DNA of 64,000 nt from Acidobacteriota bacterium (GCA_965205505.1 CBDBHB010000008.1:800001-864000), one strand, 5' to 3'. Numbered from the stretch's first letter, positions 1 through 64,000 are shown. Notes: a model not told the origin generated them from the sequence alone. Numbers and translations: made by a program.

Positions 1-174
1 CGCCGGGAACAGCACCCGCTCACCGGAGGCATCGAGCGGCAGGCCATGATCGAGCAAACGCTGCCGCATCGCCAAGCCCCGAATCTCCATGCCGGTCTCG
101 GCCAGAAACCGCTTGGCCTCGTCGAGGATCTGCGCGATGAGATCATCGCTCAAGATGTTCAGCGTGGGACGCAT
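1..174 (-). CDS. Trimethylamine methyltransferase (MttB) family protein, N-terminal part; runs off the window
   Basis: Manual translation from ATG at 174: MRPTLNILSDDLIAQILDEAKRFLAETGMEIRG...GERVLFP, resembling MttB-family N-termini. Confidence 0.6.
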   Translation of the reverse strand, partial: MRPTLNILSDDLIAQILDEAKRFLAETGMEIRGLAMRQRLLDHGLPLDASGERVLFPA

Positions 175-225
175 TGATCTATCTCCCGGCACTTCACCGA
201 CGGTGGGCCGCCGCTAAGCCTACCG

Positions 226-1566
226 GTGCCCACGCGTGACGGCAACGTCGGCTCTGCTAAGCTGTTGCGGTTGAGATCTTCTGCCGAACCGAACTCGAAT
301 CGAACCCTGCTGGCGCGCGCCACGCTGCTCCCGGCGCTGCTGCTCGCATCGCTGGTGGCAGCGGCCGCGACGCACGCTGTACAGCAGGATGCCGACGCCT
401 GGCCGCAGCTCCTCGGGCCCCGGCGCGACGGAACCGCCCCCGCAACCCGGGTCGCCGTGTGGCCGGAGGGCGGGCCGCAGGTGCTCTGGAGGCGCGACGT
501 AGGCGAGGGCTTCGCGGGTCCGTCGGTGGCGGCTGAACAGCTGTTCCTGTTTCACCGCGTCGCAGATGAGGAATTGCTGGAATCTCTCGATCTGGCTACA
601 GGCGCAACCAACTGGAGAACTTCATACGCCACCGACTATCGGGACGACTTCGGCTTCGACGAAGGGCCCCGGGCGACACCCACCGTGGCGCAGGGGCGAG
701 TGTTCACACTGGGCGCCCAAGGCGAGCTTCAGGCGGTCGATCTGACCACCGGCCGGCGGCTGTGGTCAGTCGGTACGCACGCACGCTTCGGAGTTCGCAA
801 AGGGTTCTTCGGCGCCGCGTCGGCGCCGTTGGTCGACGGCGATCACGTCATGGTCAACGTAGGTGGCCCCGGCGCCGGAATCGTCGCGTTCGATGCTGCC
901 AGCGGCGAGGTCCTCTGGGCAGCTACGGATCACGAAGCCAGCTACTCGGCGCCCGTGACTGCGGATCTCGGGGGGCGCCACAGCGCGCTGTTCTTCACCC
1001 GCAACGGCCTCGTCGAGATCGACCCGGCGAGCGGCCAGGTGCGCGCCGACTACCCATGGCGCTCACGCTCGCGATCATCGGTGAATGCCGCGAGTCCCCT
1101 CGTAATCGGTGATCGCGTGTACCTCTCTGCTAGCTACGGCACCGGTGCTGTGCTCCTCGAGCGTAGCGCTGTGGGTTTCATGCCGGTGTGGTCGTCAGAC
1201 GACGTCCTGACGAATCACTATGCCACCAGCATCCATCACCGCGGCTACCTCTATGGCTTCCACGGTCGCCAGGAGTACGGGCAGTCGCTACGTGCCGTCG
1301 AGTTGAGCACCGGAAAGGTAGCCTGGGAGGTCGAGCGCTTCGGTGCCGGCACCCTGCTGCTTGTCGGCGACCGGCTGCTCATCCTGCGTGAACGTGGCGA
1401 GCTGGTGCTGGCCGAGGCTACGCCGGAAGCGTTTCGGCCCTTGGCTAGCGCTCGCATCCTCGATGGAACGACACGGGCCTATCCGGCACTGGCGAACAAC
1501 CTGCTGTTCGCCCGAAACGGGAGTGAGCTCATCGCAGTCGAGCTTCCCTCTCCCCCTTCGAGCTAG
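226..1566 (+). CDS. Secreted PQQ-like beta-propeller protein (BamB-like)
   Basis: WPQLLGPRRDG N-terminal motif, repeated 'D..TG..LW' blades, GPRATP; the true start may be downstream. Confidence 0.85.
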   Translation: MPTRDGNVGSAKLLRLRSSAEPNSNRTLLARATLLPALLLASLVAAAATHAVQQDADAWPQLLGPRRDGTAPATRVAVWPEGGPQVLWRRDVGEGFAGPSVAAEQLFLFHRVADEELLESLDLATGATNWRTSYATDYRDDFGFDEGPRATPTVAQGRVFTLGAQGELQAVDLTTGRRLWSVGTHARFGVRKGFFGAASAPLVDGDHVMVNVGGPGAGIVAFDAASGEVLWAATDHEASYSAPVTADLGGRHSALFFTRNGLVEIDPASGQVRADYPWRSRSRSSVNAASPLVIGDRVYLSASYGTGAVLLERSAVGFMPVWSSDDVLTNHYATSIHHRGYLYGFHGRQEYGQSLRAVELSTGKVAWEVERFGAGTLLLVGDRLLILRERGELVLAEATPEAFRPLASARILDGTTRAYPALANNLLFARNGSELIAVELPSPPSS

Positions 1567-1629
1567 CAGGACACAACAAAGCTGCGCACCAGCCGGAGCC
1601 GGACGGCTCCTTCCGGTACACGGGCAACG

Positions 1630-2334
1630 TTACTCACCTAGTGGCCTGCGGAACTTCAGCGCGAAACGGTCGATTGTCCAGCGGCTGCCCCGGAAGCTCT
1701 GGTCGAAGTCGTCGTCAGGATTGGCGTACATCTCCGAGCGCTCTACCAGCTCGAACCCGGCCGCGGTCAGAACGTCGACCACATGCTGCTCGTTGATACG
1801 GTGGGTGCTGTCGTCGAAGCCTTCCTTCGGTGTTCGCGCATCGACAACGCCGAAGATCCCGCCCGGCTTGAGCGCGGCGAGATACGACGCATAGACCGGA
1901 CCGGTGTCGCCACGGTTCTCGATGTCGTGGATGTTCCGAACCGTGATCATCACGTCCACGCTCCCCGCCATTACGTCGGCGAAGTCCGTGAACACCTCCA
2001 CGTTTGACAGGCCAGCGGCCTCGACGCGCTCCGCAGTGCTGCCGCGACGGTCGGGACCAGCCAGTACCTGCCCGTGCTCCACTATCAGCGACAGCACATG
2101 GGTGTTGTAGCCACCTCCTGGCATCAGATCGACGACCGTCATGTCGGGCTCGACGCCAAAGAACTCGTAGAGCTCCAGAGGCTTGCTGCCGGAATCACGC
2201 TCGCGGTCTGCGTCGCTTCGCAGCGGGTCATCGAGAGCGCTCTGGCCTTGCGCCAGCCCGAGCGTCGCAGCGACGGCAAGTGCCACTACAGCGACCGTCG
2301 GCGAATGAAACTGTATACGGCTCTTCCAGAACAT
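1630..2334 (-). CDS. Exported class I SAM-dependent methyltransferase-like protein
   Basis: Signal peptide, RSDADRERD..KP, VVDLMPGGGY, LKPGG motifs. Confidence 0.85.
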   Translation of the reverse strand: MFWKSRIQFHSPTVAVVALAVAATLGLAQGQSALDDPLRSDADRERDSGSKPLELYEFFGVEPDMTVVDLMPGGGYNTHVLSLIVEHGQVLAGPDRRGSTAERVEAAGLSNVEVFTDFADVMAGSVDVMITVRNIHDIENRGDTGPVYASYLAALKPGGIFGVVDARTPKEGFDDSTHRINEQHVVDVLTAAGFELVERSEMYANPDDDFDQSFRGSRWTIDRFALKFRRPLGE

Positions 2335-2518
2335 TGCATCTGCTCCACTACGATGGGGATCGATCGAACGAGCCTATCTATCCCACACATGACATACAAC
2401 GCCAAGCGAGACCATGTGGCGGGCGACGGCGCATCGTTCACGGCGTGGCGCTGAGGCGGGCATCCAGACGCCGGAGGCGGCCGGCATCGCGCGCTCATCC
2501 AGCACGGTGGGTTTGCGC

Positions 2519-4687
2519 CTACTCGCCGATACCCCAGACGTGCCCGAGCGTGCGCACGATGAGCATCCCTTCGGTGATCGCGGGTGTGGCCCAGATCACT
2601 TCGTTCATCTCGTTGCTCGCCAGCAGCTCGTACTCCGCCCCCGCACGCACCACGTGTACGGTGCCGTCCTCGCTTGAGAAGTACAGTAGCCCGTCTGCAG
2701 CCACCGGCGAAGCGACGTAGGAACTGCCCACGCCCGCGATACGGCTGCGGTAAAGCATCTCGCCGGTGACCGCATCGTAGGCACTGAGACGACCGTTGTT
2801 GGCGTTGGTGTAGAGGATGCCGCGGTACAGCATCGGCGAGGGTATGTAGGTGCCACCGCGATTCTTGCTCCAGGCAATGTTCTCGTTGGTGTCGGAGTCG
2901 CCGCGGAGCGAGATGTCACCGCTGCCGCCGGGTCGAATGGCGTAGATCGGGCGCACCGGGGGATACCCGGCGGTGACGTATACGAGGCCGGGTCCGGTGA
3001 TCGGGGTGGCGACCACGATCTCGGAATTGGGCCCTAGCGACCACAGCTCTTCGCCGTTCCGCGGGTCGTATCCGCGAATTGTGGTGCCGTTGGTGATGAG
3101 CTCGTCGCGAGGTTGGCCGCGGTAGAGCGCCGGCGAGCCCCATGTCGAGATCTCGTCGCGCTGGGTTCTCCAGACCTCCTCGCCGGTAACGATGTCGAAC
3201 GCCGCCAGGAAGGACTACTGCTGCACGTCTGCTTGCACGATCACGGTGCCCTCGTACAGCACCGGTGAGCTGGCGTGACCCCACTGGTAGTCCGGGTCGT
3301 AGAACCAGCCGGAGTCGAGCGCGCCGAGGTCTCGCTCCCAGTCGCGGTTGCCGTCCATGCTGTAGGCGACGAGCTTGCCGACGCTACCGAACAGCACCAC
3401 CACGTGCTCGCCGTCGGTAACCGGTGTGCTGTTGGCCTGGCTGGCCTTGGGGTGACGCTTGACGCTGGGTAGGCCTTCGTGCGTGAGGTCTTCCCACAGG
3501 ACGCGACCGCTGAGCCTGTCGAGGCAGTAGGTCTTGAACTCGTGCGCTGACAGATCGTCGACCGGCGTCACGTCACCGTACAGACCGGTGCGCACGGTGT
3601 CGTCGCCGCTGCTGCTGACCGCGGTGGTAACGAACACGCGGTCGCCCCAGACGATCGGGCTGGAGTTGGCGACACCAGGAACCGGCGTCTTCCAGCGCAC
3701 GTTCGCCCCCCTCGCGACGTCCCACCTCAGCGGGGGGCCGTGGCCGTCGCCGATCCCCGATGCTCCGGGGCCGCGAAACGACGGCCACTGTCCACTGGAA
3801 GTTACTCCCGGATCCCCGCCGATGTCGGCTACGACCGGCGGCGCTGCGGCGGGCCGCCGGCCGCCTCGCATCAAGTCCGCCTCGTCCGGGTCCACGGGCT
3901 GCATCCCGAGGTCGCGCTCGCCAACCTGGAGCCGCGCGAACTCCACCACGCCGGCGCGTCCTCCGAAGCTCAGGGTGGTGGAGCCGTCGGCGCTGTCGAA
4001 CCTATCCGGCCCAGTAGCGGCGACCACGATCTCGCTGCCGTCGCTCGAGTTGACAGCAAGTCCTGAGCCACGCACCGCCACTTCAACGATGACGCCGGCG
4101 TCTTCGTCGCGGTACATCCCCACGTAGCGCTCGAGCTTCTCGGCGATGATCTCGAAGTCGCTGTCGGGCTGTGGATCGAACACCGCCGCGGCGCGTAGTG
4201 CCGCGACCGTCTCGGTGCGCTCCAGCTGCACCGCCAGCTCGACGGCGCGATCGCGTTCGGTGCGCGGCAACGGGCCGGCCGCGATCGCCACCGCCTCGAG
4301 TACCGCATCGTCGTTCTGGATGGCATTCAAGAGGGCTTCGACAGCGCCGTCGGCGCTGTGTTTGAGTAGCAATTCGGCGACGTCGGCGTGACCGTTCGAC
4401 AGCGCCCATCCCAGCGGGCTCGCACCGTAGAAGCTGTCACTACGATCGGGATCCGCGCCTCGTGCCAGCAGCAGGCGCACGATCTCGACGTTGCCGCGAT
4501 CGGCAGCGAAGAACAGCGCCGTCGATCCGTACTCGTTCACCGCGTCGACCGGCACGCCGGCCTCGAGCAGCTCGAGAACGCGCTCGATGGCGCCGTCACG
4601 CGCGGCGGCGTGCAGCGCCTCGACATCCTGGGGCGCTGTCAGCCACCCCGGGACCAGGGCGAGCAACAGCAAGGTGCGAGCCAGCAT
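2519..4687 (-). pseudogene. Ankyrin-repeat plus PQQ-like beta-propeller protein interrupted by one in-frame TAG at 3215-3217
   Basis: ORFs 3215..4711 and 2519..3016 share a frame; the sequence reads VQADVQQ*SFLAAFDIVTGEEVWR with no other stop; ankyrin motifs LHAAA, TALFFAA; WPSFRG propeller start. Confidence 0.8.
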
Positions 4688-4915
4688 TCCGTACTCCCCG
4701 CAAATCGACATTGGGTGGTCGGCTTCCGATCGTTCCGCGAACTTGTGACGGCATCAGGCCAGGCGGATCTCCTCCTACTCCTCCAGGCTTAACGGCCAGT
4801 CCTTCTTGACTGGGATTTCCCGAATGACCTTTGTCGAGTCACGTTCTTGGGTTTTTGTCGGTGCCAGCAGGCCAGGATTCACACACATGTCCACAGTCTT
4901 GTCGAGAGGTCCTCG

Positions 4916-4968
4916 TCTCGCGTGGTGAGAGCCGATCTATTCCGCTAGGCTGAGCAGCCTTTGCGGAG
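4916..4968. repeat. Repeat A copy 1 (structured intergenic repeat)
   Basis: 53 bp with one mismatch to 9997-10049. Confidence 0.95.
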
Positions 4969-5028
4969 GTAGCAACATGGACATCATGCCGATGGCTGCG
5001 ATGGGACGTTCCCTTTGTTGTTAGTGCG

Positions 5029-5532
5029 TTGAGTCGAATCCTAGCAACCGTAACGTGCTGCTTCGCGGCAATCTGCGGCGCCCCAGCCGAAGAGTTCGAC
5101 CCTGTACGCATCGACCGCTTCGAGCACGAGATTAGGCAGTGGTGTCCTGACGGCGAGAATGTAGATATCGTCGACCAACTGTACTTTTTCGCCTGGTGCG
5201 ACGACGGATGGCCAGCCGACCTTTTCACTATCTACCTGAGGAACGACACCCTCAGCGACTTCCACGGATCGATCGCGCTGGAGTACTACGACGAGGAGGG
5301 CTACCGCGTCGACGGAGATACTCTCTCGTCCGTCATCAATAGTCATGACGATCCGAGGTTCATGTCCGGATTTCCGTGGGAGTGGGTAGAGGTAGTGGTG
5401 CCGGCACGCGAAAGAAACATCATTCAGATAATGACAATCACTGACGAAGAGACCGGAGAGACCGCGGACGAGTACATGGCGCGCAAGGGCTACGCATCCT
5501 GGGGCCTCCGGTTGAGATCGGACGAACTATGA
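5029..5532 (+). CDS. Hypothetical secreted acidic protein
   Basis: 167 aa ORF with a signal-like N-terminus; its stop overlaps the ATG of repeat B. Confidence 0.6.
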   Translation: MSRILATVTCCFAAICGAPAEEFDPVRIDRFEHEIRQWCPDGENVDIVDQLYFFAWCDDGWPADLFTIYLRNDTLSDFHGSIALEYYDEEGYRVDGDTLSSVINSHDDPRFMSGFPWEWVEVVVPARERNIIQIMTITDEETGETADEYMARKGYASWGLRLRSDEL

Positions 5533-5560
5533 CCCCGACCACCTACCGAGCCCTCTGCCC
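5529..5560 (+). repeat. Repeat B copy 1 (MTPTTY start module)
   Basis: atgaccccgaccacctaccgagccctctgccc; related copies at 10197, 14081 and 15179. Confidence 0.85.
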
Positions 5561-5730
5561 GGGAGCCACGTGACCGACGACGAAGCAGGCCAGAAGCCCG
5601 AGCGCCTTCTGAACACGAACGACCATGGCTCCAGTTCTACTCGCGGAGGTCGTGCATCTGGGCGCTCGCCGCCCCATTGGCGTCGGTGTGTGGCTATCAA
5701 CGAGCGACGCAATCTACGATATTTAGTCTT

Positions 5731-5838
5731 TGACTATCTATTAAGAGATTGTGCTATCTATTAAGATCTTGTACTATCTATCTATAGTTTATAATATATG
5801 TTTCGCGATTTTTAGATAGTCAGATAATCTCTTAATAG
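5731..5838 (+). promoter_or_regulatory. AT-rich promoter region with phased direct and inverted repeats
   Basis: CTATCTA at 5734, 5754 and 5774; TATAAT at 5790; reverse-complement copies at 5813-5822 and 5826-5838. Confidence 0.65.
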
Positions 5839-5844
5839 GATCTA

Positions 5845-6954
5845 ATGAGCCAAGCTATCTCTCATGCAGTCCTGATCGTCGATGACGATGCAGCTATCTG
5901 CAAGATCGTGAGCCGGACGCTCGAGGCGAACGGCTACCGCTGCGTGGTTGCCGACTCCGCCGAAGGCGCGCTCGAGTTGTTGGATCACGACGGGTTCTCG
6001 CTCGTGATCTGTGACGTCCTCATGCCGGGCTTGTCGGGGCTGGAGTTCCTGGAGCGGATTCGCTACCGCTTCCGCGAGGCGCTTCCCGTGATCATGATGA
6101 CGGGGATGGCCGACAAAAAGACCGTCGACGAGATCATCGAGAGGGGCGCGTACAACTATCTGCACAAGCCTCTGGACCTGCACGCCCTCGCGGTCAACGT
6201 GAAGCTTGCCCTCAAGCAGCGGCAGTTCAGCTTGCAGGCCGTGCGCTCCCAGAGTGCCCTCGCCGAGAAAGTTCAGGTGGCGCAGGAGGAGATCGGCTGG
6301 CGGCTGCTGCGGGCGGCGGAGTGGCGCGACGAGGCGACGGGCGCGCACGTTCAACGCGTGGGATTGGGCTCGCAGATGATGGCGCAGAAGCTCGGATGGG
6401 AGCCCCGCGCCGTCTCGGACATGAAGCTCGCGGCTGCCATGCACGACATCGGCAAGATCGGGGTTCCAGACCGGATCCTGCTGAAGCCGGGGCGGCTGAC
6501 GCGAGAGGAGTTCGAGGTCGTCAAGAGCCACACCGAGATCGGGCACAGTATTCTCGGCGGTGCCAGCTCCTCGCTGCTGATGCTAGCTGCCGAGATTGCC
6601 CTGTCGCACCATGAGAAGTGGGACGGCTCGGGGTATCCGAGGGGACTGGTGGGCGAGGAGATTCCGGAGTCCGGCCGGATCGTCGCGATCATCGATGTTT
6701 ACGACGCCCTCATTTCCGACCGTTCCTACCGCAAGGCGTTCGCTGAGGAGAAGGCCATCGAGAGTATGAGCGGATACTCAGGACAGTACTTCGACCCGTC
6801 GCTATTCGGCGTGTTTCTGGGGATCCTGCCGGAGTTTCGGGCACACAGGGCCAACGGCCGGCTGTTTTTGACGTCTCCGAGCCTAGCGCGCCCCGAGCCG
6901 AGCCCACCGCCCGAGGAACACGATGTGGCCGCAGGGCTGGGCCGGGTCGCCTGA
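5845..6954 (+). CDS. Response regulator with HD-GYP phosphodiesterase domain (RpfG-like)
   Basis: REC domain (LIVDDD, DVLMPG), HDIGKIG, HHEKWDGSGYP. Confidence 0.93.
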   Translation: MSQAISHAVLIVDDDAAICKIVSRTLEANGYRCVVADSAEGALELLDHDGFSLVICDVLMPGLSGLEFLERIRYRFREALPVIMMTGMADKKTVDEIIERGAYNYLHKPLDLHALAVNVKLALKQRQFSLQAVRSQSALAEKVQVAQEEIGWRLLRAAEWRDEATGAHVQRVGLGSQMMAQKLGWEPRAVSDMKLAAAMHDIGKIGVPDRILLKPGRLTREEFEVVKSHTEIGHSILGGASSSLLMLAAEIALSHHEKWDGSGYPRGLVGEEIPESGRIVAIIDVYDALISDRSYRKAFAEEKAIESMSGYSGQYFDPSLFGVFLGILPEFRAHRANGRLFLTSPSLARPEPSPPPEEHDVAAGLGRVA

Positions 6955-7047
6955 ACCCTGCGGTTGGGTGATCGGGATCGGCAGAAAAGACTGATCGTTT
7001 TCAGCCGAAGGGCGCGATCGGAATCAGCCGCGACATACGCAGGGCTG

Positions 7048-9647
7048 TCACGCTGCCTCGAGCGCCTGCCTGACGGTCTGGGCCAGCTTCTCAGGCGTGA
7101 AAGGCTTCTCGAGAAGGGGCACATCGAGATTCAGGGCGCCGTATCCGCTGATGGCCCGCTCGGAGTACCCAGTCATCAACACGACTTTCAATCTAGGCAT
7201 CGCTTGCACCATCTCCTGGTACATCGCGATGCCATCCTGGCCCGGCATGACGATGTCGGTCACGAGAAGGTCCAACTCGGGATGAACGGCCTGTAATTCG
7301 TGCGCCTCCGCCGGGCTGGAGGCCACATGTACCGAATACCCCTTTTCGATCAACACTCGCTCCGCGACGTTGCGCACTATCTCGTCATCCTCGACGAGCA
7401 GGACCGTCTCAGATCCGGCCGGCGCCAATCCTTCTTCGGGATCAACATTCGCGTTGACTGCTTGGTCGGCGCGCGGCAGGTAGATCGTGAAGGTAGAGCC
7501 TTTGCCGGGGGCAGATGTGACCGTGATGTTTCCCCCATGCTGTTTGACTATGCCGTAAGCCGTCGACAGCCCAAGCCCCGTCCCTTCGCCAACTGCCTTG
7601 GTGGTGAAGAACGGATCGAAGATTCGTTCCTTTACATGGCGGTCCATCCCGCAACCTGTGTCGGTGACCTTGATTATGGTGTAATGGTCGGAACTCAGCT
7701 CGCAGGCAACGGACGTTCCTTCGTCGAGGGCCACGCTCTCCGTCTCGATCCGCAGCTTTCCGCCGCTCGGCATGGCATCGCGGGCATTGACAACTAGGTT
7801 CAACAGCACCTGCTCGAGTTGGCCACAGTCAGCTAGAACGGTTCCAACATCTCCGCTTACAGTGATTTCCAGTTCGATGTTTCGGGGATCACTCGCCGCA
7901 GCAGGCTCGTGAGTTCTTCGATCACGACGCCCACGCGCACCGGAACCGGCTGCATGACTTGTTGGCGAGTAAACGCCAGAAGTTGCCGCGTCAGCGCCGC
8001 AGCCCGGTCAGCACCCGCACTGGCCTTGCGAAGATCTTGGGCGATCGTACTGTCTTCCGGGAGATCGGAAATCGCGAATTGTACAAAGCCAGTGATGCCG
8101 GTCAGCAGATTGTTGAAGTCATGAGCGACTCCGGCCGCGAGCTGCCCCACGGCTTCCATTTTCTGGGACTGGCGGTAGCGTGCTTCCATCCGCTTGCGAT
8201 CGGTGATGTCGCGGAATATCCCGTGGTACGCGAAAACTCGGCCGTCTGCGTCGTTCAACATCGTCGCCGTCTCCAAGCAGTCGAGTTCAGCTCCATCTTT
8301 CGTGCGCAGCTTGATCTCGAACTCCCTGACGGATCCTCGTTCCGCAATCGCATCGAGGAACCGGGTGCGTCTGAGCGGGTCGACGTACAGGTCGGATCCG
8401 GTCATCAGCATGATCTCGTCGCGCCGGTAGCCGGTCATCTCGAGCATGGCATCGTTGAGGTGGGCGAACTCGTCGCTGTCGTTGGTGACGTAGATCGCGT
8501 CCCGGCACTGGTCGAAGAGAGTCCGGTATCTCCGGTCGCTTCTCCCTTGCGCGACCTGGGCGTGCCGGCGCTCGGTCTCGAGCAGTTTCTGTTGAACTTG
8601 CGCCAAGGCGCTGAGGATGATCAGGAACACAACAACGCACGCCGCGCGCAGCGGCTCGAAAGAGACATCCAGAAAGCCCGCCAGGTAGACACTGAGGTGA
8701 ACGGCGGGCAAGGCGGTTGCGTAAAGCACCAAGGGGGCCTTGAACTGAGGTTGCTGAGGCGACGGGCTCAGCTCACCGCCTCGCACATGGTCTTGCCCAT
8801 TCCCCGGCAGCGCGTATCGGCTTATCCGTGCCGCCAGGACTATCGGCACGTAGGCGGCAAGACCGATCGGCACGTCCAACCTCAGGTCGATAAACCCCGC
8901 TGACGCGAGAAGCTGTACGAGATCGATCCCGGACCACATGCCGCAATAGGCTGCCAGCAGGCCATAAAGCAGCCTCCAGCGTGGCCTCCCACAGACGTTG
9001 CGAAGATGGAGAAGACTCGCCAGCAGTAGGATATCGAAGATCGTGTACATCATGGACGGCGATACCCAGGTGTCATACTCGTGGGCGTTCTGCGCGCTGG
9101 GAATGATGACGAAGTACATGAACAGGCCCAACGAGAAACTCAGGGTGCCGAGGATTTCGACCCGTTGACGAGAGGGGGCCGCACTCAACCGCGCCGGCAG
9201 GTGCGGGCTCCTGGAGATCGCCAGGAAGAACGCGGCGTAGAAGACCATCAGCAGACAGTCGGCAGCGATATCCCTGTGTATCGGCGATACGTCGAACAGG
9301 AGCAGTGGCACGAGTACGTAGATGATCTCGACCGCGCACCAGCAGCCGAAAGCCACGCCGAGCAACCTCCAGAACTGTCGCTCCCGCCGATGAGCGATCT
9401 TCCCCGACCGATAGACCAAGGCCACGACGCACAGGAGGCTCAGGCCAATATCTGCGTAATAGTCTGAGAAGTTCGCGAGCTGATCGCTGCCGACGATCGG
9501 CGTGAAGAACGGCACGGCGAGCAGGGCAAACACGACGACGGAGATTCGGATCCCCCAGTCGGCAACGAGCATGGCGCGCAGCCCGCGAGGCATGGTGCTC
9601 AGCCGACCTCCTTGCTCAGACGTCGGGCTTCCTTGCGTGGTTGGCAC
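7048..9647 (-). CDS. Membrane-bound PAS hybrid sensor histidine kinase with a 1-nt frameshift near 7881
   Basis: Multi-TM N-terminus, PAS, GVAHDFNNLL, then NLVVNARDAM, GTGLGL and REC in the next frame; adding one A to gaaac restores PENIELEI...QLEQVLLNL. Confidence 0.9.
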
Positions 9648-9689
9648 TGAATTCGCCTGCCAGTTGGGAATTCGCCATAGCTTGAAGTC

Positions 9690-9790
9690 ACACAGTATTG
9701 TTAATACATACTATAGACTCAATATAGATTGCTATACTTGTTATTACATATTAATAATTATCAAAAGTTACTTATGATCACTTTCAATCG
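9690..9790. promoter_or_regulatory. AT-rich upstream region of the histidine kinase
   Basis: Abrupt AT-rich tract directly upstream of the minus-strand kinase. Confidence 0.45.
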
Positions 9791-9972
9791 AGATCGACTA
9801 CTCCATGGGCGGTGGCATCATCCCCATCGCCTTGACCGCTGGGAGCTCACCGGCAACGACGATGAGATCCGCCAGCTGAGAGCAGTGATGTCCGCGTGCT
9901 GCCAGATACAAGCGAAGATCTTCTTCGCGGTGCTCCAACCATCCCGGGTGTGCCCCGTTGCGAAACCGCTGA

Positions 9973-10049
9973 CCCCCTCGCAAATCGCCCGGCTGCTCTC
10001 ACGTGGTGAGAGCCGATCTATTCCGCTAGGCTGAGCAGCCTTTGCGGAG
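9973..10049. repeat. Repeat A copy 2 (longest copy, 77 bp)
   Basis: ccccctcgcaaatcgcccggctgctctcacgtggtgagagccgatctattccgctaggctgagcagcctttgcggag. Confidence 0.95.
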
Positions 10050-10196
10050 ATCCGCCCCTTCCCGTTTGGTACCATCGTTCTAGCCCTCGTAGGGGTTAGA
10101 GCTCGCCGCGGTTTACGTCCCATGGCGCCCGCGGCGGGCTCGTCTATTTATGGGGAACCCGTGACCGGCGATCTGTACACCCGAGATTGAGCGACC

Positions 10197-10562
10197 ATGA
10201 CCCCGACCACCTACCAGATCCTCTACCCCGAGCGCCGTGCAGCCCAGTACATCGAGCAGCTAGTCAGGGCGAAGATGGACGAGACCGGCCTATCCCAGGC
10301 GTCACTGGCGCGCTCCTCTGGGATGGAGAACCCGCACCTCACGATGTACCAGAAAGGAGTCACCCACCCAGGCAAGACCAACCGTGCGCGGCTCGCCCGC
10401 CACTTCGGCGCCGACCTGGAGCTCCTCGAGGAGCTGATCACCGACGACAGGCTCGTGCGCTGGATGGCCAAGCATGGTAAATCGATACAGGAGACGGCGG
10501 CTTCGGTGTCGAGGTTGCGGAGGCTCCGGCGCGTCCCCGCGGGAAAGCGGAAGGTCGGGTAG
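10197..10562 (+). CDS. XRE/Cro-type HTH transcriptional regulator; begins with repeat B
   Basis: GLSQASLARSSGMENPHLTMYQKGVTHP helix-turn-helix pattern. Confidence 0.75.
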   Translation: MTPTTYQILYPERRAAQYIEQLVRAKMDETGLSQASLARSSGMENPHLTMYQKGVTHPGKTNRARLARHFGADLELLEELITDDRLVRWMAKHGKSIQETAASVSRLRRLRRVPAGKRKVG

Positions 10563-10566
10563 CGGG

Positions 10567-10790
10567 ATGCTGCCTGAAGGCGTCGACTGGGTCGCGACCG
10601 CGGCGTTCTGGAAGGAGATCGTGGTTGCCGGCGCCGCAGTCGCCGCTGCCTGCATCGCATACCTTGGGCTCGCGGCGTGGAAGAAACAGCTGCATGGCCG
10701 CAGTGGCTACGAGCTAGCCAGGCGGTTGCTGCGCGCTGTCTATTCGGTTCGCGACAGGATCGTCAGAGTACGAACCCCTCTAGAAGGAGA
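10567..10790 (+). pseudogene. Truncated single-TM hypothetical protein typical of mobile DNA
   Basis: TM segment, then GLAAWKKQLHGRSGYELARRLLRAVY..R; coding character is lost at the RBS of the next gene. Confidence 0.5.
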
Positions 10791-10795
10791 TCCCG

Positions 10796-11197
10796 ATGAA
10801 AGCATTCATCACGTTCAATCGCGGCATCATGCAAATGCCCCCCCACTGGCGACTGTGGCTCGCGCTGTTGATAACCGCCAACCTGATCGTGCCGCTCTTC
10901 TTTATCGGTCGCGGGGAGGCCCAGGTTGTCATCGCGGCGCTTCTGGGAAGCATGATCCTCATGACGATCTTGACCGGGCTCACCGGCTTCACCCGCCTTT
11001 TGGGCCTCGGCCACATCTTTTGGATCCCGCTCCTCTACTTCCTTTGGACGCGGCTCGATCAGATTCCGGCCGACAGTGCGTTCGGCGTCTGGATTCGGGT
11101 TCTGATGACGCTGAACGCAGTGTCCTTGATCATCGACGCCATCGATGTCACTCGCTACATCGCTGGCGACCGAGAGGAGACGGTCGCAGGACTGTGA
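10796..11197 (+). CDS. Hypothetical four-TM membrane protein
   Basis: AGGAG RBS, hydrophobic segments, RLLGLGHIFWIP. Confidence 0.8.
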   Translation: MKAFITFNRGIMQMPPHWRLWLALLITANLIVPLFFIGRGEAQVVIAALLGSMILMTILTGLTGFTRLLGLGHIFWIPLLYFLWTRLDQIPADSAFGVWIRVLMTLNAVSLIIDAIDVTRYIAGDREETVAGL

Positions 11198-11225
11198 CCG
11201 ATCCAGTGGCCTTGATTACCGGCAC

Positions 11226-11606
11226 ATGATGAAGAAGGGATGCCTGATCGTCTTGATCCTCTTCGTGATTGCCCTCGCCGCCTTGGTCCTCTTTGTGAGT
11301 TCGGCGGCAGACCGCGGCGATCGCACCGCTGCCGGAGGCCCAGGCGAGCCTTTCGAAGCGATCACTATCATCCGTGCCAACGAGGCATCTGCCCTCGACA
11401 TTGAGGTCAACGCTTGGGAGGCGCCCTTCGGCGTCGGTCCGCTCGGACGCGGCCGCGTGCGCTTTCAATTGGTGCAGGGGACTCCAGTGCAGGTAACGCG
11501 ACGCGCCTGGCACGAGGAAGAAGAGCGCTACTACTACTTAGTCCAGCATGATGGGAGTTCCGGGTGGATACCGGCGCCGTTCGTGCAACTCCAGCAGACC
11601 CCATGA
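11226..11606 (+). CDS. Membrane-anchored protein with SH3-like C-terminus
   Basis: MKKGCLI TM anchor; GTPVQV...YYLV...GWIPAPFV. Confidence 0.65.
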   Translation: MMKKGCLIVLILFVIALAALVLFVSSAADRGDRTAAGGPGEPFEAITIIRANEASALDIEVNAWEAPFGVGPLGRGRVRFQLVQGTPVQVTRRAWHEEEERYYYLVQHDGSSGWIPAPFVQLQQTP

Positions 11607-11968
11607 GAGGCTGCCGCGGCACCTTCGTTCGCCCCCTCGCCTACCCGCTCCGCCAGTTCGGCTCCTACCTCGGCGAGCTCATCGACGATCACCCCGCCTC
11701 CATGCGCACAATCGCCACCGAGCTCGGCATCACGCAGGGCACCATGAGCGGCTACCGCTGCGGTCAGTATCTCCCTCCGGATCGCGCTTCGCTAGATGCT
11801 ATCGCAGAGATCCTGGCGCCGACGAAGACCAAGGCGAAGGTCGTGCGACGAGAGCTGCTGCGGCGCTGGATCCCGGACCTGATGGATGCGCATCTGCGGG
11901 GGGCTGATGTCACGCCGGCGGAGGGGCAGCGGGCTATCGAGGATACGGCGGCGGCGCGGCGAGGGTAG
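11603..11968 (+). CDS. Second XRE-type HTH protein; begins with repeat C
   Basis: SMRTIATELGITQGTMSGYRCGQYLP; ATGA overlap with the upstream stop. Confidence 0.7.
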   Translation: MRGCRGTFVRPLAYPLRQFGSYLGELIDDHPASMRTIATELGITQGTMSGYRCGQYLPPDRASLDAIAEILAPTKTKAKVVRRELLRRWIPDLMDAHLRGADVTPAEGQRAIEDTAAARRG

Positions 11969-12151
11969 ATCGGCCAACAGCGCGCCAGCCCCCAGCCCCG
12001 GGCCGCTCCCCTTTACGTCCAATGGGACCAAGGCCAGCGCGCTCTTGGCCGCTCCATCTGAATAGACGTCCGGACCTTGTCGAAGGTTCCGTCACCAACG
12101 GACGACGTGTGATGCAGCTGACAGGCGCGCCGCGGGCTGGAACCTATCTGC

Positions 12152-12265
12152 GCGCCCACTTGTCGGTGCTGACGTCACGCCAGAGGAGGCTCGGCGGGCG
12201 ATTCGCGATACGGCGGTGGCGCGGCGGCGTGGGTAGAGGAACAGGCAACAGCGCGTCGGAGCCCC
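12152..12265 (+). repeat. Diverged duplicate of the 3' end and downstream flank of the HTH gene at 11603
   Basis: gctgacgtcacgcc...gatacggcgg..gcgcggcg..gggtaga..caacagcgcg matches ~11888-11995. Confidence 0.75.
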
Positions 12266-12537
12266 AGGAACATCGCAGCGACGTCGAAGTCCGCTAGCCA
12301 CTACCTAGAGGTGTGCTGGGGAGTCTAAAATGTCGGGTTACCCCTTGGCGCGGGACGAGAGTAGCCGACACCGTCGCTGCCGGGCAGCCACGGTCGCGTC
12401 GATGCCTGGCCTGAGATCACAGCGGCGAAGCGCGTCCCGCGCTGGGGGGCTTCGCTTGTTCGTGGGGTCTTTGGACGACTCTCACGGGCGACGGGATCCG
12501 CCGGCTGTTAATCAACCATCCAAGGGAGGTGCTTCGG

Positions 12538-13143
12538 ATGAACGCAGACAGCATCAAGAAGGGCATCTACGGCGGCCTGGCCGGAGGCGTGGTGTTCGGA
12601 GCCATGATGGGAATGATGGGGATGCTACCGATGATCGGCAGCATGGTGGGGTCTCCATCGGCTTTCGCAGGCTTTCTCCTCCACATGGTCAACAGTGCCA
12701 TCATCGGAGCCGCGTTTGGCATCGTCTTGGGCTCGATGGTGAGCGGGATGGGAAACGGCTTGGGGTATGGACTCGGCTACGGCGTGATCTGGTGGTTGTT
12801 GGGCCCGCTCACGCTCATGCCCTTGTTCATGGGAATGGGCATGGGTGTCAACTGGAACCTAGAGGCCGCCGGAAACATGATGCCCAGCCTCATGGGTCAT
12901 CTGGTCTACGGCGCAATCCTGGGCGCTGTCTACGCCTGGATGGGCACAGGACAACGTGCCGATGGGAGTTCTGATTCCGCTGACTTCGAGCCCCTGGATA
13001 GCGGGGGTCCGATTCCGTTGGAGAACGAAGATCAAGCAGCGCCGGAGGAGGCCGCCTCGAGGGACGGCGAGGGCACGGAAACTGGCAATGGGGCCGAGCG
13101 ACCGAGCGGGCCTAGAACGGCGACGAATAACATCCTGGACTAG
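12538..13143 (+). CDS. Met/Gly-rich four-TM membrane protein with acidic tail
   Basis: GGAGG RBS; TM helices with LHMVNS and LMGHLVYG. Confidence 0.85.
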   Translation: MNADSIKKGIYGGLAGGVVFGAMMGMMGMLPMIGSMVGSPSAFAGFLLHMVNSAIIGAAFGIVLGSMVSGMGNGLGYGLGYGVIWWLLGPLTLMPLFMGMGMGVNWNLEAAGNMMPSLMGHLVYGAILGAVYAWMGTGQRADGSSDSADFEPLDSGGPIPLENEDQAAPEEAASRDGEGTETGNGAERPSGPRTATNNILD

Positions 13144-13152
13144 GTAGCCAGC

Positions 13153-13200
13153 GAGGCTTCGGCGGCTACGGCGCGTCCCCGCGGGAAAACGGAGGGTGGG
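13153..13200 (+). repeat. Duplicate of the 3' end of the HTH gene at 10197
   Basis: ggcgcgtccccgcgggaaa.cgga.ggt matches 10511-10559. Confidence 0.8.
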
Positions 13201-13256
13201 ATGAGACTAGACCGGCTCCATTATCAAAGAGTGGAACCGGCGCCCTAACTGCTACG

Positions 13257-13544
13257 ATGTCGTCAGCCCCCCAGCAGCCCGACGGAGTGCCAGTGCCCCG
13301 CGCCCGTTTGAACCGCGTTCGTGCTGAGCAACGAGCCTTTGATTCGCAGATTGATGATCTGCTCGACAAGCACGCCGGCGAGTTCGTAGTCTTCCACGAC
13401 GAGCAGCCTGTAGCCTTCTATCCGACCCATGCGGAAGCCTACGCTGACGCGCTCAAAGTTTATGGCGCTGAGGGTGTCTTCCTCGTATCTCAGGTGAAGA
13501 AGCGCTCCCCGCGCTTGTCACAGCGGCTGCGCGCCCACACGTAG
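13257..13544 (+). CDS. DUF5678-like small protein
   Basis: LLDKHAGEFVVFHDEQPV...EAYADA...YG...FLVSQV pattern. Confidence 0.6.
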   Translation: MSSAPQQPDGVPVPRARLNRVRAEQRAFDSQIDDLLDKHAGEFVVFHDEQPVAFYPTHAEAYADALKVYGAEGVFLVSQVKKRSPRLSQRLRAHT

Positions 13545-13615
13545 GCGCGCGGCGGACGCGGGTGGCGGTTCGGCAGATCCGCATAATGCTCGATGCTCGA
13601 TCTGATCTGCCTCCC

Positions 13616-13644
13616 GACCCCCCCCCTCGCAAATCGCCCGGCTG
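13616..13644. repeat. Repeat A copy 3 (left part only)
   Basis: ccccctcgcaaatcgcccggctg is identical to 9973-9995. Confidence 0.85.
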
Positions 13645-13751
13645 TGAGCTTTGCTAGTGACATAGGAAATTTGTTCCGCTTTGGCCACGGCTGCACGCAA
13701 GCTCAAACGTGCCGCGAGTCGCGCCCTGCGCGCCAAAGGTAGGGCCCAACA

Positions 13752-14084
13752 ATGTACAACCCCGGCTTCGTCGATGGCCTGCACTACTCAACCTACATCC
13801 TGGAGTATCGCCGTCTGAAGCGAGAGGGCGAGCTTGATCGAGCAGAAAAGCTCCTGATCCGAATCGTCGGCGCAACGGAGGACGAGGCCAGGGCCAACGG
13901 CTGGGATGTATCGCCCACTTACTACGAGCAGCTGGCCATCATCTACCGGGAAAAGAAGCAGCCGTCCGACGAGCTCGCGATACTCGAGCGGTACGAGCAA
14001 CAAACACGAGCCCAACACACTCCTTCCGCGAGACTCGCCAAGCGCCTAGCAGGGCTGCGCGCCAAGATCCGTAAGAGCGAGTGA
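13752..14084 (+). CDS. TPR-like helical hypothetical protein, paralogue 1
   Basis: YYEQLAIIYREKKQPSDELAILERYE; paralogue at 15208. Confidence 0.8.
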   Translation: MYNPGFVDGLHYSTYILEYRRLKREGELDRAEKLLIRIVGATEDEARANGWDVSPTYYEQLAIIYREKKQPSDELAILERYEQQTRAQHTPSARLAKRLAGLRAKIRKSE

Positions 14085-14113
14085 CCCCGACCACCAACCG
14101 AGTCCTCTGCCCC
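14081..14113 (+). repeat. Repeat B copy 3
   Basis: gtgaccccgaccaccaaccgagtcctctgcccc, overlapping the upstream stop. Confidence 0.85.
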
Positions 14114-14357
14114 GGAGAGGAGGACAGGTGAGCGAACGCCGTGTGTGACGGTCTGAAGAATTGCCCCGACAGCTTTGTTCGCATGCTGGGCGTGGGCATC
14201 TATTTGCTCGAACGCCAGTGGGCTCGCGAGCCAAGAGCGGGCGGGGCCCGTGCCGCCGTGGAAACAAACCGCACGATACGGTATGTATATAGAATCGCTC
14301 TGTAGCGGTTCTTGGACTTCCAGTTCTGCCGCGAGGCCGCAACTACGGAGGTTCCCC

Positions 14358-15098
14358 ATGAAGTCCTGCCTCCTGCTCGTCATCGTCGCCTTCGCCCTCT
14401 CCGGCTGCGTGCCCGCAACCGACTCATCGGAATCCGAGCCGGACGTCATCGTCGACCCCGCTGGGACCATCGGCATCACGTACCCGAACCTCGACGTAGC
14501 GACGCCCGAGGTTGTGTTCGACAACGAGTACTTGCTCGTCCAGCAGCTGCGTAGCCAGCCCGGAGTCTGGAGCGGCGAGCACGGTCACGCCGGCAACCAG
14601 TTCGGCGTTTCCTTTGGTGCGGCAACGACGCAGCTAATCGTGGGCGATGAGCAGACGACGAACACGGCCGAAGCTGGTGACTTCTTTTGGGTCGACGCCG
14701 TGGAGTCACACAATCACCGGCAAATCAGCGAGGAACCACGCTACCTCTTCGTTGCGACCATCAAGCGATCCCCGAGCTACGCAATAGGTGTCGACCCAGC
14801 CACGGTCACCTTCGAGGGATATCCTAATGATCCGGGCGAGCTCGTACTCGATAACGACATGGCGATCGTCCGGCGCTTCGACATCGAGCCCGAGTACTGG
14901 GCCGGGTCGCACAGTCACGCCGGCAACGAGCTCACGATCATGATCACGGATGCCACCGCGAAAGTCGTTGTCGGCGAAGAAGAGAGCGACGTGAGCTTCG
15001 AGACGCGCGATATCATCTGGACGGACGCTGGCGTCCTGCACGACCACGGCAACACGGGCGACTCGACGACGAGCTTCTACGTGATCAAGCTACGGTAG
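14358..15098 (+). CDS. Lipoprotein with two cupin-like domains
   Basis: GGAGG RBS, LSGC lipobox; two repeats of V.DN...PxxW.G.H.HAGN...W.DA...H.H. Confidence 0.8.
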   Translation: MKSCLLLVIVAFALSGCVPATDSSESEPDVIVDPAGTIGITYPNLDVATPEVVFDNEYLLVQQLRSQPGVWSGEHGHAGNQFGVSFGAATTQLIVGDEQTTNTAEAGDFFWVDAVESHNHRQISEEPRYLFVATIKRSPSYAIGVDPATVTFEGYPNDPGELVLDNDMAIVRRFDIEPEYWAGSHSHAGNELTIMITDATAKVVVGEEESDVSFETRDIIWTDAGVLHDHGNTGDSTTSFYVIKLR

Positions 15099-15150
15099 CG
15101 TCATCTCCGGTGTTCTCGACGATCGGCGACAGCTCGACCGTAGCCACGAT

Positions 15151-15205
15151 GCCGCCGCGGCACCCGTTCGCCCCTGATATGACCCCCACGACCTACCAAG
15201 TCCTC
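15151..15205 (+). repeat. Adjacent fragments of repeat C and repeat B (copy 4)
   Basis: gccgcggcacccgttcgcccc (compare 11613-11635) followed by atgacccccacgacctaccaagtcctc. Confidence 0.7.
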
Positions 15206-15207
15206 CA

Positions 15208-15555
15208 GTGAGAGGCCGCCGAGGCGCGAGCCCACCGGGCTTCGTCGACGGTCGGCACTACTCGGTCTACGTGGTGGAGGTTCGTCGCCTCAAGCGGGTG
15301 GGCGACCTCGATGGTGCGAAGGAGCTTCTCCTGCGCCTAGTGGACGCCACAGAGGCTGAGGCATCCGCCCGAGGCGAAGGCTGGGTTGCTCCGTGGTACT
15401 ACGAGCAGCTTGCGATCATCTACCGGAAGAAGAAGCAGCCAGCCGACGAGCTCGCGATCCTCGAGCGGTACGAACGACAAGCGGGGGCCCTTGGGATGAT
15501 TTCAGAGAGGCTGGCCAAGCGCCTGGCCGGCCTGCGAGCCAAGGCGGACCAATGA
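15208..15555 (+). CDS. TPR-like helical hypothetical protein, paralogue 2
   Basis: GFVDGRHYS...YYEQLAIIYRKKKQPADELAILERYE. Confidence 0.8.
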   Translation: MRGRRGASPPGFVDGRHYSVYVVEVRRLKRVGDLDGAKELLLRLVDATEAEASARGEGWVAPWYYEQLAIIYRKKKQPADELAILERYERQAGALGMISERLAKRLAGLRAKADQ

Positions 15556-15764
15556 GAGGCCGCCGCAGCACCCTAAAGATGGACCTTATGTCAGGACAGG
15601 TCAGCTATCGCTGCAAGTGCAGGCGTATCGTCCGGGTTCACGCCTCGGACCTAGCGGCCGGCTTGGTCGACTACTGCGGCTGCGGTCGGCTGCGAATCGA
15701 CCTCAGTGAGTCTGAGGTCAACGGTTACCGACAGATGGCCGGTCTCCCGAAGCTCGAGGAGTAG
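15552..15764 (+). CDS. Small Cys-containing phage-like protein
   Basis: YRCKC...CGC motifs; ATGA coupling to the upstream gene. Confidence 0.5.
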   Translation: MRGRRSTLKMDLMSGQVSYRCKCRRIVRVHASDLAAGLVDYCGCGRLRIDLSESEVNGYRQMAGLPKLEE

Positions 15765-15767
15765 GCT

Positions 15768-15830
15768 GTGAAGACGCTCGAGATCATCGACGGCGACACC
15801 CTCGTCGTTCGAGACGAGGACGGGGCCGAG
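15768..15830 (+). pseudogene. Thermonuclease (SNase)-like N-terminal fragment
   Basis: Manual translation VKTLEIIDGDTLVVRDEDG matches the SNase IDGDT motif; the frame then closes. Confidence 0.45.
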
Positions 15831-15954
15831 CTCGGCCGGGGGGAGGCGGGGGGCTAGGAGTCTCAAGCTGCGAGGTGATCATTGGGATTTTTCAAACACG
15901 TACAGAGCGTAGCGCCCTACGGCCCCAATTTGGAACGCAAGGTAGAGCGGAGGC

Positions 15955-16224
15955 ATGATGCCGTTCACCAAACAGCAATATGAAGCCGCCATCGAGAAAA
16001 TGGAAGTTACCATCGACCGCCTACGCGACGAGGCGCGGGAGGCAGTGAGCAAACTAGCCGACGCCTTGATGGCCCGCGACGTGGATATCGGCCTGCTGGA
16101 AGCATGCACCGAGAAGGCAGCGACGCTGGTGCGGGCGGTGCGGGCAAGCGAGGACACCCACGCCAGGCTCGAACATGCTATCGACCGCGGCCTCGCCGCC
16201 AGACAAGAGAGCGGTCCTAAGTGA
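15955..16224 (+). CDS. Hypothetical coiled-coil protein
   Basis: GGAGG RBS; 89 aa helical ORF. Confidence 0.55.
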   Translation: MMPFTKQQYEAAIEKMEVTIDRLRDEAREAVSKLADALMARDVDIGLLEACTEKAATLVRAVRASEDTHARLEHAIDRGLAARQESGPK

Positions 16225-16404
16225 CCGATCCGAAGAGCGAGCAACTGTGGACGGCCCAGGACGCAGGGAAATATCCGCGGCCGCCGCCTCCTCCTCTTCC
16301 TCCTCCACCTCCGCCGGCGCCGCCCGATCGGCGATGGCCCGCGACTACTCGAGCACTACCAGGAATAGTGGGACAAGCTACGGGTAGAACTTAGTTCCCC
16401 GACA

Positions 16405-16494
16405 TCAGGTCGAGCGGCGCGTCGCCTCGGCCTCGAGCTTCAGCAGAGCCTCGTCTTCGGTCAACCGCATCCGCACGTCGACCGTGGCTTCCAT
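16405..16494 (-). pseudogene. Short ribbon-helix-helix-like ORF remnant
   Basis: AAGGAG RBS next to repeat A; MEATVDVRMRLTEDEALLKLEAEATRRST. Confidence 0.3.
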
Positions 16495-16518
16495 CCGGCC
16501 GACTTCTCCTTGCGCGTC

Positions 16519-16586
16519 CCCCCTCGCAAACCGGCTGCGCGCTCTCGCGTGGTGAGAGCCGATCTATTCCGCTAGGCTGAGCAGCC
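16519..16586. repeat. Repeat A copy 4
   Basis: ccccctcgcaaa..ccggctg..gctctcgcgtggtgagagccgatctattccgctaggctgagcagcc. Confidence 0.95.
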
Positions 16587-16678
16587 CACTGCCGTGCTTA
16601 GACACTCCCCGGATCGGGCGGTCGCAGCGCAGGGACTCAGCACGTCAGACTCGATCCTCAAAGAAGGGAGACATCAGC

Positions 16679-17182
16679 ATGAAGAGAGCCGCCCTGATCG
16701 CGCTCTTGAGCGCCTTTTCCAGCACCTCGCCGGCTCCAGAGGCAGGAACGCTCGCAGACGGCTTGGTCGGAAGCTGGCGTCTGATATCGGCCGAGGGGCA
16801 CGGCACCGACGGTAGCGTAACTTATCAATATGGGCCGGAGCCGCTCGGGCGCGTAATGTTCGACGATGGCGGCCGCATGTCCATCCACCTCGTGAACCCG
16901 AGCCGACGGCCCTTTGCATCAGCCGACTTCCTGCGCCCCACGCCTGAGGAACGCACGGAAGCCTCCGACGGTTATTTCGGCTACTTCGGCAGCTACACGG
17001 TGGATGAGAGTGCAGAGGTTGTGACGTTTCACGTGGAAGGCGCGGCGTACCCGAACTACATCGGTACAGCTCAGCGGCGGCTCTTCGTACTGGAGGGGGA
17101 CCGGCTGACTCTTCGCACGCCACCGGAACGCGCCGGGGGTGCGGACATCACCTATGTTGTGACTTGGGAACGGGAAGGCTGA
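16679..17182 (+). CDS. Secreted lipocalin-like domain protein
   Basis: LVGSWRLIS, G.MS, YFGYFGSYTVDE, GTAQRR, LTL, WER motifs. Confidence 0.85.
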   Translation: MKRAALIALLSAFSSTSPAPEAGTLADGLVGSWRLISAEGHGTDGSVTYQYGPEPLGRVMFDDGGRMSIHLVNPSRRPFASADFLRPTPEERTEASDGYFGYFGSYTVDESAEVVTFHVEGAAYPNYIGTAQRRLFVLEGDRLTLRTPPERAGGADITYVVTWEREG

Positions 17183-17299
17183 CTCGACAGCGACTGCCGG
17201 CGGTGAGCCGCGGGAGCTTCTTCGCGTGCCGCGGCCCAAGGGAGACGTCGAGTTCGACCGATCACGACCGCTTGACACTCGGGAGCGCAGTCGAAAAGC

Positions 17300-17405
17300 G
17301 GGGACCGCCTGACTCGTTCGCACTCCACCGAAACGCGCCGGCGGTGCGAACATCACCTATGCTGTGACTTGGGAGCGGGAAGGCTGACTCGGCAACGACC
17401 GCCTG
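17300..17405 (+). repeat. Diverged duplicate of the lipocalin gene 3' end
   Basis: Matches ~17096-17200 including the TGA and downstream bases. Confidence 0.85.
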
Positions 17406-17432
17406 GCAATCTCTTCGGTAGACATTGGGAGG

Positions 17433-18821
17433 TTGGGACTGGGATCATCCCGTCCGAGAACCAGCCGACGGCGAAGAGAGGACGTCATCAGAGCCAGCGC
17501 AGCAACTACCGTCCTGTTGGTGGCGATTGCCGCCGTCGCGACCGGAGCCGTTTCGACCAACAGCCACGCTCTGACGGCAGCAATCCGTGAACCGCTCGAG
17601 CGCGGACTGCATCACCAGCTGGTCGCTGACCGGTCGGCATTCGAGGCGGTGCTCGCCAATCCCGCCGTCCGCGACATGCTCACCAGCGTACGTGAGGGTG
17701 AGGTGGCGACCATCGACGACCAGGTCGCCCTTTGTGAGATCCCGGCACCACCGTTCAACGAACAAGAGCGCGCAACAGACTTCGCTCGTCGCCTGCGCGA
17801 GGCCGGTATCCAGAGTGTTCGGGCCGATGCAGTCGGCAACGTGATCGGCGAATGGGTGGGCTCGGAACCGGGTCCCCTGGTCGTTCTGTCCGCGCACCTC
17901 GACACTGTGTTTCCGCCGGGCACGGACGTCGCCGTGACCCGCGACGACCATTTGCTGAAGGGACCCGGCATCGTCGACGACTGTCGCGGGCTGGCGGTAG
18001 TGCTCGCGGTCGCAAGAGCATGGGCGGGAAGCGGGCTGCGGCCGCGCGGACGGCTCATATTCGTCGCCACGGTCGGTGAGGAAGGTGCCGGAAACCTGCG
18101 GGGCGTGCGTCATCTTTTCGAGGTCGAGCTGCCGGACCAGATCGATGCGTTCATCTCCGTCGACGGCGCCGGCAGCGCCGTCACCCACGGGGCGGTTGGA
18201 AGCCATCGCTACAAGGTCACCTACCGCGGGCCGGGTGGGCACAGCTTCGGGGCTTTCGGCATGCCCAACCCGATGCACGCACTGGGGCGGGCAATTGCCA
18301 AGATCGCCGACTTCCAGGTTCCAACAGAGCCCAAGGTCACGTTCAGCGTCGGGATCCTGGAAGGTGGGACTTCGGTCAACTCGATCCCGTTCTCGGCCGC
18401 CATGTCCGTCGACATGCGCTCCCTCGACGTCAACGCGCTCGAGGAGATCGACTCTCAGTTCCGCGCCGCGCTGCAGCAGGCCCTCGACGAAGAGAACACT
18501 CGCTGGGACAGCGACGTCGACCTCTCCTACGACATCGAGGTCATCGGCATCCGCCCCGCTGGGCTGCAGCCGGAGAGCGCCCCGATCGTGTGGGCGGCCC
18601 TTGCGACGGCGCGGGCAGTGGGCATCGATGCGCGGCTCAACAGCGCCAGCACCGACTCCAACATCCCGATCAGCCTGGGAATTCCGGCAGTAACCATCGA
18701 TGGCGGAGGCCACGGGACCGGTGCCCACTCGCCATCCGTGGAGACCTTCGATACGACCGACAGCCATAGGGGGTCGCAATGGGCCCTCTTGCTGACGCTG
18801 ACACTTGCCGGTGTCGAGTAG
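17433..18821 (+). CDS. M20/M25/M40 family metallopeptidase (start uncertain)
   Basis: SAHLDTVF, GPGIVDD, GEEG, GGHS, STDSN, GAHS. Confidence 0.9.
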   Translation: MGLGSSRPRTSRRRREDVIRASAATTVLLVAIAAVATGAVSTNSHALTAAIREPLERGLHHQLVADRSAFEAVLANPAVRDMLTSVREGEVATIDDQVALCEIPAPPFNEQERATDFARRLREAGIQSVRADAVGNVIGEWVGSEPGPLVVLSAHLDTVFPPGTDVAVTRDDHLLKGPGIVDDCRGLAVVLAVARAWAGSGLRPRGRLIFVATVGEEGAGNLRGVRHLFEVELPDQIDAFISVDGAGSAVTHGAVGSHRYKVTYRGPGGHSFGAFGMPNPMHALGRAIAKIADFQVPTEPKVTFSVGILEGGTSVNSIPFSAAMSVDMRSLDVNALEEIDSQFRAALQQALDEENTRWDSDVDLSYDIEVIGIRPAGLQPESAPIVWAALATARAVGIDARLNSASTDSNIPISLGIPAVTIDGGGHGTGAHSPSVETFDTTDSHRGSQWALLLTLTLAGVE

Positions 18822-18828
18822 AGGCACA

Positions 18829-20241
18829 GTGAAGGCAGCGGACGACAAAGGCACCGGAAGGTGGCGGCTCGTGGCGGTGCTGGCCGTCGGCACGGTCATC
18901 TGGGCGAGTCCGGTACCGGCGGCAGTGGACCCCCGAGCATGGCATCTGTTGGCGATCTTTCTTGCCACCATCTTCGCGGTGCTGATCGACGCGATGCCCG
19001 TTTTCACGGCGTCGGTGCTGGCGATCGCGATCACCGTTCTCAGCGGAACGCTGACGGCGGCGGAAGCCTACTCTGGGTTCTCGCAGAGTTTCCTGCTGCT
19101 GTTGACCATTGCGTTCCTGGTGGCTCAGGCAGTGGTCAACTCGGGCCTCGGCCAGCGCATCGCCTACCTGATCATCATCCGGTTGGGTCGATCGACGCTC
19201 GGACTTGCCTACAGCCTCATCATCACCGATTTCTTTATCGCCCCGGCGTTTCCTTCCAACACGGCGCGGTCCGGTGTGCTCTACCCGATCCACTATGCGC
19301 TCGCTCGACAGAGCGGCTCGCGACCCGAGGACGGCACCCAAGGCCACATGGGGAGTTTCCTCATGATGGCCGGCATGACGGGACTAACGGTTTCGTCGGC
19401 GATGTGGATGACGGCGATGGCGGCCAACCCTGCGGGTGCCGCCATCGCCACGCTAAGTGGCATCCCCGTGAGCTTCGGGTCCTGGGCGCTGGCGGCGTCA
19501 CTGCCGTCGCTAGCGGCGTTACTGATCGTGCCCTATTTGCTGTATCGAATCTTCCCACCGGGAGTGAGACATACTCCCGAAGCGCCGGCGGCGGCAGCCG
19601 AAGCGCTGCGCGCCATGGGCCCAGTATCGCGCCAGGAATGGATCACTGCGATGACTTTCGCCGGCATGATCACCGGCTGGGCTCTGTCGGCCTCGCTCGG
19701 TATCAACACCGCGGCCATCGCTTTCCTCGGGCTCGGCGTGCTCATGCTGGCGAACTTGTTCACGCTCGACGACCTCAAAGGGCGCGGCGACGCCCTCGGA
19801 ATCTACTTTTGGTTCGCCATTCTCTACACGCTGTCGACGCAGCTCAACGAGCTTGGCTTCATGTCGTTTGCTGCCGGCGGCATGGCCAGCCAACTCGAGG
19901 GCCTGCCATGGCCCCTGGTATACGTCGCGCTGGTCGTCATTTACGTGCTGATCCATTACCTGTTCGTGTCGCAGACGGCGCACATGCTGGCGCTGTACGG
20001 AGTCTTCCTGAACGTCGGCCTGCAGGCAGGTGTGCCCGGCCCTTTGCTCGCGTATATGCTGCTGTTCGCCACCAACTTTTTCGCGGCGATAACACCACAG
20101 GGCTCAAGCGCCAACGCCATCTTTCTGAGCAGCGGCTACATCGAGCCGCGCCAAGTGTATCACTATGGTGGGCTGGTGACGCTCTTCAACCTGATCATCT
20201 ACCTGGTGATCGGCACACCCTGGATCCTGTTGGTCACCTAG
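18829..20241 (+). CDS. DASS family anion/dicarboxylate transporter
   Basis: PSNTARSG, TAMAAN, HYLFVSQTAH; many TM helices. Confidence 0.92.
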   Translation: MKAADDKGTGRWRLVAVLAVGTVIWASPVPAAVDPRAWHLLAIFLATIFAVLIDAMPVFTASVLAIAITVLSGTLTAAEAYSGFSQSFLLLLTIAFLVAQAVVNSGLGQRIAYLIIIRLGRSTLGLAYSLIITDFFIAPAFPSNTARSGVLYPIHYALARQSGSRPEDGTQGHMGSFLMMAGMTGLTVSSAMWMTAMAANPAGAAIATLSGIPVSFGSWALAASLPSLAALLIVPYLLYRIFPPGVRHTPEAPAAAAEALRAMGPVSRQEWITAMTFAGMITGWALSASLGINTAAIAFLGLGVLMLANLFTLDDLKGRGDALGIYFWFAILYTLSTQLNELGFMSFAAGGMASQLEGLPWPLVYVALVVIYVLIHYLFVSQTAHMLALYGVFLNVGLQAGVPGPLLAYMLLFATNFFAAITPQGSSANAIFLSSGYIEPRQVYHYGGLVTLFNLIIYLVIGTPWILLVT

Positions 20242-20491
20242 AAGCGAGACACGGGCCGGCTTTCTTTCGACACGTCGCGCCATTACAGTCGATTTTCTCG
20301 TCGCAAATGAACCGGCAGGGATAGAACAACATGATCACCTCGAGCGCGTCAGGAAACGGCCCGCCGAGCGAGTCACCACGGCTGCACAACTTCAAGCACC
20401 TGCTGGAGAAGAACCTACAGATATCCTGTCGAGACGATTCGGGCGACGTGTTTCCGCCGCGACAGCGGCGTGCTTACGAGGCGAGACTACG

Positions 20492-21817
20492 ATGAGCGAA
20501 ACCGGGGCGGCAGTGATGGCAAGTACCTCCGCTGAGGCGCGCGATGCGCAGCACGACTACCTGTTCCCCTGCGTTTCGACCCTCTACACCGAGCCCCTGG
20601 TCATGGCCGAGGCGCAAGGCGTGTGGGTGAAGGATGTCGAAGGCGACGAGTACCTCGACATGTTCGCGGGCATCCTGACAACCTCGGTCGGGCACTGCCA
20701 TCCCGAGGTCACGGCCGCCACCAAGGCGCAGATCGACAAGCTCGGTCATACGTCGAGCCTCTACATCACCGAGCCGCAGATCGACGCCGCACGCCAGCTG
20801 GCGGAGATTGCGCCCGGCGCTCTCCGGAAGTCGTTCTTCACCAACAGCGGCACCGAGGCAATCGAGACCGCGATCATGCTGGCCTGCATGTACACCGGGC
20901 GCAGCGAGGTCATGGCGCTCCGGCTCGCCTACTCGGGCCGTAGCATTCTCGCCACCAACATCACCGGCCACGCGTCTTGGCGACCGCTGACCAGCTCGCT
21001 GCCGATCAAGCACGCGCTGGCGCCCTATCCGTACCGATGTCCGTTCAAGTCGCCCTGCGACGATAGCTGCGTCGATAAGTTCGCCAACGATCTCGAAGAG
21101 GCGATCGTCACCACGACCAGCGGCAAGCCGGCAGCGTTCATCGCCGAGACCATCCTCGGCCTTGGTGGCTACATCGTGCCACCGCCAGGCTACTTCCAGC
21201 GCGCGGCCGAGATTATCCGGTCGTACGGTGGGGTGTTTATCTGCGACGAGGTGCAAGCGGGATTCGGACGCACCGGCGACAAGTGGTTCGGGATCGAGCA
21301 CTGGGATGTCGAGCCCGACATCATGGTGATGGCCAAAGGCATCGCCAATGGACAGCCAGTCGGTGCCACGATCACGCGTGACGAGATCGCCGATGCCTGG
21401 ACCGCCAAGACCATCTCGACGTTCGGCGGCAACCCGGTGAGCATGGCCGCGATGGCGGCGACCCTCGATGTTCTGCGCCGCGAAGATGCGCCGGCGAACG
21501 CCGCGGCACGGGGACTCGAACTGCGCGCCGGCCTCGACGCGCTGGCCGAGCGCCATGAATGGATCGGCGAGGTTCGTGGCATGGGCCTGATGCAAGCACT
21601 CGAGCTAGTCGAGGACCGCGAGTCCAAGACCCCGAGTCCCGAAAAAGGCAAGGCACTGCTCGAGGCCGCCAGGGAGGAAGGACTGCTGATCGGGCTCGGC
21701 GGCCAGCACGGCCATGTCATCCGGTTCGGCCCCTCGTTGCTGCTCACCGAAGACGAGAACGCGGAAGCCCTACAACGGCTCGAGAAGGCCTGCAACCGCG
21801 TCAGCTCCGGGGTCTAG
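20492..21817 (+). CDS. Class III aminotransferase (alanine-glyoxylate/omega-amino acid type)
   Basis: FFTNSGTEA, DEVQAGFGRTG, MAKGIANG, STFGGNP. Confidence 0.93.
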   Translation: MSETGAAVMASTSAEARDAQHDYLFPCVSTLYTEPLVMAEAQGVWVKDVEGDEYLDMFAGILTTSVGHCHPEVTAATKAQIDKLGHTSSLYITEPQIDAARQLAEIAPGALRKSFFTNSGTEAIETAIMLACMYTGRSEVMALRLAYSGRSILATNITGHASWRPLTSSLPIKHALAPYPYRCPFKSPCDDSCVDKFANDLEEAIVTTTSGKPAAFIAETILGLGGYIVPPPGYFQRAAEIIRSYGGVFICDEVQAGFGRTGDKWFGIEHWDVEPDIMVMAKGIANGQPVGATITRDEIADAWTAKTISTFGGNPVSMAAMAATLDVLRREDAPANAAARGLELRAGLDALAERHEWIGEVRGMGLMQALELVEDRESKTPSPEKGKALLEAAREEGLLIGLGGQHGHVIRFGPSLLLTEDENAEALQRLEKACNRVSSGV

Positions 21818-21833
21818 ATCGTTGATCGCGGGG

Positions 21834-21965
21834 ATGCCCTGGAGCGCCTGGGTGCTGCTGATCGCAGCTGTGAGCACCGGGCTGACGATCGAGCTGGTGC
21901 ACTACTGTCGCGGGCGACGCCGCCAAGGCGTGCGAGACAACGACCGTACCGACGGGGGCAGCTGA
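21834..21965 (+). CDS. Small single-TM protein preceding the symporter
   Basis: MPWSAWVLLIAAVSTGLTIELVHY...; fills the gap and ends 1 nt before the symporter start. Confidence 0.55.
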   Translation: MPWSAWVLLIAAVSTGLTIELVHYCRGRRRQGVRDNDRTDGGS

Positions 21966-21966
21966 G

Positions 21967-23439
21967 TTGGCCTCCGCCACGATTGTCGCGGTCCTCGGCG
22001 TTTATCTGGTCGTCCTGCTCGCTCTCGGCTGGTGGGCCGGGCGTGAATCCGGCAGCGTGGCCGGATACTACGTTGCCGGCAAGCAGCTGCCTTCGTGGGT
22101 CATCGCCTTCAGCTCCAACAGCACCGGCGAGAGCGCCTGGCTGCTGCTCGGCCTCACCGGCATGGGCTACACCATCGGCATCCACGCTTTGTGGATCGTT
22201 TTCGGCGAGGTCCTCGGGGTGGCGCTCGTCTGGACGCTAGTGGCACAACCGTTCAAGGCCTGGACGGACCGCTACGACTCGATCACCGTACCCGACTATC
22301 TGGAGGCGCGGTTTCGCGACTCCAGCCACGTGATCCGCTGGCTCAGCCTGCTGATCATCATGAGCATGGTCACCGCGTATACCGCCGCTCAGCTCACCGC
22401 GGCGGGTAAGGCATTCGCCTCCTTTCTCGACATCAGCTACGTCGCCGGCGCCCTCATCGGAGCGGCGGTCATCCTCTACTACACGACCGTCGGCGGCTTC
22501 AAAGCGGTCGCCTACAGCGACCTGCTGCAGGGGATTTTGATGCTCGGCGGGTTGTTCGCACTGCCGTTCGTAGCGATGTCGGCCGCCGGCGGTTGGACCG
22601 CGACGATGGCGCAGCTCAACGCCACCGATCCGGCACTGTTGCGGCCGATGGGCAGCTACGGAATGAGTGTCGAGGGCTTCGTGTCGGTGATCGGCTTCAT
22701 CGGCATCGGTCTCGCCTTCCTCGGCGCGCCGCAGCTGCTCAGCCGGTTCATCGCTGCGCGCAGCCGGCGCGACATCCACGAAGGCGGTCTGATCGCCGTG
22801 CCTTGCATCATCCTCTTCGACCTGGGAGCCGTGTTCGGGGGCATGGCCGGCCGGGTGATCTTCCCGGTGCTCGATGATCCCGAGACCATCCTGCCGGTGA
22901 TGACGTCGGAGTTGCTGCCGGCGGTGTTCACCGGCATCTATCTGGTGATCGTGCTGGCGGCCATCATGTCTACTGCCGACTCGCTGCTGATCATGGCCTC
23001 GGCCACCGTCGTCCGCGACATCGTGCAGCGCATCTACCGGCCCGATGAGTCCGAGCGGCGGCTGGCGTTGTACGGCAAGGCCACGACGGCAGTGATCGGC
23101 ATCGTCGCGTTGCTATTTGCGCTCGGCGAGGTGCGGGTCATCTTCTGGTTCGTGCTGTTCGCGTGGTCGGGGCTCGCCTGTGCCTTCACTCCGGCGGTGC
23201 TGTGCTCGTTGTACTGGAAACGGACGACCCGCGCCGGTGCGATCGCCGGCATGATCGGCGGCTTCCTTACGGCCATCGTCTGGGTGCTAGCGTTCAAGCC
23301 CTATACATACGATCTCTACGAGCTGATCCCGGGCTTCATCGTCGGCTTCGCGCTCACCATCGGGGTCAGCCTGGCTACCGAGCCACCTGAGGGAGCCGCA
23401 GAGGAGTTTGACGCGGTCTGGAAGGAAGTAAACCAGTGA
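21967..23439 (+). CDS. putP: Sodium/proline symporter family (SSS) protein
   Basis: ESAWLLLGL.G, GGFKAVAYSD, AAIMSTADS, YELIPGF. Confidence 0.88.
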   Translation: MASATIVAVLGVYLVVLLALGWWAGRESGSVAGYYVAGKQLPSWVIAFSSNSTGESAWLLLGLTGMGYTIGIHALWIVFGEVLGVALVWTLVAQPFKAWTDRYDSITVPDYLEARFRDSSHVIRWLSLLIIMSMVTAYTAAQLTAAGKAFASFLDISYVAGALIGAAVILYYTTVGGFKAVAYSDLLQGILMLGGLFALPFVAMSAAGGWTATMAQLNATDPALLRPMGSYGMSVEGFVSVIGFIGIGLAFLGAPQLLSRFIAARSRRDIHEGGLIAVPCIILFDLGAVFGGMAGRVIFPVLDDPETILPVMTSELLPAVFTGIYLVIVLAAIMSTADSLLIMASATVVRDIVQRIYRPDESERRLALYGKATTAVIGIVALLFALGEVRVIFWFVLFAWSGLACAFTPAVLCSLYWKRTTRAGAIAGMIGGFLTAIVWVLAFKPYTYDLYELIPGFIVGFALTIGVSLATEPPEGAAEEFDAVWKEVNQ

Positions 23440-24659
23440 GCCCGCCTGCGTGCGCAGGCCGGGCCAGGTGCACCGTAATGATCATGGCGGTCGCCATCAG
23501 CGCGACGGCGACCACGCCTGACGTCGTCGCGTCGCCTCAGCAAGAGCCTCGCGCTCGAGATCTCGGCGTTCCGTTCTACGGCGAGCCGGGCCCGAGCAAC
23601 GCAATCACCGACGTCGGCGACGTCGAGGTGGGACACGTCACCCTGATCCGTGGTGACGGCCCCCTGTCGGTCGGCGAGGGACCGGTGCGGACGGGAGTCA
23701 CGGCAATCCGACCGCGTGGCCGACAGGGCGAGCCGGTGTTCGCCGGTTGGTACTCGCTCAATGGCAACGGCGAGATGACCGGAACGACTTGGATCGAGGA
23801 ATCCGGCGCCCTGGAAGGCCCGGTGATGATCACCAACACGCATAGCGTCGGCGTGGTGCGCGACGCGGTGATCGACTGGCTGGTACGCGCCGGCAACGGA
23901 CGCCAACCCTGGGCGCTGCCGGTAGTTGCCGAAACCTACGACGGCTTTCTCAACGACATCAACGGGTTTCATGTGCGCCGCGAGCACGTCTTTGAGGCGC
24001 TCGGCAACGCGCATGGTGGGGCCGTGTCCGAGGGCGCCGTGGGCGGCGGCACCGGAATGATCTGCCACGGCTTCAAGTGCGGCATCGGAACGTCCTCGCG
24101 CTCGGTGGAGATTCAAGGTCGGCGTTACATGCTCGGGGCGCTAGTGCAAGCAAACTACGGGGGCCGCGACGACCTGATGATCGCCGGCGCACCGATCGGC
24201 CGCGAGATCACCGACCTGCGACCGCGCGCCGGCGCCAGCAGCGCCGATGCCGAGGAGCTCGGCAACCCGGGCGACCGCGACTTCGGTTCGATCATCGTGG
24301 TGATCGCAACCGACGCACCGTTGCTTCCGTATCAGCTCAAGCGCATAGCGCGGCGAGTACCGCTCGGGATCGCCCGGATGGGCGGTATGGCGGGCAATGG
24401 CTCGGGAGACATCTTCGTCGCCTTCTCCACCGCCAACCGCAGCGCCGCCGGAAACAGCGACGCAAGTACTGTCGAGATGCTACCCAACGGGTGGCTGACG
24501 CCGTTGTTTCAGGCGACGGCCTACGCCGTGGAGGAAGCGATCACCAACGCACTCGTCGCCGGCACCACGATCGTCGGTCGCGACGGCAACACCGTCTACG
24601 CGCTTCCACACGATCGGCTGCGCGACGTGCTGCGGCGCTACAATCGCCTGCGCCGATAG
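23436..24659 (+). CDS. DmpA/P1 (S58) family aminopeptidase
   Basis: RARDLG, NAITDV, NGNGEMTG, GNGSGD autocleavage site. Confidence 0.92.
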   Translation: MSPPACAGRARCTVMIMAVAISATATTPDVVASPQQEPRARDLGVPFYGEPGPSNAITDVGDVEVGHVTLIRGDGPLSVGEGPVRTGVTAIRPRGRQGEPVFAGWYSLNGNGEMTGTTWIEESGALEGPVMITNTHSVGVVRDAVIDWLVRAGNGRQPWALPVVAETYDGFLNDINGFHVRREHVFEALGNAHGGAVSEGAVGGGTGMICHGFKCGIGTSSRSVEIQGRRYMLGALVQANYGGRDDLMIAGAPIGREITDLRPRAGASSADAEELGNPGDRDFGSIIVVIATDAPLLPYQLKRIARRVPLGIARMGGMAGNGSGDIFVAFSTANRSAAGNSDASTVEMLPNGWLTPLFQATAYAVEEAITNALVAGTTIVGRDGNTVYALPHDRLRDVLRRYNRLRR

Positions 24660-24717
24660 GCACACCTGATCGGGCTGATCGCGTCGACTGCTCGACTGGC
24701 TCAGAACGCTCGCAGAG

Positions 24718-25546
24718 TCAGGCCGCCCCGTGTGACTCGTGGAGCGTCTCGAGGGCCAACAGGGCGCCACGTTTGGCGCGCTTGACCATGTCGAGACTGG
24801 CCAACGCCAGCCGCCCGGCAGTGCTACAAGGAAGCAATACCTTGGCCACCGGGACCCGGTCGCGCCAGAGGAACCGATGAACGAGTTGGCGTTGGCGCCG
24901 CTGTCGGCAAACACTAGCTCGGGGTTCTCGAGGAAAAGCCGCACTTCCTGAACAGCGTTCAGCATTCCGGGCGAATACTCTTTGTAGGCAGGATCGAAGG
25001 CAACCTTGAAACCGAACAACGTCGCGCCCTCGACGAGGCTCGCGAGCACATGGCAGCGGCAACACCATCGAGCCGAACCTCGGTGTAGAAGAGGTCGGCG
25101 CGCTGGCCGAAGGCGCTCGTCAGCTCATCGAAGAACTTCACATCAGCGGCGCAGCAGGCGAGCGCCGAGCCACGCTCGCCCTTCCAGCCGGACGCCTCCA
25201 TCTGCATGAACCGCGACGCCCAATCGGACCCCGCGTCGAGAGATCGATGGTGCCGCACCTCGACCTCAGCGGCCCCGTTCAGTGCCCGCCATTGCCGCCG
25301 ATAGTTTTTGCGGCGTTTCGCCGACAACGACGCCAGATACTCATCGAACGACCCGCGCCGACGCAGCGCCGGACGCGAGAATCCATACCGAATCAGCGGC
25401 GTGACGCGGTGCGCCGATAGCACTCGACGCACGACATTCCAGATCGGCGAATCGACACCCATGAGCGGCAGCGCCACCAAGTCGATCGTCGGCGCCGCTT
25501 CTGCCATCCACTCCCAAATCGCGGTCATGGCCTCGGCAGCGGCCTG
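24718..25546 (-). pseudogene. GNAT acetyltransferase (CelD/BcsL-like), 5'-truncated and frameshifted near 25050
   Basis: SFDEYLASLSAKRRKNYRR, EASGWKG, then KVAFDPAYKEYSPG in another frame; coding sequence begins abruptly at the helicase stop. Confidence 0.75.
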
Positions 25547-27118
25547 CTAGCGTGACCGTCCACCTCGGCGCCGCGGCTTCCTCTTAGGACGCTCGCTACG
25601 ACGGGGTTCGTCGCCGGCCGTCGCGGGGTCCGGCGCGACCGGCTCACCGAGCGGTGCATGCAGACTCTCTTGGTAGTAGTCGTCCAGGAGCATAGCGATC
25701 ACCGAGACTTCATCGCGGCTTTCGCCCAGGCTACGGGCAAGCGGAACGAATCGCTGCATGCGCTCCGTTTGCAGGCTGCTGCGATCACGTAGCCGCGCCT
25801 CGAGCAAAGCGGTGACACGCTCGCCGACGATTCGCTCCACCTCTTCCTTGGTCGGTCCGGGTCGCTCCTGCAGGTCGATGCTGTAGGTACGCGCGATGTG
25901 GCGAAGATGGATTCCTTCGAGGCCGGACACCAACGTAAGCGCCTCCCCGGAGGCGCCCGCACGGCTCGTTCGTCCCACCCGGTGGATATAGCTCTCGGCG
26001 TCCCGGGGAGGGCCGTACTGGATCACGTGAGAGAGATCGTGGATATCGATTCCGCGCGCCGCAACATCGGTAGCAACGAGAAACCGCAACTTGCCGAGTC
26101 GAACGCGTTCGAGGACCTTTTCGCGTGCCGCCTGCGCCAGGTCCGAGCTGAGCTCGTCGGCATCGTACCCGAAGCGCTTCAGGACCAACGCCACATAGTG
26201 AACGTCGGCCTTCGTATTGCAAAATACGATCGCCGACGCAGGGTTCTCGATCTCGATGATCCGCATCAAGTAGCGGTCCTTGTCCATCGACGGCACGTCG
26301 TAGAACACGTGCTCGGTAGACGCCACATGCACGCGATCATGACTGAGGCTCAGGAACTCCGGGGTCTCGAGGAACTCGCTGGCGAGATTGCGTACATGCG
26401 GTGGGATCGTGGCAGAAAACATCGAGCCGCTTATGCGCCGTTTCGGCAGAAACGCCTGCAGCCGCTTCATGTCGGGATAGAACCCCATCGACAGCATGCG
26501 GTCGGCCTCGTCGAATACCAGGTTCTTCAGACCATCGAGCGACAGGTTGCGCTTGAGCAGGTGATCGAGCACCCGGCCGGGAGTGCCTACGACGAGGTGG
26601 GCGCCACGCTCGAAGGCCTCGAGCTGGGGTCCGTAGGCAACGCCGCCATATACCGCAGTCGGTAGCAGACCCGTCGAAGCACTGAGCTCCTGCGCGGCGG
26701 TCATCACCTGCTTGGCAAGCTCGCGCGTCGGCACGAGCACCAACGCCTGGCACCGCCGATCGTCGGGATCGAGGCGATCGATGATCGGCAGCAGAAAGGC
26801 ACCTGTCTTGCCGCTGCCGGTGCGCGACTGGATCATCAGGTCGCGTCCCGCCAGCATGTAAGGGATCGCCTTGGCCTGGACTGGCATGAGCGTGGACCAG
26901 CCGGCGCGCGCGGCGGCCTCCTGCAAGAGGCTCGGGAGATCGTCGAACATGATCTCAGGCAGCGCGTCGTCGGGTTCGACAACGTCCTCGTCCGGGTCGA
27001 CAACGCCGTCGGCTATCGCGGCGGTAGCATCGACCGCTCCGCCAGCCCGAGCCTTCAGCGCATCGTCCCGACGGCGACGCGACAGGCGTCGTGGGCTGGG
27101 ACGTTTCTGTCGTGCCAA
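25547..27118 (-). CDS. DEAD-box RNA helicase
   Basis: TGSGKT, PTRELA, DEAD, SAT, ARGID, HRVGRT; TTG start after GGAGG. Confidence 0.95.
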   Translation of the reverse strand: MARQKRPSPRRLSRRRRDDALKARAGGAVDATAAIADGVVDPDEDVVEPDDALPEIMFDDLPSLLQEAAARAGWSTLMPVQAKAIPYMLAGRDLMIQSRTGSGKTGAFLLPIIDRLDPDDRRCQALVLVPTRELAKQVMTAAQELSASTGLLPTAVYGGVAYGPQLEAFERGAHLVVGTPGRVLDHLLKRNLSLDGLKNLVFDEADRMLSMGFYPDMKRLQAFLPKRRISGSMFSATIPPHVRNLASEFLETPEFLSLSHDRVHVASTEHVFYDVPSMDKDRYLMRIIEIENPASAIVFCNTKADVHYVALVLKRFGYDADELSSDLAQAAREKVLERVRLGKLRFLVATDVAARGIDIHDLSHVIQYGPPRDAESYIHRVGRTSRAGASGEALTLVSGLEGIHLRHIARTYSIDLQERPGPTKEEVERIVGERVTALLEARLRDRSSLQTERMQRFVPLARSLGESRDEVSVIAMLLDDYYQESLHAPLGEPVAPDPATAGDEPRRSERPKRKPRRRGGRSR

Positions 27119-27288
27119 ACTCCCTCCCTGTTCTCTCCGCCCGTGGCGCCACGGCAACGAACGTGCGTTGCCAAACCGCATGATGTCACGGATGCGCAGA
27201 GGCCGCCCGATAAGCCCGGCCGATCACGACCACTGCCAGGACGACGGCGATCCCTGCTCGAGGGTCGGGTCAGCTAGCAGGCCTGGCC

Positions 27289-28308
27289 TCAGGCTTGGGC
27301 TCGCTTGTACCCTCTGAGATAGCCGAATCCCACCATCTGGCGGCGCTCTTCATCCCACAAGCGAAACCCCAACGACCGCAAGCTGGAAAGCAGACTGATC
27401 GACGGAATCGACGCCAGGCTCGGGTTTTCTTCGTGGCATCTTTGCAGGAAGTAGTTCGGAATCCGCGGGCAAAGATGGTGGATATGGTGGTAGCCGATGT
27501 TCCCCGAGAACCACTGCAGGATGCGCGGCAGCTTGTAGTACGAGCTGCCATGAAGCGCCGCAGGGTAGTAGTCCCACTGCTCGTGCCTCTCCCAGTAGAC
27601 CGACTCGAACTGGTGCTGCACGTAAAACAGCCACACGCCGACGGCTCCAGCAACGAGGCTGATGGGGAGCTGGATCATCAGATAGGGCTTCAGACCCATG
27701 GCTGTCACGAGACTGCCAACCAGCACCACTACGCCGAGATTCGTCCACCAAACGCTGGCTCGCTCGCGCCTGTGCTCGCTCCGGTAAGAGATCCTCTGGG
27801 CGACGGCGAACAGAACCATCGGGCCAACAAGGAACATCACCAGCGGATGTCGGTAGATCCGATACCGCAAGCGCGTCAGCAGCGGCGCTGCCAAGTACTC
27901 CTCTACCGTGAGGGTCCAGATCTCGCCGCCCGAGTCGCGCCGATCGAGGTCACCCGAGGTGGCGTGGTGCTTGGCGTGATCGTAGCGCCAGCGATAGTAG
28001 GGCGTGAACGTCATGACCCCGGTGATGTAGCCGATAGTGTCGTTGAGCCGCTTGGATTTGAAGAACGCGCCGTGGCCACAGTCGTGGAAGATGATGAAGA
28101 TGCGGATCATGAAGCCCGCGGCCAACGGCGTAAGCGCCAGCGTCAGCCAGTAGGACACCGCCAAGCTGCGATACATCAAGTACCAGAGCGCCACGTACGG
28201 AACGAGCGAGTTCACCAGTTGCCACGTGCTGCGAAGCGGCTCCGGGTTCTGGTACTTCACCGTCAACTGCTGCCACGTTTTGGCATCGGCAGACGTCGCT
28301 GGCCCCAT
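27289..28308 (-). CDS. Membrane fatty acid desaturase (Bacillus Des-like)
   Basis: His boxes HDCGH, HAKHH, HHIHH. Confidence 0.93.
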   Translation of the reverse strand: MGPATSADAKTWQQLTVKYQNPEPLRSTWQLVNSLVPYVALWYLMYRSLAVSYWLTLALTPLAAGFMIRIFIIFHDCGHGAFFKSKRLNDTIGYITGVMTFTPYYRWRYDHAKHHATSGDLDRRDSGGEIWTLTVEEYLAAPLLTRLRYRIYRHPLVMFLVGPMVLFAVAQRISYRSEHRRERASVWWTNLGVVVLVGSLVTAMGLKPYLMIQLPISLVAGAVGVWLFYVQHQFESVYWERHEQWDYYPAALHGSSYYKLPRILQWFSGNIGYHHIHHLCPRIPNYFLQRCHEENPSLASIPSISLLSSLRSLGFRLWDEERRQMVGFGYLRGYKRAQA

Positions 28309-28652
28309 CTATGCCCTCCATGCTGGTCAGAGACAACGCTCCCCCCAACGTCAACAACGGTTTGTAGCACTCTCGCTGCCCCGAGGGTAGCATTTGGCCC
28401 ACTCAGCAGCGCAGGCGCGTGGGTTCCCTGTTAGGCGCTGAGGGTGCCTGTGGGACCGGTTACTACAATCAGGCCGGCGGAGGCGCCCGCCGTGATGAGC
28501 AGTTGACGCAGCTCATTTAGCGCCGCGGTCAGCGCTTCGTATTGCGACGGGTCCACCGCCTTCCGCTCGTCCACTCACCTGACCCCGACTCGGCGATAGC
28601 GCGCGGCGCTCGAAAAACAACTCGCGGCCTGATAACCACGCCCCCGTCGGGG

Positions 28653-29216
28653 TCACGAATCAACCGCTTGCGGGTAGTCGATGCTGACGATCTCGAGGAC
28701 CGCATCGTCCCGCGGCAAGTGCGCCACCACCTCGTCTCCGGCGCGCGCCGAAAGCAGCGCCTTGGCCAGCGGCGATACCCAGCTGATACGACCTTCCGAC
28801 GGTTCAGCCTCGTCGACACCGACGATGGTGTACACACGCTCCTCGCCCTCCGAGTCCATCACGGTGACGGTGGCGCCGAAGCGCGCCCGGTCGCCATTCT
28901 GCTGCGCCGGATCGATCACCTCGAGGCCGGCTACCCGCTCGCCAAGCCAACGGATCTGTTCGTCGAGCTCGCGCAACCGATGCTGATCGGCGCGATGCTC
29001 GGCCTCCTCCTGTCGACCAGCCTCCACCCGACGCAACAACTCCGTAGCCAGCCGGGGGCGTTCCACGTCAGCCAGCATCGCGAGCTCCTGCCGTAGGCGA
29101 CGAGCACCCGATGGAGTGATGTAGTTCTTGACACCGGTGGGCAGCACGTTGCGAGGCCGAATCGAAACCTCGAGCCCAGGATCGAAGTCCGATTCCTTGG
29201 TGAACGCCTTGTTCAT
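28653..29216 (-). CDS. GreA/GreB family transcription elongation factor
   Basis: MNKAFTKE, NYITP.G, FGATV, IVGVDEA, ISWVSPLAKAL. Confidence 0.9.
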   Translation of the reverse strand: MNKAFTKESDFDPGLEVSIRPRNVLPTGVKNYITPSGARRLRQELAMLADVERPRLATELLRRVEAGRQEEAEHRADQHRLRELDEQIRWLGERVAGLEVIDPAQQNGDRARFGATVTVMDSEGEERVYTIVGVDEAEPSEGRISWVSPLAKALLSARAGDEVVAHLPRDDAVLEIVSIDYPQAVDS

Positions 29217-29844
29217 ATAGAAAGGATTGTAACCCACTGAAACGCTGTGACTTATGAATCCCAGGCAACCACAGGTTGCCAAGGAAAGCGCACCAGAGCG
29301 CGTTTTGGTTGCCCTGGGCAACCGAGGGGCAACCAGACGGCGAGCACGCCCTAACCGGCTAGGAGACCACCATGCAGCTAGTCCATGACGGACAGCCACC
29401 CACAGACACCGGAGCCATCCAAGCTCCACAACCAGCTTTCGAGCGAACTCAAAAGGAGCCTCGAGCAACTAACGGAGCCCGAAATCCAGCGGATCTGCAC
29501 AGCTATTGGTGACCTCGACGTCGAGTGGTTCGGGTCCACCTACAGGAACGGGATGCATAGGTTCATGACGACCTGGCACCTCATAGCGTTGCTCAGGGCG
29601 CTTCCCTCTCTGCCAACGTGGGTGAGACACGAGCACCCCATGGAATTACTGTAGGGCGGTGGAAGGTGAGAACCGTTGGATCTTGCGCGCTCTGACGATA
29701 GGCTTCACGGGCTCCCCACCCCGCAGCGGTAGCACCATGGAACCCGATACGCGAATAGGCCAGTCCGAGATCCTGTCCCGGTTCGGGTGCAGGCAGGATG
29801 GGGGTCGGGTGCCCCAGACACTGTCCTCCACTGGAGGTAACGAG

Positions 29845-30525
29845 ATGTCTAGCTCATTGGGACTCTGTCGCGGAACGATGCTCGTCGTCGCTACGCTCGC
29901 CTTCCTGATCTCCGCATCACCTTCTGTGCACGGCGGTACCGTCGAGAGGCAGCCTCTCTCGCAGGCGTTCGGCGGTTCCGACACCCAAGCCTTTGGCAAC
30001 TTTCGCCCTAAAGTTTCCATGAAGACACCCTTCAAGAGGCGCGGGCACATGCGCTGGGCCGATGGCTTTAGCTCGCCGCAGGGCGCTGGTGACTCACCGT
30101 GGGGGATTGAGCACGGCGGCATCGATTTCTTCACCAAGAAGGACAAAGCGCCGTTCATAGCGGTCTTTCCTGGCCGTGTGCTATTTGTCCACACGGCAGA
30201 ACAGCCGTTTGGCTGGGCCGTCAACGTCCTGCTCGAGTTCGACGAAGTCTTCATGGCAGAGTATGGCTTTGAGCCCCAGAGTCCGGGGGACGCTCCTCTG
30301 CAGACCCAGCTTGGATTGATGCGGGTTGCCGAGGGAGACCAAGTCAAGCGGGGACAGATTCTCGGATATCTGCATCGCCCGAATGAAGACTCCCATGTCC
30401 ATTTCGGCTTCATTGAGAACTTCACCCACATCTGCCCGGAGCCGTTCTTCAAGAAGAAGGCCGTCAAGAAGATCATGAAGATTCTACGGAAGACCTGGGA
30501 CAAGGATGTGAAAATGTGCTATTGA
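29845..30525 (+). CDS. Secreted M23-family peptidase-like protein
   Basis: GGAGG RBS; HGGID, VAEGDQVKRGQILG, HVHF zinc motifs. Confidence 0.75.
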   Translation: MSSSLGLCRGTMLVVATLAFLISASPSVHGGTVERQPLSQAFGGSDTQAFGNFRPKVSMKTPFKRRGHMRWADGFSSPQGAGDSPWGIEHGGIDFFTKKDKAPFIAVFPGRVLFVHTAEQPFGWAVNVLLEFDEVFMAEYGFEPQSPGDAPLQTQLGLMRVAEGDQVKRGQILGYLHRPNEDSHVHFGFIENFTHICPEPFFKKKAVKKIMKILRKTWDKDVKMCY

Positions 30526-30597
30526 AGACTTCCTTGTTGCTGGCCAAACGGGACGCTCGGCTCTGATTTAATGACCTTGCCCCGCTTTCCCGGACAC

Positions 30598-31593
30598 TTA
30601 GTTAAGATCCATTGTCGTAGTCGTATTAGCGGCTGTGGGAGCTGTTGGCAACGCGGAGCGTTGTCCAAGCGACGGTGGAAATCGGGAGTCGATTTCCACG
30701 GGCGCGTCAGCTTCCACAGCTGATTGGCCGCTCTGGCCTGGCCGCCGCATTGCCGCCTCGAACTGAGCCGGACTCTGGTCTCCGATCGAGGTGTGCATGC
30801 GAGCCCGGTTGTAGAACACTTCGATGTAGTAGAACAACTCGGCTCGGGCCGCCGCCCGGGAACTGAAGCAGCCACCGAGTTGGAACTTCAGGGTAGAGAA
30901 GAAACTCTCCATCGGCGCGTTATCCCAGCAGTCTCCTTTCCTGCTCATGCTGATGGTGAAGCCACGGTCACGCAGCTTGTCTAGGTAATCGTCGCTGCTG
31001 TACTGGCTGCCGCGGTCGCTGTGATGGAGCACTCCGGAACCGGGACGGCGTTGCTCCAAGGCCTAATCCAGGACCGCCAGCGTCAAATCGTCCGTCATCG
31101 TCTCGCTCACCGCCCAGCCGATGATCCGTCGCGAGCACAGATCCATCACCACGGCCAGGTATAGCCATCCTTCCTGCGTCCACAGGTATGTCAGGTCGCC
31201 CACCCAGACGCTGTCCACGGCATCCACCGTGAAGCGCCGTGCCAGCACGTTGGGCGCCGCTGACCGGCCAGGTGTGGGCCGTGTTGTCACCCGGAACCGA
31301 CGGGGTTGGCGAGCTCGAAGTCCTTCCTGGCGCATCAGCCGAGCTACCCGCTTGCGAGAGCAGCGGATCCCTCGTTGCCGAAGTTGCTTGTGGATGCGCG
31401 GACTTCCGTAACGGTCGCGGCTCTCTCGGAATGCAGCTCTGATCTGCACACGTAGACGGCGATCTTCTCGCGCTCTCGGGCTCGGCCCCCTTCCTCGCCA
31501 CTCGTAGTAACCGCCGTGAGACACCTCGAGCATCTTGCACAACCGCCGCACCGGGAACTTGCCGGACAGTTGCTTGATGATCGGGTACTTCAT
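30598..31593 (-). pseudogene. IS3 OrfB DDE transposase with in-frame TAG at 31063-31065
   Basis: YGSPRI, WVGDLTY, LAVLD*ALEQ, HHSDRGSQY, CWDNAPMESFF. Confidence 0.9.
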
Positions 31594-31883
31594 CGCGGGC
31601 GTTCCGAGAAGATCGCCAACGCTTTTTTTAGAATGTCGCGCTCCTGCCGTACTCGCCGCAGGTCCCGCCGTAGCTGTTGCCCGTCCAGGTCCTGGTCGGG
31701 CATCTTCCCCGCGCCCGGAAACGCCGTGACCCCCTGCTCCTGGAGCTGTTTGCGCCACTTGGTCAACATGCCGCGGCCAACACCCAGATCCCGGGCCACC
31801 TCAGACACCGGATGGCCCAGCTGCGTCACCATCCTCACTGCCTCAATCTTGAACTCGCGACTGTACCGCCGTCGTGACCCCAT
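31590..31883 (-). CDS. IS3 OrfA (HTH) with A7G -1 frameshift motif at 31622-31629
   Basis: RRRYSREFKIEAV...ERDILKKA; AAAAAAAG slippery site. Confidence 0.92.
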   Translation of the reverse strand: MGSRRRYSREFKIEAVRMVTQLGHPVSEVARDLGVGRGMLTKWRKQLQEQGVTAFPGAGKMPDQDLDGQQLRRDLRRVRQERDILKKALAIFSERPR

Positions 31884-31955
31884 GCTTCACCTCCGAGCCC
31901 ATTATCGGGCTTCCAAAGGTGTCCGGGAAATCGGGGGAGGCCCATAACGCCATCA

Positions 31956-33079
31956 ATGGACCGATCTCTAAGGGAGGCGATTCAGATGTCTAGGAGAGAA
32001 TTCGCGCACTGTCGTAGGTACCTGTCAGCTTGGACCCTACTGTTGCTAATGGCGTCCATGTCGGCCTCGGTTAAGGTCGCCAATGCTGCTTCGGCCATCG
32101 ACATCCATGGGCGCGCGTACTTCGTTGTTGTGGAGGGCGTCGGCGACAATTCGTTTCCGTTATATGTCCGATTCGGGCAGGACGGCGATCGGCTCTACGG
32201 CACCATGATCAGAGAGCAGATCTCCGACCCTTTCGATTTCAAGTTCGGCCTGGACAAGATCCTTCTCCGCGACGGTACTGTCAAGGGAAAGAAGATCACG
32301 CTGTTCTTCGACGGCGGGCGCCTCGAGGGCAAGGTTAAAAAGGGTGGAGCGCAGATCCAGGCGACGCTGATTCCGGATACCGGCGGACGGAGCGGTTCAC
32401 CCTGCAAGCCATCCTGGATGGGGATCTGTTCACCAGCATGTACCTCGGTGATGCCGACTCGGACGTTGCGCGTGTCCGGGCGGGGGCAGCGCCAGACACC
32501 ATGCTGGTCGGCTTGGATCCAAGCGGGACCATGTCTATCGTGTTCTGGCTGCCAGTGTTTGAGGGTTTCGACGATGAGTTCCTCAACATCTTCGACGAGG
32601 TGGATTTCGATCCCGCCACCGGGCAGTTCTCCCTACCATTTGAGGAGGGCATAGGGCTTGAAGGCGAGATCGATGGCGACGGAAACATGACCGTGGCGCT
32701 CATGCTCCAAGATCCGGAAGGGGAGTTGAATAACGGGCAGCTGTTCGAAGTGACCGGCACGCTCCGCTACTTCGGTGCTGCGCGCAACAAGCCGAAGCTC
32801 AAGACGCCGAAACCAAAAAAGATCAAGTCGGGAACAACGACTACGGTCAAGATCAAGCACAATTCTGTAGTGTCGGGAGCCTTGGTTACCGAAGAGACGG
32901 AGGACGTCGCCATTGTTTCCTACCGCGTCACGTCCGGAGCGCTAGGTCGCGCAGCGGGCGGCACCATCCAGGTCGAGTTGTTGGTTGACGATGCGGCTTC
33001 GGGAAGCACGATTCTGCTGAGCGTGACCAACCCTGACGGCCAGTCCGCTGACGCAAAGAAGGTCATCAAGGTCAAGTAA
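31956..33079 (+). CDS. Secreted beta-rich protein with C-terminal Ig/IPT-like domain; frameshift near 32390
   Basis: ORFs 31956..32654 and 32438..33079 join at ggcggacgg; VTNPDGQS motif. Confidence 0.6.
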
Positions 33080-33190
33080 AGCGGCTCGTGCCGACGGACC
33101 CCTAGCGGCCTCTGCATAGTCTCGGGAGCCACCTAGCAACGTTCGATTCCGCTCGCCCGTAACGGGCCGGCGGCGCTCGAGGCGGCAGGT

Positions 33191-33412
33191 TTGCTTGGTG
33201 CAGACGAGAAGATGGGCAAGGTAGGCCTAGGCCCACATGTGCTCCGACACACCTGGATCACGCACCGGCTACAGGAAGGCGTACCGCTGCCCGATGTCTC
33301 GAAGGCGGCCGGACACAGCTCACCGACCACTACGTTGAGGGTCTACGCGCACGCGATGCCGAGCGAGAACCGAGAGCGTCTAAGGGTGGACCTGGACGCC
33401 TTGCTATCATGA
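33191..33412 (+). pseudogene. Tyrosine recombinase C-terminal fragment
   Basis: HVLRHT...GHSSPTTTLRVYAH (HxxR, H, Y catalytic residues). Confidence 0.88.
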
Positions 33413-33745
33413 CGAAAGGAGGGGTCGCTGAGACGGGCTGGGCAACCCACAGGCAACCGAGGCTCATTTCATGGCACCGTCGACGGTGACGTAAGTTGCC
33501 ATGACCGCTCCCGGCTGTTGATCACGCGACCTGGTCTGCTAATGGCGCGTTGGCTCTAGAGCAACAGGGAAAATCAGTACATCGGTTGCATCGACGAGCC
33601 GGAAGGGTGTCCCGGAGAGACTGTAGAATGCTCCCCGAACTACTCAGGACGCTAGCAGGGTGCTGGGGAAACCTCTGTTAGACGTCGTGGTACCGCACTG
33701 TAATGTTGCGGCGATCCGACCCTACAGGCCACGCTCAGCCTCGAA

Positions 33746-34462
33746 ATGACGCTCCGACGAGTATCGACCGCAATCCTGTTCGTCGCCTCTCTCGTCCCGC
33801 AGCCCCTTGGTCAGACCACTGGCTCCGGTTGGACCGAGGCAGTTGCGTTCCCGGCATCGGAGTCACCTGTGGAACTGTTCAACGGTCACGACTTAACCGG
33901 TTGGGAGGGTCAAACCGAGACCTACTGGTCAGTAGAGTCCGGGCTGATCAAAGGCGGAAATCGTCACCCCAGCCCGGTGAGCACGTACCTCTTCACGACC
34001 AAGAGCTTTCGCGATTTCCGACTGCTCTTCGAGGTCTTACAGACCAGGGGACCAAACTTTTCCACGATGCACTCGGCGGTGGCAGTCCTCGGCGAGAGGT
34101 TCGAGGACATTGGGGAGTCGTTCGGCTTCAAGGGGCCCCTGCTGATGTTCTGCAACGACTGGGGTATCTGGGATGCGCATCGTCGTGACCGGATCTACCC
34201 GCCCAACAACGATGGGGGCTGGCGCCATCCGACGGAGAACGTCGGCGATTGGAATCGAATCGAGGTACTCGTGGTCGGCGACCGGATCCGCATGGTCGCC
34301 AACGGCCAACTGGTGATCGATTTCACCGATGCACAGGAGATGCTGAGCACGTCGCCGATCGGGTTGCAGCTGCACAGCAACGAGCGTCCGCAGGAGTTCC
34401 GTTTTCGCGGGCTGATTCTCTCGGAGGACCCCGAGGATCAACTCCTCACCCTCGAGCCGTGA
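33746..34462 (+). CDS. DUF1080 (3-keto-disaccharide hydrolase-like) protein
   Basis: LFNGHDLTGW, WNRIEV, IGLQLH, FRGL. Confidence 0.88.
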   Translation: MTLRRVSTAILFVASLVPQPLGQTTGSGWTEAVAFPASESPVELFNGHDLTGWEGQTETYWSVESGLIKGGNRHPSPVSTYLFTTKSFRDFRLLFEVLQTRGPNFSTMHSAVAVLGERFEDIGESFGFKGPLLMFCNDWGIWDAHRRDRIYPPNNDGGWRHPTENVGDWNRIEVLVVGDRIRMVANGQLVIDFTDAQEMLSTSPIGLQLHSNERPQEFRFRGLILSEDPEDQLLTLEP

Positions 34463-34523
34463 GCGTGTTGCGAATCCCCGTCGCTCCTGGCGATCGGCCA
34501 AGGCCGATCGTTCACAACCAAAC

Positions 34524-35639
34524 ATGAACAACCCGGCGGCTCCGACATCAGAGCGGTTGCATTCGCTCGACCTCTTCCGCGGGCTGACGATGTTCCTGCT
34601 CGTCGCCGAGGGAACGCTCCTGTACTCCTCGTCGCTGCAGCTGGTGACGCCGGGGTCGTTCCGGCATGCGCTGCTGATGCAGTTTCATCATCATCCGTGG
34701 AACGGACTCCGGTTCTGGGATCTGGTGCAGCCCTACTTCATGTTCATCGTCGGTGTGGCGATGACCTTCTCCATCGCCGCTCGCTGCCGGCGGGATGATT
34801 CCTGGAAAGAGATCACCCGGCACATCCTCGTGCGCTGCCTGATTCTGTTCTTTCTCGGTGTCATCCTGCATTGCGGCTACGCGGGCAGGCTCGTCTGGGA
34901 GCTCTGGAACGTCCTCACCCAGCTGTCGTTCACCATCCTGGTGGCGTTCATCGTCTACAGGATGCGGGCGAGAACTCAGATGGCTGTCTCGATCGGCCTG
35001 CTGGTGCTCACCGAGCTGCTCTACCGCACCGTTCTGTTCGAGGGATTCGATCAGCCGTTCGTCGAGGACCGGAACTTCGGCGCCTGGATGGACACCGTGC
35101 TCATGGGGAAGATCAACGGCGACGGGTGGGTAGCAATCAACTGCCTCCCCACCGCCGCCCACACCATCTGGGGCGTGCTGGCGGGCAAGCTGCTGATGAG
35201 CTCGCGCGACGAGCTCGACAAGATCAAAAGGCTGGCAGCCTATGGTGCGATCGGTCTCTTGGTCGGCTACGGGATGGATTGGGCGAGCATCACACCGATC
35301 ATCAAGCGGATCGCCACCAGCTCCTTCACGATCGCTTCCGGCGGCTGGTGCCTGGTCACGCTGGCCGCCTGCTACTGGGCCATCGACCGCCGCGGCTGGC
35401 GTCGCTGGACGGACGTCTTCGCGATCGTCGGGATGAACTCGATCTTCATCTACATGTTCAGCCAGACCCTCGGGAAGCAGTGGTTCAACGGCTTCGTCGG
35501 GATCTTCGCGGTCGGCGTGCTCGAGGGCCTCGGGGTGACGACGGGCGTTGCCGCCCTGGGCAACTCGCTCGTAGTACTCGGTCTCGAGTGGACCCTGTGC
35601 TACTGGCTCTACCGGCGCCGGATCTTCATCAAGATCTGA
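34524..35639 (+). CDS. NagX/DUF5009 heparan-alpha-glucosaminide N-acetyltransferase-like membrane protein
   Basis: RLHSLDLFRG, DLVQPYFMFIVG, PIIKRIATSSF, GMNSIFIY. Confidence 0.9.
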   Translation: MNNPAAPTSERLHSLDLFRGLTMFLLVAEGTLLYSSSLQLVTPGSFRHALLMQFHHHPWNGLRFWDLVQPYFMFIVGVAMTFSIAARCRRDDSWKEITRHILVRCLILFFLGVILHCGYAGRLVWELWNVLTQLSFTILVAFIVYRMRARTQMAVSIGLLVLTELLYRTVLFEGFDQPFVEDRNFGAWMDTVLMGKINGDGWVAINCLPTAAHTIWGVLAGKLLMSSRDELDKIKRLAAYGAIGLLVGYGMDWASITPIIKRIATSSFTIASGGWCLVTLAACYWAIDRRGWRRWTDVFAIVGMNSIFIYMFSQTLGKQWFNGFVGIFAVGVLEGLGVTTGVAALGNSLVVLGLEWTLCYWLYRRRIFIKI

Positions 35640-37730
35640 GATCGACGGCCTCGACCAGCCGGCGGACGGCGGGCACGATCATGATGAGGAGCTCGGCGCG
35701 CGGCGCCTGGCCGCGCTCCAGGACCTCGAGCTGTGCCCGTCGCCAGCCCTCAGTGGCGCTGTCGCCCTCCAGTCGATCGATCGCCTCGAGACCGACTCGG
35801 GTCACCGCCGCCACCTCGGAGACCAGCGGCCAGATCTCCTCGAGCAGGAACGAGCTTCCCAGCTCGGCCTGCAGTCCGGCAGCGGCCTGGTGCCAGCCGG
35901 CAAGCCGTTGTCTGATGGCCGCGCCGCTCGCCCGGCGCTCGTCGGGTTGCTGCGCGTCGGCGTTCAGGTACCGCTCGATCAGCTGGCCGAACCGACGGGC
36001 GGCGCGGCTCTCCGGTCGCACCGCATCGACGAGGCGATTCATGGAGGTGCGGCTGCTGTAGGCGCGTGCCCGGTGTCGGTCGTAGCCCTTGACGGGCTCG
36101 AGCAGGTCGGCGATTGCCTGGAGCGACTCGATGGACCTGTAGCCCGTGAGGCGCTGCAGCATGGGGCGGTAGTTGCTGCGATGGGTCAGGCCGAGCCACT
36201 CGAGCCGCCGGTACATGTCGTCGACATCGCGCACCACCGCGGATGACCAGAGCCGTTCGGCGATGGCCGCCGTCCGCGGCCAGATGCGCGACTCGACGTT
36301 CTCCGCCGTGGCGAGCTCGCCCCACATAGTCGCCTCACCGCCGAGGATCCTCGTGGCCTCGTCGGGCCCCAGCCGGGAGATCGCCGGCCATCGGCTCGAC
36401 GGCGTAGTGGCGAGCGGCCGAATGCATGAGGTCGATGTAGTAGCCATTCGAGAGGATGGCGCGGTAGCCGTCGAGGGCGGCCTCGGCCAGCGACTCGTGG
36501 CCGCGCCAAGACTGCACCACGGTGTCTTTCGGGAGCTCACGGTGGATGATCTCGTCCCACCCCACCATCGTCTTACCGTACTTGGCGAGGATGACGGAGA
36601 CGCGCTGGTTGAAGTAGGCCTGCAGGTCGCGATGGTCGGCCATGCCCTGCTCGGCCATGAAGGTCTCGATCGCCTCGCTGGCGCCCCACTGGACGCCGTT
36701 GACCTCGTCGCCGCCGATGTGGAAATAGGCGTCATCGAACAGCGCTGCCATCTCTCCGAAGAGGACATCGAGGAACTCGTAGACCTCCTCTTTGCTCGGA
36801 TCCATGACCGGTTCCTTGACCCCCCCAGGTGCGCACCAGCCTGTAGGGACCGGGGGCGCTGGCGAGCTCCGGGTAGCCGATCAGCCAGCTGCTCGAGTGT
36901 CCCGGGATATCGAGCTCGGGCATTACCCGGATGCCGCGGTCGCGGGCGTAGGCGATGATCTCGCGCACCTCGTCCTGGGTGTAGTAGCTGCCATCGGACC
37001 CCAGTTGGTGAAGCTTCGGGAAGACCTTGCTCTCGACCCGGAAGCCCTGGTCCTCGGTAAGGTGCCAGTGCAGGACGTTGAGCTTGACCGCCGCCATCCC
37101 GTCCAGCGTTCGCTTCAGCGTCGCCAGCGGCAGAAACATCCGCCCGGTGTCCAGCAGCAGCCCACGCCAGGGAAACCGGGGCGCATCCTGGATTGTCAGC
37201 GCCGGCACGCCGAAGCCGTTTCCCTGTGCCTGGACCAACTGCAGGAAGGTCTCGATGCCCCGGAGCGCGCCGACCGGCGTCAGGGCGCTCAAAAGAGCGG
37301 CATGCTCGGTGACCTCCAGCGCGTATGACTCGTTCGCGTCGACGGACTGAACTTCTTCTCCCGGACCGTCCACCCGGATGCGCAGCGTCGGTGTTGGTTG
37401 ATCGGCAGAGTCGTCGAGGCTCGGGGTCCAAGCTGTGTCGGTGAGCGACCGAGGGAAGCGCAGCCCGGTCTGCGCCCGCAGTCGGGCATAGAGTCGCCCG
37501 ACGGCCCGTTCCAGTCGCGGCTCTCGGAAGCCGGTGAGTGCAACGCGGAACCGGTCTCCGATCTCCAGCGAGCCCGCCCGCAGGATCACCGCCCGTGGCA
37601 TGGGGAGAAGGCTCAGGTCGTTCGACTGGGCTGCGCTCTCTGGGGCGGCGCTGGCCGACGTCGAGGCAACGAGGACCATGAGCGGCAACAGGCTCGAGGG
37701 CGAGAGGAGCGATCGGATGATCGTCATCAC
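35629..37730 (-). CDS. GH20 beta-N-acetylhexosaminidase with frameshifts near 36820 and 36380
   Basis: DAPRFPWRG, NVLHWHLTEDQG, PELDIPGH, HIGGDE, GGEATMW, WPRTAAIAERLWS spread over three frames. Confidence 0.9.
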
Positions 37731-37736
37731 GGACGA

Positions 37737-38342
37737 CTACTGCGTCAGCTGCCGGAGCTGATCGATCACGTCCGCGGCCGGTGGACGCAGGCGGTAGTTG
37801 GTCTCGACAAACAGGTACCGGACGATCCCGTCAACGTCGAGGATGACCACGGCCGGGTGCGGGATCAGGCTGTCACTATCAGCTTCGTTGAGCAGGCCCC
37901 ATGCCTTGATAGCCTCGGCATCAGGGTCGAGCAAGAAGGGGAACTCGAAACCCTCCTCCTTACGATAGGCCCGCAGCTTGTCGGTGTCGTCGTTGGCAAT
38001 GGCCCAAAACTCGGCCCCGGTAGCCCGGATGTCGTCCATGGCTTCATGCAGCTGCACGAGCTGCTCGCGGCAGAACGGTCACCAGGTGCCCCGGAAGAAA
38101 AGCAGCATCAGCGGGCGCTCGCCGCGGGCCGCCGCCAGGTCATAGACGTCGCCGTCGGTGGATTCGAGCGAGAACGTCGAGGGCGGCAGCTGGCCGACCT
38201 CGAGCAGCGTCTCGTGCGGCGGCCCTAGCGCCAGTCGATCGGCATCCTGAGCGTGGGCACTGGCTGGCCCCACGAGGGTAAACAATAGCGGCAACGCCAG
38301 ACGCGCCCATGACAACGGTGGCAACGAGAAGCGACCTTTCAC
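37737..38342 (-). CDS. AhpC/TSA (peroxiredoxin-like) selenoprotein with UxxC motif; Sec TGA at 38079-38081
   Basis: FFRGTW-TGA-PFCREQLVQL joins two same-frame ORFs; the TGA occupies the first Cys position of CxxC. Confidence 0.88.
38048..38064 (-). promoter_or_regulatory. Candidate bacterial SECIS hairpin
   Basis: GCAGCU-CGUGC-AGCUGC, 14 nt after the UGA, with GU in the loop. Confidence 0.6.
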
Positions 38343-38472
38343 CGGACCTCCGTGAGGTTGGATGTTACTCGCGCGCGTCGGCCGACCGGGTCGGCGACGG
38401 ACGTTACAGGCAACACCGGAGCAGCGTGCGCCCTGATGCGCTCGAGCCGGGATCGAGATCGTAACACCGAGT

Positions 38473-38501
38473 TTGACAGGGTACAGGGGGGCCGCTAGCT
38501 T
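38473..38501 (+). promoter_or_regulatory. Candidate sigma70 promoter of frdABCD
   Basis: TTGACA-17 bp-TAGCTT. Confidence 0.5.
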
Positions 38502-38693
38502 ACGATCGGAGCCGCCGTACAGCCGCTAACAGCTACCGTGGAGAGCACGATCTCATGTCGACGCCGGCTGGACCGGTAGCTACCGTTGGCTTCGGCACCA
38601 CCTCTCGTCGCGGTAGCTGGTGGCGCCTGTCACTGCTGACCTTCCTGGGCCTCGGCGCGAGAGCCGTTGGCAGTACCGGGAGCAACTAAACCC

Positions 38694-40472
38694 ATGAGCG
38701 TACGGCACGACGTGGTGATCGTCGGTGGAGGTGGTGCGGGGCTGCGGGCGGCGATCGCCATCGCCGAGATTAACCCCTCCCTGAGCGTTGCGGTGGTAAG
38801 CAAAGTCTACCCAATGCGCAGCCACACGGTGGCAGCTGAGGGCGGTGCCGCGGCAGTGATCAAAGACAACGACAGCCTTGAAGATCATTTCCGAGACACC
38901 GTCGGCGGCAGTGACTGGCTGGCCGATCAGGACGCGGTCGAGCTGTTTGTCAACGAAGCGCCGGCCGAAATGATCCAGCTCGAGCACTGGGGCTGTCCGT
39001 GGAGCCGAGAGCCGGACGGCACGGTTGCAGTGCGGCCATTCGGAGGCATGAAGATCGAACGGACATGGTTTGCCTCCGACAAGACCGGCTTCCACATGTT
39101 GCACGCGTTGTATCAGACGTCTCTCAAGTACAGCCCGATTGCCAGTTATGACGAGTCGTTCGCGACAAAGATCTTGGTAGAGAACGGGCGTTGCCAGGGC
39201 GTCAGTGCGCTCGATCTACAGACCGGCAGGGTCGAGACGATTATTGCCAATGCCGTCATCCTTTGCACCGGCGGGGCCGGGAGGGTATTCCCGTTCACAA
39301 CCAACGGGGCGATCAAGACCGGCGACGGGATGGCCATGGCCTACCGCGCCGGAGTCGCCCTCAAGGACATGGAGTTCATCCAATACCACCCCACCGGGCT
39401 GCCCGGAACCGGCATTCTCATCACCGAGGCTTCACGGGGAGAGGGAGGTATCCTCGTCAACAAGGACGGATACCGGTACTTGCAGGACTACGATCTGGGA
39501 ACGCCACTGCAGGTCACCGACCCCGAGCACCCGGTCAAGAAGAGTATGGAGCTGGGTCCTCGCGACCGACTCAGCCAGGCGTTCGTCAAGGAATTGGAAC
39601 AAGGTCGGACGATACCCGGGCCGCACGGAGATGTCGTTCATCTCGACATACGACACCTCGGCGAGAAGAAAATCGACAAGAAGCTGCCTTTCGTGCGCGA
39701 GCTAGCTAGGAACTACGCCCGCATCGACCCGGTATACGAGCCCATTCCCGTGCGCCCCGTCATTCACTACATCATGGGCGGTGTCGACACCGATACCGAC
39801 GGCGCCACATCGCTTCCGGGATTGTTCGCGGCGGGCGAGGTCGCCTGCGTGTCGATCAACGGGGCGAATCGCCTCGGCTCCAACTCTCTGACCGAGCTCC
39901 TCGTCTTCGGCGCGCGTGCCGGACGGGCGGCGGCTATCTTCGCAGCCCAGAACCCGAACCCTGACGTCGAGGCAGTGGAGAAGCAAGGCGGCGACGAGCA
40001 AGAGCGCATCGCCCGGGACTTCATTCGCAAGGAGGGCGGTACGGAGAGGATCGCTACCCTCCGCAGGGAGATGAACGAGACGATGGAAAGCGGCGCCGGC
40101 ATCTACCGTTCCGAACAGGGCCTCAGAGAGACGTGTGACACGCTGATGGAATTGAGGCAACGCTTCTCGAATCTCTTGATCGAAGACCGAAGCCTGACCT
40201 TCAATACCGAGCTCACCTCCGCTCTTGAGCTCGACTTCATGCTCGACGTGGCGCTCGCCATCGGTCGCAGTGCCCTGGCACGAACCGAGAGTCGCGGCTC
40301 GCACCAGCGCACCGATCACCCCGATCGTGACGACGAGAACTTTCTCAAACACTCCCTTGCGTTCCGCACCGACGACGGGCTTCGCATCGACCACAAGGAT
40401 GTCGTCATCACCAAGTGGCCACCCGAGGAACGCATTTACGGTAGACAGACGTTGAGCGCGGACACGCACTGA
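38694..40472 (+). CDS. frdA: Fumarate reductase flavoprotein subunit
   Basis: [32 protein letters not shown]. Confidence 0.93.
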
Positions 40473-40474
40473 CG

Positions 40475-41227
40475 ATGGGCAAGACGATAGAGCTCGAGAT
40501 CTTCCGGTACCTCCCTGAGCAGGGATCCGAGCCCACTTTCCAGAACTACGAGGTTCCGTTTCACGGAGAGTGGGTCGTTCTCGATGCCATCAACTACATC
40601 AAAGAGGAGATCGACGGCACGCTCTCGTACCGCTGGTCGTGTCGGATGGGCGTGTGCGGAAGCTGTGGAATGATGGTAAACGGCGTGCCGAAGCTCACCT
40701 GCGCGGCCTTTCTGAAGGACTACTATCCCGGCAAGATCCGCGTCGAACCTCTCGACGGGTTCCCGGTCGAGCGGGACCTCATTTCCGACATGGATGACTT
40801 CATCGAGAAGCTGAAGAGCGTCAAGCCGTGGATCATCCGTAAGGAAGGTGAGGAAAAGCCGATCGAGGAAGGCGAATACCTACAAACCCCACGCCAGCTT
40901 GTTGAATACAAGCCGTACTCGATGTGCATCAACTGCATGCTTTGTTACGCGGCGTGCCCCGTCTACGCGATCGACACCACGTTCTTGGGACCGGCGGCGA
41001 TCGCCCTCGGCCAACGCTACAACATGGATTCACGCGATCAGGGGAGAGATCAGCGGCAAGAGGTGATCGCCAGCCACGAAGGGATTTGGCAGTGCACATT
41101 CGTCGGTGAGTGTAGCGCCGTGTGTCCCAAGGATGTCGAGCCGGCAGGCGCGATCCAGCGCGCCAAGGTCGCCAGCACGATCGATTACTTCAAGGAAGTG
41201 CTTTTGCCCTGGGGCAAGAAGAATTGA
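40475..41227 (+). CDS. frdB: Fumarate reductase iron-sulfur subunit
   Basis: [34 protein letters not shown]. Confidence 0.93.
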
Positions 41228-41604
41228 GCTATCGGCGACGAGTTCCGAACACCTGGTGGCTCAAGCGGTGGCCCTACTTCCTGTTCATGGTTCGGGAGCT
41301 CACCAGCCTCGGCGTTGCCGGCTACAGCGTGTTCCTTCTGTTTCTGGTTTATCGACTCGGTCAAGGGCGCGAGGCCTACGAGGCCGCGATCGGCCTGATC
41401 ATGTCGCCGACCAGCATCGCGCTGCATTTGGTCGCGCTGGTGCTCGCCGTCTACCACACGGTCACTTGGTTCAACGTAACTCCCAAGGTCATAGTGATTC
41501 ACTTTGGCGAGGAACGTATTCCCGGCTTCATGATCGCCGGCGCTCACTACGCCGGATGGCTCGCGGTGTCGATGATCGTCGCGTGGGCCGTGCTGGGAGC
41601 GTAA
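41224..41604 (+). CDS. frdC: Fumarate reductase membrane anchor subunit C
   Basis: [23 protein letters not shown]; TTGA overlap with frdB. Confidence 0.85.
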
Positions 41605-41609
41605 TCACC

Positions 41610-41963
41610 ATGGCCAAGTCCAACGAACCGATTCCCTGGTCACTGTTCTCGGCCGGTGGGATGTTGTCGGCAATGCTGCTGCCTATCCTGGTCGTCATCA
41701 CCGGAATTCTCGTGCCCTTCGGCTTTGCGCCGCTGGAGTCCCTCGGCTTCGACAAGGCGCACGCCGCCGTTTCGGGCAACCTGCTGGTAAAGCTGATTCT
41801 GTTCGGACTGATCTCTCTGTCGCTCTTCCACTGGGCACACCGCTTCAGGTTCGCGCTCGTCGACATGGGCCTGCAGAAGATCAAAGGGCTGATCGGCTTT
41901 GCCTGCTACGGCAGCGCCCTTGCCGGCGCCGTAATCACCGCCGCGCTTCTCTGGCGGATCTAG
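41610..41963 (+). CDS. frdD: Fumarate reductase membrane anchor subunit D
   Basis: KSNEPIPWSLFSAGG, HWAHR, CYG. Confidence 0.88.
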   Translation: MAKSNEPIPWSLFSAGGMLSAMLLPILVVITGILVPFGFAPLESLGFDKAHAAVSGNLLVKLILFGLISLSLFHWAHRFRFALVDMGLQKIKGLIGFACYGSALAGAVITAALLWRI

Positions 41964-41977
41964 CTGGGCACGCCGCC

Positions 41978-42664
41978 TTATGCCGCCGCGTGCTCCTTGC
42001 GATGCGCGGCAACATCGAAACCGATCTTCATGAGCACCATCAACACCAGGCCCGCGGTTGGTGAGCCGGTGAGCAAGAGTAGAAATCCGCTGCCGATGAT
42101 CACCAGGTGCAGGAGGATAACGCGCCGGTATGGTCCGGTCATCAATTCCTGCAGCGTCGCAGATCGGTACTCGCCGGCACCGAGATAGTTGACCAGGAAC
42201 GACACGCCGTGGCTGACGATCAGGGTGATCGCGCCGTAGGCGAGCGTACGCTGGCTCAGCGCGTTCACCAGCGTACCCCAGATCAGCACGGGCACCAGCG
42301 TGATGGGCGAGTCGATGTTGGCGCCCAAGAGCAACCCGGGTATCTCCGACCCTTGCCCCCTGAACATCGCCGTCAGCAAGACCCCATGCACTGCGGCGAA
42401 TCCGCCGTAATGAACGGCAAAGAACGGGATCAGCACCAGCTTGCCCAGCCATGCAGCCGGATCTCGGATCCGCACAGCGAGAATGCGCAACACGTTGAAC
42501 ACGCCGACGATGAGGTTCTCGATCCAGTACAAGAGCACCACGTCGCCGACCTCCCAGCCCATCCACAGCACGCCGGCCAGCGGCACCAAGTTGGCCAGGA
42601 TCAAGGCGGCAACCGAAGGCGTTAGCCACGACGGCAGCACAAGTCGGTTCAGTCGAGTGAACAT
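41978..42664 (-). CDS. DUF6498-like membrane protein
   Basis: ANLVPLAGV, LYWIEN, FFAVHYGGF, PYRRVILLH. Confidence 0.8.
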   Translation of the reverse strand: MFTRLNRLVLPSWLTPSVAALILANLVPLAGVLWMGWEVGDVVLLYWIENLIVGVFNVLRILAVRIRDPAAWLGKLVLIPFFAVHYGGFAAVHGVLLTAMFRGQGSEIPGLLLGANIDSPITLVPVLIWGTLVNALSQRTLAYGAITLIVSHGVSFLVNYLGAGEYRSATLQELMTGPYRRVILLHLVIIGSGFLLLLTGSPTAGLVLMVLMKIGFDVAAHRKEHAAA

Positions 42665-42769
42665 CGCCCTCCGCTCCCGAGTCGTTGCGCCGCGAGCGAT
42701 TGTGCCCGCAACGGCGTACCGGCGATACAATGCCGCAGCGAACGTTAGTGAGCCACTGGGAGGTGTGCG

Positions 42770-44044
42770 GTGAATCGATTCGTCGGATGTTTAACGCTAC
42801 TCGTGACGCTCGGATGTAGCCCGTCCGCGCCGCAGCCCATTCCCGGCTACAGGGCGTTCGTCGGCGCCACCCTCATCGACGGAACCGGCGCCGATCCGAC
42901 CCGTAACGCCGTCGTGGTGGCTCGCGACGGTCGCATCGAGGCGGTCGGATCTGCCGAAACGGTCGAGATCCCGGAGCGCGCCGAGATCATCGATCTGTCT
43001 GGTCGCACTGTGATCCCGGGCCTGATCAACGCGCACGGCCACGTCGGGGATACGCTGTGGCTGGAGGGCGGCCATTACTCCGAGGACAACGTACGGGCGC
43101 ATCTCGGCCTGTACGCTCGCTACGGCGTCACGACCGTGCTCAGCTTGGGCGGTGACGGCGCCGAGGGCGTCGACGTACGCGACGCCGAGGGCGTCGACCT
43201 GAGCCACGCGCGGCTTCGAGTTGCCGGCGCCGTGGTTACCGCCGAGTCACCCGATGAGGCCCGGTCGCAAGTACTCGCCAACGCCGAGCTCGGGGTCGAC
43301 TTCATCAAGATCCGCGTCGACGACAACCTCGGCACCAGCGCCAAGATGCCGCCTCAGGTCTACGCCTCGGTCATCGAGGCGGCGCACGCCAACGGGCTTC
43401 CGCTGGCGGCGCACCTTTTCTACCTCGACGACGCCAAGAGCCTGCTCAGGGCCGGGGCCGACTTCATCGCCCACAGTGTGCGCGATGCTGCCGTCGACGA
43501 GGAGCTCATCGGACTGCTGCGTAACACCGGCGTGTGCTACAGCCCGACCCTGACGCGCGAGGTATCGACCTTCGTTTACGAGAGCGAGCCGGAGTTCTTC
43601 ACCGATCCGTTCTTCCTGGCGCACGCCGATACCAGCGTCCTCGATGCGCTACGTACACCCGAACAGCAGCAACGCTATCGCGACAGCTCGACCGCCCCAC
43701 GCTACAAGGAAGCGCTGCGCGTGGCCCAGGCCAACCTCAAGGCACTCGCCGATGCCGGCATCCCGATCGCATTCGGCACCGACAGCGGGCCACCGGCGCG
43801 CTTTCAAGGCTACTTCGAGCACATGGAGACCGAGCTGATGGCCGAGGCGGGGCTGTCGGCGGAGCAGATTCTGCTCTCGGCCACCGGCGTCGCTGCCGCG
43901 TGCGTGGGACTCGACGAAGTAGGCACCATCGAGCCGGGAAAGTGGGCCGATATGGTCGTGCTGACCGGTGATCCGTTGGCAGATATCGCTAACTTGCGCA
44001 CCATCGACTCCGTATGGATCGCGGCGAACCGCGTGGCATCGTAG
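42770..44044 (+). CDS. Lipoprotein amidohydrolase family protein
   Basis: LGC lipobox, PGLINAHGH, FGTDSG, GTIEPGKWAD. Confidence 0.9.
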   Translation: MNRFVGCLTLLVTLGCSPSAPQPIPGYRAFVGATLIDGTGADPTRNAVVVARDGRIEAVGSAETVEIPERAEIIDLSGRTVIPGLINAHGHVGDTLWLEGGHYSEDNVRAHLGLYARYGVTTVLSLGGDGAEGVDVRDAEGVDLSHARLRVAGAVVTAESPDEARSQVLANAELGVDFIKIRVDDNLGTSAKMPPQVYASVIEAAHANGLPLAAHLFYLDDAKSLLRAGADFIAHSVRDAAVDEELIGLLRNTGVCYSPTLTREVSTFVYESEPEFFTDPFFLAHADTSVLDALRTPEQQQRYRDSSTAPRYKEALRVAQANLKALADAGIPIAFGTDSGPPARFQGYFEHMETELMAEAGLSAEQILLSATGVAAACVGLDEVGTIEPGKWADMVVLTGDPLADIANLRTIDSVWIAANRVAS

Positions 44045-44147
44045 CGAGTTCGCCGCGAAGCGGAGTTGTATGATCCGAACAAGCTCGTCAACCCGTCTGT
44101 GGGGCCGACTCGGAGAGGAATGATCCTTGCCAAACCTCGGCACAGGA

Positions 44148-45615
44148 ATGCGTTTCGGCGGCGCTTCGACCATCGCGGCCACCGCTGCGTTGCTCGCGGT
44201 GCTGGCCATGGCGCTCCCCGCAAACGCGCGGCAATCCGACGGGGTCCAGCGGATGGCGGGCGCGCGGCTGCGCGCAACGCGGAGCGTCGCTTCGATTCTC
44301 CAGGCCGCGCTTCTTCGCCGGTCGGATCCCGCGGCGGGCGTGGCGTTCCGGGTTGCCCTGCCCGAGCTGCGCCAACCCGCGCTACCCCCGGCCGCGGGTA
44401 AGACCCGCCTCCAGGTGGGGGTTCACCGCGACATCGTAGACACGCGCGCGCGCGCCATCGACGGGGCCGACCTGGAGTGGGAACCAACTGCCGACGGCGG
44501 CTACACAACCACGTTCGCAGTAGCCTCGGCCGGCGCGCGCAGCATCCAGCTGGCGCTGCGCGTCGTCGCCCTACCCGTCGATGCGGAGGTGCGCTTCTTC
44601 AACCCCTCCGATCCAGTGCAGGCGCATGGACCGTTCAAGTCGGATCTCATGGTGCCCTCACCAGAGGCCCGGGCGCGCGCTGACGGCAGCGAGCTGTTCT
44701 GGTCGCCGGTCATCAGCGGCGCCGAGCTGGGGATCGAGATCTTCTTGCCGCGATCGGCACTCCCCGGCGAGTTGCGTTTTGCCATGGTCAAGGTGGCCCA
44801 CCTGATCCACGTCGTCGACACCAAGGATCTATCCGACCTAGGAAATTCCGGCAGCTGTGAGCGCAACATCGCCTGCGACGCCCGCTGGACAACCGCCGCC
44901 GCAAGCGTCGCGAAGATCGTCTTCCAATCCGGTGGCCGCTCGTTCCTGTGTACCGGCCAGCTCATCATCGATAGCGACGTGAACACTGAGCGACTCTGGT
45001 TCCTGACCGCGGCGCATTGCATGGCGAAGGCAACAGAAACCCGGTCGGCGGTGTTGTTCTGGGGGTTCCAACACGCCAGGTGCGCGGGCAACGATATCCC
45101 ATCGGTCGTTCAAACAGCCGGTGGCGGGAAGCTCAAGTTCACCACCAAGGCCAAGGGACGGACGAACGACCACACGCTGATGGAGTTGCGTCAAACGCCG
45201 CCAGACGGAACGACCCTGGCTGGCTGGAGCAGGGAAGACCCCGAAGGAGCTGCTACGTAAGACTGTACAGGGCAGCCACCATCCGTCTGGGGATGCAAAG
45301 AAGAGCAGTATCGGCAAGCTGGCCGGCTTGGACGGCGTGAACTTCACGGCAGAAGGTCTCCTGGTGGTAGAGGGAGACTCACATTTCCGCGTGCGATGGA
45401 AGAACAAGAAGGGCGTGACCGAAGGGGGGAGCAGCGGCTCAGCTCTGTGGTACGGGACAAGATGGCCGCGGCAGTTCGTTATCGGCACGCTCTCCGGTGG
45501 GGCCGCCTCGTGCTTCAACACCGCGGCACCCGATTGGTACGGCAGCTTCGCTCGTACCTACGACGAGTTCGGCAAGTTCCGGCGATTGATCGACCCGGCG
45601 AACAACCGGGAGTGA
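44148..45615 (+). CDS. Lysyl-endopeptidase-like trypsin-fold serine protease; frameshift near 45240
   Basis: TAAHC and D..LMEL, then HHPSGDAK and TEGGSSGS in the next frame; extra C in gacccc. Confidence 0.85.
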
Positions 45616-45717
45616 TCCATGGCGGTCTTTTCGAGGGGGGGCTGAAACCGCCCACCGCGCCTCGCCGCTAGACAAGATCCTGCCCCGGTGACGCTCAGGT
45701 AAGCCGACGCAAGGTTG

Positions 45718-45972
45718 CTATGACTGCTCTAGAATCGCCCGCCCGTCGGCGGTCAGGCTGACCGTTTCGCCGAGCTTGCCGTGCTTACCCAACCAGTCCT
45801 CGGTCTGGATCAGGTCCCAGCCCTTCAGGTCCTCGTACCAGCCGACGAGGAAGTCCTGCGAGTGGTGGTCGAAGCCGACGGTGCCGTTCTTGAGGGTGGC
45901 GGTGCACGTGTCGCCGGCCTGGACGACACCAAGCAGAGCGGTATGGCCACGATGGAGTTTTCGTTCAGACAT
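45718..45972 (-). CDS. Small hypothetical protein
   Basis: 84 aa ORF with GC-rich third positions. Confidence 0.5.
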   Translation of the reverse strand: MSERKLHRGHTALLGVVQAGDTCTATLKNGTVGFDHHSQDFLVGWYEDLKGWDLIQTEDWLGKHGKLGETVSLTADGRAILEQS

Positions 45973-46303
45973 TTTCTGCGCCAGAATTCGGGGGATTGTC
46001 TGGGGGCCGGTCCAGCTACCCCGTTATTGGATAGACGCTTGAAACGCCAAGAAGGTTCCCGCAAAAAAAAAACGTTGCGCGAAAGCGAGTTGAGCACCCA
46101 GCTACATCGTAGCAGCAGGCACACTCCGGCGTCTGACTGCTTGGCCTGCTTCCGATAGTGTTGGGTGCGATCTCAGACCCGCAACACGAAGCCGGTTCTG
46201 ACCTGGCTGCCGATCGCGGACCCGCCGCGAGGCCGACAGCCAGTAGCCGGACCAGGCCAGAGGCGCCGCCGTGGCTCATCGGCAGCCGCCAAGGAGAAAC
46301 GCG

Positions 46304-47932
46304 GTGAACGGTTTTGCGCGCATCCCGACCCCAATAAACGAACCCCCCCTCGCCTACTCTCCCGGCTCCGACGAACGAGCTTGCATCAAGACGCGCTTGG
46401 AGCAGATGCTCGGCGAGCGCATCGAGATTCCGGCCATCATCGGCGGAAAGGACGTAACCACGGGCGATACGCTCGATGTCGTGTGTCCTCACGACCACGG
46501 GCACGTGCTGGCAGTCTGTCACCAGGTCGACGAAACCTGCGTCGAACAGGCCATTGAAGCAGCCGCCGACGCTTGGCGAGAATGGTCCGAGATGAGCTGG
46601 GAGTCGCGTGCAGCGGTCTTTCTCAAGGCGGCCGAGCTACTCGCCGGCCCTTGGCGCGACACCATGAATGTCGCCACGATGCTCGGCCAATCGAAGACCG
46701 TTCAGCAAGCAGATATCGAGGCCGCTGCCGAGCTATGCGACTTCTGGCGTTTCAACGCCCACTATCTGGAGAAGATCTACGCAGGGCAGCCTGAGTCGGA
46801 TCGCGGCATGTGGAACTACGTCGAATATCGCCCGCTCGAGGGTTTCGTCTTCGCCGTGTCGCCGTTCAACTTCACCGCCATCGGCGGGAACCTCCCCAGC
46901 GCTCCCGCGCTCATGGGCAACACGGTGCTGTGGAAGCCGGCTTCTAGCTCGTTGCTCTCGAACTACTACACCATGCGCCTGCTGCAGGAAGCTGGGCTGC
47001 CGGACGGCGTAATCAACTTCGTCTCTGGCCGCGGAGCCCGGGTCGGCGACCCGGTCTTCGCGAGCAGCCAGCTGGCTGGTCTGCATTTCACCGGGTCGAC
47101 GGCTACCTTCCAGCGCATGTGGCGGACGATGGCCGACAACCTCGGAACCTACGGCCGCTATCCGCGCATCGTCGGAGAAACGGGCGGCAAGGATTTCGTG
47201 TTCGCCCACCCGTCCGCGGACGTTGCCGCGTTGGTCACCGCGCTGGTGCGTGGCGCGTTCGAGTATCAAGGTCAGAAATGTTCCGCCGCTTCCCGTGCCT
47301 ACATCCCGGCCTCGCTGTGGAGCCAGGTCAAGGAGCTGCTAGTAGACACTGTGGGCGAGCTGCGAATGGGCCCGCCGACAGATTTCAGAAACTTCCTTTG
47401 TGCCGTGATCGACCGCCCAGCATTCGACAGCATCAGCAACTTCATCGACGAGGCCAACGCCAAGCCCGAATACGAAGTCCTGGTCGGTGGGAGCTACGAC
47501 GACTCGCGCGGTTATTTCGTCGAGCCGACAGTGGTCCAGGCGCAAGACGCCGGTGCGCGACTCATGTGCGAGGAGATCTTTGGTCCGGTGCTCACGGTGT
47601 ACGTATACGACGACGCCGACATGGACGAGACCCTCGACCTGTGCGATACGGGTAGTCCCTACGCGTTGACGGGTGCGATCTTCGCGCAGGACCGACGTGA
47701 CATCGTGCGCCTAAGCAAGCGACTCAAGCATGCCGCCGGCAACTTCTATATCAACGACAAGCCAACCGGCGCCGTGGTAGGTCAGCAACCGTTTGGCGGG
47801 GCCCGCGCCTCCGGCACCAACGACAAGGCAGGATCGCCGTCCAACCTCATGCGCTGGGTATCTCAACGCACGGTGAAGGAGACTTTCGTGCCGGCCACTT
47901 CATACGAATACCCGTTCATGGGCGACGACTAG
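46304..47932 (+). CDS. pruA: Delta-1-pyrroline-5-carboxylate dehydrogenase
   Basis: AAGGAG RBS; ELCDFWRFN, SPFNFTAI, GETGGKDF, EYQGQKCSA, INDKPTGAVV. Confidence 0.95.
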   Translation: MNGFARIPTPINEPPLAYSPGSDERACIKTRLEQMLGERIEIPAIIGGKDVTTGDTLDVVCPHDHGHVLAVCHQVDETCVEQAIEAAADAWREWSEMSWESRAAVFLKAAELLAGPWRDTMNVATMLGQSKTVQQADIEAAAELCDFWRFNAHYLEKIYAGQPESDRGMWNYVEYRPLEGFVFAVSPFNFTAIGGNLPSAPALMGNTVLWKPASSSLLSNYYTMRLLQEAGLPDGVINFVSGRGARVGDPVFASSQLAGLHFTGSTATFQRMWRTMADNLGTYGRYPRIVGETGGKDFVFAHPSADVAALVTALVRGAFEYQGQKCSAASRAYIPASLWSQVKELLVDTVGELRMGPPTDFRNFLCAVIDRPAFDSISNFIDEANAKPEYEVLVGGSYDDSRGYFVEPTVVQAQDAGARLMCEEIFGPVLTVYVYDDADMDETLDLCDTGSPYALTGAIFAQDRRDIVRLSKRLKHAAGNFYINDKPTGAVVGQQPFGGARASGTNDKAGSPSNLMRWVSQRTVKETFVPATSYEYPFMGDD

Positions 47933-48002
47933 TGGCCTGACTCAGCGCGAATCGGGGCTCGGCGACCAAGCTCGTCCGGGCCGGTCGGGGGCATGCCGCT
48001 AG

Positions 48003-48023
48003 CCGCAGGGCGATTCCCTGCGG
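48003..48023. terminator. Hairpin downstream of pruA (no U-tract)
   Basis: ccgcaggg-cgatt-ccctgcgg. Confidence 0.35.
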
Positions 48024-48074
48024 TACGCTATCTGGAGTAGCTTTGCTTATTGTTTGCTATCTAAGCACATTCAA

Positions 48075-49397
48075 ATGGTCCGTAAAGTCGGCAACACTCA
48101 TCCAGACCCTTCGTGCCGACGTCGACGTTCTCTGAACGCACGCCGTCTGGGCGTCGCGTTGTCGACGATGCTGTTGATCAGCAGCGCTACGGCGGCGCAA
48201 CCTGAGACTGCCGGGCGCGACGATCGGGACCTGGCGGGGCGCCTGGAGCGCCGGGCAGGCCGCGTGGCACGCGAGCTCAAGCGGCGCCATCTGCCGCATG
48301 GGACCGTCTTCGACCCCGTCTACGCCGGACCCGACTCCAGCGAGATCGTGCGCTACACGCACGCCGGCGACTCGGCGATCTGGACCGGCCATTACCTCGC
48401 CGCGGCCGCTTTCGAGTACGCCGTCACCGGTTCCCGCAAGGCAAAGAGCAAGGTACGTAAGGCCGTCGCCGCGATTCGCGTGCTTCTCGAAGTCACCGGC
48501 AACGAAACTCTGGCGCGAGGGGCCGTTCCATCGGACTCGCCGTGGGTCGAGGCCATCACCGTGGGCGAGGCTCACCAGGGCGTCTTCGAGGGTAGCTACG
48601 ATGGCGTCGACTACCGCTGGGCGGGCACCACGTCACGCGATCAGTACTCCGGGGTGATCTTCGGCCTCGGTTTCGCCTGGGAGCTGGTGCCACTCGACGG
48701 CATCCGCGCTGAGATCCACGAGATCGTCACTCGACTCGTCGACTACCTACGCAACAACGCCTGGACCGTGCAGAACCCGGACGCCAGCATCAGCACGACG
48801 TTCATTGCGCGGCCCGATCAGATGCTGGCGTTCCTCCAGGTGGCGCGCCTAATCCACCCCGAGCGCTTCGAACTGCCCTACGGCGAGGTTCGCGACGCAT
48901 TCGGTAGTTTGGTCGATCTGCCGATCTCTCTCGAGGCCACCGACCTGCACGGCTCGTACTTCAAGTTCAATCTGGATGCCATCAACCTCGCGCACCTGGT
49001 TCGCTTGCAGGAACCGGGCAAATATCTCGATGAGTACCGCGCCGCCTACGACATCCTGCGCGACGCGGTCGGGTCGCACGAGAATGCGCACTTCAACATG
49101 ATCGACCACGTGATCAAGGGCCCCGACACCGCTCGTGACCGCGAAACCAGGCGGCTTCTGAGACAATGGTTGAAGCGCCCACGACGCAACACATCGGTTG
49201 ACCTTGCCGGTACCTACCCGTCGTGCGGAGACAACCTCGCGTGTGGCGTCATCCCGGTAGCCGAGCGTGTGCCCACCGACTTCCTATGGCAACGCGACCC
49301 GTTCTTGCTGTCCGGCGGTGGCGGCGGCGATGTCGGCGCGCCGGGGATCGACCTGCTCTTGCCTTACTGGATGGCGCGCTATTACGGCGTGCTGTGA
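48075..49397 (+). CDS. Secreted hypothetical protein (helical-toroid-like)
   Basis: GDSAIWTGHYLAA, TSRDQYSG, DFLWQRDP, DLLLPYWM; start uncertain. Confidence 0.75.
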   Translation: MVRKVGNTHPDPSCRRRRSLNARRLGVALSTMLLISSATAAQPETAGRDDRDLAGRLERRAGRVARELKRRHLPHGTVFDPVYAGPDSSEIVRYTHAGDSAIWTGHYLAAAAFEYAVTGSRKAKSKVRKAVAAIRVLLEVTGNETLARGAVPSDSPWVEAITVGEAHQGVFEGSYDGVDYRWAGTTSRDQYSGVIFGLGFAWELVPLDGIRAEIHEIVTRLVDYLRNNAWTVQNPDASISTTFIARPDQMLAFLQVARLIHPERFELPYGEVRDAFGSLVDLPISLEATDLHGSYFKFNLDAINLAHLVRLQEPGKYLDEYRAAYDILRDAVGSHENAHFNMIDHVIKGPDTARDRETRRLLRQWLKRPRRNTSVDLAGTYPSCGDNLACGVIPVAERVPTDFLWQRDPFLLSGGGGGDVGAPGIDLLLPYWMARYYGVL

Positions 49398-49463
49398 GAC
49401 GCCAGCGCTAAGCGCCTCACTTCCACCGCGGCCTGCTAGCGCCCTGATCACAAGCACGGTGAC

Positions 49464-50031
49464 CTAGTGCTCCTCCGCGGCGAGCGGGTTACCTAGCAAC
49501 AAAGGGTTGCCCAGGAGGAACGTGTCGATATCGATCGGCGCGCCGGACTGCTCGATAAGCCGCCGTTGCAGCCGTGCACGCTTATCGGCGGGCATATCGT
49601 CGGCGTTCTCGTCGGGGAAGAAGGCCTCGCGGATACGGGTCTCGATGATGGCCAGTAGCTGCTGCATGACGATGCCGCTGTAGCGCAACGCTACTCGGCC
49701 GGAGAGGTTGCGGAGCGTCCAGTAACTACGCGCGAAACGCAGGAAAGCTGCCCCCGCCCCAGGATAGGCTCACTCGAGCGATCCACCGAACTCGGCCTCG
49801 AACCGGTCCACCGGAACGAAGGCATGGCCTTCGACGGCAGCGTGAAAGAACCCCTGAAACGCCGAGTCGAGTACCACCGCTATGCGGTGCTCAAGACCCT
49901 CGTCAGCTTCCAGATCGGTGGCGTGTCGCAGCAATAGGTCGTCGTCGCCTTCCTCGCCACGAACCCCTACCCGGGCCAGCAGGCTGAGAATCGCCGCCTC
50001 GCCCTGCTCGAGTTCCCCGATCTTGGTCATC
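49464..50031 (-). pseudogene. Hypothetical protein with in-frame TGA at 49770-49772
   Basis: FGGSLE*AYPGAGAAFLRFARSYW joins ORFs 49770.. and 49464.. in one frame. Confidence 0.6.
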
Positions 50032-50077
50032 AATACAGACATCTGTCTGGTATGCTATCGCACTCTGGAGATCAAGT

Positions 50078-50582
50078 ATGGCGCGAACACACTCCGATGG
50101 CGTCGCCTGGGCGACGGGCCCCCGCGGGCGCGGGGTACCGCACAACCCGCCGAACCGCTTCGAGCGCCTGTGGATCGAACCCCTCGAGGCGCCCGCCGAG
50201 CGCGTCGCCACGCTCTACATGCGCGACACCACGCGCAGCATCATCGCGCGCAACAACAGTCCCGACGTGCCGTTCGACGCATCGCTGAAGCCGTATCGCG
50301 GCTGCGAGCACGGTTGCGTGTACTGCTACGCGAGCCCTACCCATGAATACCTCGGTTTCTCGGCCGGACTCGACTTCGAAACCCGTATCCTGGTGAAGGT
50401 CTCGGCGCCCGAGTTGTTGCGCAAGGAACTTGCGTCGGCGCGCTGGCAACCGCAGGTACTGAGTCTCAGCGGCGTCACCGACCCATACCAGCCAATCGAG
50501 CGCCGCCTCGAGCTCACCCGACGCTGCCTCCGGGTGCTGGCAGACTTCCGCAATCCCGTGGCTATCGTCACCAAGAGTCATC
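50078..50582 (+). pseudogene. Radical SAM protein (PA0069/SplB-like), 5' half
   Basis: PYRGCEHGCVYCYA, TDPYQPIE, IVTKS. Confidence 0.9.
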
Positions 50583-50834
50583 CTCGACAACATCGACCTC
50601 ACGTTCGAGACCTTCGAGATTCCTTCTGAGAAATTCAAGACCGACGCCAATGGATTCGACACCGTTGAGGTCGATCCCTTCGCTTTTGAAGGCGCCGACG
50701 CACTCTTGATCGACCAGGTGTGGCTGGCCTTCGAACAGGGGGATGTCACGGTCTTGATGTCTTCTAGGACGAACCTCGACAACGGGAAGAAGATGGAAGT
50801 TGGCTCGGTTAGCTGCACCAAAGTGCAGGGCTGA
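50577..50834 (+). pseudogene. 3' fragment of an unrelated gene abutting the radical SAM 5' half
   Basis: Open frame VILDNIDLTFETFEIP...VSCTKVQG* without a start codon. Confidence 0.5.
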
Positions 50835-50990
50835 GGATGTCTCGGTCCAGATGCCGACGAGGTGGACTATCTGGGTGCTGGGGGTGAGCTTCATGCCAGG
50901 ACGATATCAGTAGGTTGCTCTAGCACGGTGAGCGGGCCCTCTGGCTGCCGGGTTGTGATAGACGCCCTCCAGCGGTACTAAGAGGTCGTG

Positions 50991-51781
50991 CGATGCGTGA
51001 TCGCCGTGAGTAAGGACGACCTGGCCCGCATCATGGGCGGCAGCGTCAACCCGCAAACAGCGTTCTTGATGGGGCGCATCAAGATCGCCCGCAACTTCAT
51101 GCTGGCAACGAAGCTCGGCGCTCTTGTCTAACGGCGGGTCTGTTCCACCAAGCAGCGCTCAGCTCGCGGCTTCCGTCTTCTCGTCTTGGATCAGCGAAGC
51201 GATCGACTTCCGACCGAACGCCGACGAGATCGAGTCATCGGACTGCTCGGAGTCTTCGTCATCACGATCAGCCGCGGGCAGCCCGTTCACAGCCTCGTCA
51301 TCGTTATTGCCAGAGAACGGCGTGGGCCTCGCCTCGATGATATCGACCGCCTCAGACTCAACAGCTGCCGGCTTGAACGTCGTGGCAACGAGTTCGGGCG
51401 CGACGGCAACAGACTCGGGCCGTGGTGCTCGCAGCGCCTTTGCCAGCGGCGCCACTCCTTCCGCCCGCTGGCCGTTCTTACGGAACGCATCGAGCTCCTC
51501 GACCGCGGCACGCAAGAACGGCAGTACGATGTCCGCCTCATGCTGGGCGAGAATGGCGGACGCGTGGCGGCTTTCCCAGCCTTCGATGGCCTGCTGGAGT
51601 TGCTCCCTTCCTTCGCTCATTTGTCCGTCCCCTCTGGGCACTGATTGAGTGTCCTATGAGTTATCCGTGGCATCCATAAATAAGTATCGCACTGCTAACG
51701 ATAGCCACAAGACTTAAAAGACATTATTAGTCACTATTCATCATAATTGGGCGCTTCTGAAATCCAACGCAGGCCAAAGAA
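50991..51781. repeat. Diverged ~0.8 kb copy of 62379-63195 (SCP2 3' part, neighbouring gene and AT-rich promoter)
   Basis: Long colinear nucleotide matches, e.g. ccgcaaacagcgttcttgatggggcgcatcaagatc. Confidence 0.95.
51159..51620 (-). CDS. Hypothetical protein (helix, acidic linker, helix); paralogue of 62547
   Basis: MSEGREQLQQAIEGWESR...SAFGRKSIASLI. Confidence 0.75.
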   Translation of the reverse strand: MSEGREQLQQAIEGWESRHASAILAQHEADIVLPFLRAAVEELDAFRKNGQRAEGVAPLAKALRAPRPESVAVAPELVATTFKPAAVESEAVDIIEARPTPFSGNNDDEAVNGLPAADRDDEDSEQSDDSISSAFGRKSIASLIQDEKTEAAS

Positions 51782-52153
51782 ATCGGGGGGCCCTCACACC
51801 TCCCGCGGCGAAACCCCCGCCACCTCAGCAGCCTCCAGCAGAATCGCCAGCTGCTTCTCGTCGATCGCCGTCGGTGTCGTGGCCAGGTTCACCAGCGAGA
51901 GGTCCTGCAGCGTGCGTATGTTGGCGTGCTCAAGAGCCTCTGCAAGCTCCTCAGGCGAACATCCGCTGCGTGAGCGCGTCAGTTTGACGGGCAGGGTAGG
52001 GAAAATGGGGGAACGGGCTTCCCTTGTGCTTTCTGGGAGGACCTCGGAGCGTCTCCGACTTGCCGTCGGTGTAGTAGCGCGTCGACGGCAGCATCTCATC
52101 CGTCGTTGAGTATCTGCCGATCCGCTCCCGGGTCGGAGGCGCTCGGCGGGCAG

Positions 52154-52717
52154 CTATGACACGGTTGCGCAGATGATGTGCAGCGTAAAGGTGATCGTCA
52201 CTGTCGCATCATTGCCGATCAGCATGTGCCACTGGGTGTCGGAGCTAGGTCCGGACGTAACATGAACTTTCTTGTCGTCGGTGCCGATGGCGGGATACGT
52301 GACGCCTCCGCCGAGGGCTTTCTTCCCGGCGCTGCATGCCAGAGTCAACGACCCGGTGCTCTTGTCCGCCAGGACCAAGGCGCTCGTCTTCCGTTCCCAA
52401 CCGGAGACCCCGCCGTCGGCTCCCGCAGCACCCGTGGCACCTGTGGCACCTGTGGCACCCGTAGCTCCTGCCGGGCCCGTAGCTCCTGCGGCTCCCGTGG
52501 CTCCTGCTGGGCCCGTGGCACCCGTGGCACCCGTATCGCCCTGATGGCCCGAAATGGCCGCCAGAAGAGATGGCGGAAGCGCCTGGGAAATCGAACCCAG
52601 CTGGGACGCCTCCCGGCGCGCCCCAGCCCACTTGCAGTCCGCGCAGATCGCAGCGGCCTCTGGCGACACGGTGGACCGTTGGGCGGGTCCGTGAGGCCAG
52701 TCGCCGCCGCGGGCCAC
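52154..52717 (-). CDS. Collagen-like protein (15 Gly-X-Y triplets at 52415-52549); 5' end probably degraded
   Basis: GDTGATGATGPAGAT... followed by a C..GKKALGGG...W...ICA domain. Confidence 0.75.
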   Translation of the reverse strand: MARGGDWPHGPAQRSTVSPEAAAICADCKWAGARREASQLGSISQALPPSLLAAISGHQGDTGATGATGPAGATGAAGATGPAGATGATGATGATGAAGADGGVSGWERKTSALVLADKSTGSLTLACSAGKKALGGGVTYPAIGTDDKKVHVTSGPSSDTQWHMLIGNDATVTITFTLHIICATVS

Positions 52718-52984
52718 GAGCCGGCCAACTCGTAGGCGTCACCCTGGACGATCACGCCGACACCCCAAGAACGGCTGCGGCCAATTTGCGGCCAAGCATA
52801 CGCACCCTACGTGAAACCCACGGTGCGTATAGGGTGCAGAATGAGCACCCGGCGCGAGGCCGTTCCCGCAAGCGCTTCACAGCAGCCCAAAAAACGACTG
52901 ATACCGCTTTGATACCGTTTCGCCCCCCTAAAAGGGGTGTTTTGGTGGGTAAATGACCCCGAAAATAGGCCGGTTTTATTGGGA

Positions 52985-53491
52985 CGGGTGTTCGTTTGGT
53001 TCACCACGCTGGACGACGAGCTCTGCGGTGCGATGGAGCCACGCACGTCACTGCCGGCTCGCCGGCTGGAGGTGGTGCACCGCATCGCCACCACCGGCAT
53101 TCCATGCGGAGTCCTGGTCGCGCCGGTGATTCCCGGCCTCACCGACCACGAGATACCGACGATCCTACAAGCGGCGGCCACAGCCGGGGCCACGCAGGCC
53201 GGCTACACGACTCTGCGACTGCCGGGCGCGGTCGCCGATATTTTCGAAACCTGGCTACGGTCGCGGTCTCCTGCCCGGCAAAGGAAAGTTCTGGCCCGCA
53301 TCCGATCGTTGCGCGGTGGCCGCCGGAGCGATTCGCGCTTCGGTGTGCGGATGCAGGGCCAAGGCGCCTTTGCCGAGCAGATCTCGGCGATATTCTCGAC
53401 CGCTTATCGCCGCGTCGGATTGAACCGGGCACGACAATCCCTCTCGATAGCGTCATTTCGACGCTCTGGCCAGCAGAGGCTGCCCCTATAG
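52985..53491 (+). pseudogene. Radical SAM protein (PA0069/SplB-like), 3' half
   Basis: TTLDDEL..MEPRTS, APVIPGLTDHE, LRLP, FGVRMQGQG. Confidence 0.9.
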
Positions 53492-53674
53492 CAGGGTGCT
53501 GAAGAGCTCTGGCGGGTCTCGGATTCCTGAGTCAGGACACTAAACAATGCACTCAGGGCAGTCGGCGCCGTGCAACCCACACCGGCCGCGATGCACAATG
53601 CAGGTTATTCGAGTCTCCTAGTGGCCTGCTCCCCAGAAAACCCTCAGCCAGCCCATCTTTGGTCGGTGATCTTG

Positions 53675-54754
53675 ATGCCAGCGAACCATCTGCCGCGATT
53701 CTCTTTTCCGCCAATTCTGCTCGCGGTGCTCCTCGCCCTGCTCCTGTTAGCAGACTCGGCTCTCGCGCAAGATTCGGAGCGCGGTTTCGATCTCTTTCAG
53801 TCCGTCGAGTGCGCCGCCTGCCACGGCAGCGCCGCTCAGGGGATGATGGGGCCGGCCCTCGCCGGTACACGCCTTTCACTGTCGGAGGTTCGGCGTCAGG
53901 TACGATCTCCGCGCTCGCGCCGCATGCCGGACTTCAGCGTCGAGGAGCTCTCAGAGGAAGACCTGATCGACATCTTCGCCTACATGAAGGGCCTCGAAGC
54001 GCCGACGCTCGCAGACAAGCGCACGTGGTGGGGTATCGATCTGTTGAACCTGCCGACGCCCGCGCTCCCCGAGAAGAAGACCCTCGAGCTGCACTTCACG
54101 CATCGCTTTTCAGAGTCGTTGACCGACGCAGGCCGCGAGGGACTCTACGGACTCGATAGCTTTGCTTTCCCGGGTTTCTGGTTCTCCTACGGCCTCAGCG
54201 ACCGCGTCGCACCCTACGTGGGTCGAACCGCGAACCTGGCTACCTGGGAGTTCGGCGTCAAGATCAAGCTGCTCGATGAACACGATATCTCGTTGCCCAT
54301 ATCGATCGCTGCCAACATCGGTGGCACATTCCTCGACGCCAACGGCATCCCCAACAACAATCGATTCACGGTCGAGTTGCCGATCGGCGTACGTGCCGGC
54401 GAACGGCTAGCGTTCCAGTTCGTTCCTATCTACACCACCGACCCCGATGAACAGGACTTCCCGGACAGCGATAGTCATGCGCTCGCGCTGGGGTTCGGCG
54501 GTAGCCTGCGCCTTTCGACTACCTATAGTCTCGACGCCGAGTACATTGCCAACATCGGAGGCTTCGAGCAATTCGATGCCCTCAACCAGTGGCAGGCCGG
54601 GGTGACCATCCACGTTCGACGCCACCTATTCTCGCTGATGCTGTCGAACAGCATATTGACCACCCCCGATTTCATGGCCGCTGGCTCATTCAGGACCGGA
54701 ATCAAGAGTAACGTTCGCTTTGGCTTCAACCTGGTGAGGGCCTTCTCGTTCTAG
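53675..54754 (+). CDS. Cytochrome c fused to DUF5777-like outer-membrane beta-barrel
   Basis: Signal peptide, CAACH...MP, then HFTHRF, LYGLDS, alternating beta-strands and terminal FSF. Confidence 0.8.
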   Translation: MPANHLPRFSFPPILLAVLLALLLLADSALAQDSERGFDLFQSVECAACHGSAAQGMMGPALAGTRLSLSEVRRQVRSPRSRRMPDFSVEELSEEDLIDIFAYMKGLEAPTLADKRTWWGIDLLNLPTPALPEKKTLELHFTHRFSESLTDAGREGLYGLDSFAFPGFWFSYGLSDRVAPYVGRTANLATWEFGVKIKLLDEHDISLPISIAANIGGTFLDANGIPNNNRFTVELPIGVRAGERLAFQFVPIYTTDPDEQDFPDSDSHALALGFGGSLRLSTTYSLDAEYIANIGGFEQFDALNQWQAGVTIHVRRHLFSLMLSNSILTTPDFMAAGSFRTGIKSNVRFGFNLVRAFSF

Positions 54755-54914
54755 AGTCGTCGACGATGGGCACCGCATCGCCATCCTCGTCGCGCCTTGA
54801 GCTTTGCCCCCATCTCGACCCAGCAATATGCAACGAACCTCTGTTACTGGACACTAGCTCGGCCAGGGAGCTCCACTGCCGCGACGCCAGCGCAAACGAG
54901 CAGGTACGCCCCCG

Positions 54915-56312
54915 ATGACGATGTCGATCTCGCGCCGAGCACCAGCCGCCGCGGTAGCCGTTGCCGTCGCGCTTACACTGCCCCTGGCGGTCTCCGGATC
55001 GCCACAGAACGAAGAGTTCTTTGAGAGCAGCTTCGACGGAGCATGGGTTGGCAGTATCAAGGTCGGCAACGAGCGCGTGCTCGTACAGCTGAACCTCAAC
55101 GTCGGCAGCAGCGCCGTAGGATTCGCCGTCATACAGAACAACCTCGGCTCGACGCCGAACGGGGTCGACGTGCTGGCTGCCGATTTCACCAAGGTGAGCA
55201 ACAAAAGCATCGTGTTCCGCGCCGACGATGCCGCACCGCTGCGCCGGCGCCGCGACACGACGACGTTCAAGCTCAGCCCCAAATCCGGAACACTGAAGGG
55301 CAAGGCGTCCGGCAAGGTGAAGGGCGCCGTCGTGCTCGTGCCCGTGAGCCCCGATCTTCCTCTCCAGAAGCTATGGGCAGGCTCGGTAAGAGTGGACGGC
55401 AAGATGCTCTTCATGCTGCTCCAGCTCACCGACAATGGCGACGGCACGGTGGGTGGACATGCGGTGGTCGACGGCGAGTCGGGCACCGTCGTTGCCACGG
55501 CCGACCGTCCCGGTGGTCGTCGCGCCGGCGTCAGCGGCACGATCAAACTGAACTCTGGCGACCTCGATATCGATCTATCGTTGCAGAAGGGCAACAACCA
55601 GCTGGGCGGCAAGATCATCGCCGGCGGCAAGAACATCAAGGCCAAGCTGAAGCCTGCGGGCAGCAAGGGTAAGCCAATGAAAGTTACGGGCACGCAGCGT
55701 GCCGCGCTTCGCGACCTAGCCGCCGGGCAAGCGAACACGATCACGGTGCGCGGCAAGAACTTCGTGGCGGGAGCCAACGTCCACGTCGATAACGGAGCAT
55801 TCTCGGTTGACAGTGTCGAGTTCAAATCGTCCAAGCAGCTCGAGGTCGTGATCACACCGGCCGCCTCGGTAGCCAACGGAACCTCAGCGGGCGTGCTCGT
55901 GGTCAACGCCGACGGCCAAACTGGAGAGCGCGCCAACGCGCTGACGGTTACGAGCGACGACGGGGGAGGTGGCGCCACCGTGAGCTTTGCTGCCGACATT
56001 CAACCGATCTTCGACCAGAACTGCGCCCTCGCTGGCTGCCACTCCGCCGCTAGCGCTAGCGCCGGGCTGGTGCTCGCTGCCGGGTCGGCGTTCGATAACC
56101 TCGTCGGCGCGCCAAGCAGCCAACAGCCGGCGACAAGTCGGGTGGCGAGCGGCGACCCCGACAACAGCTACCTCGTACGCAAGATCGAGGGCGCCGCCGG
56201 AATCAGCGGCGGCCGAATGCCACAGAACCGGCCTCCGTTATCGGCGGCGCAGATCGCCAGCATCCGCACTTGGATCACCGAGGGTGCTCAAAACAACCGG
56301 CGACCGCAGTAG
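54915..56312 (+). CDS. Secreted multidomain protein with Ig-like domain and C-terminal planctomycete-type cytochrome c
   Basis: SFAADIQPIFDQNCALAGCH, GDPDNSYL, RMP, IRTWITEGA. Confidence 0.8.
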   Translation: MTMSISRRAPAAAVAVAVALTLPLAVSGSPQNEEFFESSFDGAWVGSIKVGNERVLVQLNLNVGSSAVGFAVIQNNLGSTPNGVDVLAADFTKVSNKSIVFRADDAAPLRRRRDTTTFKLSPKSGTLKGKASGKVKGAVVLVPVSPDLPLQKLWAGSVRVDGKMLFMLLQLTDNGDGTVGGHAVVDGESGTVVATADRPGGRRAGVSGTIKLNSGDLDIDLSLQKGNNQLGGKIIAGGKNIKAKLKPAGSKGKPMKVTGTQRAALRDLAAGQANTITVRGKNFVAGANVHVDNGAFSVDSVEFKSSKQLEVVITPAASVANGTSAGVLVVNADGQTGERANALTVTSDDGGGGATVSFAADIQPIFDQNCALAGCHSAASASAGLVLAAGSAFDNLVGAPSSQQPATSRVASGDPDNSYLVRKIEGAAGISGGRMPQNRPPLSAAQIASIRTWITEGAQNNRRPQ

Positions 56313-56366
56313 CGACTCGAGGCCATCGAGTACGGCGCCCGAGACCTGCCCCAGCCGGCCGTGGTG

Positions 56367-57140
56367 CTAGCGGGCGCAGGTTTGGTGCCGGCCTCCGTCG
56401 ACGCAAATCGTCTCGCCGGTGATCCAATCGGAGGCATCCGACGCCAAGAACAACACCGCCTCCGCGATGTCGCGTGGTTGCCCGACGCGTCCCAGCGGAT
56501 GCGTGGTTTTCGAGTGCTCCAGGAAGGCCTCGTACGCCTCGGCCTCCATGCCGCCGCGCCGATGCAACTGGGTAACGACGACGCCGGGGTTCACAGCGTT
56601 GACGCGCACGCCATCGGGCGCGAGCTCGAGTGCTGCGCACCGCGTCAACTGATCTACGGCCGCCTTGCTGACGTTGTAGGCGAGTACGCCCGGGAAGGCA
56701 CGCTGCCCGTTTACCGACGAGATGTTTACGATGCGCCCGCGCGAGGCACGTAGATGCGGTACCGCGGCACGCATGAGCCGAAATATCGCATCGACGTTGG
56801 TAGCCATCATCGCCGACCAGTCGTCGTCAGACGTACTCTCGAGGGTCCCGGACTTGATGATGCCGGCAGCGTTGACCACGACGTCCAGCTGCCCGTACGC
56901 ATCGATCGCTGCCGCAACGATCTCGTCGGCGGCAGCCTTGGAGGTGAGATCGTGGATTGTCAGCGTTGCAGTTTGAGTGCCAATGCTGGTCGCGACCTCG
57001 CGCAGGGCGCCCTCGCTGCGGCCAACCAGGACGAGCCGTGCCCCTTCAGCGGCGAACAGCTCGGCGGTCATCTGCCCGATACCGCTCGACGCGCCGGTCA
57101 CCACCGCTACCTGATCTCGTAGTCGTGCCATATCGGTCAC
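56367..57140 (-). CDS. SDR family oxidoreductase
   Basis: TGASSGIG, YNVSK, VNAVNPG. Confidence 0.93.
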   Translation of the reverse strand: MTDMARLRDQVAVVTGASSGIGQMTAELFAAEGARLVLVGRSEGALREVATSIGTQTATLTIHDLTSKAAADEIVAAAIDAYGQLDVVVNAAGIIKSGTLESTSDDDWSAMMATNVDAIFRLMRAAVPHLRASRGRIVNISSVNGQRAFPGVLAYNVSKAAVDQLTRCAALELAPDGVRVNAVNPGVVVTQLHRRGGMEAEAYEAFLEHSKTTHPLGRVGQPRDIAEAVLFLASDASDWITGETICVDGGRHQTCAR

Positions 57141-58018
57141 CGCGCTGGGTTGAGGGCAGCGCGTTTCATGATGCGTTTCTCACCACGCGTGAGAGCGAAG
57201 TCGAAACCGAGCAGCGCGCCGTCCCATGCGCCGTACTGGGGGTTCGGCAGAACGATCCACCGGCTGCCCCAGTACTCGGCATGCCGCCGTACCATTTCCT
57301 TGCGCTGCGACGCAGCATCTTCGTCGCCCGAAACGAAGTCTCCGAGGGCATCGCCGATGAGCAACAGGATGCGATAGTCGCGCGCTACTTCCTGACGCCT
57401 CGTCCCCTTGTCCGATCCCCAGTCGCCACGCTCGTCGCGCGTGAGAACCGTGTCGACCTGCGGATCGAGGGGGAAGCCGTGGCGCGTGAGGTTGTTGCGC
57501 GTCGCGCCCTCCACCTGGTGGCGCCGGTTGGTGACGTAGAACACTCGTACGCCGCGCTCAGCCGCGGCGCGAGTGAATTCCAACGCGCCGGGAACCACCC
57601 CCGCCTTCTCCTCACGGACCCACTCCTGCCAGCCGGGCGTGGCGAAGTCGCGATCGTCCAGTAGCTGGCGGACCTGATTGGGAGAGTTGTCGAGCACCGT
57701 CTCGTCGACATCGAGTATCACCGCGGGCGGCAGTGCCTCGTAGCCTCCTGTGACCACCTGCTCGAGCGAGGCAGTCCACGAAGTATCCTCGAGGGCGCCG
57801 CCGAGCATCAGCGACGCGATGGCGTATGCCTGGCGTGTCGTCGCCTCGTACTCACCCGCGGTCTGCACCCAGGCCACGGCGTTGAGATTTTCCTCCGCGT
57901 AGCTGAACGGCGAGCTCGACTGTGCAGCCGGATCCGTGGCACGAGTCACTATGAGTCCCAGCGCTGTACCGATCATCACCAGGAGCACCGCGATCAGCGC
58001 GGGAACAATGCGGTTCAT
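57137..58018 (-). CDS. Class C acid phosphatase / e(P4)-type 5'-nucleotidase
   Basis: DVDETVLDNS, YVTNR, IGDALGDF, LPNPQYG. Confidence 0.9.
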   Translation of the reverse strand: MNRIVPALIAVLLVMIGTALGLIVTRATDPAAQSSSPFSYAEENLNAVAWVQTAGEYEATTRQAYAIASLMLGGALEDTSWTASLEQVVTGGYEALPPAVILDVDETVLDNSPNQVRQLLDDRDFATPGWQEWVREEKAGVVPGALEFTRAAAERGVRVFYVTNRRHQVEGATRNNLTRHGFPLDPQVDTVLTRDERGDWGSDKGTRRQEVARDYRILLLIGDALGDFVSGDEDAASQRKEMVRRHAEYWGSRWIVLPNPQYGAWDGALLGFDFALTRGEKRIMKRAALNPAR

Positions 58019-58192
58019 CTCTGTCTCCTGCTGTCCGCGGCCGCTCCTCACCTGCGGGTGGGGATCGTCGGCGGGCCGGTGTGCGGGGGCCCAGCTGGTT
58101 CACTCGTGGGCGTCCCAGGTGCCACAATCAGGGTCGCCTGACCTCGGCTCGGCATCTTCGTCAGCCGCCGTGTCCCAGCATAAAGGAACCTC

Positions 58193-59533
58193 ATGCGGAT
58201 CGTGATCACCGGCGACGGTGAGATCGCTTATCAGCTGGCCCAGGCGCTGCACCAGCAGCACGACGTCGTGATCATCGAGAACGACCCGCGAGAGACGGAT
58301 CGATTCGGCTCGCTCGACGTCCAGCTTCTACGCGGCGACGCAACACACCCGGAAGTTCTACGAGAGGCCGGCGTGACCTCGAGGGACAGCTTTATCTCCT
58401 GTCGTGCATCCGACGAGCTCAACATCATCGCCTGCCTGACAGCCAAGCGCATCGGCTGCGCGCACACGACCTGCTTTGTGTCGAAAGAGGACTACGTGCG
58501 GTCGTTCGCCGGTATCCCCGAGGGCGACGACGCGTTGGCCATCGATCGGATCATCTGGCCGCAGTACATGCTCGCGGAGGAGATCACGCGCATCGTGCTG
58601 GTGCCGCGAGCCATCGATGTGGAGATCTTCGCCGGCGGCCGCATCTGGCTCATGGAGTTCAAGCTGCGCGAGGACTCACCACTGATCGGGCCGTTGCTAC
58701 ATCTCGAGCTACCGCTCGGCGTTCTCGCCGTCGCAGTACGCAAGGGCGAGGAGCTGTCTATCCCCTCCGGTAAGACTCAGCTCGAGGCCGGTGACCGGGT
58801 AGCGTTCATGGGGAACCGCGGCGGCCTGCGCCAGCTGCAGGAGCGTTTCATACGCGGGTCGGCGGGTGCGCCCGAACCACGCGATCGTGCCGTCGTGATC
58901 GTCGGCGGAGGTACCGTCGGCCTCACGCTGGCAAAGCGCTTGGAGAGGGAGAAAGACATCCGCCTCAAGATCGTCGAACGCGATCGGGCGCGCTGCCAAC
59001 ACCTCGCGGCTGAGCTACCGCGAGCGCTGGTGCTACGGGGCGATGGCACCGACCTGGCGCTGCTCGAGGCAGAACAGGTCGACCAAGCAAGCGTGCTGGT
59101 ATCGGTCACCAGCAACGACCAAAGCAATCTGCTGTGCTCATTGCTGGCCAGCCAGATGCAGGTGCCGAAGATCATCACGCGGGTCAACCGCAAGCGGAAC
59201 ATCCGGCTCTTCGAGCGCGTCGGCATCGACGTGCCTCTCAACCCGATGGTTACGGCGATCAACGTCGTGCTGAACTCCCTCCAAGAGACCGGCGTGCAGC
59301 TGCTCGCTAGCGTCGAGGGCGGCCAGGCGGCCGTGATCGAGATGAACGTATCCGATGACTTCGAGCGTACACGGGTTCGCGAGCTGCCTCGGGTCGATGG
59401 CACGATTATCGTGGCGGTCACCCGAGCCGATCGCACCATGGTTCCGCACGGCGACGACATGATCGAGCCGGGCGATCGGCTGCTCGTCTTCTCCACGGAG
59501 ACGGCGCGCGAAAAGCTTCGCAAGCTTTTCTGA
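58193..59533 (+). CDS. trkA: Trk potassium uptake regulatory subunit
   Basis: Two RCK_N/RCK_C pairs; GGGTVG. Confidence 0.92.
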   Translation: MRIVITGDGEIAYQLAQALHQQHDVVIIENDPRETDRFGSLDVQLLRGDATHPEVLREAGVTSRDSFISCRASDELNIIACLTAKRIGCAHTTCFVSKEDYVRSFAGIPEGDDALAIDRIIWPQYMLAEEITRIVLVPRAIDVEIFAGGRIWLMEFKLREDSPLIGPLLHLELPLGVLAVAVRKGEELSIPSGKTQLEAGDRVAFMGNRGGLRQLQERFIRGSAGAPEPRDRAVVIVGGGTVGLTLAKRLEREKDIRLKIVERDRARCQHLAAELPRALVLRGDGTDLALLEAEQVDQASVLVSVTSNDQSNLLCSLLASQMQVPKIITRVNRKRNIRLFERVGIDVPLNPMVTAINVVLNSLQETGVQLLASVEGGQAAVIEMNVSDDFERTRVRELPRVDGTIIVAVTRADRTMVPHGDDMIEPGDRLLVFSTETAREKLRKLF

Positions 59534-59536
59534 TCG

Positions 59537-61045
59537 ATGCGACTCCGACTCGTCGCTCACGTCGACGGCCTGTTGCTCCGGGCCTTCGGCGTTTTCCTGT
59601 TGGTGCCCATGGTGGTCGATTGGGGCTATGGCAACTGGGCCTCTTCGATCGGGTTCCTGATCGCCGCAGTCAGCGCCGCGGTGTTCGGCGAGCTGGCCAA
59701 ACGGATGTCGCCCAGGGGCGAAGACCTGCACCGGGTCGAGGGAATCATGGTGGTGGCATCAGCATGGTTGGTGGTGTCGTTCTTCAGCGCCATACCCTAT
59801 CTGTGGAACGGCTTGAGCGTGATCGACTCGCTGTTCGAATCGATGTCGGGGCTGACCACCACAGGTGCCACCATCTTCACCGACTTCTCGCGCTACGGTG
59901 AAGGCCTGTACCTGTGGCGCAGCATGACCCAGTGGTTCGGTGGAATGGGGGTCATCGCGTTGTTCATCGCGGTGCTTCCGCGATTGGCGATCGCCGGTCG
60001 GCAAATGTTCTTCGCCGAGGCCCCCGGCCCACAGGAGGAGCGTCTGACACCTCGTATTCGCCACACGGCGATCGCGCTGTGGTCGCTTTATATCGGCCTG
60101 ACAATCGTCCAGGTGATCGCCTTGCTCGCAGTGGGGATGCCGGTATTCGATGCGATCTGTAACTCGCTCACCACCGTCGCCGCTGGCGGCTTCTCACCCC
60201 ATCCGCAGAGCATCGGTGGCTACGCCAACCCGGCGGCAGAGTGGGTCTTCGTGTTCTTCATCTTCCTGGCCGGTGCCAATTACTCGCTGCAGTACCGTGC
60301 CATTCGGGGTCGGCCGCTCGGTTTGTTCCGCGATGAGGAGTTTCGCGTGTACACGCTACTGATCCTCGTCGCGACGTTGCTGCTGACCTACGTGTTACTA
60401 CCGTTCAACGGCGACCCGAGTCCGGAGTACCTCACTGCCAGCACCAGCCTCGGCGTCCTCACGGAGGCACCGCCGCTCACCGTGGTGAGACAGGCGGCCT
60501 TTCAGGTGGTGACGATCGTCACGACAGCCGGGTTCGCCACCGACGACTTCAACCTGTGGAATGACCAGGCGCGCGTGGTGTTGCTGATCCTGATGTTTGT
60601 TGGCGGCTCGGCTGGCTCCGCTGCGGGCGGCCCCAAAGTCGTACGTATATTGCTGATCTTCAAGTATGCTGCCGCCGAGTTGGTTCGAGTGTTGCACCCG
60701 CAGGCGGTCAATCCAGTGCGCTTCAACCGCCGTGTCGTGCCCACGAAGGTGCTCGGCGCGATCGTCACCGTTCTGCTGCTCTACATCCTGGTGTTCATCA
60801 TCAGCGTGCTACTGGTGACGGTGTTCGGCGCCGATCTCCTCACCGCAATCACCGCCTCGATCGCCACGCTCGGCAATATCGGCCCGGGCTTCTCGACGGT
60901 CGGGCCGATGAGCAACTACGCCGCCTTTGCTACGCCCACCAAGGTGGTTCTGTTCCTGAACATGTGGATCGGGCGTCTCGAGGTCATCACTGTACTGGTG
61001 CTGCTGCAGCCAGCGGTCTGGCGGCGCCTACGCTCGGCGAGCTAG
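59537..61045 (+). CDS. trkH: Trk potassium uptake membrane subunit
   Basis: FESMSGLTTTG, GSAAGGPK, GNIGPG, GRLE. Confidence 0.93.
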   Translation: MRLRLVAHVDGLLLRAFGVFLLVPMVVDWGYGNWASSIGFLIAAVSAAVFGELAKRMSPRGEDLHRVEGIMVVASAWLVVSFFSAIPYLWNGLSVIDSLFESMSGLTTTGATIFTDFSRYGEGLYLWRSMTQWFGGMGVIALFIAVLPRLAIAGRQMFFAEAPGPQEERLTPRIRHTAIALWSLYIGLTIVQVIALLAVGMPVFDAICNSLTTVAAGGFSPHPQSIGGYANPAAEWVFVFFIFLAGANYSLQYRAIRGRPLGLFRDEEFRVYTLLILVATLLLTYVLLPFNGDPSPEYLTASTSLGVLTEAPPLTVVRQAAFQVVTIVTTAGFATDDFNLWNDQARVVLLILMFVGGSAGSAAGGPKVVRILLIFKYAAAELVRVLHPQAVNPVRFNRRVVPTKVLGAIVTVLLLYILVFIISVLLVTVFGADLLTAITASIATLGNIGPGFSTVGPMSNYAAFATPTKVVLFLNMWIGRLEVITVLVLLQPAVWRRLRSAS

Positions 61046-62139
61046 ATGAGATGAGAAGGGAGGCGCCCGGCGCGAAAGAGCGCCGAGTTGATCAAACGCT
61101 CGATGAGCGCCGCGAACGACACTCCCGCCACCGCTGCACCCTGAGGTAGGAGGCTAGTCTTCGTCATCCCGGGAATGGTGTTGAGCTCGAGCATCATCGG
61201 ACCTGCCGCCGACAGGATGAAGTCGCTACGCGACATTCCCTCGCAGCCCAGCGCCTCGTGCGCGATCACCGCGAGCTCCTGCACCCGCGCCGCCAGCTCG
61301 TCATCGACCTCCGCTGGCGTGATCTCCCGGCAGGCGTCGGAAGTGTACTTGGCGCGGAAATCGAAGAATTGCCCGTCCCGCGGTCGGATCTCTGTAAGCG
61401 GAAGTGGTTGAGTCGGCTCCCGCCCGCCTCCCAGAACGCCACAGGTCACCTCCACCCCTTCGAGATAGCTCTCGACCATGACAGGCTGCCCCCCGACGGA
61501 GCCGGCACGCAGCGCCTCCATCAACTCGGTTGGGTCGCGCGCTATGCGGACACCGACGGAGGAACCCGAGGCCACCGGCTTCACTACGCACGGCAGCCCG
61601 ATTTGATCGATAGCGGCTTGCAGTGCCGCGGGTTCGTCCTGTTCGTGCCGCACCAATACATCGTCGGGTACAGGGACCCCAACGCTGCGGAGATGTCGCT
61701 TCGTACGTGCCTTGTCCATCGCCAGTGCCGACGCCAACACCCCGGAGCCGGTGTACGGAACATCCGCCAGGCTAAGCATCCCCTGCACGGTGCCATCCTC
61801 TCCACCGGGCCCATGGAGGGCAACGAAAACAACGTCGAGGTCCGGCGCGCGCAGACGCTCGAAAGCGCCTCGGGTCGGTGGCGGCATGCCGCACGACGAC
61901 CGCAGTGGGGCGGCAGTAGGCGGGGGCGGCGGCTCTCCGGGCGCACGAGCCAGGATCGGCGTGGCGGGGCGATGATCGAAGTGCCATTCGCCGCTACGAT
62001 CTATGTAGATGGGACGCCCGTCGAAACGATCAGAATCGAGCGCATCCAGGACATTCAGACCGCTGCAGACCGACACGTAGTGCTCGACGCTCTCGCCGCC
62101 GAGCAAGACGGCTACGGAGATTCGTTTGCCCACCCCCAT
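61042..62139 (-). CDS. ddl: D-alanine--D-alanine ligase
   Basis: LHGPGGEDG, GSSVG, KY, ELNTIPGMT. Confidence 0.92.
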   Translation of the reverse strand: MGVGKRISVAVLLGGESVEHYVSVCSGLNVLDALDSDRFDGRPIYIDRSGEWHFDHRPATPILARAPGEPPPPPTAAPLRSSCGMPPPTRGAFERLRAPDLDVVFVALHGPGGEDGTVQGMLSLADVPYTGSGVLASALAMDKARTKRHLRSVGVPVPDDVLVRHEQDEPAALQAAIDQIGLPCVVKPVASGSSVGVRIARDPTELMEALRAGSVGGQPVMVESYLEGVEVTCGVLGGGREPTQPLPLTEIRPRDGQFFDFRAKYTSDACREITPAEVDDELAARVQELAVIAHEALGCEGMSRSDFILSAAGPMMLELNTIPGMTKTSLLPQGAAVAGVSFAALIERLINSALFRAGRLPSHLI

Positions 62140-62202
62140 CACGGCCGGAGGGTACCATGACGCCTCCGATCGCCCGATCGACAGTGTTTACAGGAGTGAT
62201 CA

Positions 62203-62520
62203 ATGAGCCTCGAGAGTATCTTCGACAAGCTGGCGAGCCGCGTCTCGGAGCGGCCCGAGCTCGTGGACGAAGTAGACGCCGTTTATCAATTTGACGTGGG
62301 CGGCGAACAGGGAGGCTCCTGGGTCGTCGACCTCAAGAACGCACCCGGTGGGATCCGCGCCGGCGCGGACGCCGACGCCGATTGCGTGATCACGCTGAGT
62401 CAAGACGACCTGGCCGGCATCATGGACGGCAGCGTCGACCCGCAAACAGCGTTCTTGATGGGGCGCATCAAGATCACTGGCAACTTCATGCTGGCGACGA
62501 AGCTCGGCGCTCTCGTCTGA
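62203..62520 (+). CDS. SCP2 sterol/lipid-binding domain protein
   Basis: YQFDVGG..W, DPQTAFLMGRIKITGN. Confidence 0.9.
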   Translation: MSLESIFDKLASRVSERPELVDEVDAVYQFDVGGEQGGSWVVDLKNAPGGIRAGADADADCVITLSQDDLAGIMDGSVDPQTAFLMGRIKITGNFMLATKLGALV

Positions 62521-62546
62521 CCGCGGATCTGTTGCACAAGCAGCGC

Positions 62547-63032
62547 TCAGCTCGCGGCTCCCTCCTTCTCGGCCTCTTCGATCAGCGAAGCGATCGACTT
62601 CCGACCGAACGCCGACGAGATCGAGTCATCGGACTGCTCGGCGCCTTCGTCACTACCAATAGCCGCGGCCGGCCCGTTCACGGCCTCGTTATCGTTGTCG
62701 CCGGAGAACGGCGTGGGGTTCGTCTCGATGATATTGGCCGGCTCAGGCTCGACAGCTACCGGCTCGGGCTCGACAGCTACCGGCTCGGGCGTCGAGGGAA
62801 CGGGGTCGGGCACGACAGCAACAAACTCGGGCCGTCGTGCTCGCGGCGTCTCTGCTACCGGCGCCACCGCTTCCACTCGCTGGCCGTTCTTGCGGAACGC
62901 ATCGAGCTCCTCGACCGCGGCACGCAAGAATGGCAGCACGATGTCGGCCTCATGCTTGGCAGCAAGGGCAACCGCGCAGCGACTTTCCCAGCCTTCGATG
63001 GCCTTTTGGAGTTGGTCCCTTCCTTCGCTCAT
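62547..63032 (-). CDS. Hypothetical protein with PEPVAVE tandem repeat; paralogue of 51159
   Basis: GAGGAG RBS; 21-bp tandem repeat at ~62740-62790. Confidence 0.75.
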   Translation of the reverse strand: MSEGRDQLQKAIEGWESRCAVALAAKHEADIVLPFLRAAVEELDAFRKNGQRVEAVAPVAETPRARRPEFVAVVPDPVPSTPEPVAVEPEPVAVEPEPANIIETNPTPFSGDNDNEAVNGPAAAIGSDEGAEQSDDSISSAFGRKSIASLIEEAEKEGAAS

Positions 63033-63258
63033 TTGTCGGTCTCCTCTGTGAGGCACTGAGTGAGTGTCCTGTGAGTGATCTGTGGTCTCCATAAACAGGT
63101 ATCGCACTGTCAAAGATAACTACAAGCCTTAAACAATATTATAAGTTATTATTCATCGCTATTGGATACTTATGGTATCCACCGCCATCCAAAGACCGGA
63201 GCAGGGGCAGGTGTAAAATTAGGCTCGGTAACGCCGCGAAGCTGGCGATACGAGTGCG

Positions 63259-64000
63259 TCAGGACTCGATTGTCGTCCCGAAGCCCTTGCCGCGAGCAGC
63301 GTGCAGTGTCGCGCTGGCGATGGCGGCGTCCTGCACGCCCAAGCCGGTCAGATCCGCAACCGTGATCTGATCTTCGGCCTCGCGGCCAACGGCGAGGCCC
63401 AGTACGACGGCTCCGAGCTCGACGCAGGCGTCGGCCCGTAGCCGGCCAGCATCGACGGCGTGGTGAATCTCGCCGACCTCGAGGCACTGGGACAAGCGGT
63501 CCGCGACCACGAGATCGGCGCGATGCAGCAGCTCGACGTCGAGCTCCTGCTTGTCGGGGCCATCGGACCCGACGGCGGTGATGTGCGTACCTGGCGCGAT
63601 CCACTCGGCACGCACCAAGGGCTCGCGGGCGACGGTCACCGTAAGCACCATATTCGCCCCCTGGACCGCGTCCTCGATCCGTTCCACCGCTTGCACGTCA
63701 ACGTCGAGCTCGTCGGCCATCTCGGCCGCGCATTGCTGCGCTCGTTCCGGGTGCCGGTTCCAAATGGCCACGCTGGGGATGGTGCGTACCTGGGCCAATG
63801 CGCGGAGCTGCATACGGGCCTGAATGCCGGCGCCGATTACGGCCACGCGGCAGAGCTTTTGCGGTGCCAGATACCGCGCGGCGACGGCCCCTGCAGCGCC
63901 GGTTCGTAGGTCACTGAGGTAGCTATTGTCGAACAGCAAGCCAGCAGGCTGGCCGTTGTTGGCGTCAAAGGCGAGCACCAGCCCGCTGGCCATGGGCAAC
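63259..64000 (-). CDS. Ornithine cyclodeaminase/mu-crystallin family protein (5' end outside window)
   Basis: RTGAAGAVA, GAGIQA, HITAVGSD, DLTGLGVQD. Confidence 0.92.
   Translation of the reverse strand, partial: LPMASGLVLAFDANNGQPAGLLFDNSYLSDLRTGAAGAVAARYLAPQKLCRVAVIGAGIQARMQLRALAQVRTIPSVAIWNRHPERAQQCAAEMADELDVDVQAVERIEDAVQGANMVLTVTVAREPLVRAEWIAPGTHITAVGSDGPDKQELDVELLHRADLVVADRLSQCLEVGEIHHAVDAGRLRADACVELGAVVLGLAVGREAEDQITVADLTGLGVQDAAIASATLHAARGKGFGTTIES

Follow-up and report, generated by a model that had tools for sequence, protein, structure and literature searches.

A strain-specific mosaic island of accessory and phage-type regulator genes with a reused upstream module in an Acidobacteriota genome

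The window analysed here, a stretch of 64,000 nucleotides from an Acidobacteriota genome that is 96% complete, carries a strain-specific island of approximately 15 kb at positions 2409-17445. The island combines, like a patchwork, small accessory genes with regulator genes of phage type, and it looks reshuffled by ordinary recombination rather than assembled by a new integron-like capture machine. The explanation favoured here, to which we assign a probability of roughly 0.6, is a mosaic in which decayed control-region genes and accessory genes would stand under a reused promoter/operator module and would have been shuffled by recombination. An earlier reading, made from the sequence alone, had presented the array at 4916-17405 as the best candidate for an undescribed system in this DNA; this overstates the case. 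Its repeats A and B are modules found across the genome, with the behaviour of a putative reused promoter/leader.

The island and its genes

A comparison of the flanks revealed that the island is missing from the same site in the congeners G004 and G003. The two flanks (1-2408 and 17449-18871) are only 1.6 kb apart in G004 and 1.9 kb apart in G003, and the filler between them differs between these genomes. The Ank-PQQ gene inside the island (3215-4711) has relatives with 66-71% identity at other places in the genomes G001-G003, and the island therefore need not be foreign throughout. Profile and PHROG scans of the window's island found no integrase, att repeats, replication genes or structural genes, and thus no intact prophage or satellite.

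The genes of the array are small and mostly co-oriented: 14 of the 17 ORFs called as genes in 4916-17405 lie on the + strand according to our reading of the ORF and domain calls, and the features below are on this strand unless stated otherwise. A 15-codon remnant (4977-5024) derives from the gene of a 61-aa small membrane protein, which is found intact after repeat A at loci d and h. It is followed by a cargo gene for a 167-aa protein with a signal-peptide-like start (5029-5532), which is single-copy in the genome and gave no match in family searches, and by a signalling pair. The domain scan identified one member as a response regulator with an HD-GYP-type HD domain (5845-6954), which is preceded by an AT-rich tandem repeat of 3 x 20 nt (5734-5793); the other is a hybrid histidine kinase on the - strand (7048-9647) split in two ORFs, with PAS and HisKA domains in 7857-9647 and HATPase_c and REC domains in 7048-7809. 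The first codons of an XRE-family regulator gene (10197-10562) are formed by repeat B, and the HTH_3 match of this regulator (E 1.3e-4) is under Pfam's cut-off. Further downstream are cargo genes for a 133-aa membrane protein (10796-11197) and a lipoprotein-like protein with a weak SH3_3 match (11226-11606), and an XRE-like backbone gene with a weak HTH (11603-11968). Copies of the latter are present at loci d, h and e and in three G004 arrays, and its G004 relatives match HTH_31 weakly.

A 204-aa membrane-protein gene (12529-13143) precedes a small DUF5678-like gene with a weak match (13257-13544), whose DNA is 97% identical to locus d, where the order differs. TPR-like gene 1 (13752-14084) is followed by a cargo gene for a double-cupin lipoprotein-like protein (14359-15098); the two Cupin_2 stretches were found in the scanned ORF 14175-15098, and the start at ATG 14359 is our reading of the sequence. 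TPR-like gene 2 (15208-15555) shares 70% amino acid identity with gene 1. Its neighbour encodes a 70-aa cysteine-rich protein (15552-15764), which is also the partner of a TPR-like gene at locus c and in the array G004:C13. Next to these are a gene for an 89-aa protein with 81% amino acid identity to locus c (15955-16224) and a cargo gene for a Lipocalin_5 protein identified by domain scan (16679-17182). The contents named in the sequence-only reading (lipocalin, double cupin, SH3, membrane proteins, TPR-like paralogues and a signalling pair) were thus recovered, as was the prevailing co-orientation of the genes.

Structure and conservation of the repeats

Repeat A consists of a nearly invariant core of ~45-50 nt, which often has a 23-nt piece, A1, in front. 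The core is an imperfect 7+3+7 palindrome followed by CCGATCTATTCCGCTAGGCTGAGCAGCC, and the module is built in the order of an optional A1, the core, a short common leader and, in several copies, the first codons, MTPTTY (repeat B). The repeat families A and B and three duplicated gene ends, which had been pointed out before, go far beyond chance and were found again at their positions, with A at four places (three core copies and one A1-only copy) and B in four copies. A copy 1 (4892-4968, invariant core 4916-4959) is without A1 and has an upstream partner in common with a G004 array. A copy 2 (9973-10064) comprises A1 (9973-9995) and the core and is followed by the B start, the A-to-B stretch reaching to 10215; between its core and the B start lie ~113 nt that are absent from the compact unit, and these contain a terminator-like hairpin (10127-10139). 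A copy 3 (16519-16586) has a variant A1 plus the core. At 13622-13751, A1 (13622-13644) is joined to an alternative module A', and this stretch is 89% identical to C9:2057935-2058063, which precedes a terminase fragment. In BLAST comparisons, pairs of repeat A showed 98% identity over 53 nt (E 2e-17) and 100% identity over 44 nt (E 4e-14).

Repeat B is a ATGACCCCGACCACCTACC start stub with copies at 5530, 10198, 14082 and 15180. B copy 1 (5529-5623) carries a conserved tail of ~100 nt, which contains the short ORF MTPTTYRALCPGAT* and then a hairpin; at other places this tail follows TPR-like genes. B copy 3 (14081-14117) overlaps the stop of a TPR-like gene through GTGA, and B copy 4 (15179-15211) is a 10-codon ORF, MTPTTYQVLQ*, which ends on the start codon of a TPR-like gene. 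The previously described ATGA/GTGA overlaps of gene stops and module starts are indeed present at 5529 and 14081; likewise, the order A, variable gene, B recurs at 4916-5565 and 13622-14117, and a gene-less passage from A to B occurs at 9973-10215. The duplicated gene ends belong to the lipocalin gene (17112-17198 and 17317-17403, 90%), the XRE-like gene (11900-11961 and 12165-12226, 79%) and the XRE gene (10510-10558 and 13152-13200, 86%). The second member is a displaced copy in the first two cases and a remnant in the third, where it marks the right edge of a tract near-identical to locus d.

The A core has 11 copies in the source genome. In 9 of these, a co-oriented start codon follows 31-157 nt after the core, by our reading of the copies together with the ORF calls, and the genes behind them are unrelated (GST-like, globin, lipocalin, XRE, small membrane protein and others). 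Putative mobile promoters (PMPs) were described by Nijveen, Matus-Garcia and van Passel (2012) as non-coding sequences with at least 80% similarity over at least 50 nt upstream of unrelated genes of one genome; their mechanism of movement is unknown, they have no Rfam match and most families are simple pairs (PMC3575422). With 94-100% identity over 44-92 nt upstream of non-paralogous genes (for the 167-aa protein, XRE, lipocalin, GST-like, globin-like and small membrane proteins), the A copies lie within the similarity range of PMPs, and module A is likewise a near-identical non-coding sequence before unrelated genes, with no Rfam match. Unlike PMPs, however, module A occurs within strain-specific islands as arrays of one orientation, reaches as far as the first codons (B), can have different partners on both its upstream and its downstream side and is linked to regulator genes of phage type.

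The core barely varies among 22 distinct copies, and at least four different left partners and several right partners are joined to it. Across two species it is ~99% conserved, compared with 89-92% identity for the core DNA that flanks this locus. This conservation is far above that of a typical promoter spacer and counts against the promoter reading; an RNA element, or a recombination end recognised by a protein, could account for it as well. A scan for the sigma-70 consensus found a promoter-like site in none of the A copies.

Sister arrays and rearrangements

BLASTN of A and B beyond the array, which the sequence-only reading had proposed as a check, revealed that the modules are not local: there are ~8 clusters in this genome, and similar arrays exist in one congener. 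Repeat A is present in 2 of the 41 related genomes searched, and the exact core was found in only one other species genome among a collection of 185,579 species and in one metagenome contig. Sister arrays at other loci share cassettes with 83-97% identity in differing orders, and a comparison of the window array, locus d and the G004 arrays confirmed that the order of the cassettes differs among them. Locus d stands in place of a 786-bp gene that is kept in G004. Conversely, a 7.2-kb array island of G004 occupies a site that is empty in the source genome; an imperfect direct repeat of 18 bp flanks this island, at the 5' end of an ORF that is glycosyltransferase-like by our reading of its first residues. 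Synteny breaks at A are also seen at the GST locus, where a 2.86-kb insert ending in A is absent from G003 and where G004 has A and the GST gene with a different upstream flank.

The tract 12432-13191, which contains the gene for the 204-aa membrane protein, is identical to locus d (C9) at 756 of 760 positions (99.5%), and identity between the two arrays drops to 61% and 41% in its flanks, which points to recent gene conversion or duplication. A second rearrangement is a strain-level indel of 5.4 kb. In three other studies, contigs of a strain pass directly from 6207 to 11589; the joint has no microhomology, no shared letters and no repeat, and it lies away from any A or B copy.

Phage-type backbone and the favoured explanation

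The backbone of the array, which comprises an XRE repressor, a weak-HTH XRE-like protein and a 110-aa TPR-like protein, is of the temperate-phage control type. The XRE protein matches PHROG repressor families; the TPR-like, XRE-like and remaining backbone proteins have no match in PHROGs, and a tblastn search of 50,697 phage records with the XRE-like protein was also negative. The TPR-like family has 262 relatives across phyla and 10 IMG/VR loci. Of eight viral loci examined, six have an HTH_3 regulator gene just ahead of the TPR-like match, and three have an integrase within ~2 kb. The array G004:C13 is followed by genes for a DnaB-like helicase, an HTH_17 excisionase-type protein and an integrase; however, this set could be a coincidental adjacent element. 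At locus f, A1-A' precedes a fragment that is assigned to a terminase by the Pfam domains of its full-length relatives (E down to 1.6e-38). Except for this terminase fragment, no integrase or structural phage genes were found beside the arrays of this genome.

Lysogeny modules of prophages with their morons are well known, as is the concept of decayed or accreted integrative elements. The arrays resemble them in their repressor-type HTH genes, self-contained accessory genes and strain-specific insertion, in the TPR-like family, which in IMG/VR prophages lies between repressor and integrase, and in the att-like direct repeat at one sister island and the terminase fragment at another. They differ in that the window's island is without integrase, excisionase, replication and structural genes, and in that one promoter-like module is reused many times in ~8 dispersed arrays per genome. 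The sequence-only reading had offered a stack of eroded phage or satellite control regions as one of two possibilities, and this comes close to the favoured explanation in view of the lysogeny-type genes, phage neighbours and strain-specific insertions.

According to the favoured explanation, one source of the island would be decayed control-region genes from a family of temperate-phage-like integrative elements, i.e., those for the XRE repressor, the XRE-like HTH protein, the TPR-like protein and the small DUF5678-like and cysteine-rich proteins. The other would be unrelated accessory genes, mostly for secreted or membrane proteins, laid out like prophage morons. The islands probably entered by integrase-mediated insertion and later lost their integrases. 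Most transcription units would begin with one copy of module A, the core of which may act as an operator plus promoter bound by an array-encoded HTH protein; all 11 core copies of the genome would then form one regulon. Dispersed over ~8 arrays, the modules could serve as portable homology, and we infer homologous recombination to be the main shuffling mechanism. Genes would be moved, swapped and truncated by RecA-type exchange and gene conversion among the copies as well as by illegitimate joins and deletions, a process that would leave behind start stubs (B) and displaced 3' ends.

Alternative explanations

The core might instead be a cis-acting RNA element in the 5' UTR, such as a regulatory leader or sRNA target of a regulon, conserved for its RNA function. 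The hairpin-containing fold (-33.2 kcal/mol, z -2.2), the extreme conservation of the core and its invariable position upstream of, and co-oriented with, a start codon speak for this idea, which is nevertheless unlikely. Rfam 15 gave no match at the gathering score in the window and none at E up to 1 on 9900-10300. None of the 12 proposed pairs has a compensatory change, and substitutions on the 5' side do no more than disrupt pairing. Only 6 of 22 copies have one of the hairpin pairs in standard form, and pairing in the outer stem is seen in 68-77% of cells. Given so little variation, covariation in the core is weak evidence either way.

It is similarly improbable that A1, core and B form a small non-autonomous element, a promoter-bearing MITE of the Correia type, which inserted upstream of many genes and for which the arrays are hot spots. 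Compact solo units of ~150 nt do exist (C8:39593-39740 and the metagenome contig L033), and the source genome is rich in other repeats, including an element of ~280 bp with dozens of copies. Moreover, A1 and the stretch before B can be read by eye as an imperfect inverted repeat (~11-13 of 15-16 positions), but this repeat is weak. However, neither a target-site duplication nor a clean empty site was seen, A at the GST locus comes as the end of the 2.86-kb insert and not as a 150-nt insertion, and many copies lack A1, the pre-B stretch or both. Correia elements, ERIC and REPIN have been named as promoter-bearing miniature repeats (PMC3575422). Like these, A is a short dispersed repeat able to supply a promoter to the next gene; it differs from them in having no clear terminal inverted repeats or target duplication and in being modular instead of unit-length. 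The Y1 transposase of IS200/IS605 and RAYT (PF01797) had 0 matches in the 96% complete genome, and the same profile detected matches in 6 of 14 reference genomes used as a control, which also argues against both a MITE and a REPIN-like element.

A dedicated cassette system, similar to an integron or rAID, in which genes move as discrete cassettes and a recombinase encoded elsewhere acts at the A core, whose 5' edge is hairpin-like, appears quite unlikely. Precisely at this 5' edge, a sharp junction recurs with at least four left partners; a site-specific process would also give such a junction, and A1-only copies stop at the same point. The system would further fit the nearly invariant core, the co-oriented arrays with a spacing of 0.4-2 kb in two genomes and the shared genes in differing orders. 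The genome also has 35 matches to the tyrosine recombinase profile PF00589, an IntI among them. However, none of them lies inside 4916-17405, the nearest one is a 49-aa fragment at 33212-33358 of the window, and the arrays of this genome have no recombinase within them or next to them. Most integron cassettes lack a promoter, and attC sites consist of RYYYAAC...GTTRRRY boxes with complementary arms. Our own scan detected no attC-like sites in the island or in the whole 64-kb window at any of the four thresholds (12-18), whereas the integron array L065, which served as positive control, gave 10-94 matches over these thresholds and 34 at threshold 16. The absence of a recombinase and of attC from the array had been noticed before and is borne out by these scans.

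The borders of the exchanged units argue against discrete cassettes as well: the DUF5678, YHYH and membrane-gene blocks start and stop at varying distances from A or B, the right-hand junctions of A lie at several positions, and the indel joint 6207/11589 lies away from both repeats. A search for circular junctions at the repeats had been suggested as a check; the sole joint in the public runs that goes back is explained by the paralogous locus d and is thus not a circle. With integrons, the array has in common the small, unrelated, co-oriented genes, the short recurring spacers and the strain-variable content, but it is without an adjacent intI, attC boxes and arm complementarity, and its promoter-like repeat stands 5' of each gene. 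The only IntI of the source genome (TIGR02249, 350.5 bits, cut-off 265) is encoded ~400 kb away at C8:1214351-1215211, and the integron there, with ~7 attC-like sites, looks entirely unlike the array; the real integrons of G256 also look rather different from it. [quoted passage not shown] The array shares the co-oriented short genes and the recurrence of A and B between them; it differs in the absence of the defining tyrosine recombinase from the island, in its phylum and in the interspersed regulator genes. Among its cargo, searches of Pfam, NCBIfam and PADLOC gave no family indicative of immunity proteins. The capture platform served in trans that the sequence-only reading had considered is thus left without support. 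It is doubtful that the core is the recognition site of a putative recombination or copy-out machinery encoded elsewhere, which would use the 5' edge of the core to join promoter-bearing cassettes head to tail; if true, a small acidobacterial clade would have its own analogue of the integron, promoter-first and attC-less.

A false joining of repeats in this metagenome-assembled genome is highly improbable: in the public run that covers the region best, short-read contigs break inside A copies (4939-4945, 10014-10020 and 16557), so that linkage across these copies rests on the assembly itself, but the contigs of four public runs tile the island, a congener carries arrays of the same kind, and a check for misassembly gave no sign of it, because contigs from three other studies contain the two borders of the island and the majority of its internal junctions (4939-6207, 12449-13158, 13511-13995, 14036-15312, 15453-16572 and 16558-19000).

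Modules and genes of the array

We class the array as a mosaic island, made up of decayed control regions of integrative elements, in which a putative promoter module is reused. The recurring modules A and B and the three duplicated gene ends, which had been described from the sequence alone, proved to be real, and the copies of A within the window are supported by BLAST E-values of 1e-14 to 1e-17. Repeat A, a near-invariant core often preceded by the 23-nt element A1, lies at 4892-4968, 9973-10064 and 16519-16586, and A1 (the first 23 nt of A) stands alone at 13622-13644. Repeat B (TGACCCCGACCACCTACC) is found at 5530, 10198, 14082 and 15180; it consists of the first codons (MTPTTY...) of the XRE gene at 10197, and the other B copies are stubs of 10-16 codons. 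The duplicated gene ends lie in the regions of the lipocalin gene (17112-17198 / 17317-17403) and the XRE-like gene (11900-11961 / 12165-12226) and in the XRE gene (10510-10558 / 13152-13200).

Gene calls were based on third-position GC and Pfam. The left half of the array encodes a 167-aa protein of no known family (5029-5532), a response regulator carrying an HD domain of the HD-GYP type (5845-6954), a hybrid histidine kinase that is divided between two minus-strand ORFs (7857-9647 and 7048-7809) and an XRE/HTH_3 protein (10197-10562). These are followed by a 133-aa membrane protein (10796-11197), a lipoprotein-like protein that matches SH3_3 weakly (11226-11606) and an 'XRE-like' protein (11603-11968), whose relatives in the congener G004 match HTH_31 at E 3e-4, under the cut-off. 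The right half comprises a 204-aa membrane protein (12529-13143), an ORF with a weak DUF5678 match (13257-13544), two paralogous TPR-like proteins of 110-115 aa (13752-14084 and 15208-15555), a double cupin (14359-15098; Pfam was run on the ORF 14175-15098, and the start at 14359 is our reading), a 70-aa cysteine-rich protein (15552-15764), an 89-aa protein (15955-16224) and a Lipocalin_5 protein (16679-17182). A tRNA/tmRNA scan of the window gave no hit.

The kinase gene (7048-9647, minus strand) is interrupted between 7809 and 7857 and is probably a pseudogene, since it is broken into two ORFs at this point. Two strongly AT-rich stretches (5720-5845 and 9650-9790) bracket the response regulator and kinase block in a genome of 63% GC, and the first of them contains three tandem copies of a 20-nt repeat (CTATCTATTAAGAGATTGTG-like) at 5734-5793. 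Farther along the window, a lone 49-residue C-terminal tyrosine recombinase fragment is encoded at 33212-33358 on the plus strand (PF00589, E 6.6e-9).

Distribution and anatomy of repeat A

The source genome (G000; 5.98 Mb in nine contigs, 63% GC) contains 19 matches to a 92-nt A query and 11 copies of the 33-nt A core when up to five mismatches are allowed. Modules A, A1 and B occur in co-oriented clusters that are dispersed over about eight places: on contig C8 at 20.7 kb, 39.6 kb (with a duplicate at C9:3154.6 kb), 565 kb and in the window (C8:800001-864000), and on contig C9 at 466-471, 659-662, 2057-2058 and 2102-2104 kb. The duplicated cluster is a solo A-B unit, which is identical together with its flanks at C8:39594-40736 and C9:3154613-3155755, both near contig ends; this reflects either a large duplication or assembly redundancy. 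Among 41 related genomes, A is present only in G000 (17 matches) and G004 (18 matches, likewise in arrays), and it was not found in the other congeners, G001-G003. The exact core was recovered from a species-genome collection in four stretches, all from the record of G004 and none from further species, and also from one metagenome contig.

In an alignment of 22 distinct A copies, the block TCTC-N-CGTGGTGAGAGCCGATCTATTCCGCTAGGCTGAGCAGCC is near invariant; to its left, the core is joined to A1 or to at least three other partners, and to its right, divergence begins at several points. The compact unit A1-core-leader-B has a length of about 150 nt. A1 is likewise found at the head of a different module, A' (13622-13751), which is 89% identical to C9:2057935-2058063. 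According to our reading of the copies and the ORF calls, a co-oriented start codon follows the core after 31-157 nt in nine of the 11 G000 copies, and the genes behind it are unrelated, coding for GST-like, globin-like, lipocalin and XRE proteins and a membrane protein of 61 aa; also among them is a small cysteine-rich ORF. The remaining two copies represent one duplicated locus with a degenerate B, in which ATA replaces ATG.

A putative reused promoter module

The A core contains an imperfect 17-bp palindrome (7+3+7), and the hexamer TAGGCT is located 20 nt further on. Most simply, we infer that the core is an operator plus promoter, with TAGGCT as a possible -10 element; a sigma-70 consensus scan found no site in any A copy. 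According to the proposed mechanism, the core would carry a short common leader and would be bound by an HTH protein encoded in the array, and recombination would have brought copies of A to positions ahead of unrelated genes, with B start stubs and displaced 3' ends as its residue. The A copies scattered over the genome share 45-90 nt at 95-100% identity, and repeats of this length and identity suffice as substrates for homologous exchange. That the core is instead a recognised recombination site seems quite unlikely; a very high degree of conservation and a sharply defined 5' edge are the features that would speak for such a site.

If the operator and promoter assignment is true, the arrays would illustrate promoter reuse in nature with unusual clarity, in that one operator/promoter-leader module stands before about 12 unrelated genes per species in two soil Acidobacteriota species and is tied to phage-derived regulators. 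The reused module would double as portable homology, thereby reshuffling accessory genes and breaking synteny. The arrays would thus offer a concrete example both of 'mobile promoters', a phenomenon that is poorly understood, and of the recycling of decayed integrative elements into regulons, in a phylum for which genetic data are scarce. By the definition of the class, the A family falls among the putative mobile promoters (PMC3575422).

Relation to integrons and other systems

The sequence-only reading had also considered a gene-capture platform served by a recombinase in trans. This idea found no support: attC-like sites were absent from the island and the window at any threshold of our scan, which combines box motifs with gapped arm complementarity, and PF00589 had no match in 4916-17405. 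The same scan returned 10-94 hits in the control array L065 (G256:C2:358000-377900), a chromosomal integron from another acidobacterial family, in which a TPR-like gene is one of the cassettes. This control spans 20 kb at 51% GC, with at least 28-30 attC sites of about 145 nt (GCCTAAC...GTTAGGC) and some 40 small ORFs in one orientation. A genuine integron is also present in G000, outside the window at C8:1206890-1215211 (3886-12211 of the extracted locus L067); about seven GCCTAACGG...GTTAGGC repeats form its attC-like sites (C8:1206890-1211363), and the adjoining IntI scores 350 bits for TIGR02249, with the 3' end of the integrase gene directed toward the cassettes. The organism thus carries integrons, and the window array is not one of them; its resemblance to integrons is only superficial. 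Because G000 and a relative have textbook integrons, an array of small genes in one orientation with recurring spacers should be labelled integron-like only after attC and integrase tests.

The A/B arrays share co-oriented short genes and conserved intergenic motifs with rAID-1, but the recombinase that defines rAID-1 is absent from the window array (PMC12247911). Derivatives of IS200/IS605 or REP elements were rejected, as G000 has no Y1 transposase, as was a known RNA (no Rfam hit at gathering score in the window and none at E ≤1 for the A-B unit). B also bears a likeness to a tRNA-Met gene close to one of the G004 arrays, a part of which it resembles in reverse complement; this was judged to be chance, as the continuation has no tRNA fold. 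In the A-core hairpin and outer stem, none of 12 pairs showed compensatory change, and changes on the 5' side just break pairs.

Gene order and probable exchange between arrays

Gene order differs between the arrays. In the window, the XRE-like gene is followed by the membrane gene, the DUF5678 gene, A1-A' and the TPR-like gene, whereas the sister array at locus d has the order TPR-like gene, A1, DUF5678 gene, A-B, YHYH gene, B tail, A, small membrane gene, XRE-like gene, kinase remnant and membrane gene. The TPR-like gene has B on either side in several arrays, and the 167-aa gene stands in its place between A and the B tail. Window 12432-13191 is identical to locus d at 756 of 760 positions, and the right edge of this tract lies within the XRE 3'-end remnant. 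Identity drops to 61% (133/219) in one flank and 41% (75/181) in the other, a pattern that speaks for a recent event of gene conversion or duplication involving two arrays. At the GST locus, two flanking genes are 34 nt apart in G003; G000 has an insert of 2.86 kb there, which ends in an A core right before the GST gene, and G004 shares the A-GST junction and has a different upstream flank. A thus marks breaks in synteny.

Contigs of four public sequencing runs were compared over 1500-19000. Those of X1 tile the window without differences, and their breaks fall inside A copies. In the other runs (X4, X5 and X6, from three other studies), 1643-6207 is present in X5 and X6 and in pieces in X4 (2231-4950, 5208-6207), and most of about 11.6-19 kb is found in all three with few differences. 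Depth is low over 6.2-11.4 kb, and each of these runs has a contig joining 6207 to 11589, through which alone window parts without contig cover were recorded. The joint keeps the reading frame (121 receiver-domain codons, then QQTP and a stop) and has no shared letters, and the 5.4-kb indel, which lies away from A and B, is read as a product of illegitimate recombination. The block missing from the contigs of the three other studies includes the split kinase. Joints with sides of 20-23 letters, such as 1770->10214 and 4622->6912, were regarded as spurious, and the joints 13558->9973 and 15542->5529 reflect the paralogous loci d and h and no circles.

The array as part of a strain-specific island

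The flanks of the island, window 1-2408 and 17449-18871, have counterparts of 89-92% identity in G004, which are 1.6 kb apart there; in G003, the distance is 1.9 kb. The filler in G004 consists of a multicopy repeat of about 280 bp and a stretch homologous to DNA downstream of the solo A-B unit of G000, and that in G003 is an ORF which we take from recognised motifs to be carboxylesterase-like. Since the flanks are nearly adjacent in both relatives and the fillers differ, window 2409-17445 has been inserted at a variable site or has replaced other DNA there. Identical gene order in relatives, which had been named as a sign against a shuffled array, was thus not seen at this site. The repeat of about 280 bp looks MITE-like and has dozens of copies at 88-97% identity in G000 (e.g., C9:1253741-1254019); in G004, one copy lies at the counterpart of window 2409 (L009 ~16700-16970), and none was found in the compared window part 1-25000. 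The island also contains an ankyrin and PQQ-propeller gene (3215-4711, minus strand) with non-syntenic counterparts of 66-71% identity in G001-G003, whereas identity in G004 does not exceed 41%. On the left side, the island may thus consist of core DNA that was relocated instead of foreign DNA.

A second island, found in G004 and comprising 7.2 kb with an array and a hybrid kinase, occupies a site that is empty in G000. It is bounded by an imperfect direct repeat of 18 bp, CTGCAyGTsTACAAGGAy, located where a presumably glycosyltransferase-like ORF (judged from its first residues only) begins, and a new gene start comes from the right end of the island. The empty site, the direct repeat and the new gene start together make up the classic footprint of integrase-mediated insertion. 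Locus d has replaced a 786-bp gene retained by G004, of which the last ~30 nt are left.

Traces of integrative elements and the TPR-like family

The backbone of the array resembles the control genes of phages. Searched against PHROGs, PADLOC and NCBIfam, the backbone and cargo proteins matched no family, with the exception of the XRE protein, which matches PHROG repressor families. The G004 array on contig C13 is followed by genes for a DnaB-like helicase, an HTH_17 (excisionase-type) protein and a tyrosine integrase; flanking att repeats were not found for this block. At locus f, A1-A' precedes a 126-aa ORF whose relatives are proteins of 450-530 aa (E down to 1.6e-38). It is identified by homology as a fragment of a terminase large subunit, because several of these long relatives carry precomputed terminase Pfam domains (PF03237, PF03354, PF17289). 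The assignment of L024:8021-8736 as a terminase fragment was unsupported by PHROGs and strict-threshold Pfam (Terminase_6C, E 0.074) and supported by homologue search. The A-B unit (BLASTN) and the XRE-like protein (tblastn) had no match in 50,697 phage records. The view of the array as a stack of eroded phage or satellite control regions with different cargo is supported by the XRE repressor families, the helicase-excisionase-integrase block of the sister array, the terminase fragment and the 18-bp direct repeat.

The TPR-like protein matches none of the Pfam, PADLOC or NCBIfam families, and 262 relatives with 50-70% identity were found in several phyla at E ≤0.001. Its distribution in Acidobacteriota is patchy (seven of 301 genomes), with multiple copies only in G000 (five) and G004 (11). 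The family occurs in 10 IMG/VR loci, and around eight of these, 30 of the 104 called ORFs were scanned. An HTH_3-type regulator gene is located directly upstream of the TPR-like match in six of the eight loci, three of which also have an ImmA/IrrE M78 peptidase gene, and an integrase lies within about 2 kb in three of the eight. In L034, L035, L036 and L038, larger proteins carry the match in their C-terminal part and a HIRAN or RNase_T (DEDDh exonuclease) domain at the N terminus. These four loci and L043 lie within prophage lysogeny modules (repressor, ImmA/IrrE peptidase, integrase), in which the TPR-like domain is fused to HIRAN or the DEDDh exonuclease or adjoins DUF4062 and SIR2 genes. 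The family may act in phage defence or in the regulation of defence; being uncharacterised and widespread across phyla, as an integron cassette and in prophage fusions, it merits its own study.

Four integrase matches in G000 (C9:332384, C9:917424, C9:1754492 and C8:549409) have the same score (61.9 bits) and the same open frame of 423 aa and are therefore probably copies of one element. A match to the DnaB N-terminal domain lies about 1.5-2 kb from two of them. The element is free of A/B modules and is possibly an active multicopy integrative element.
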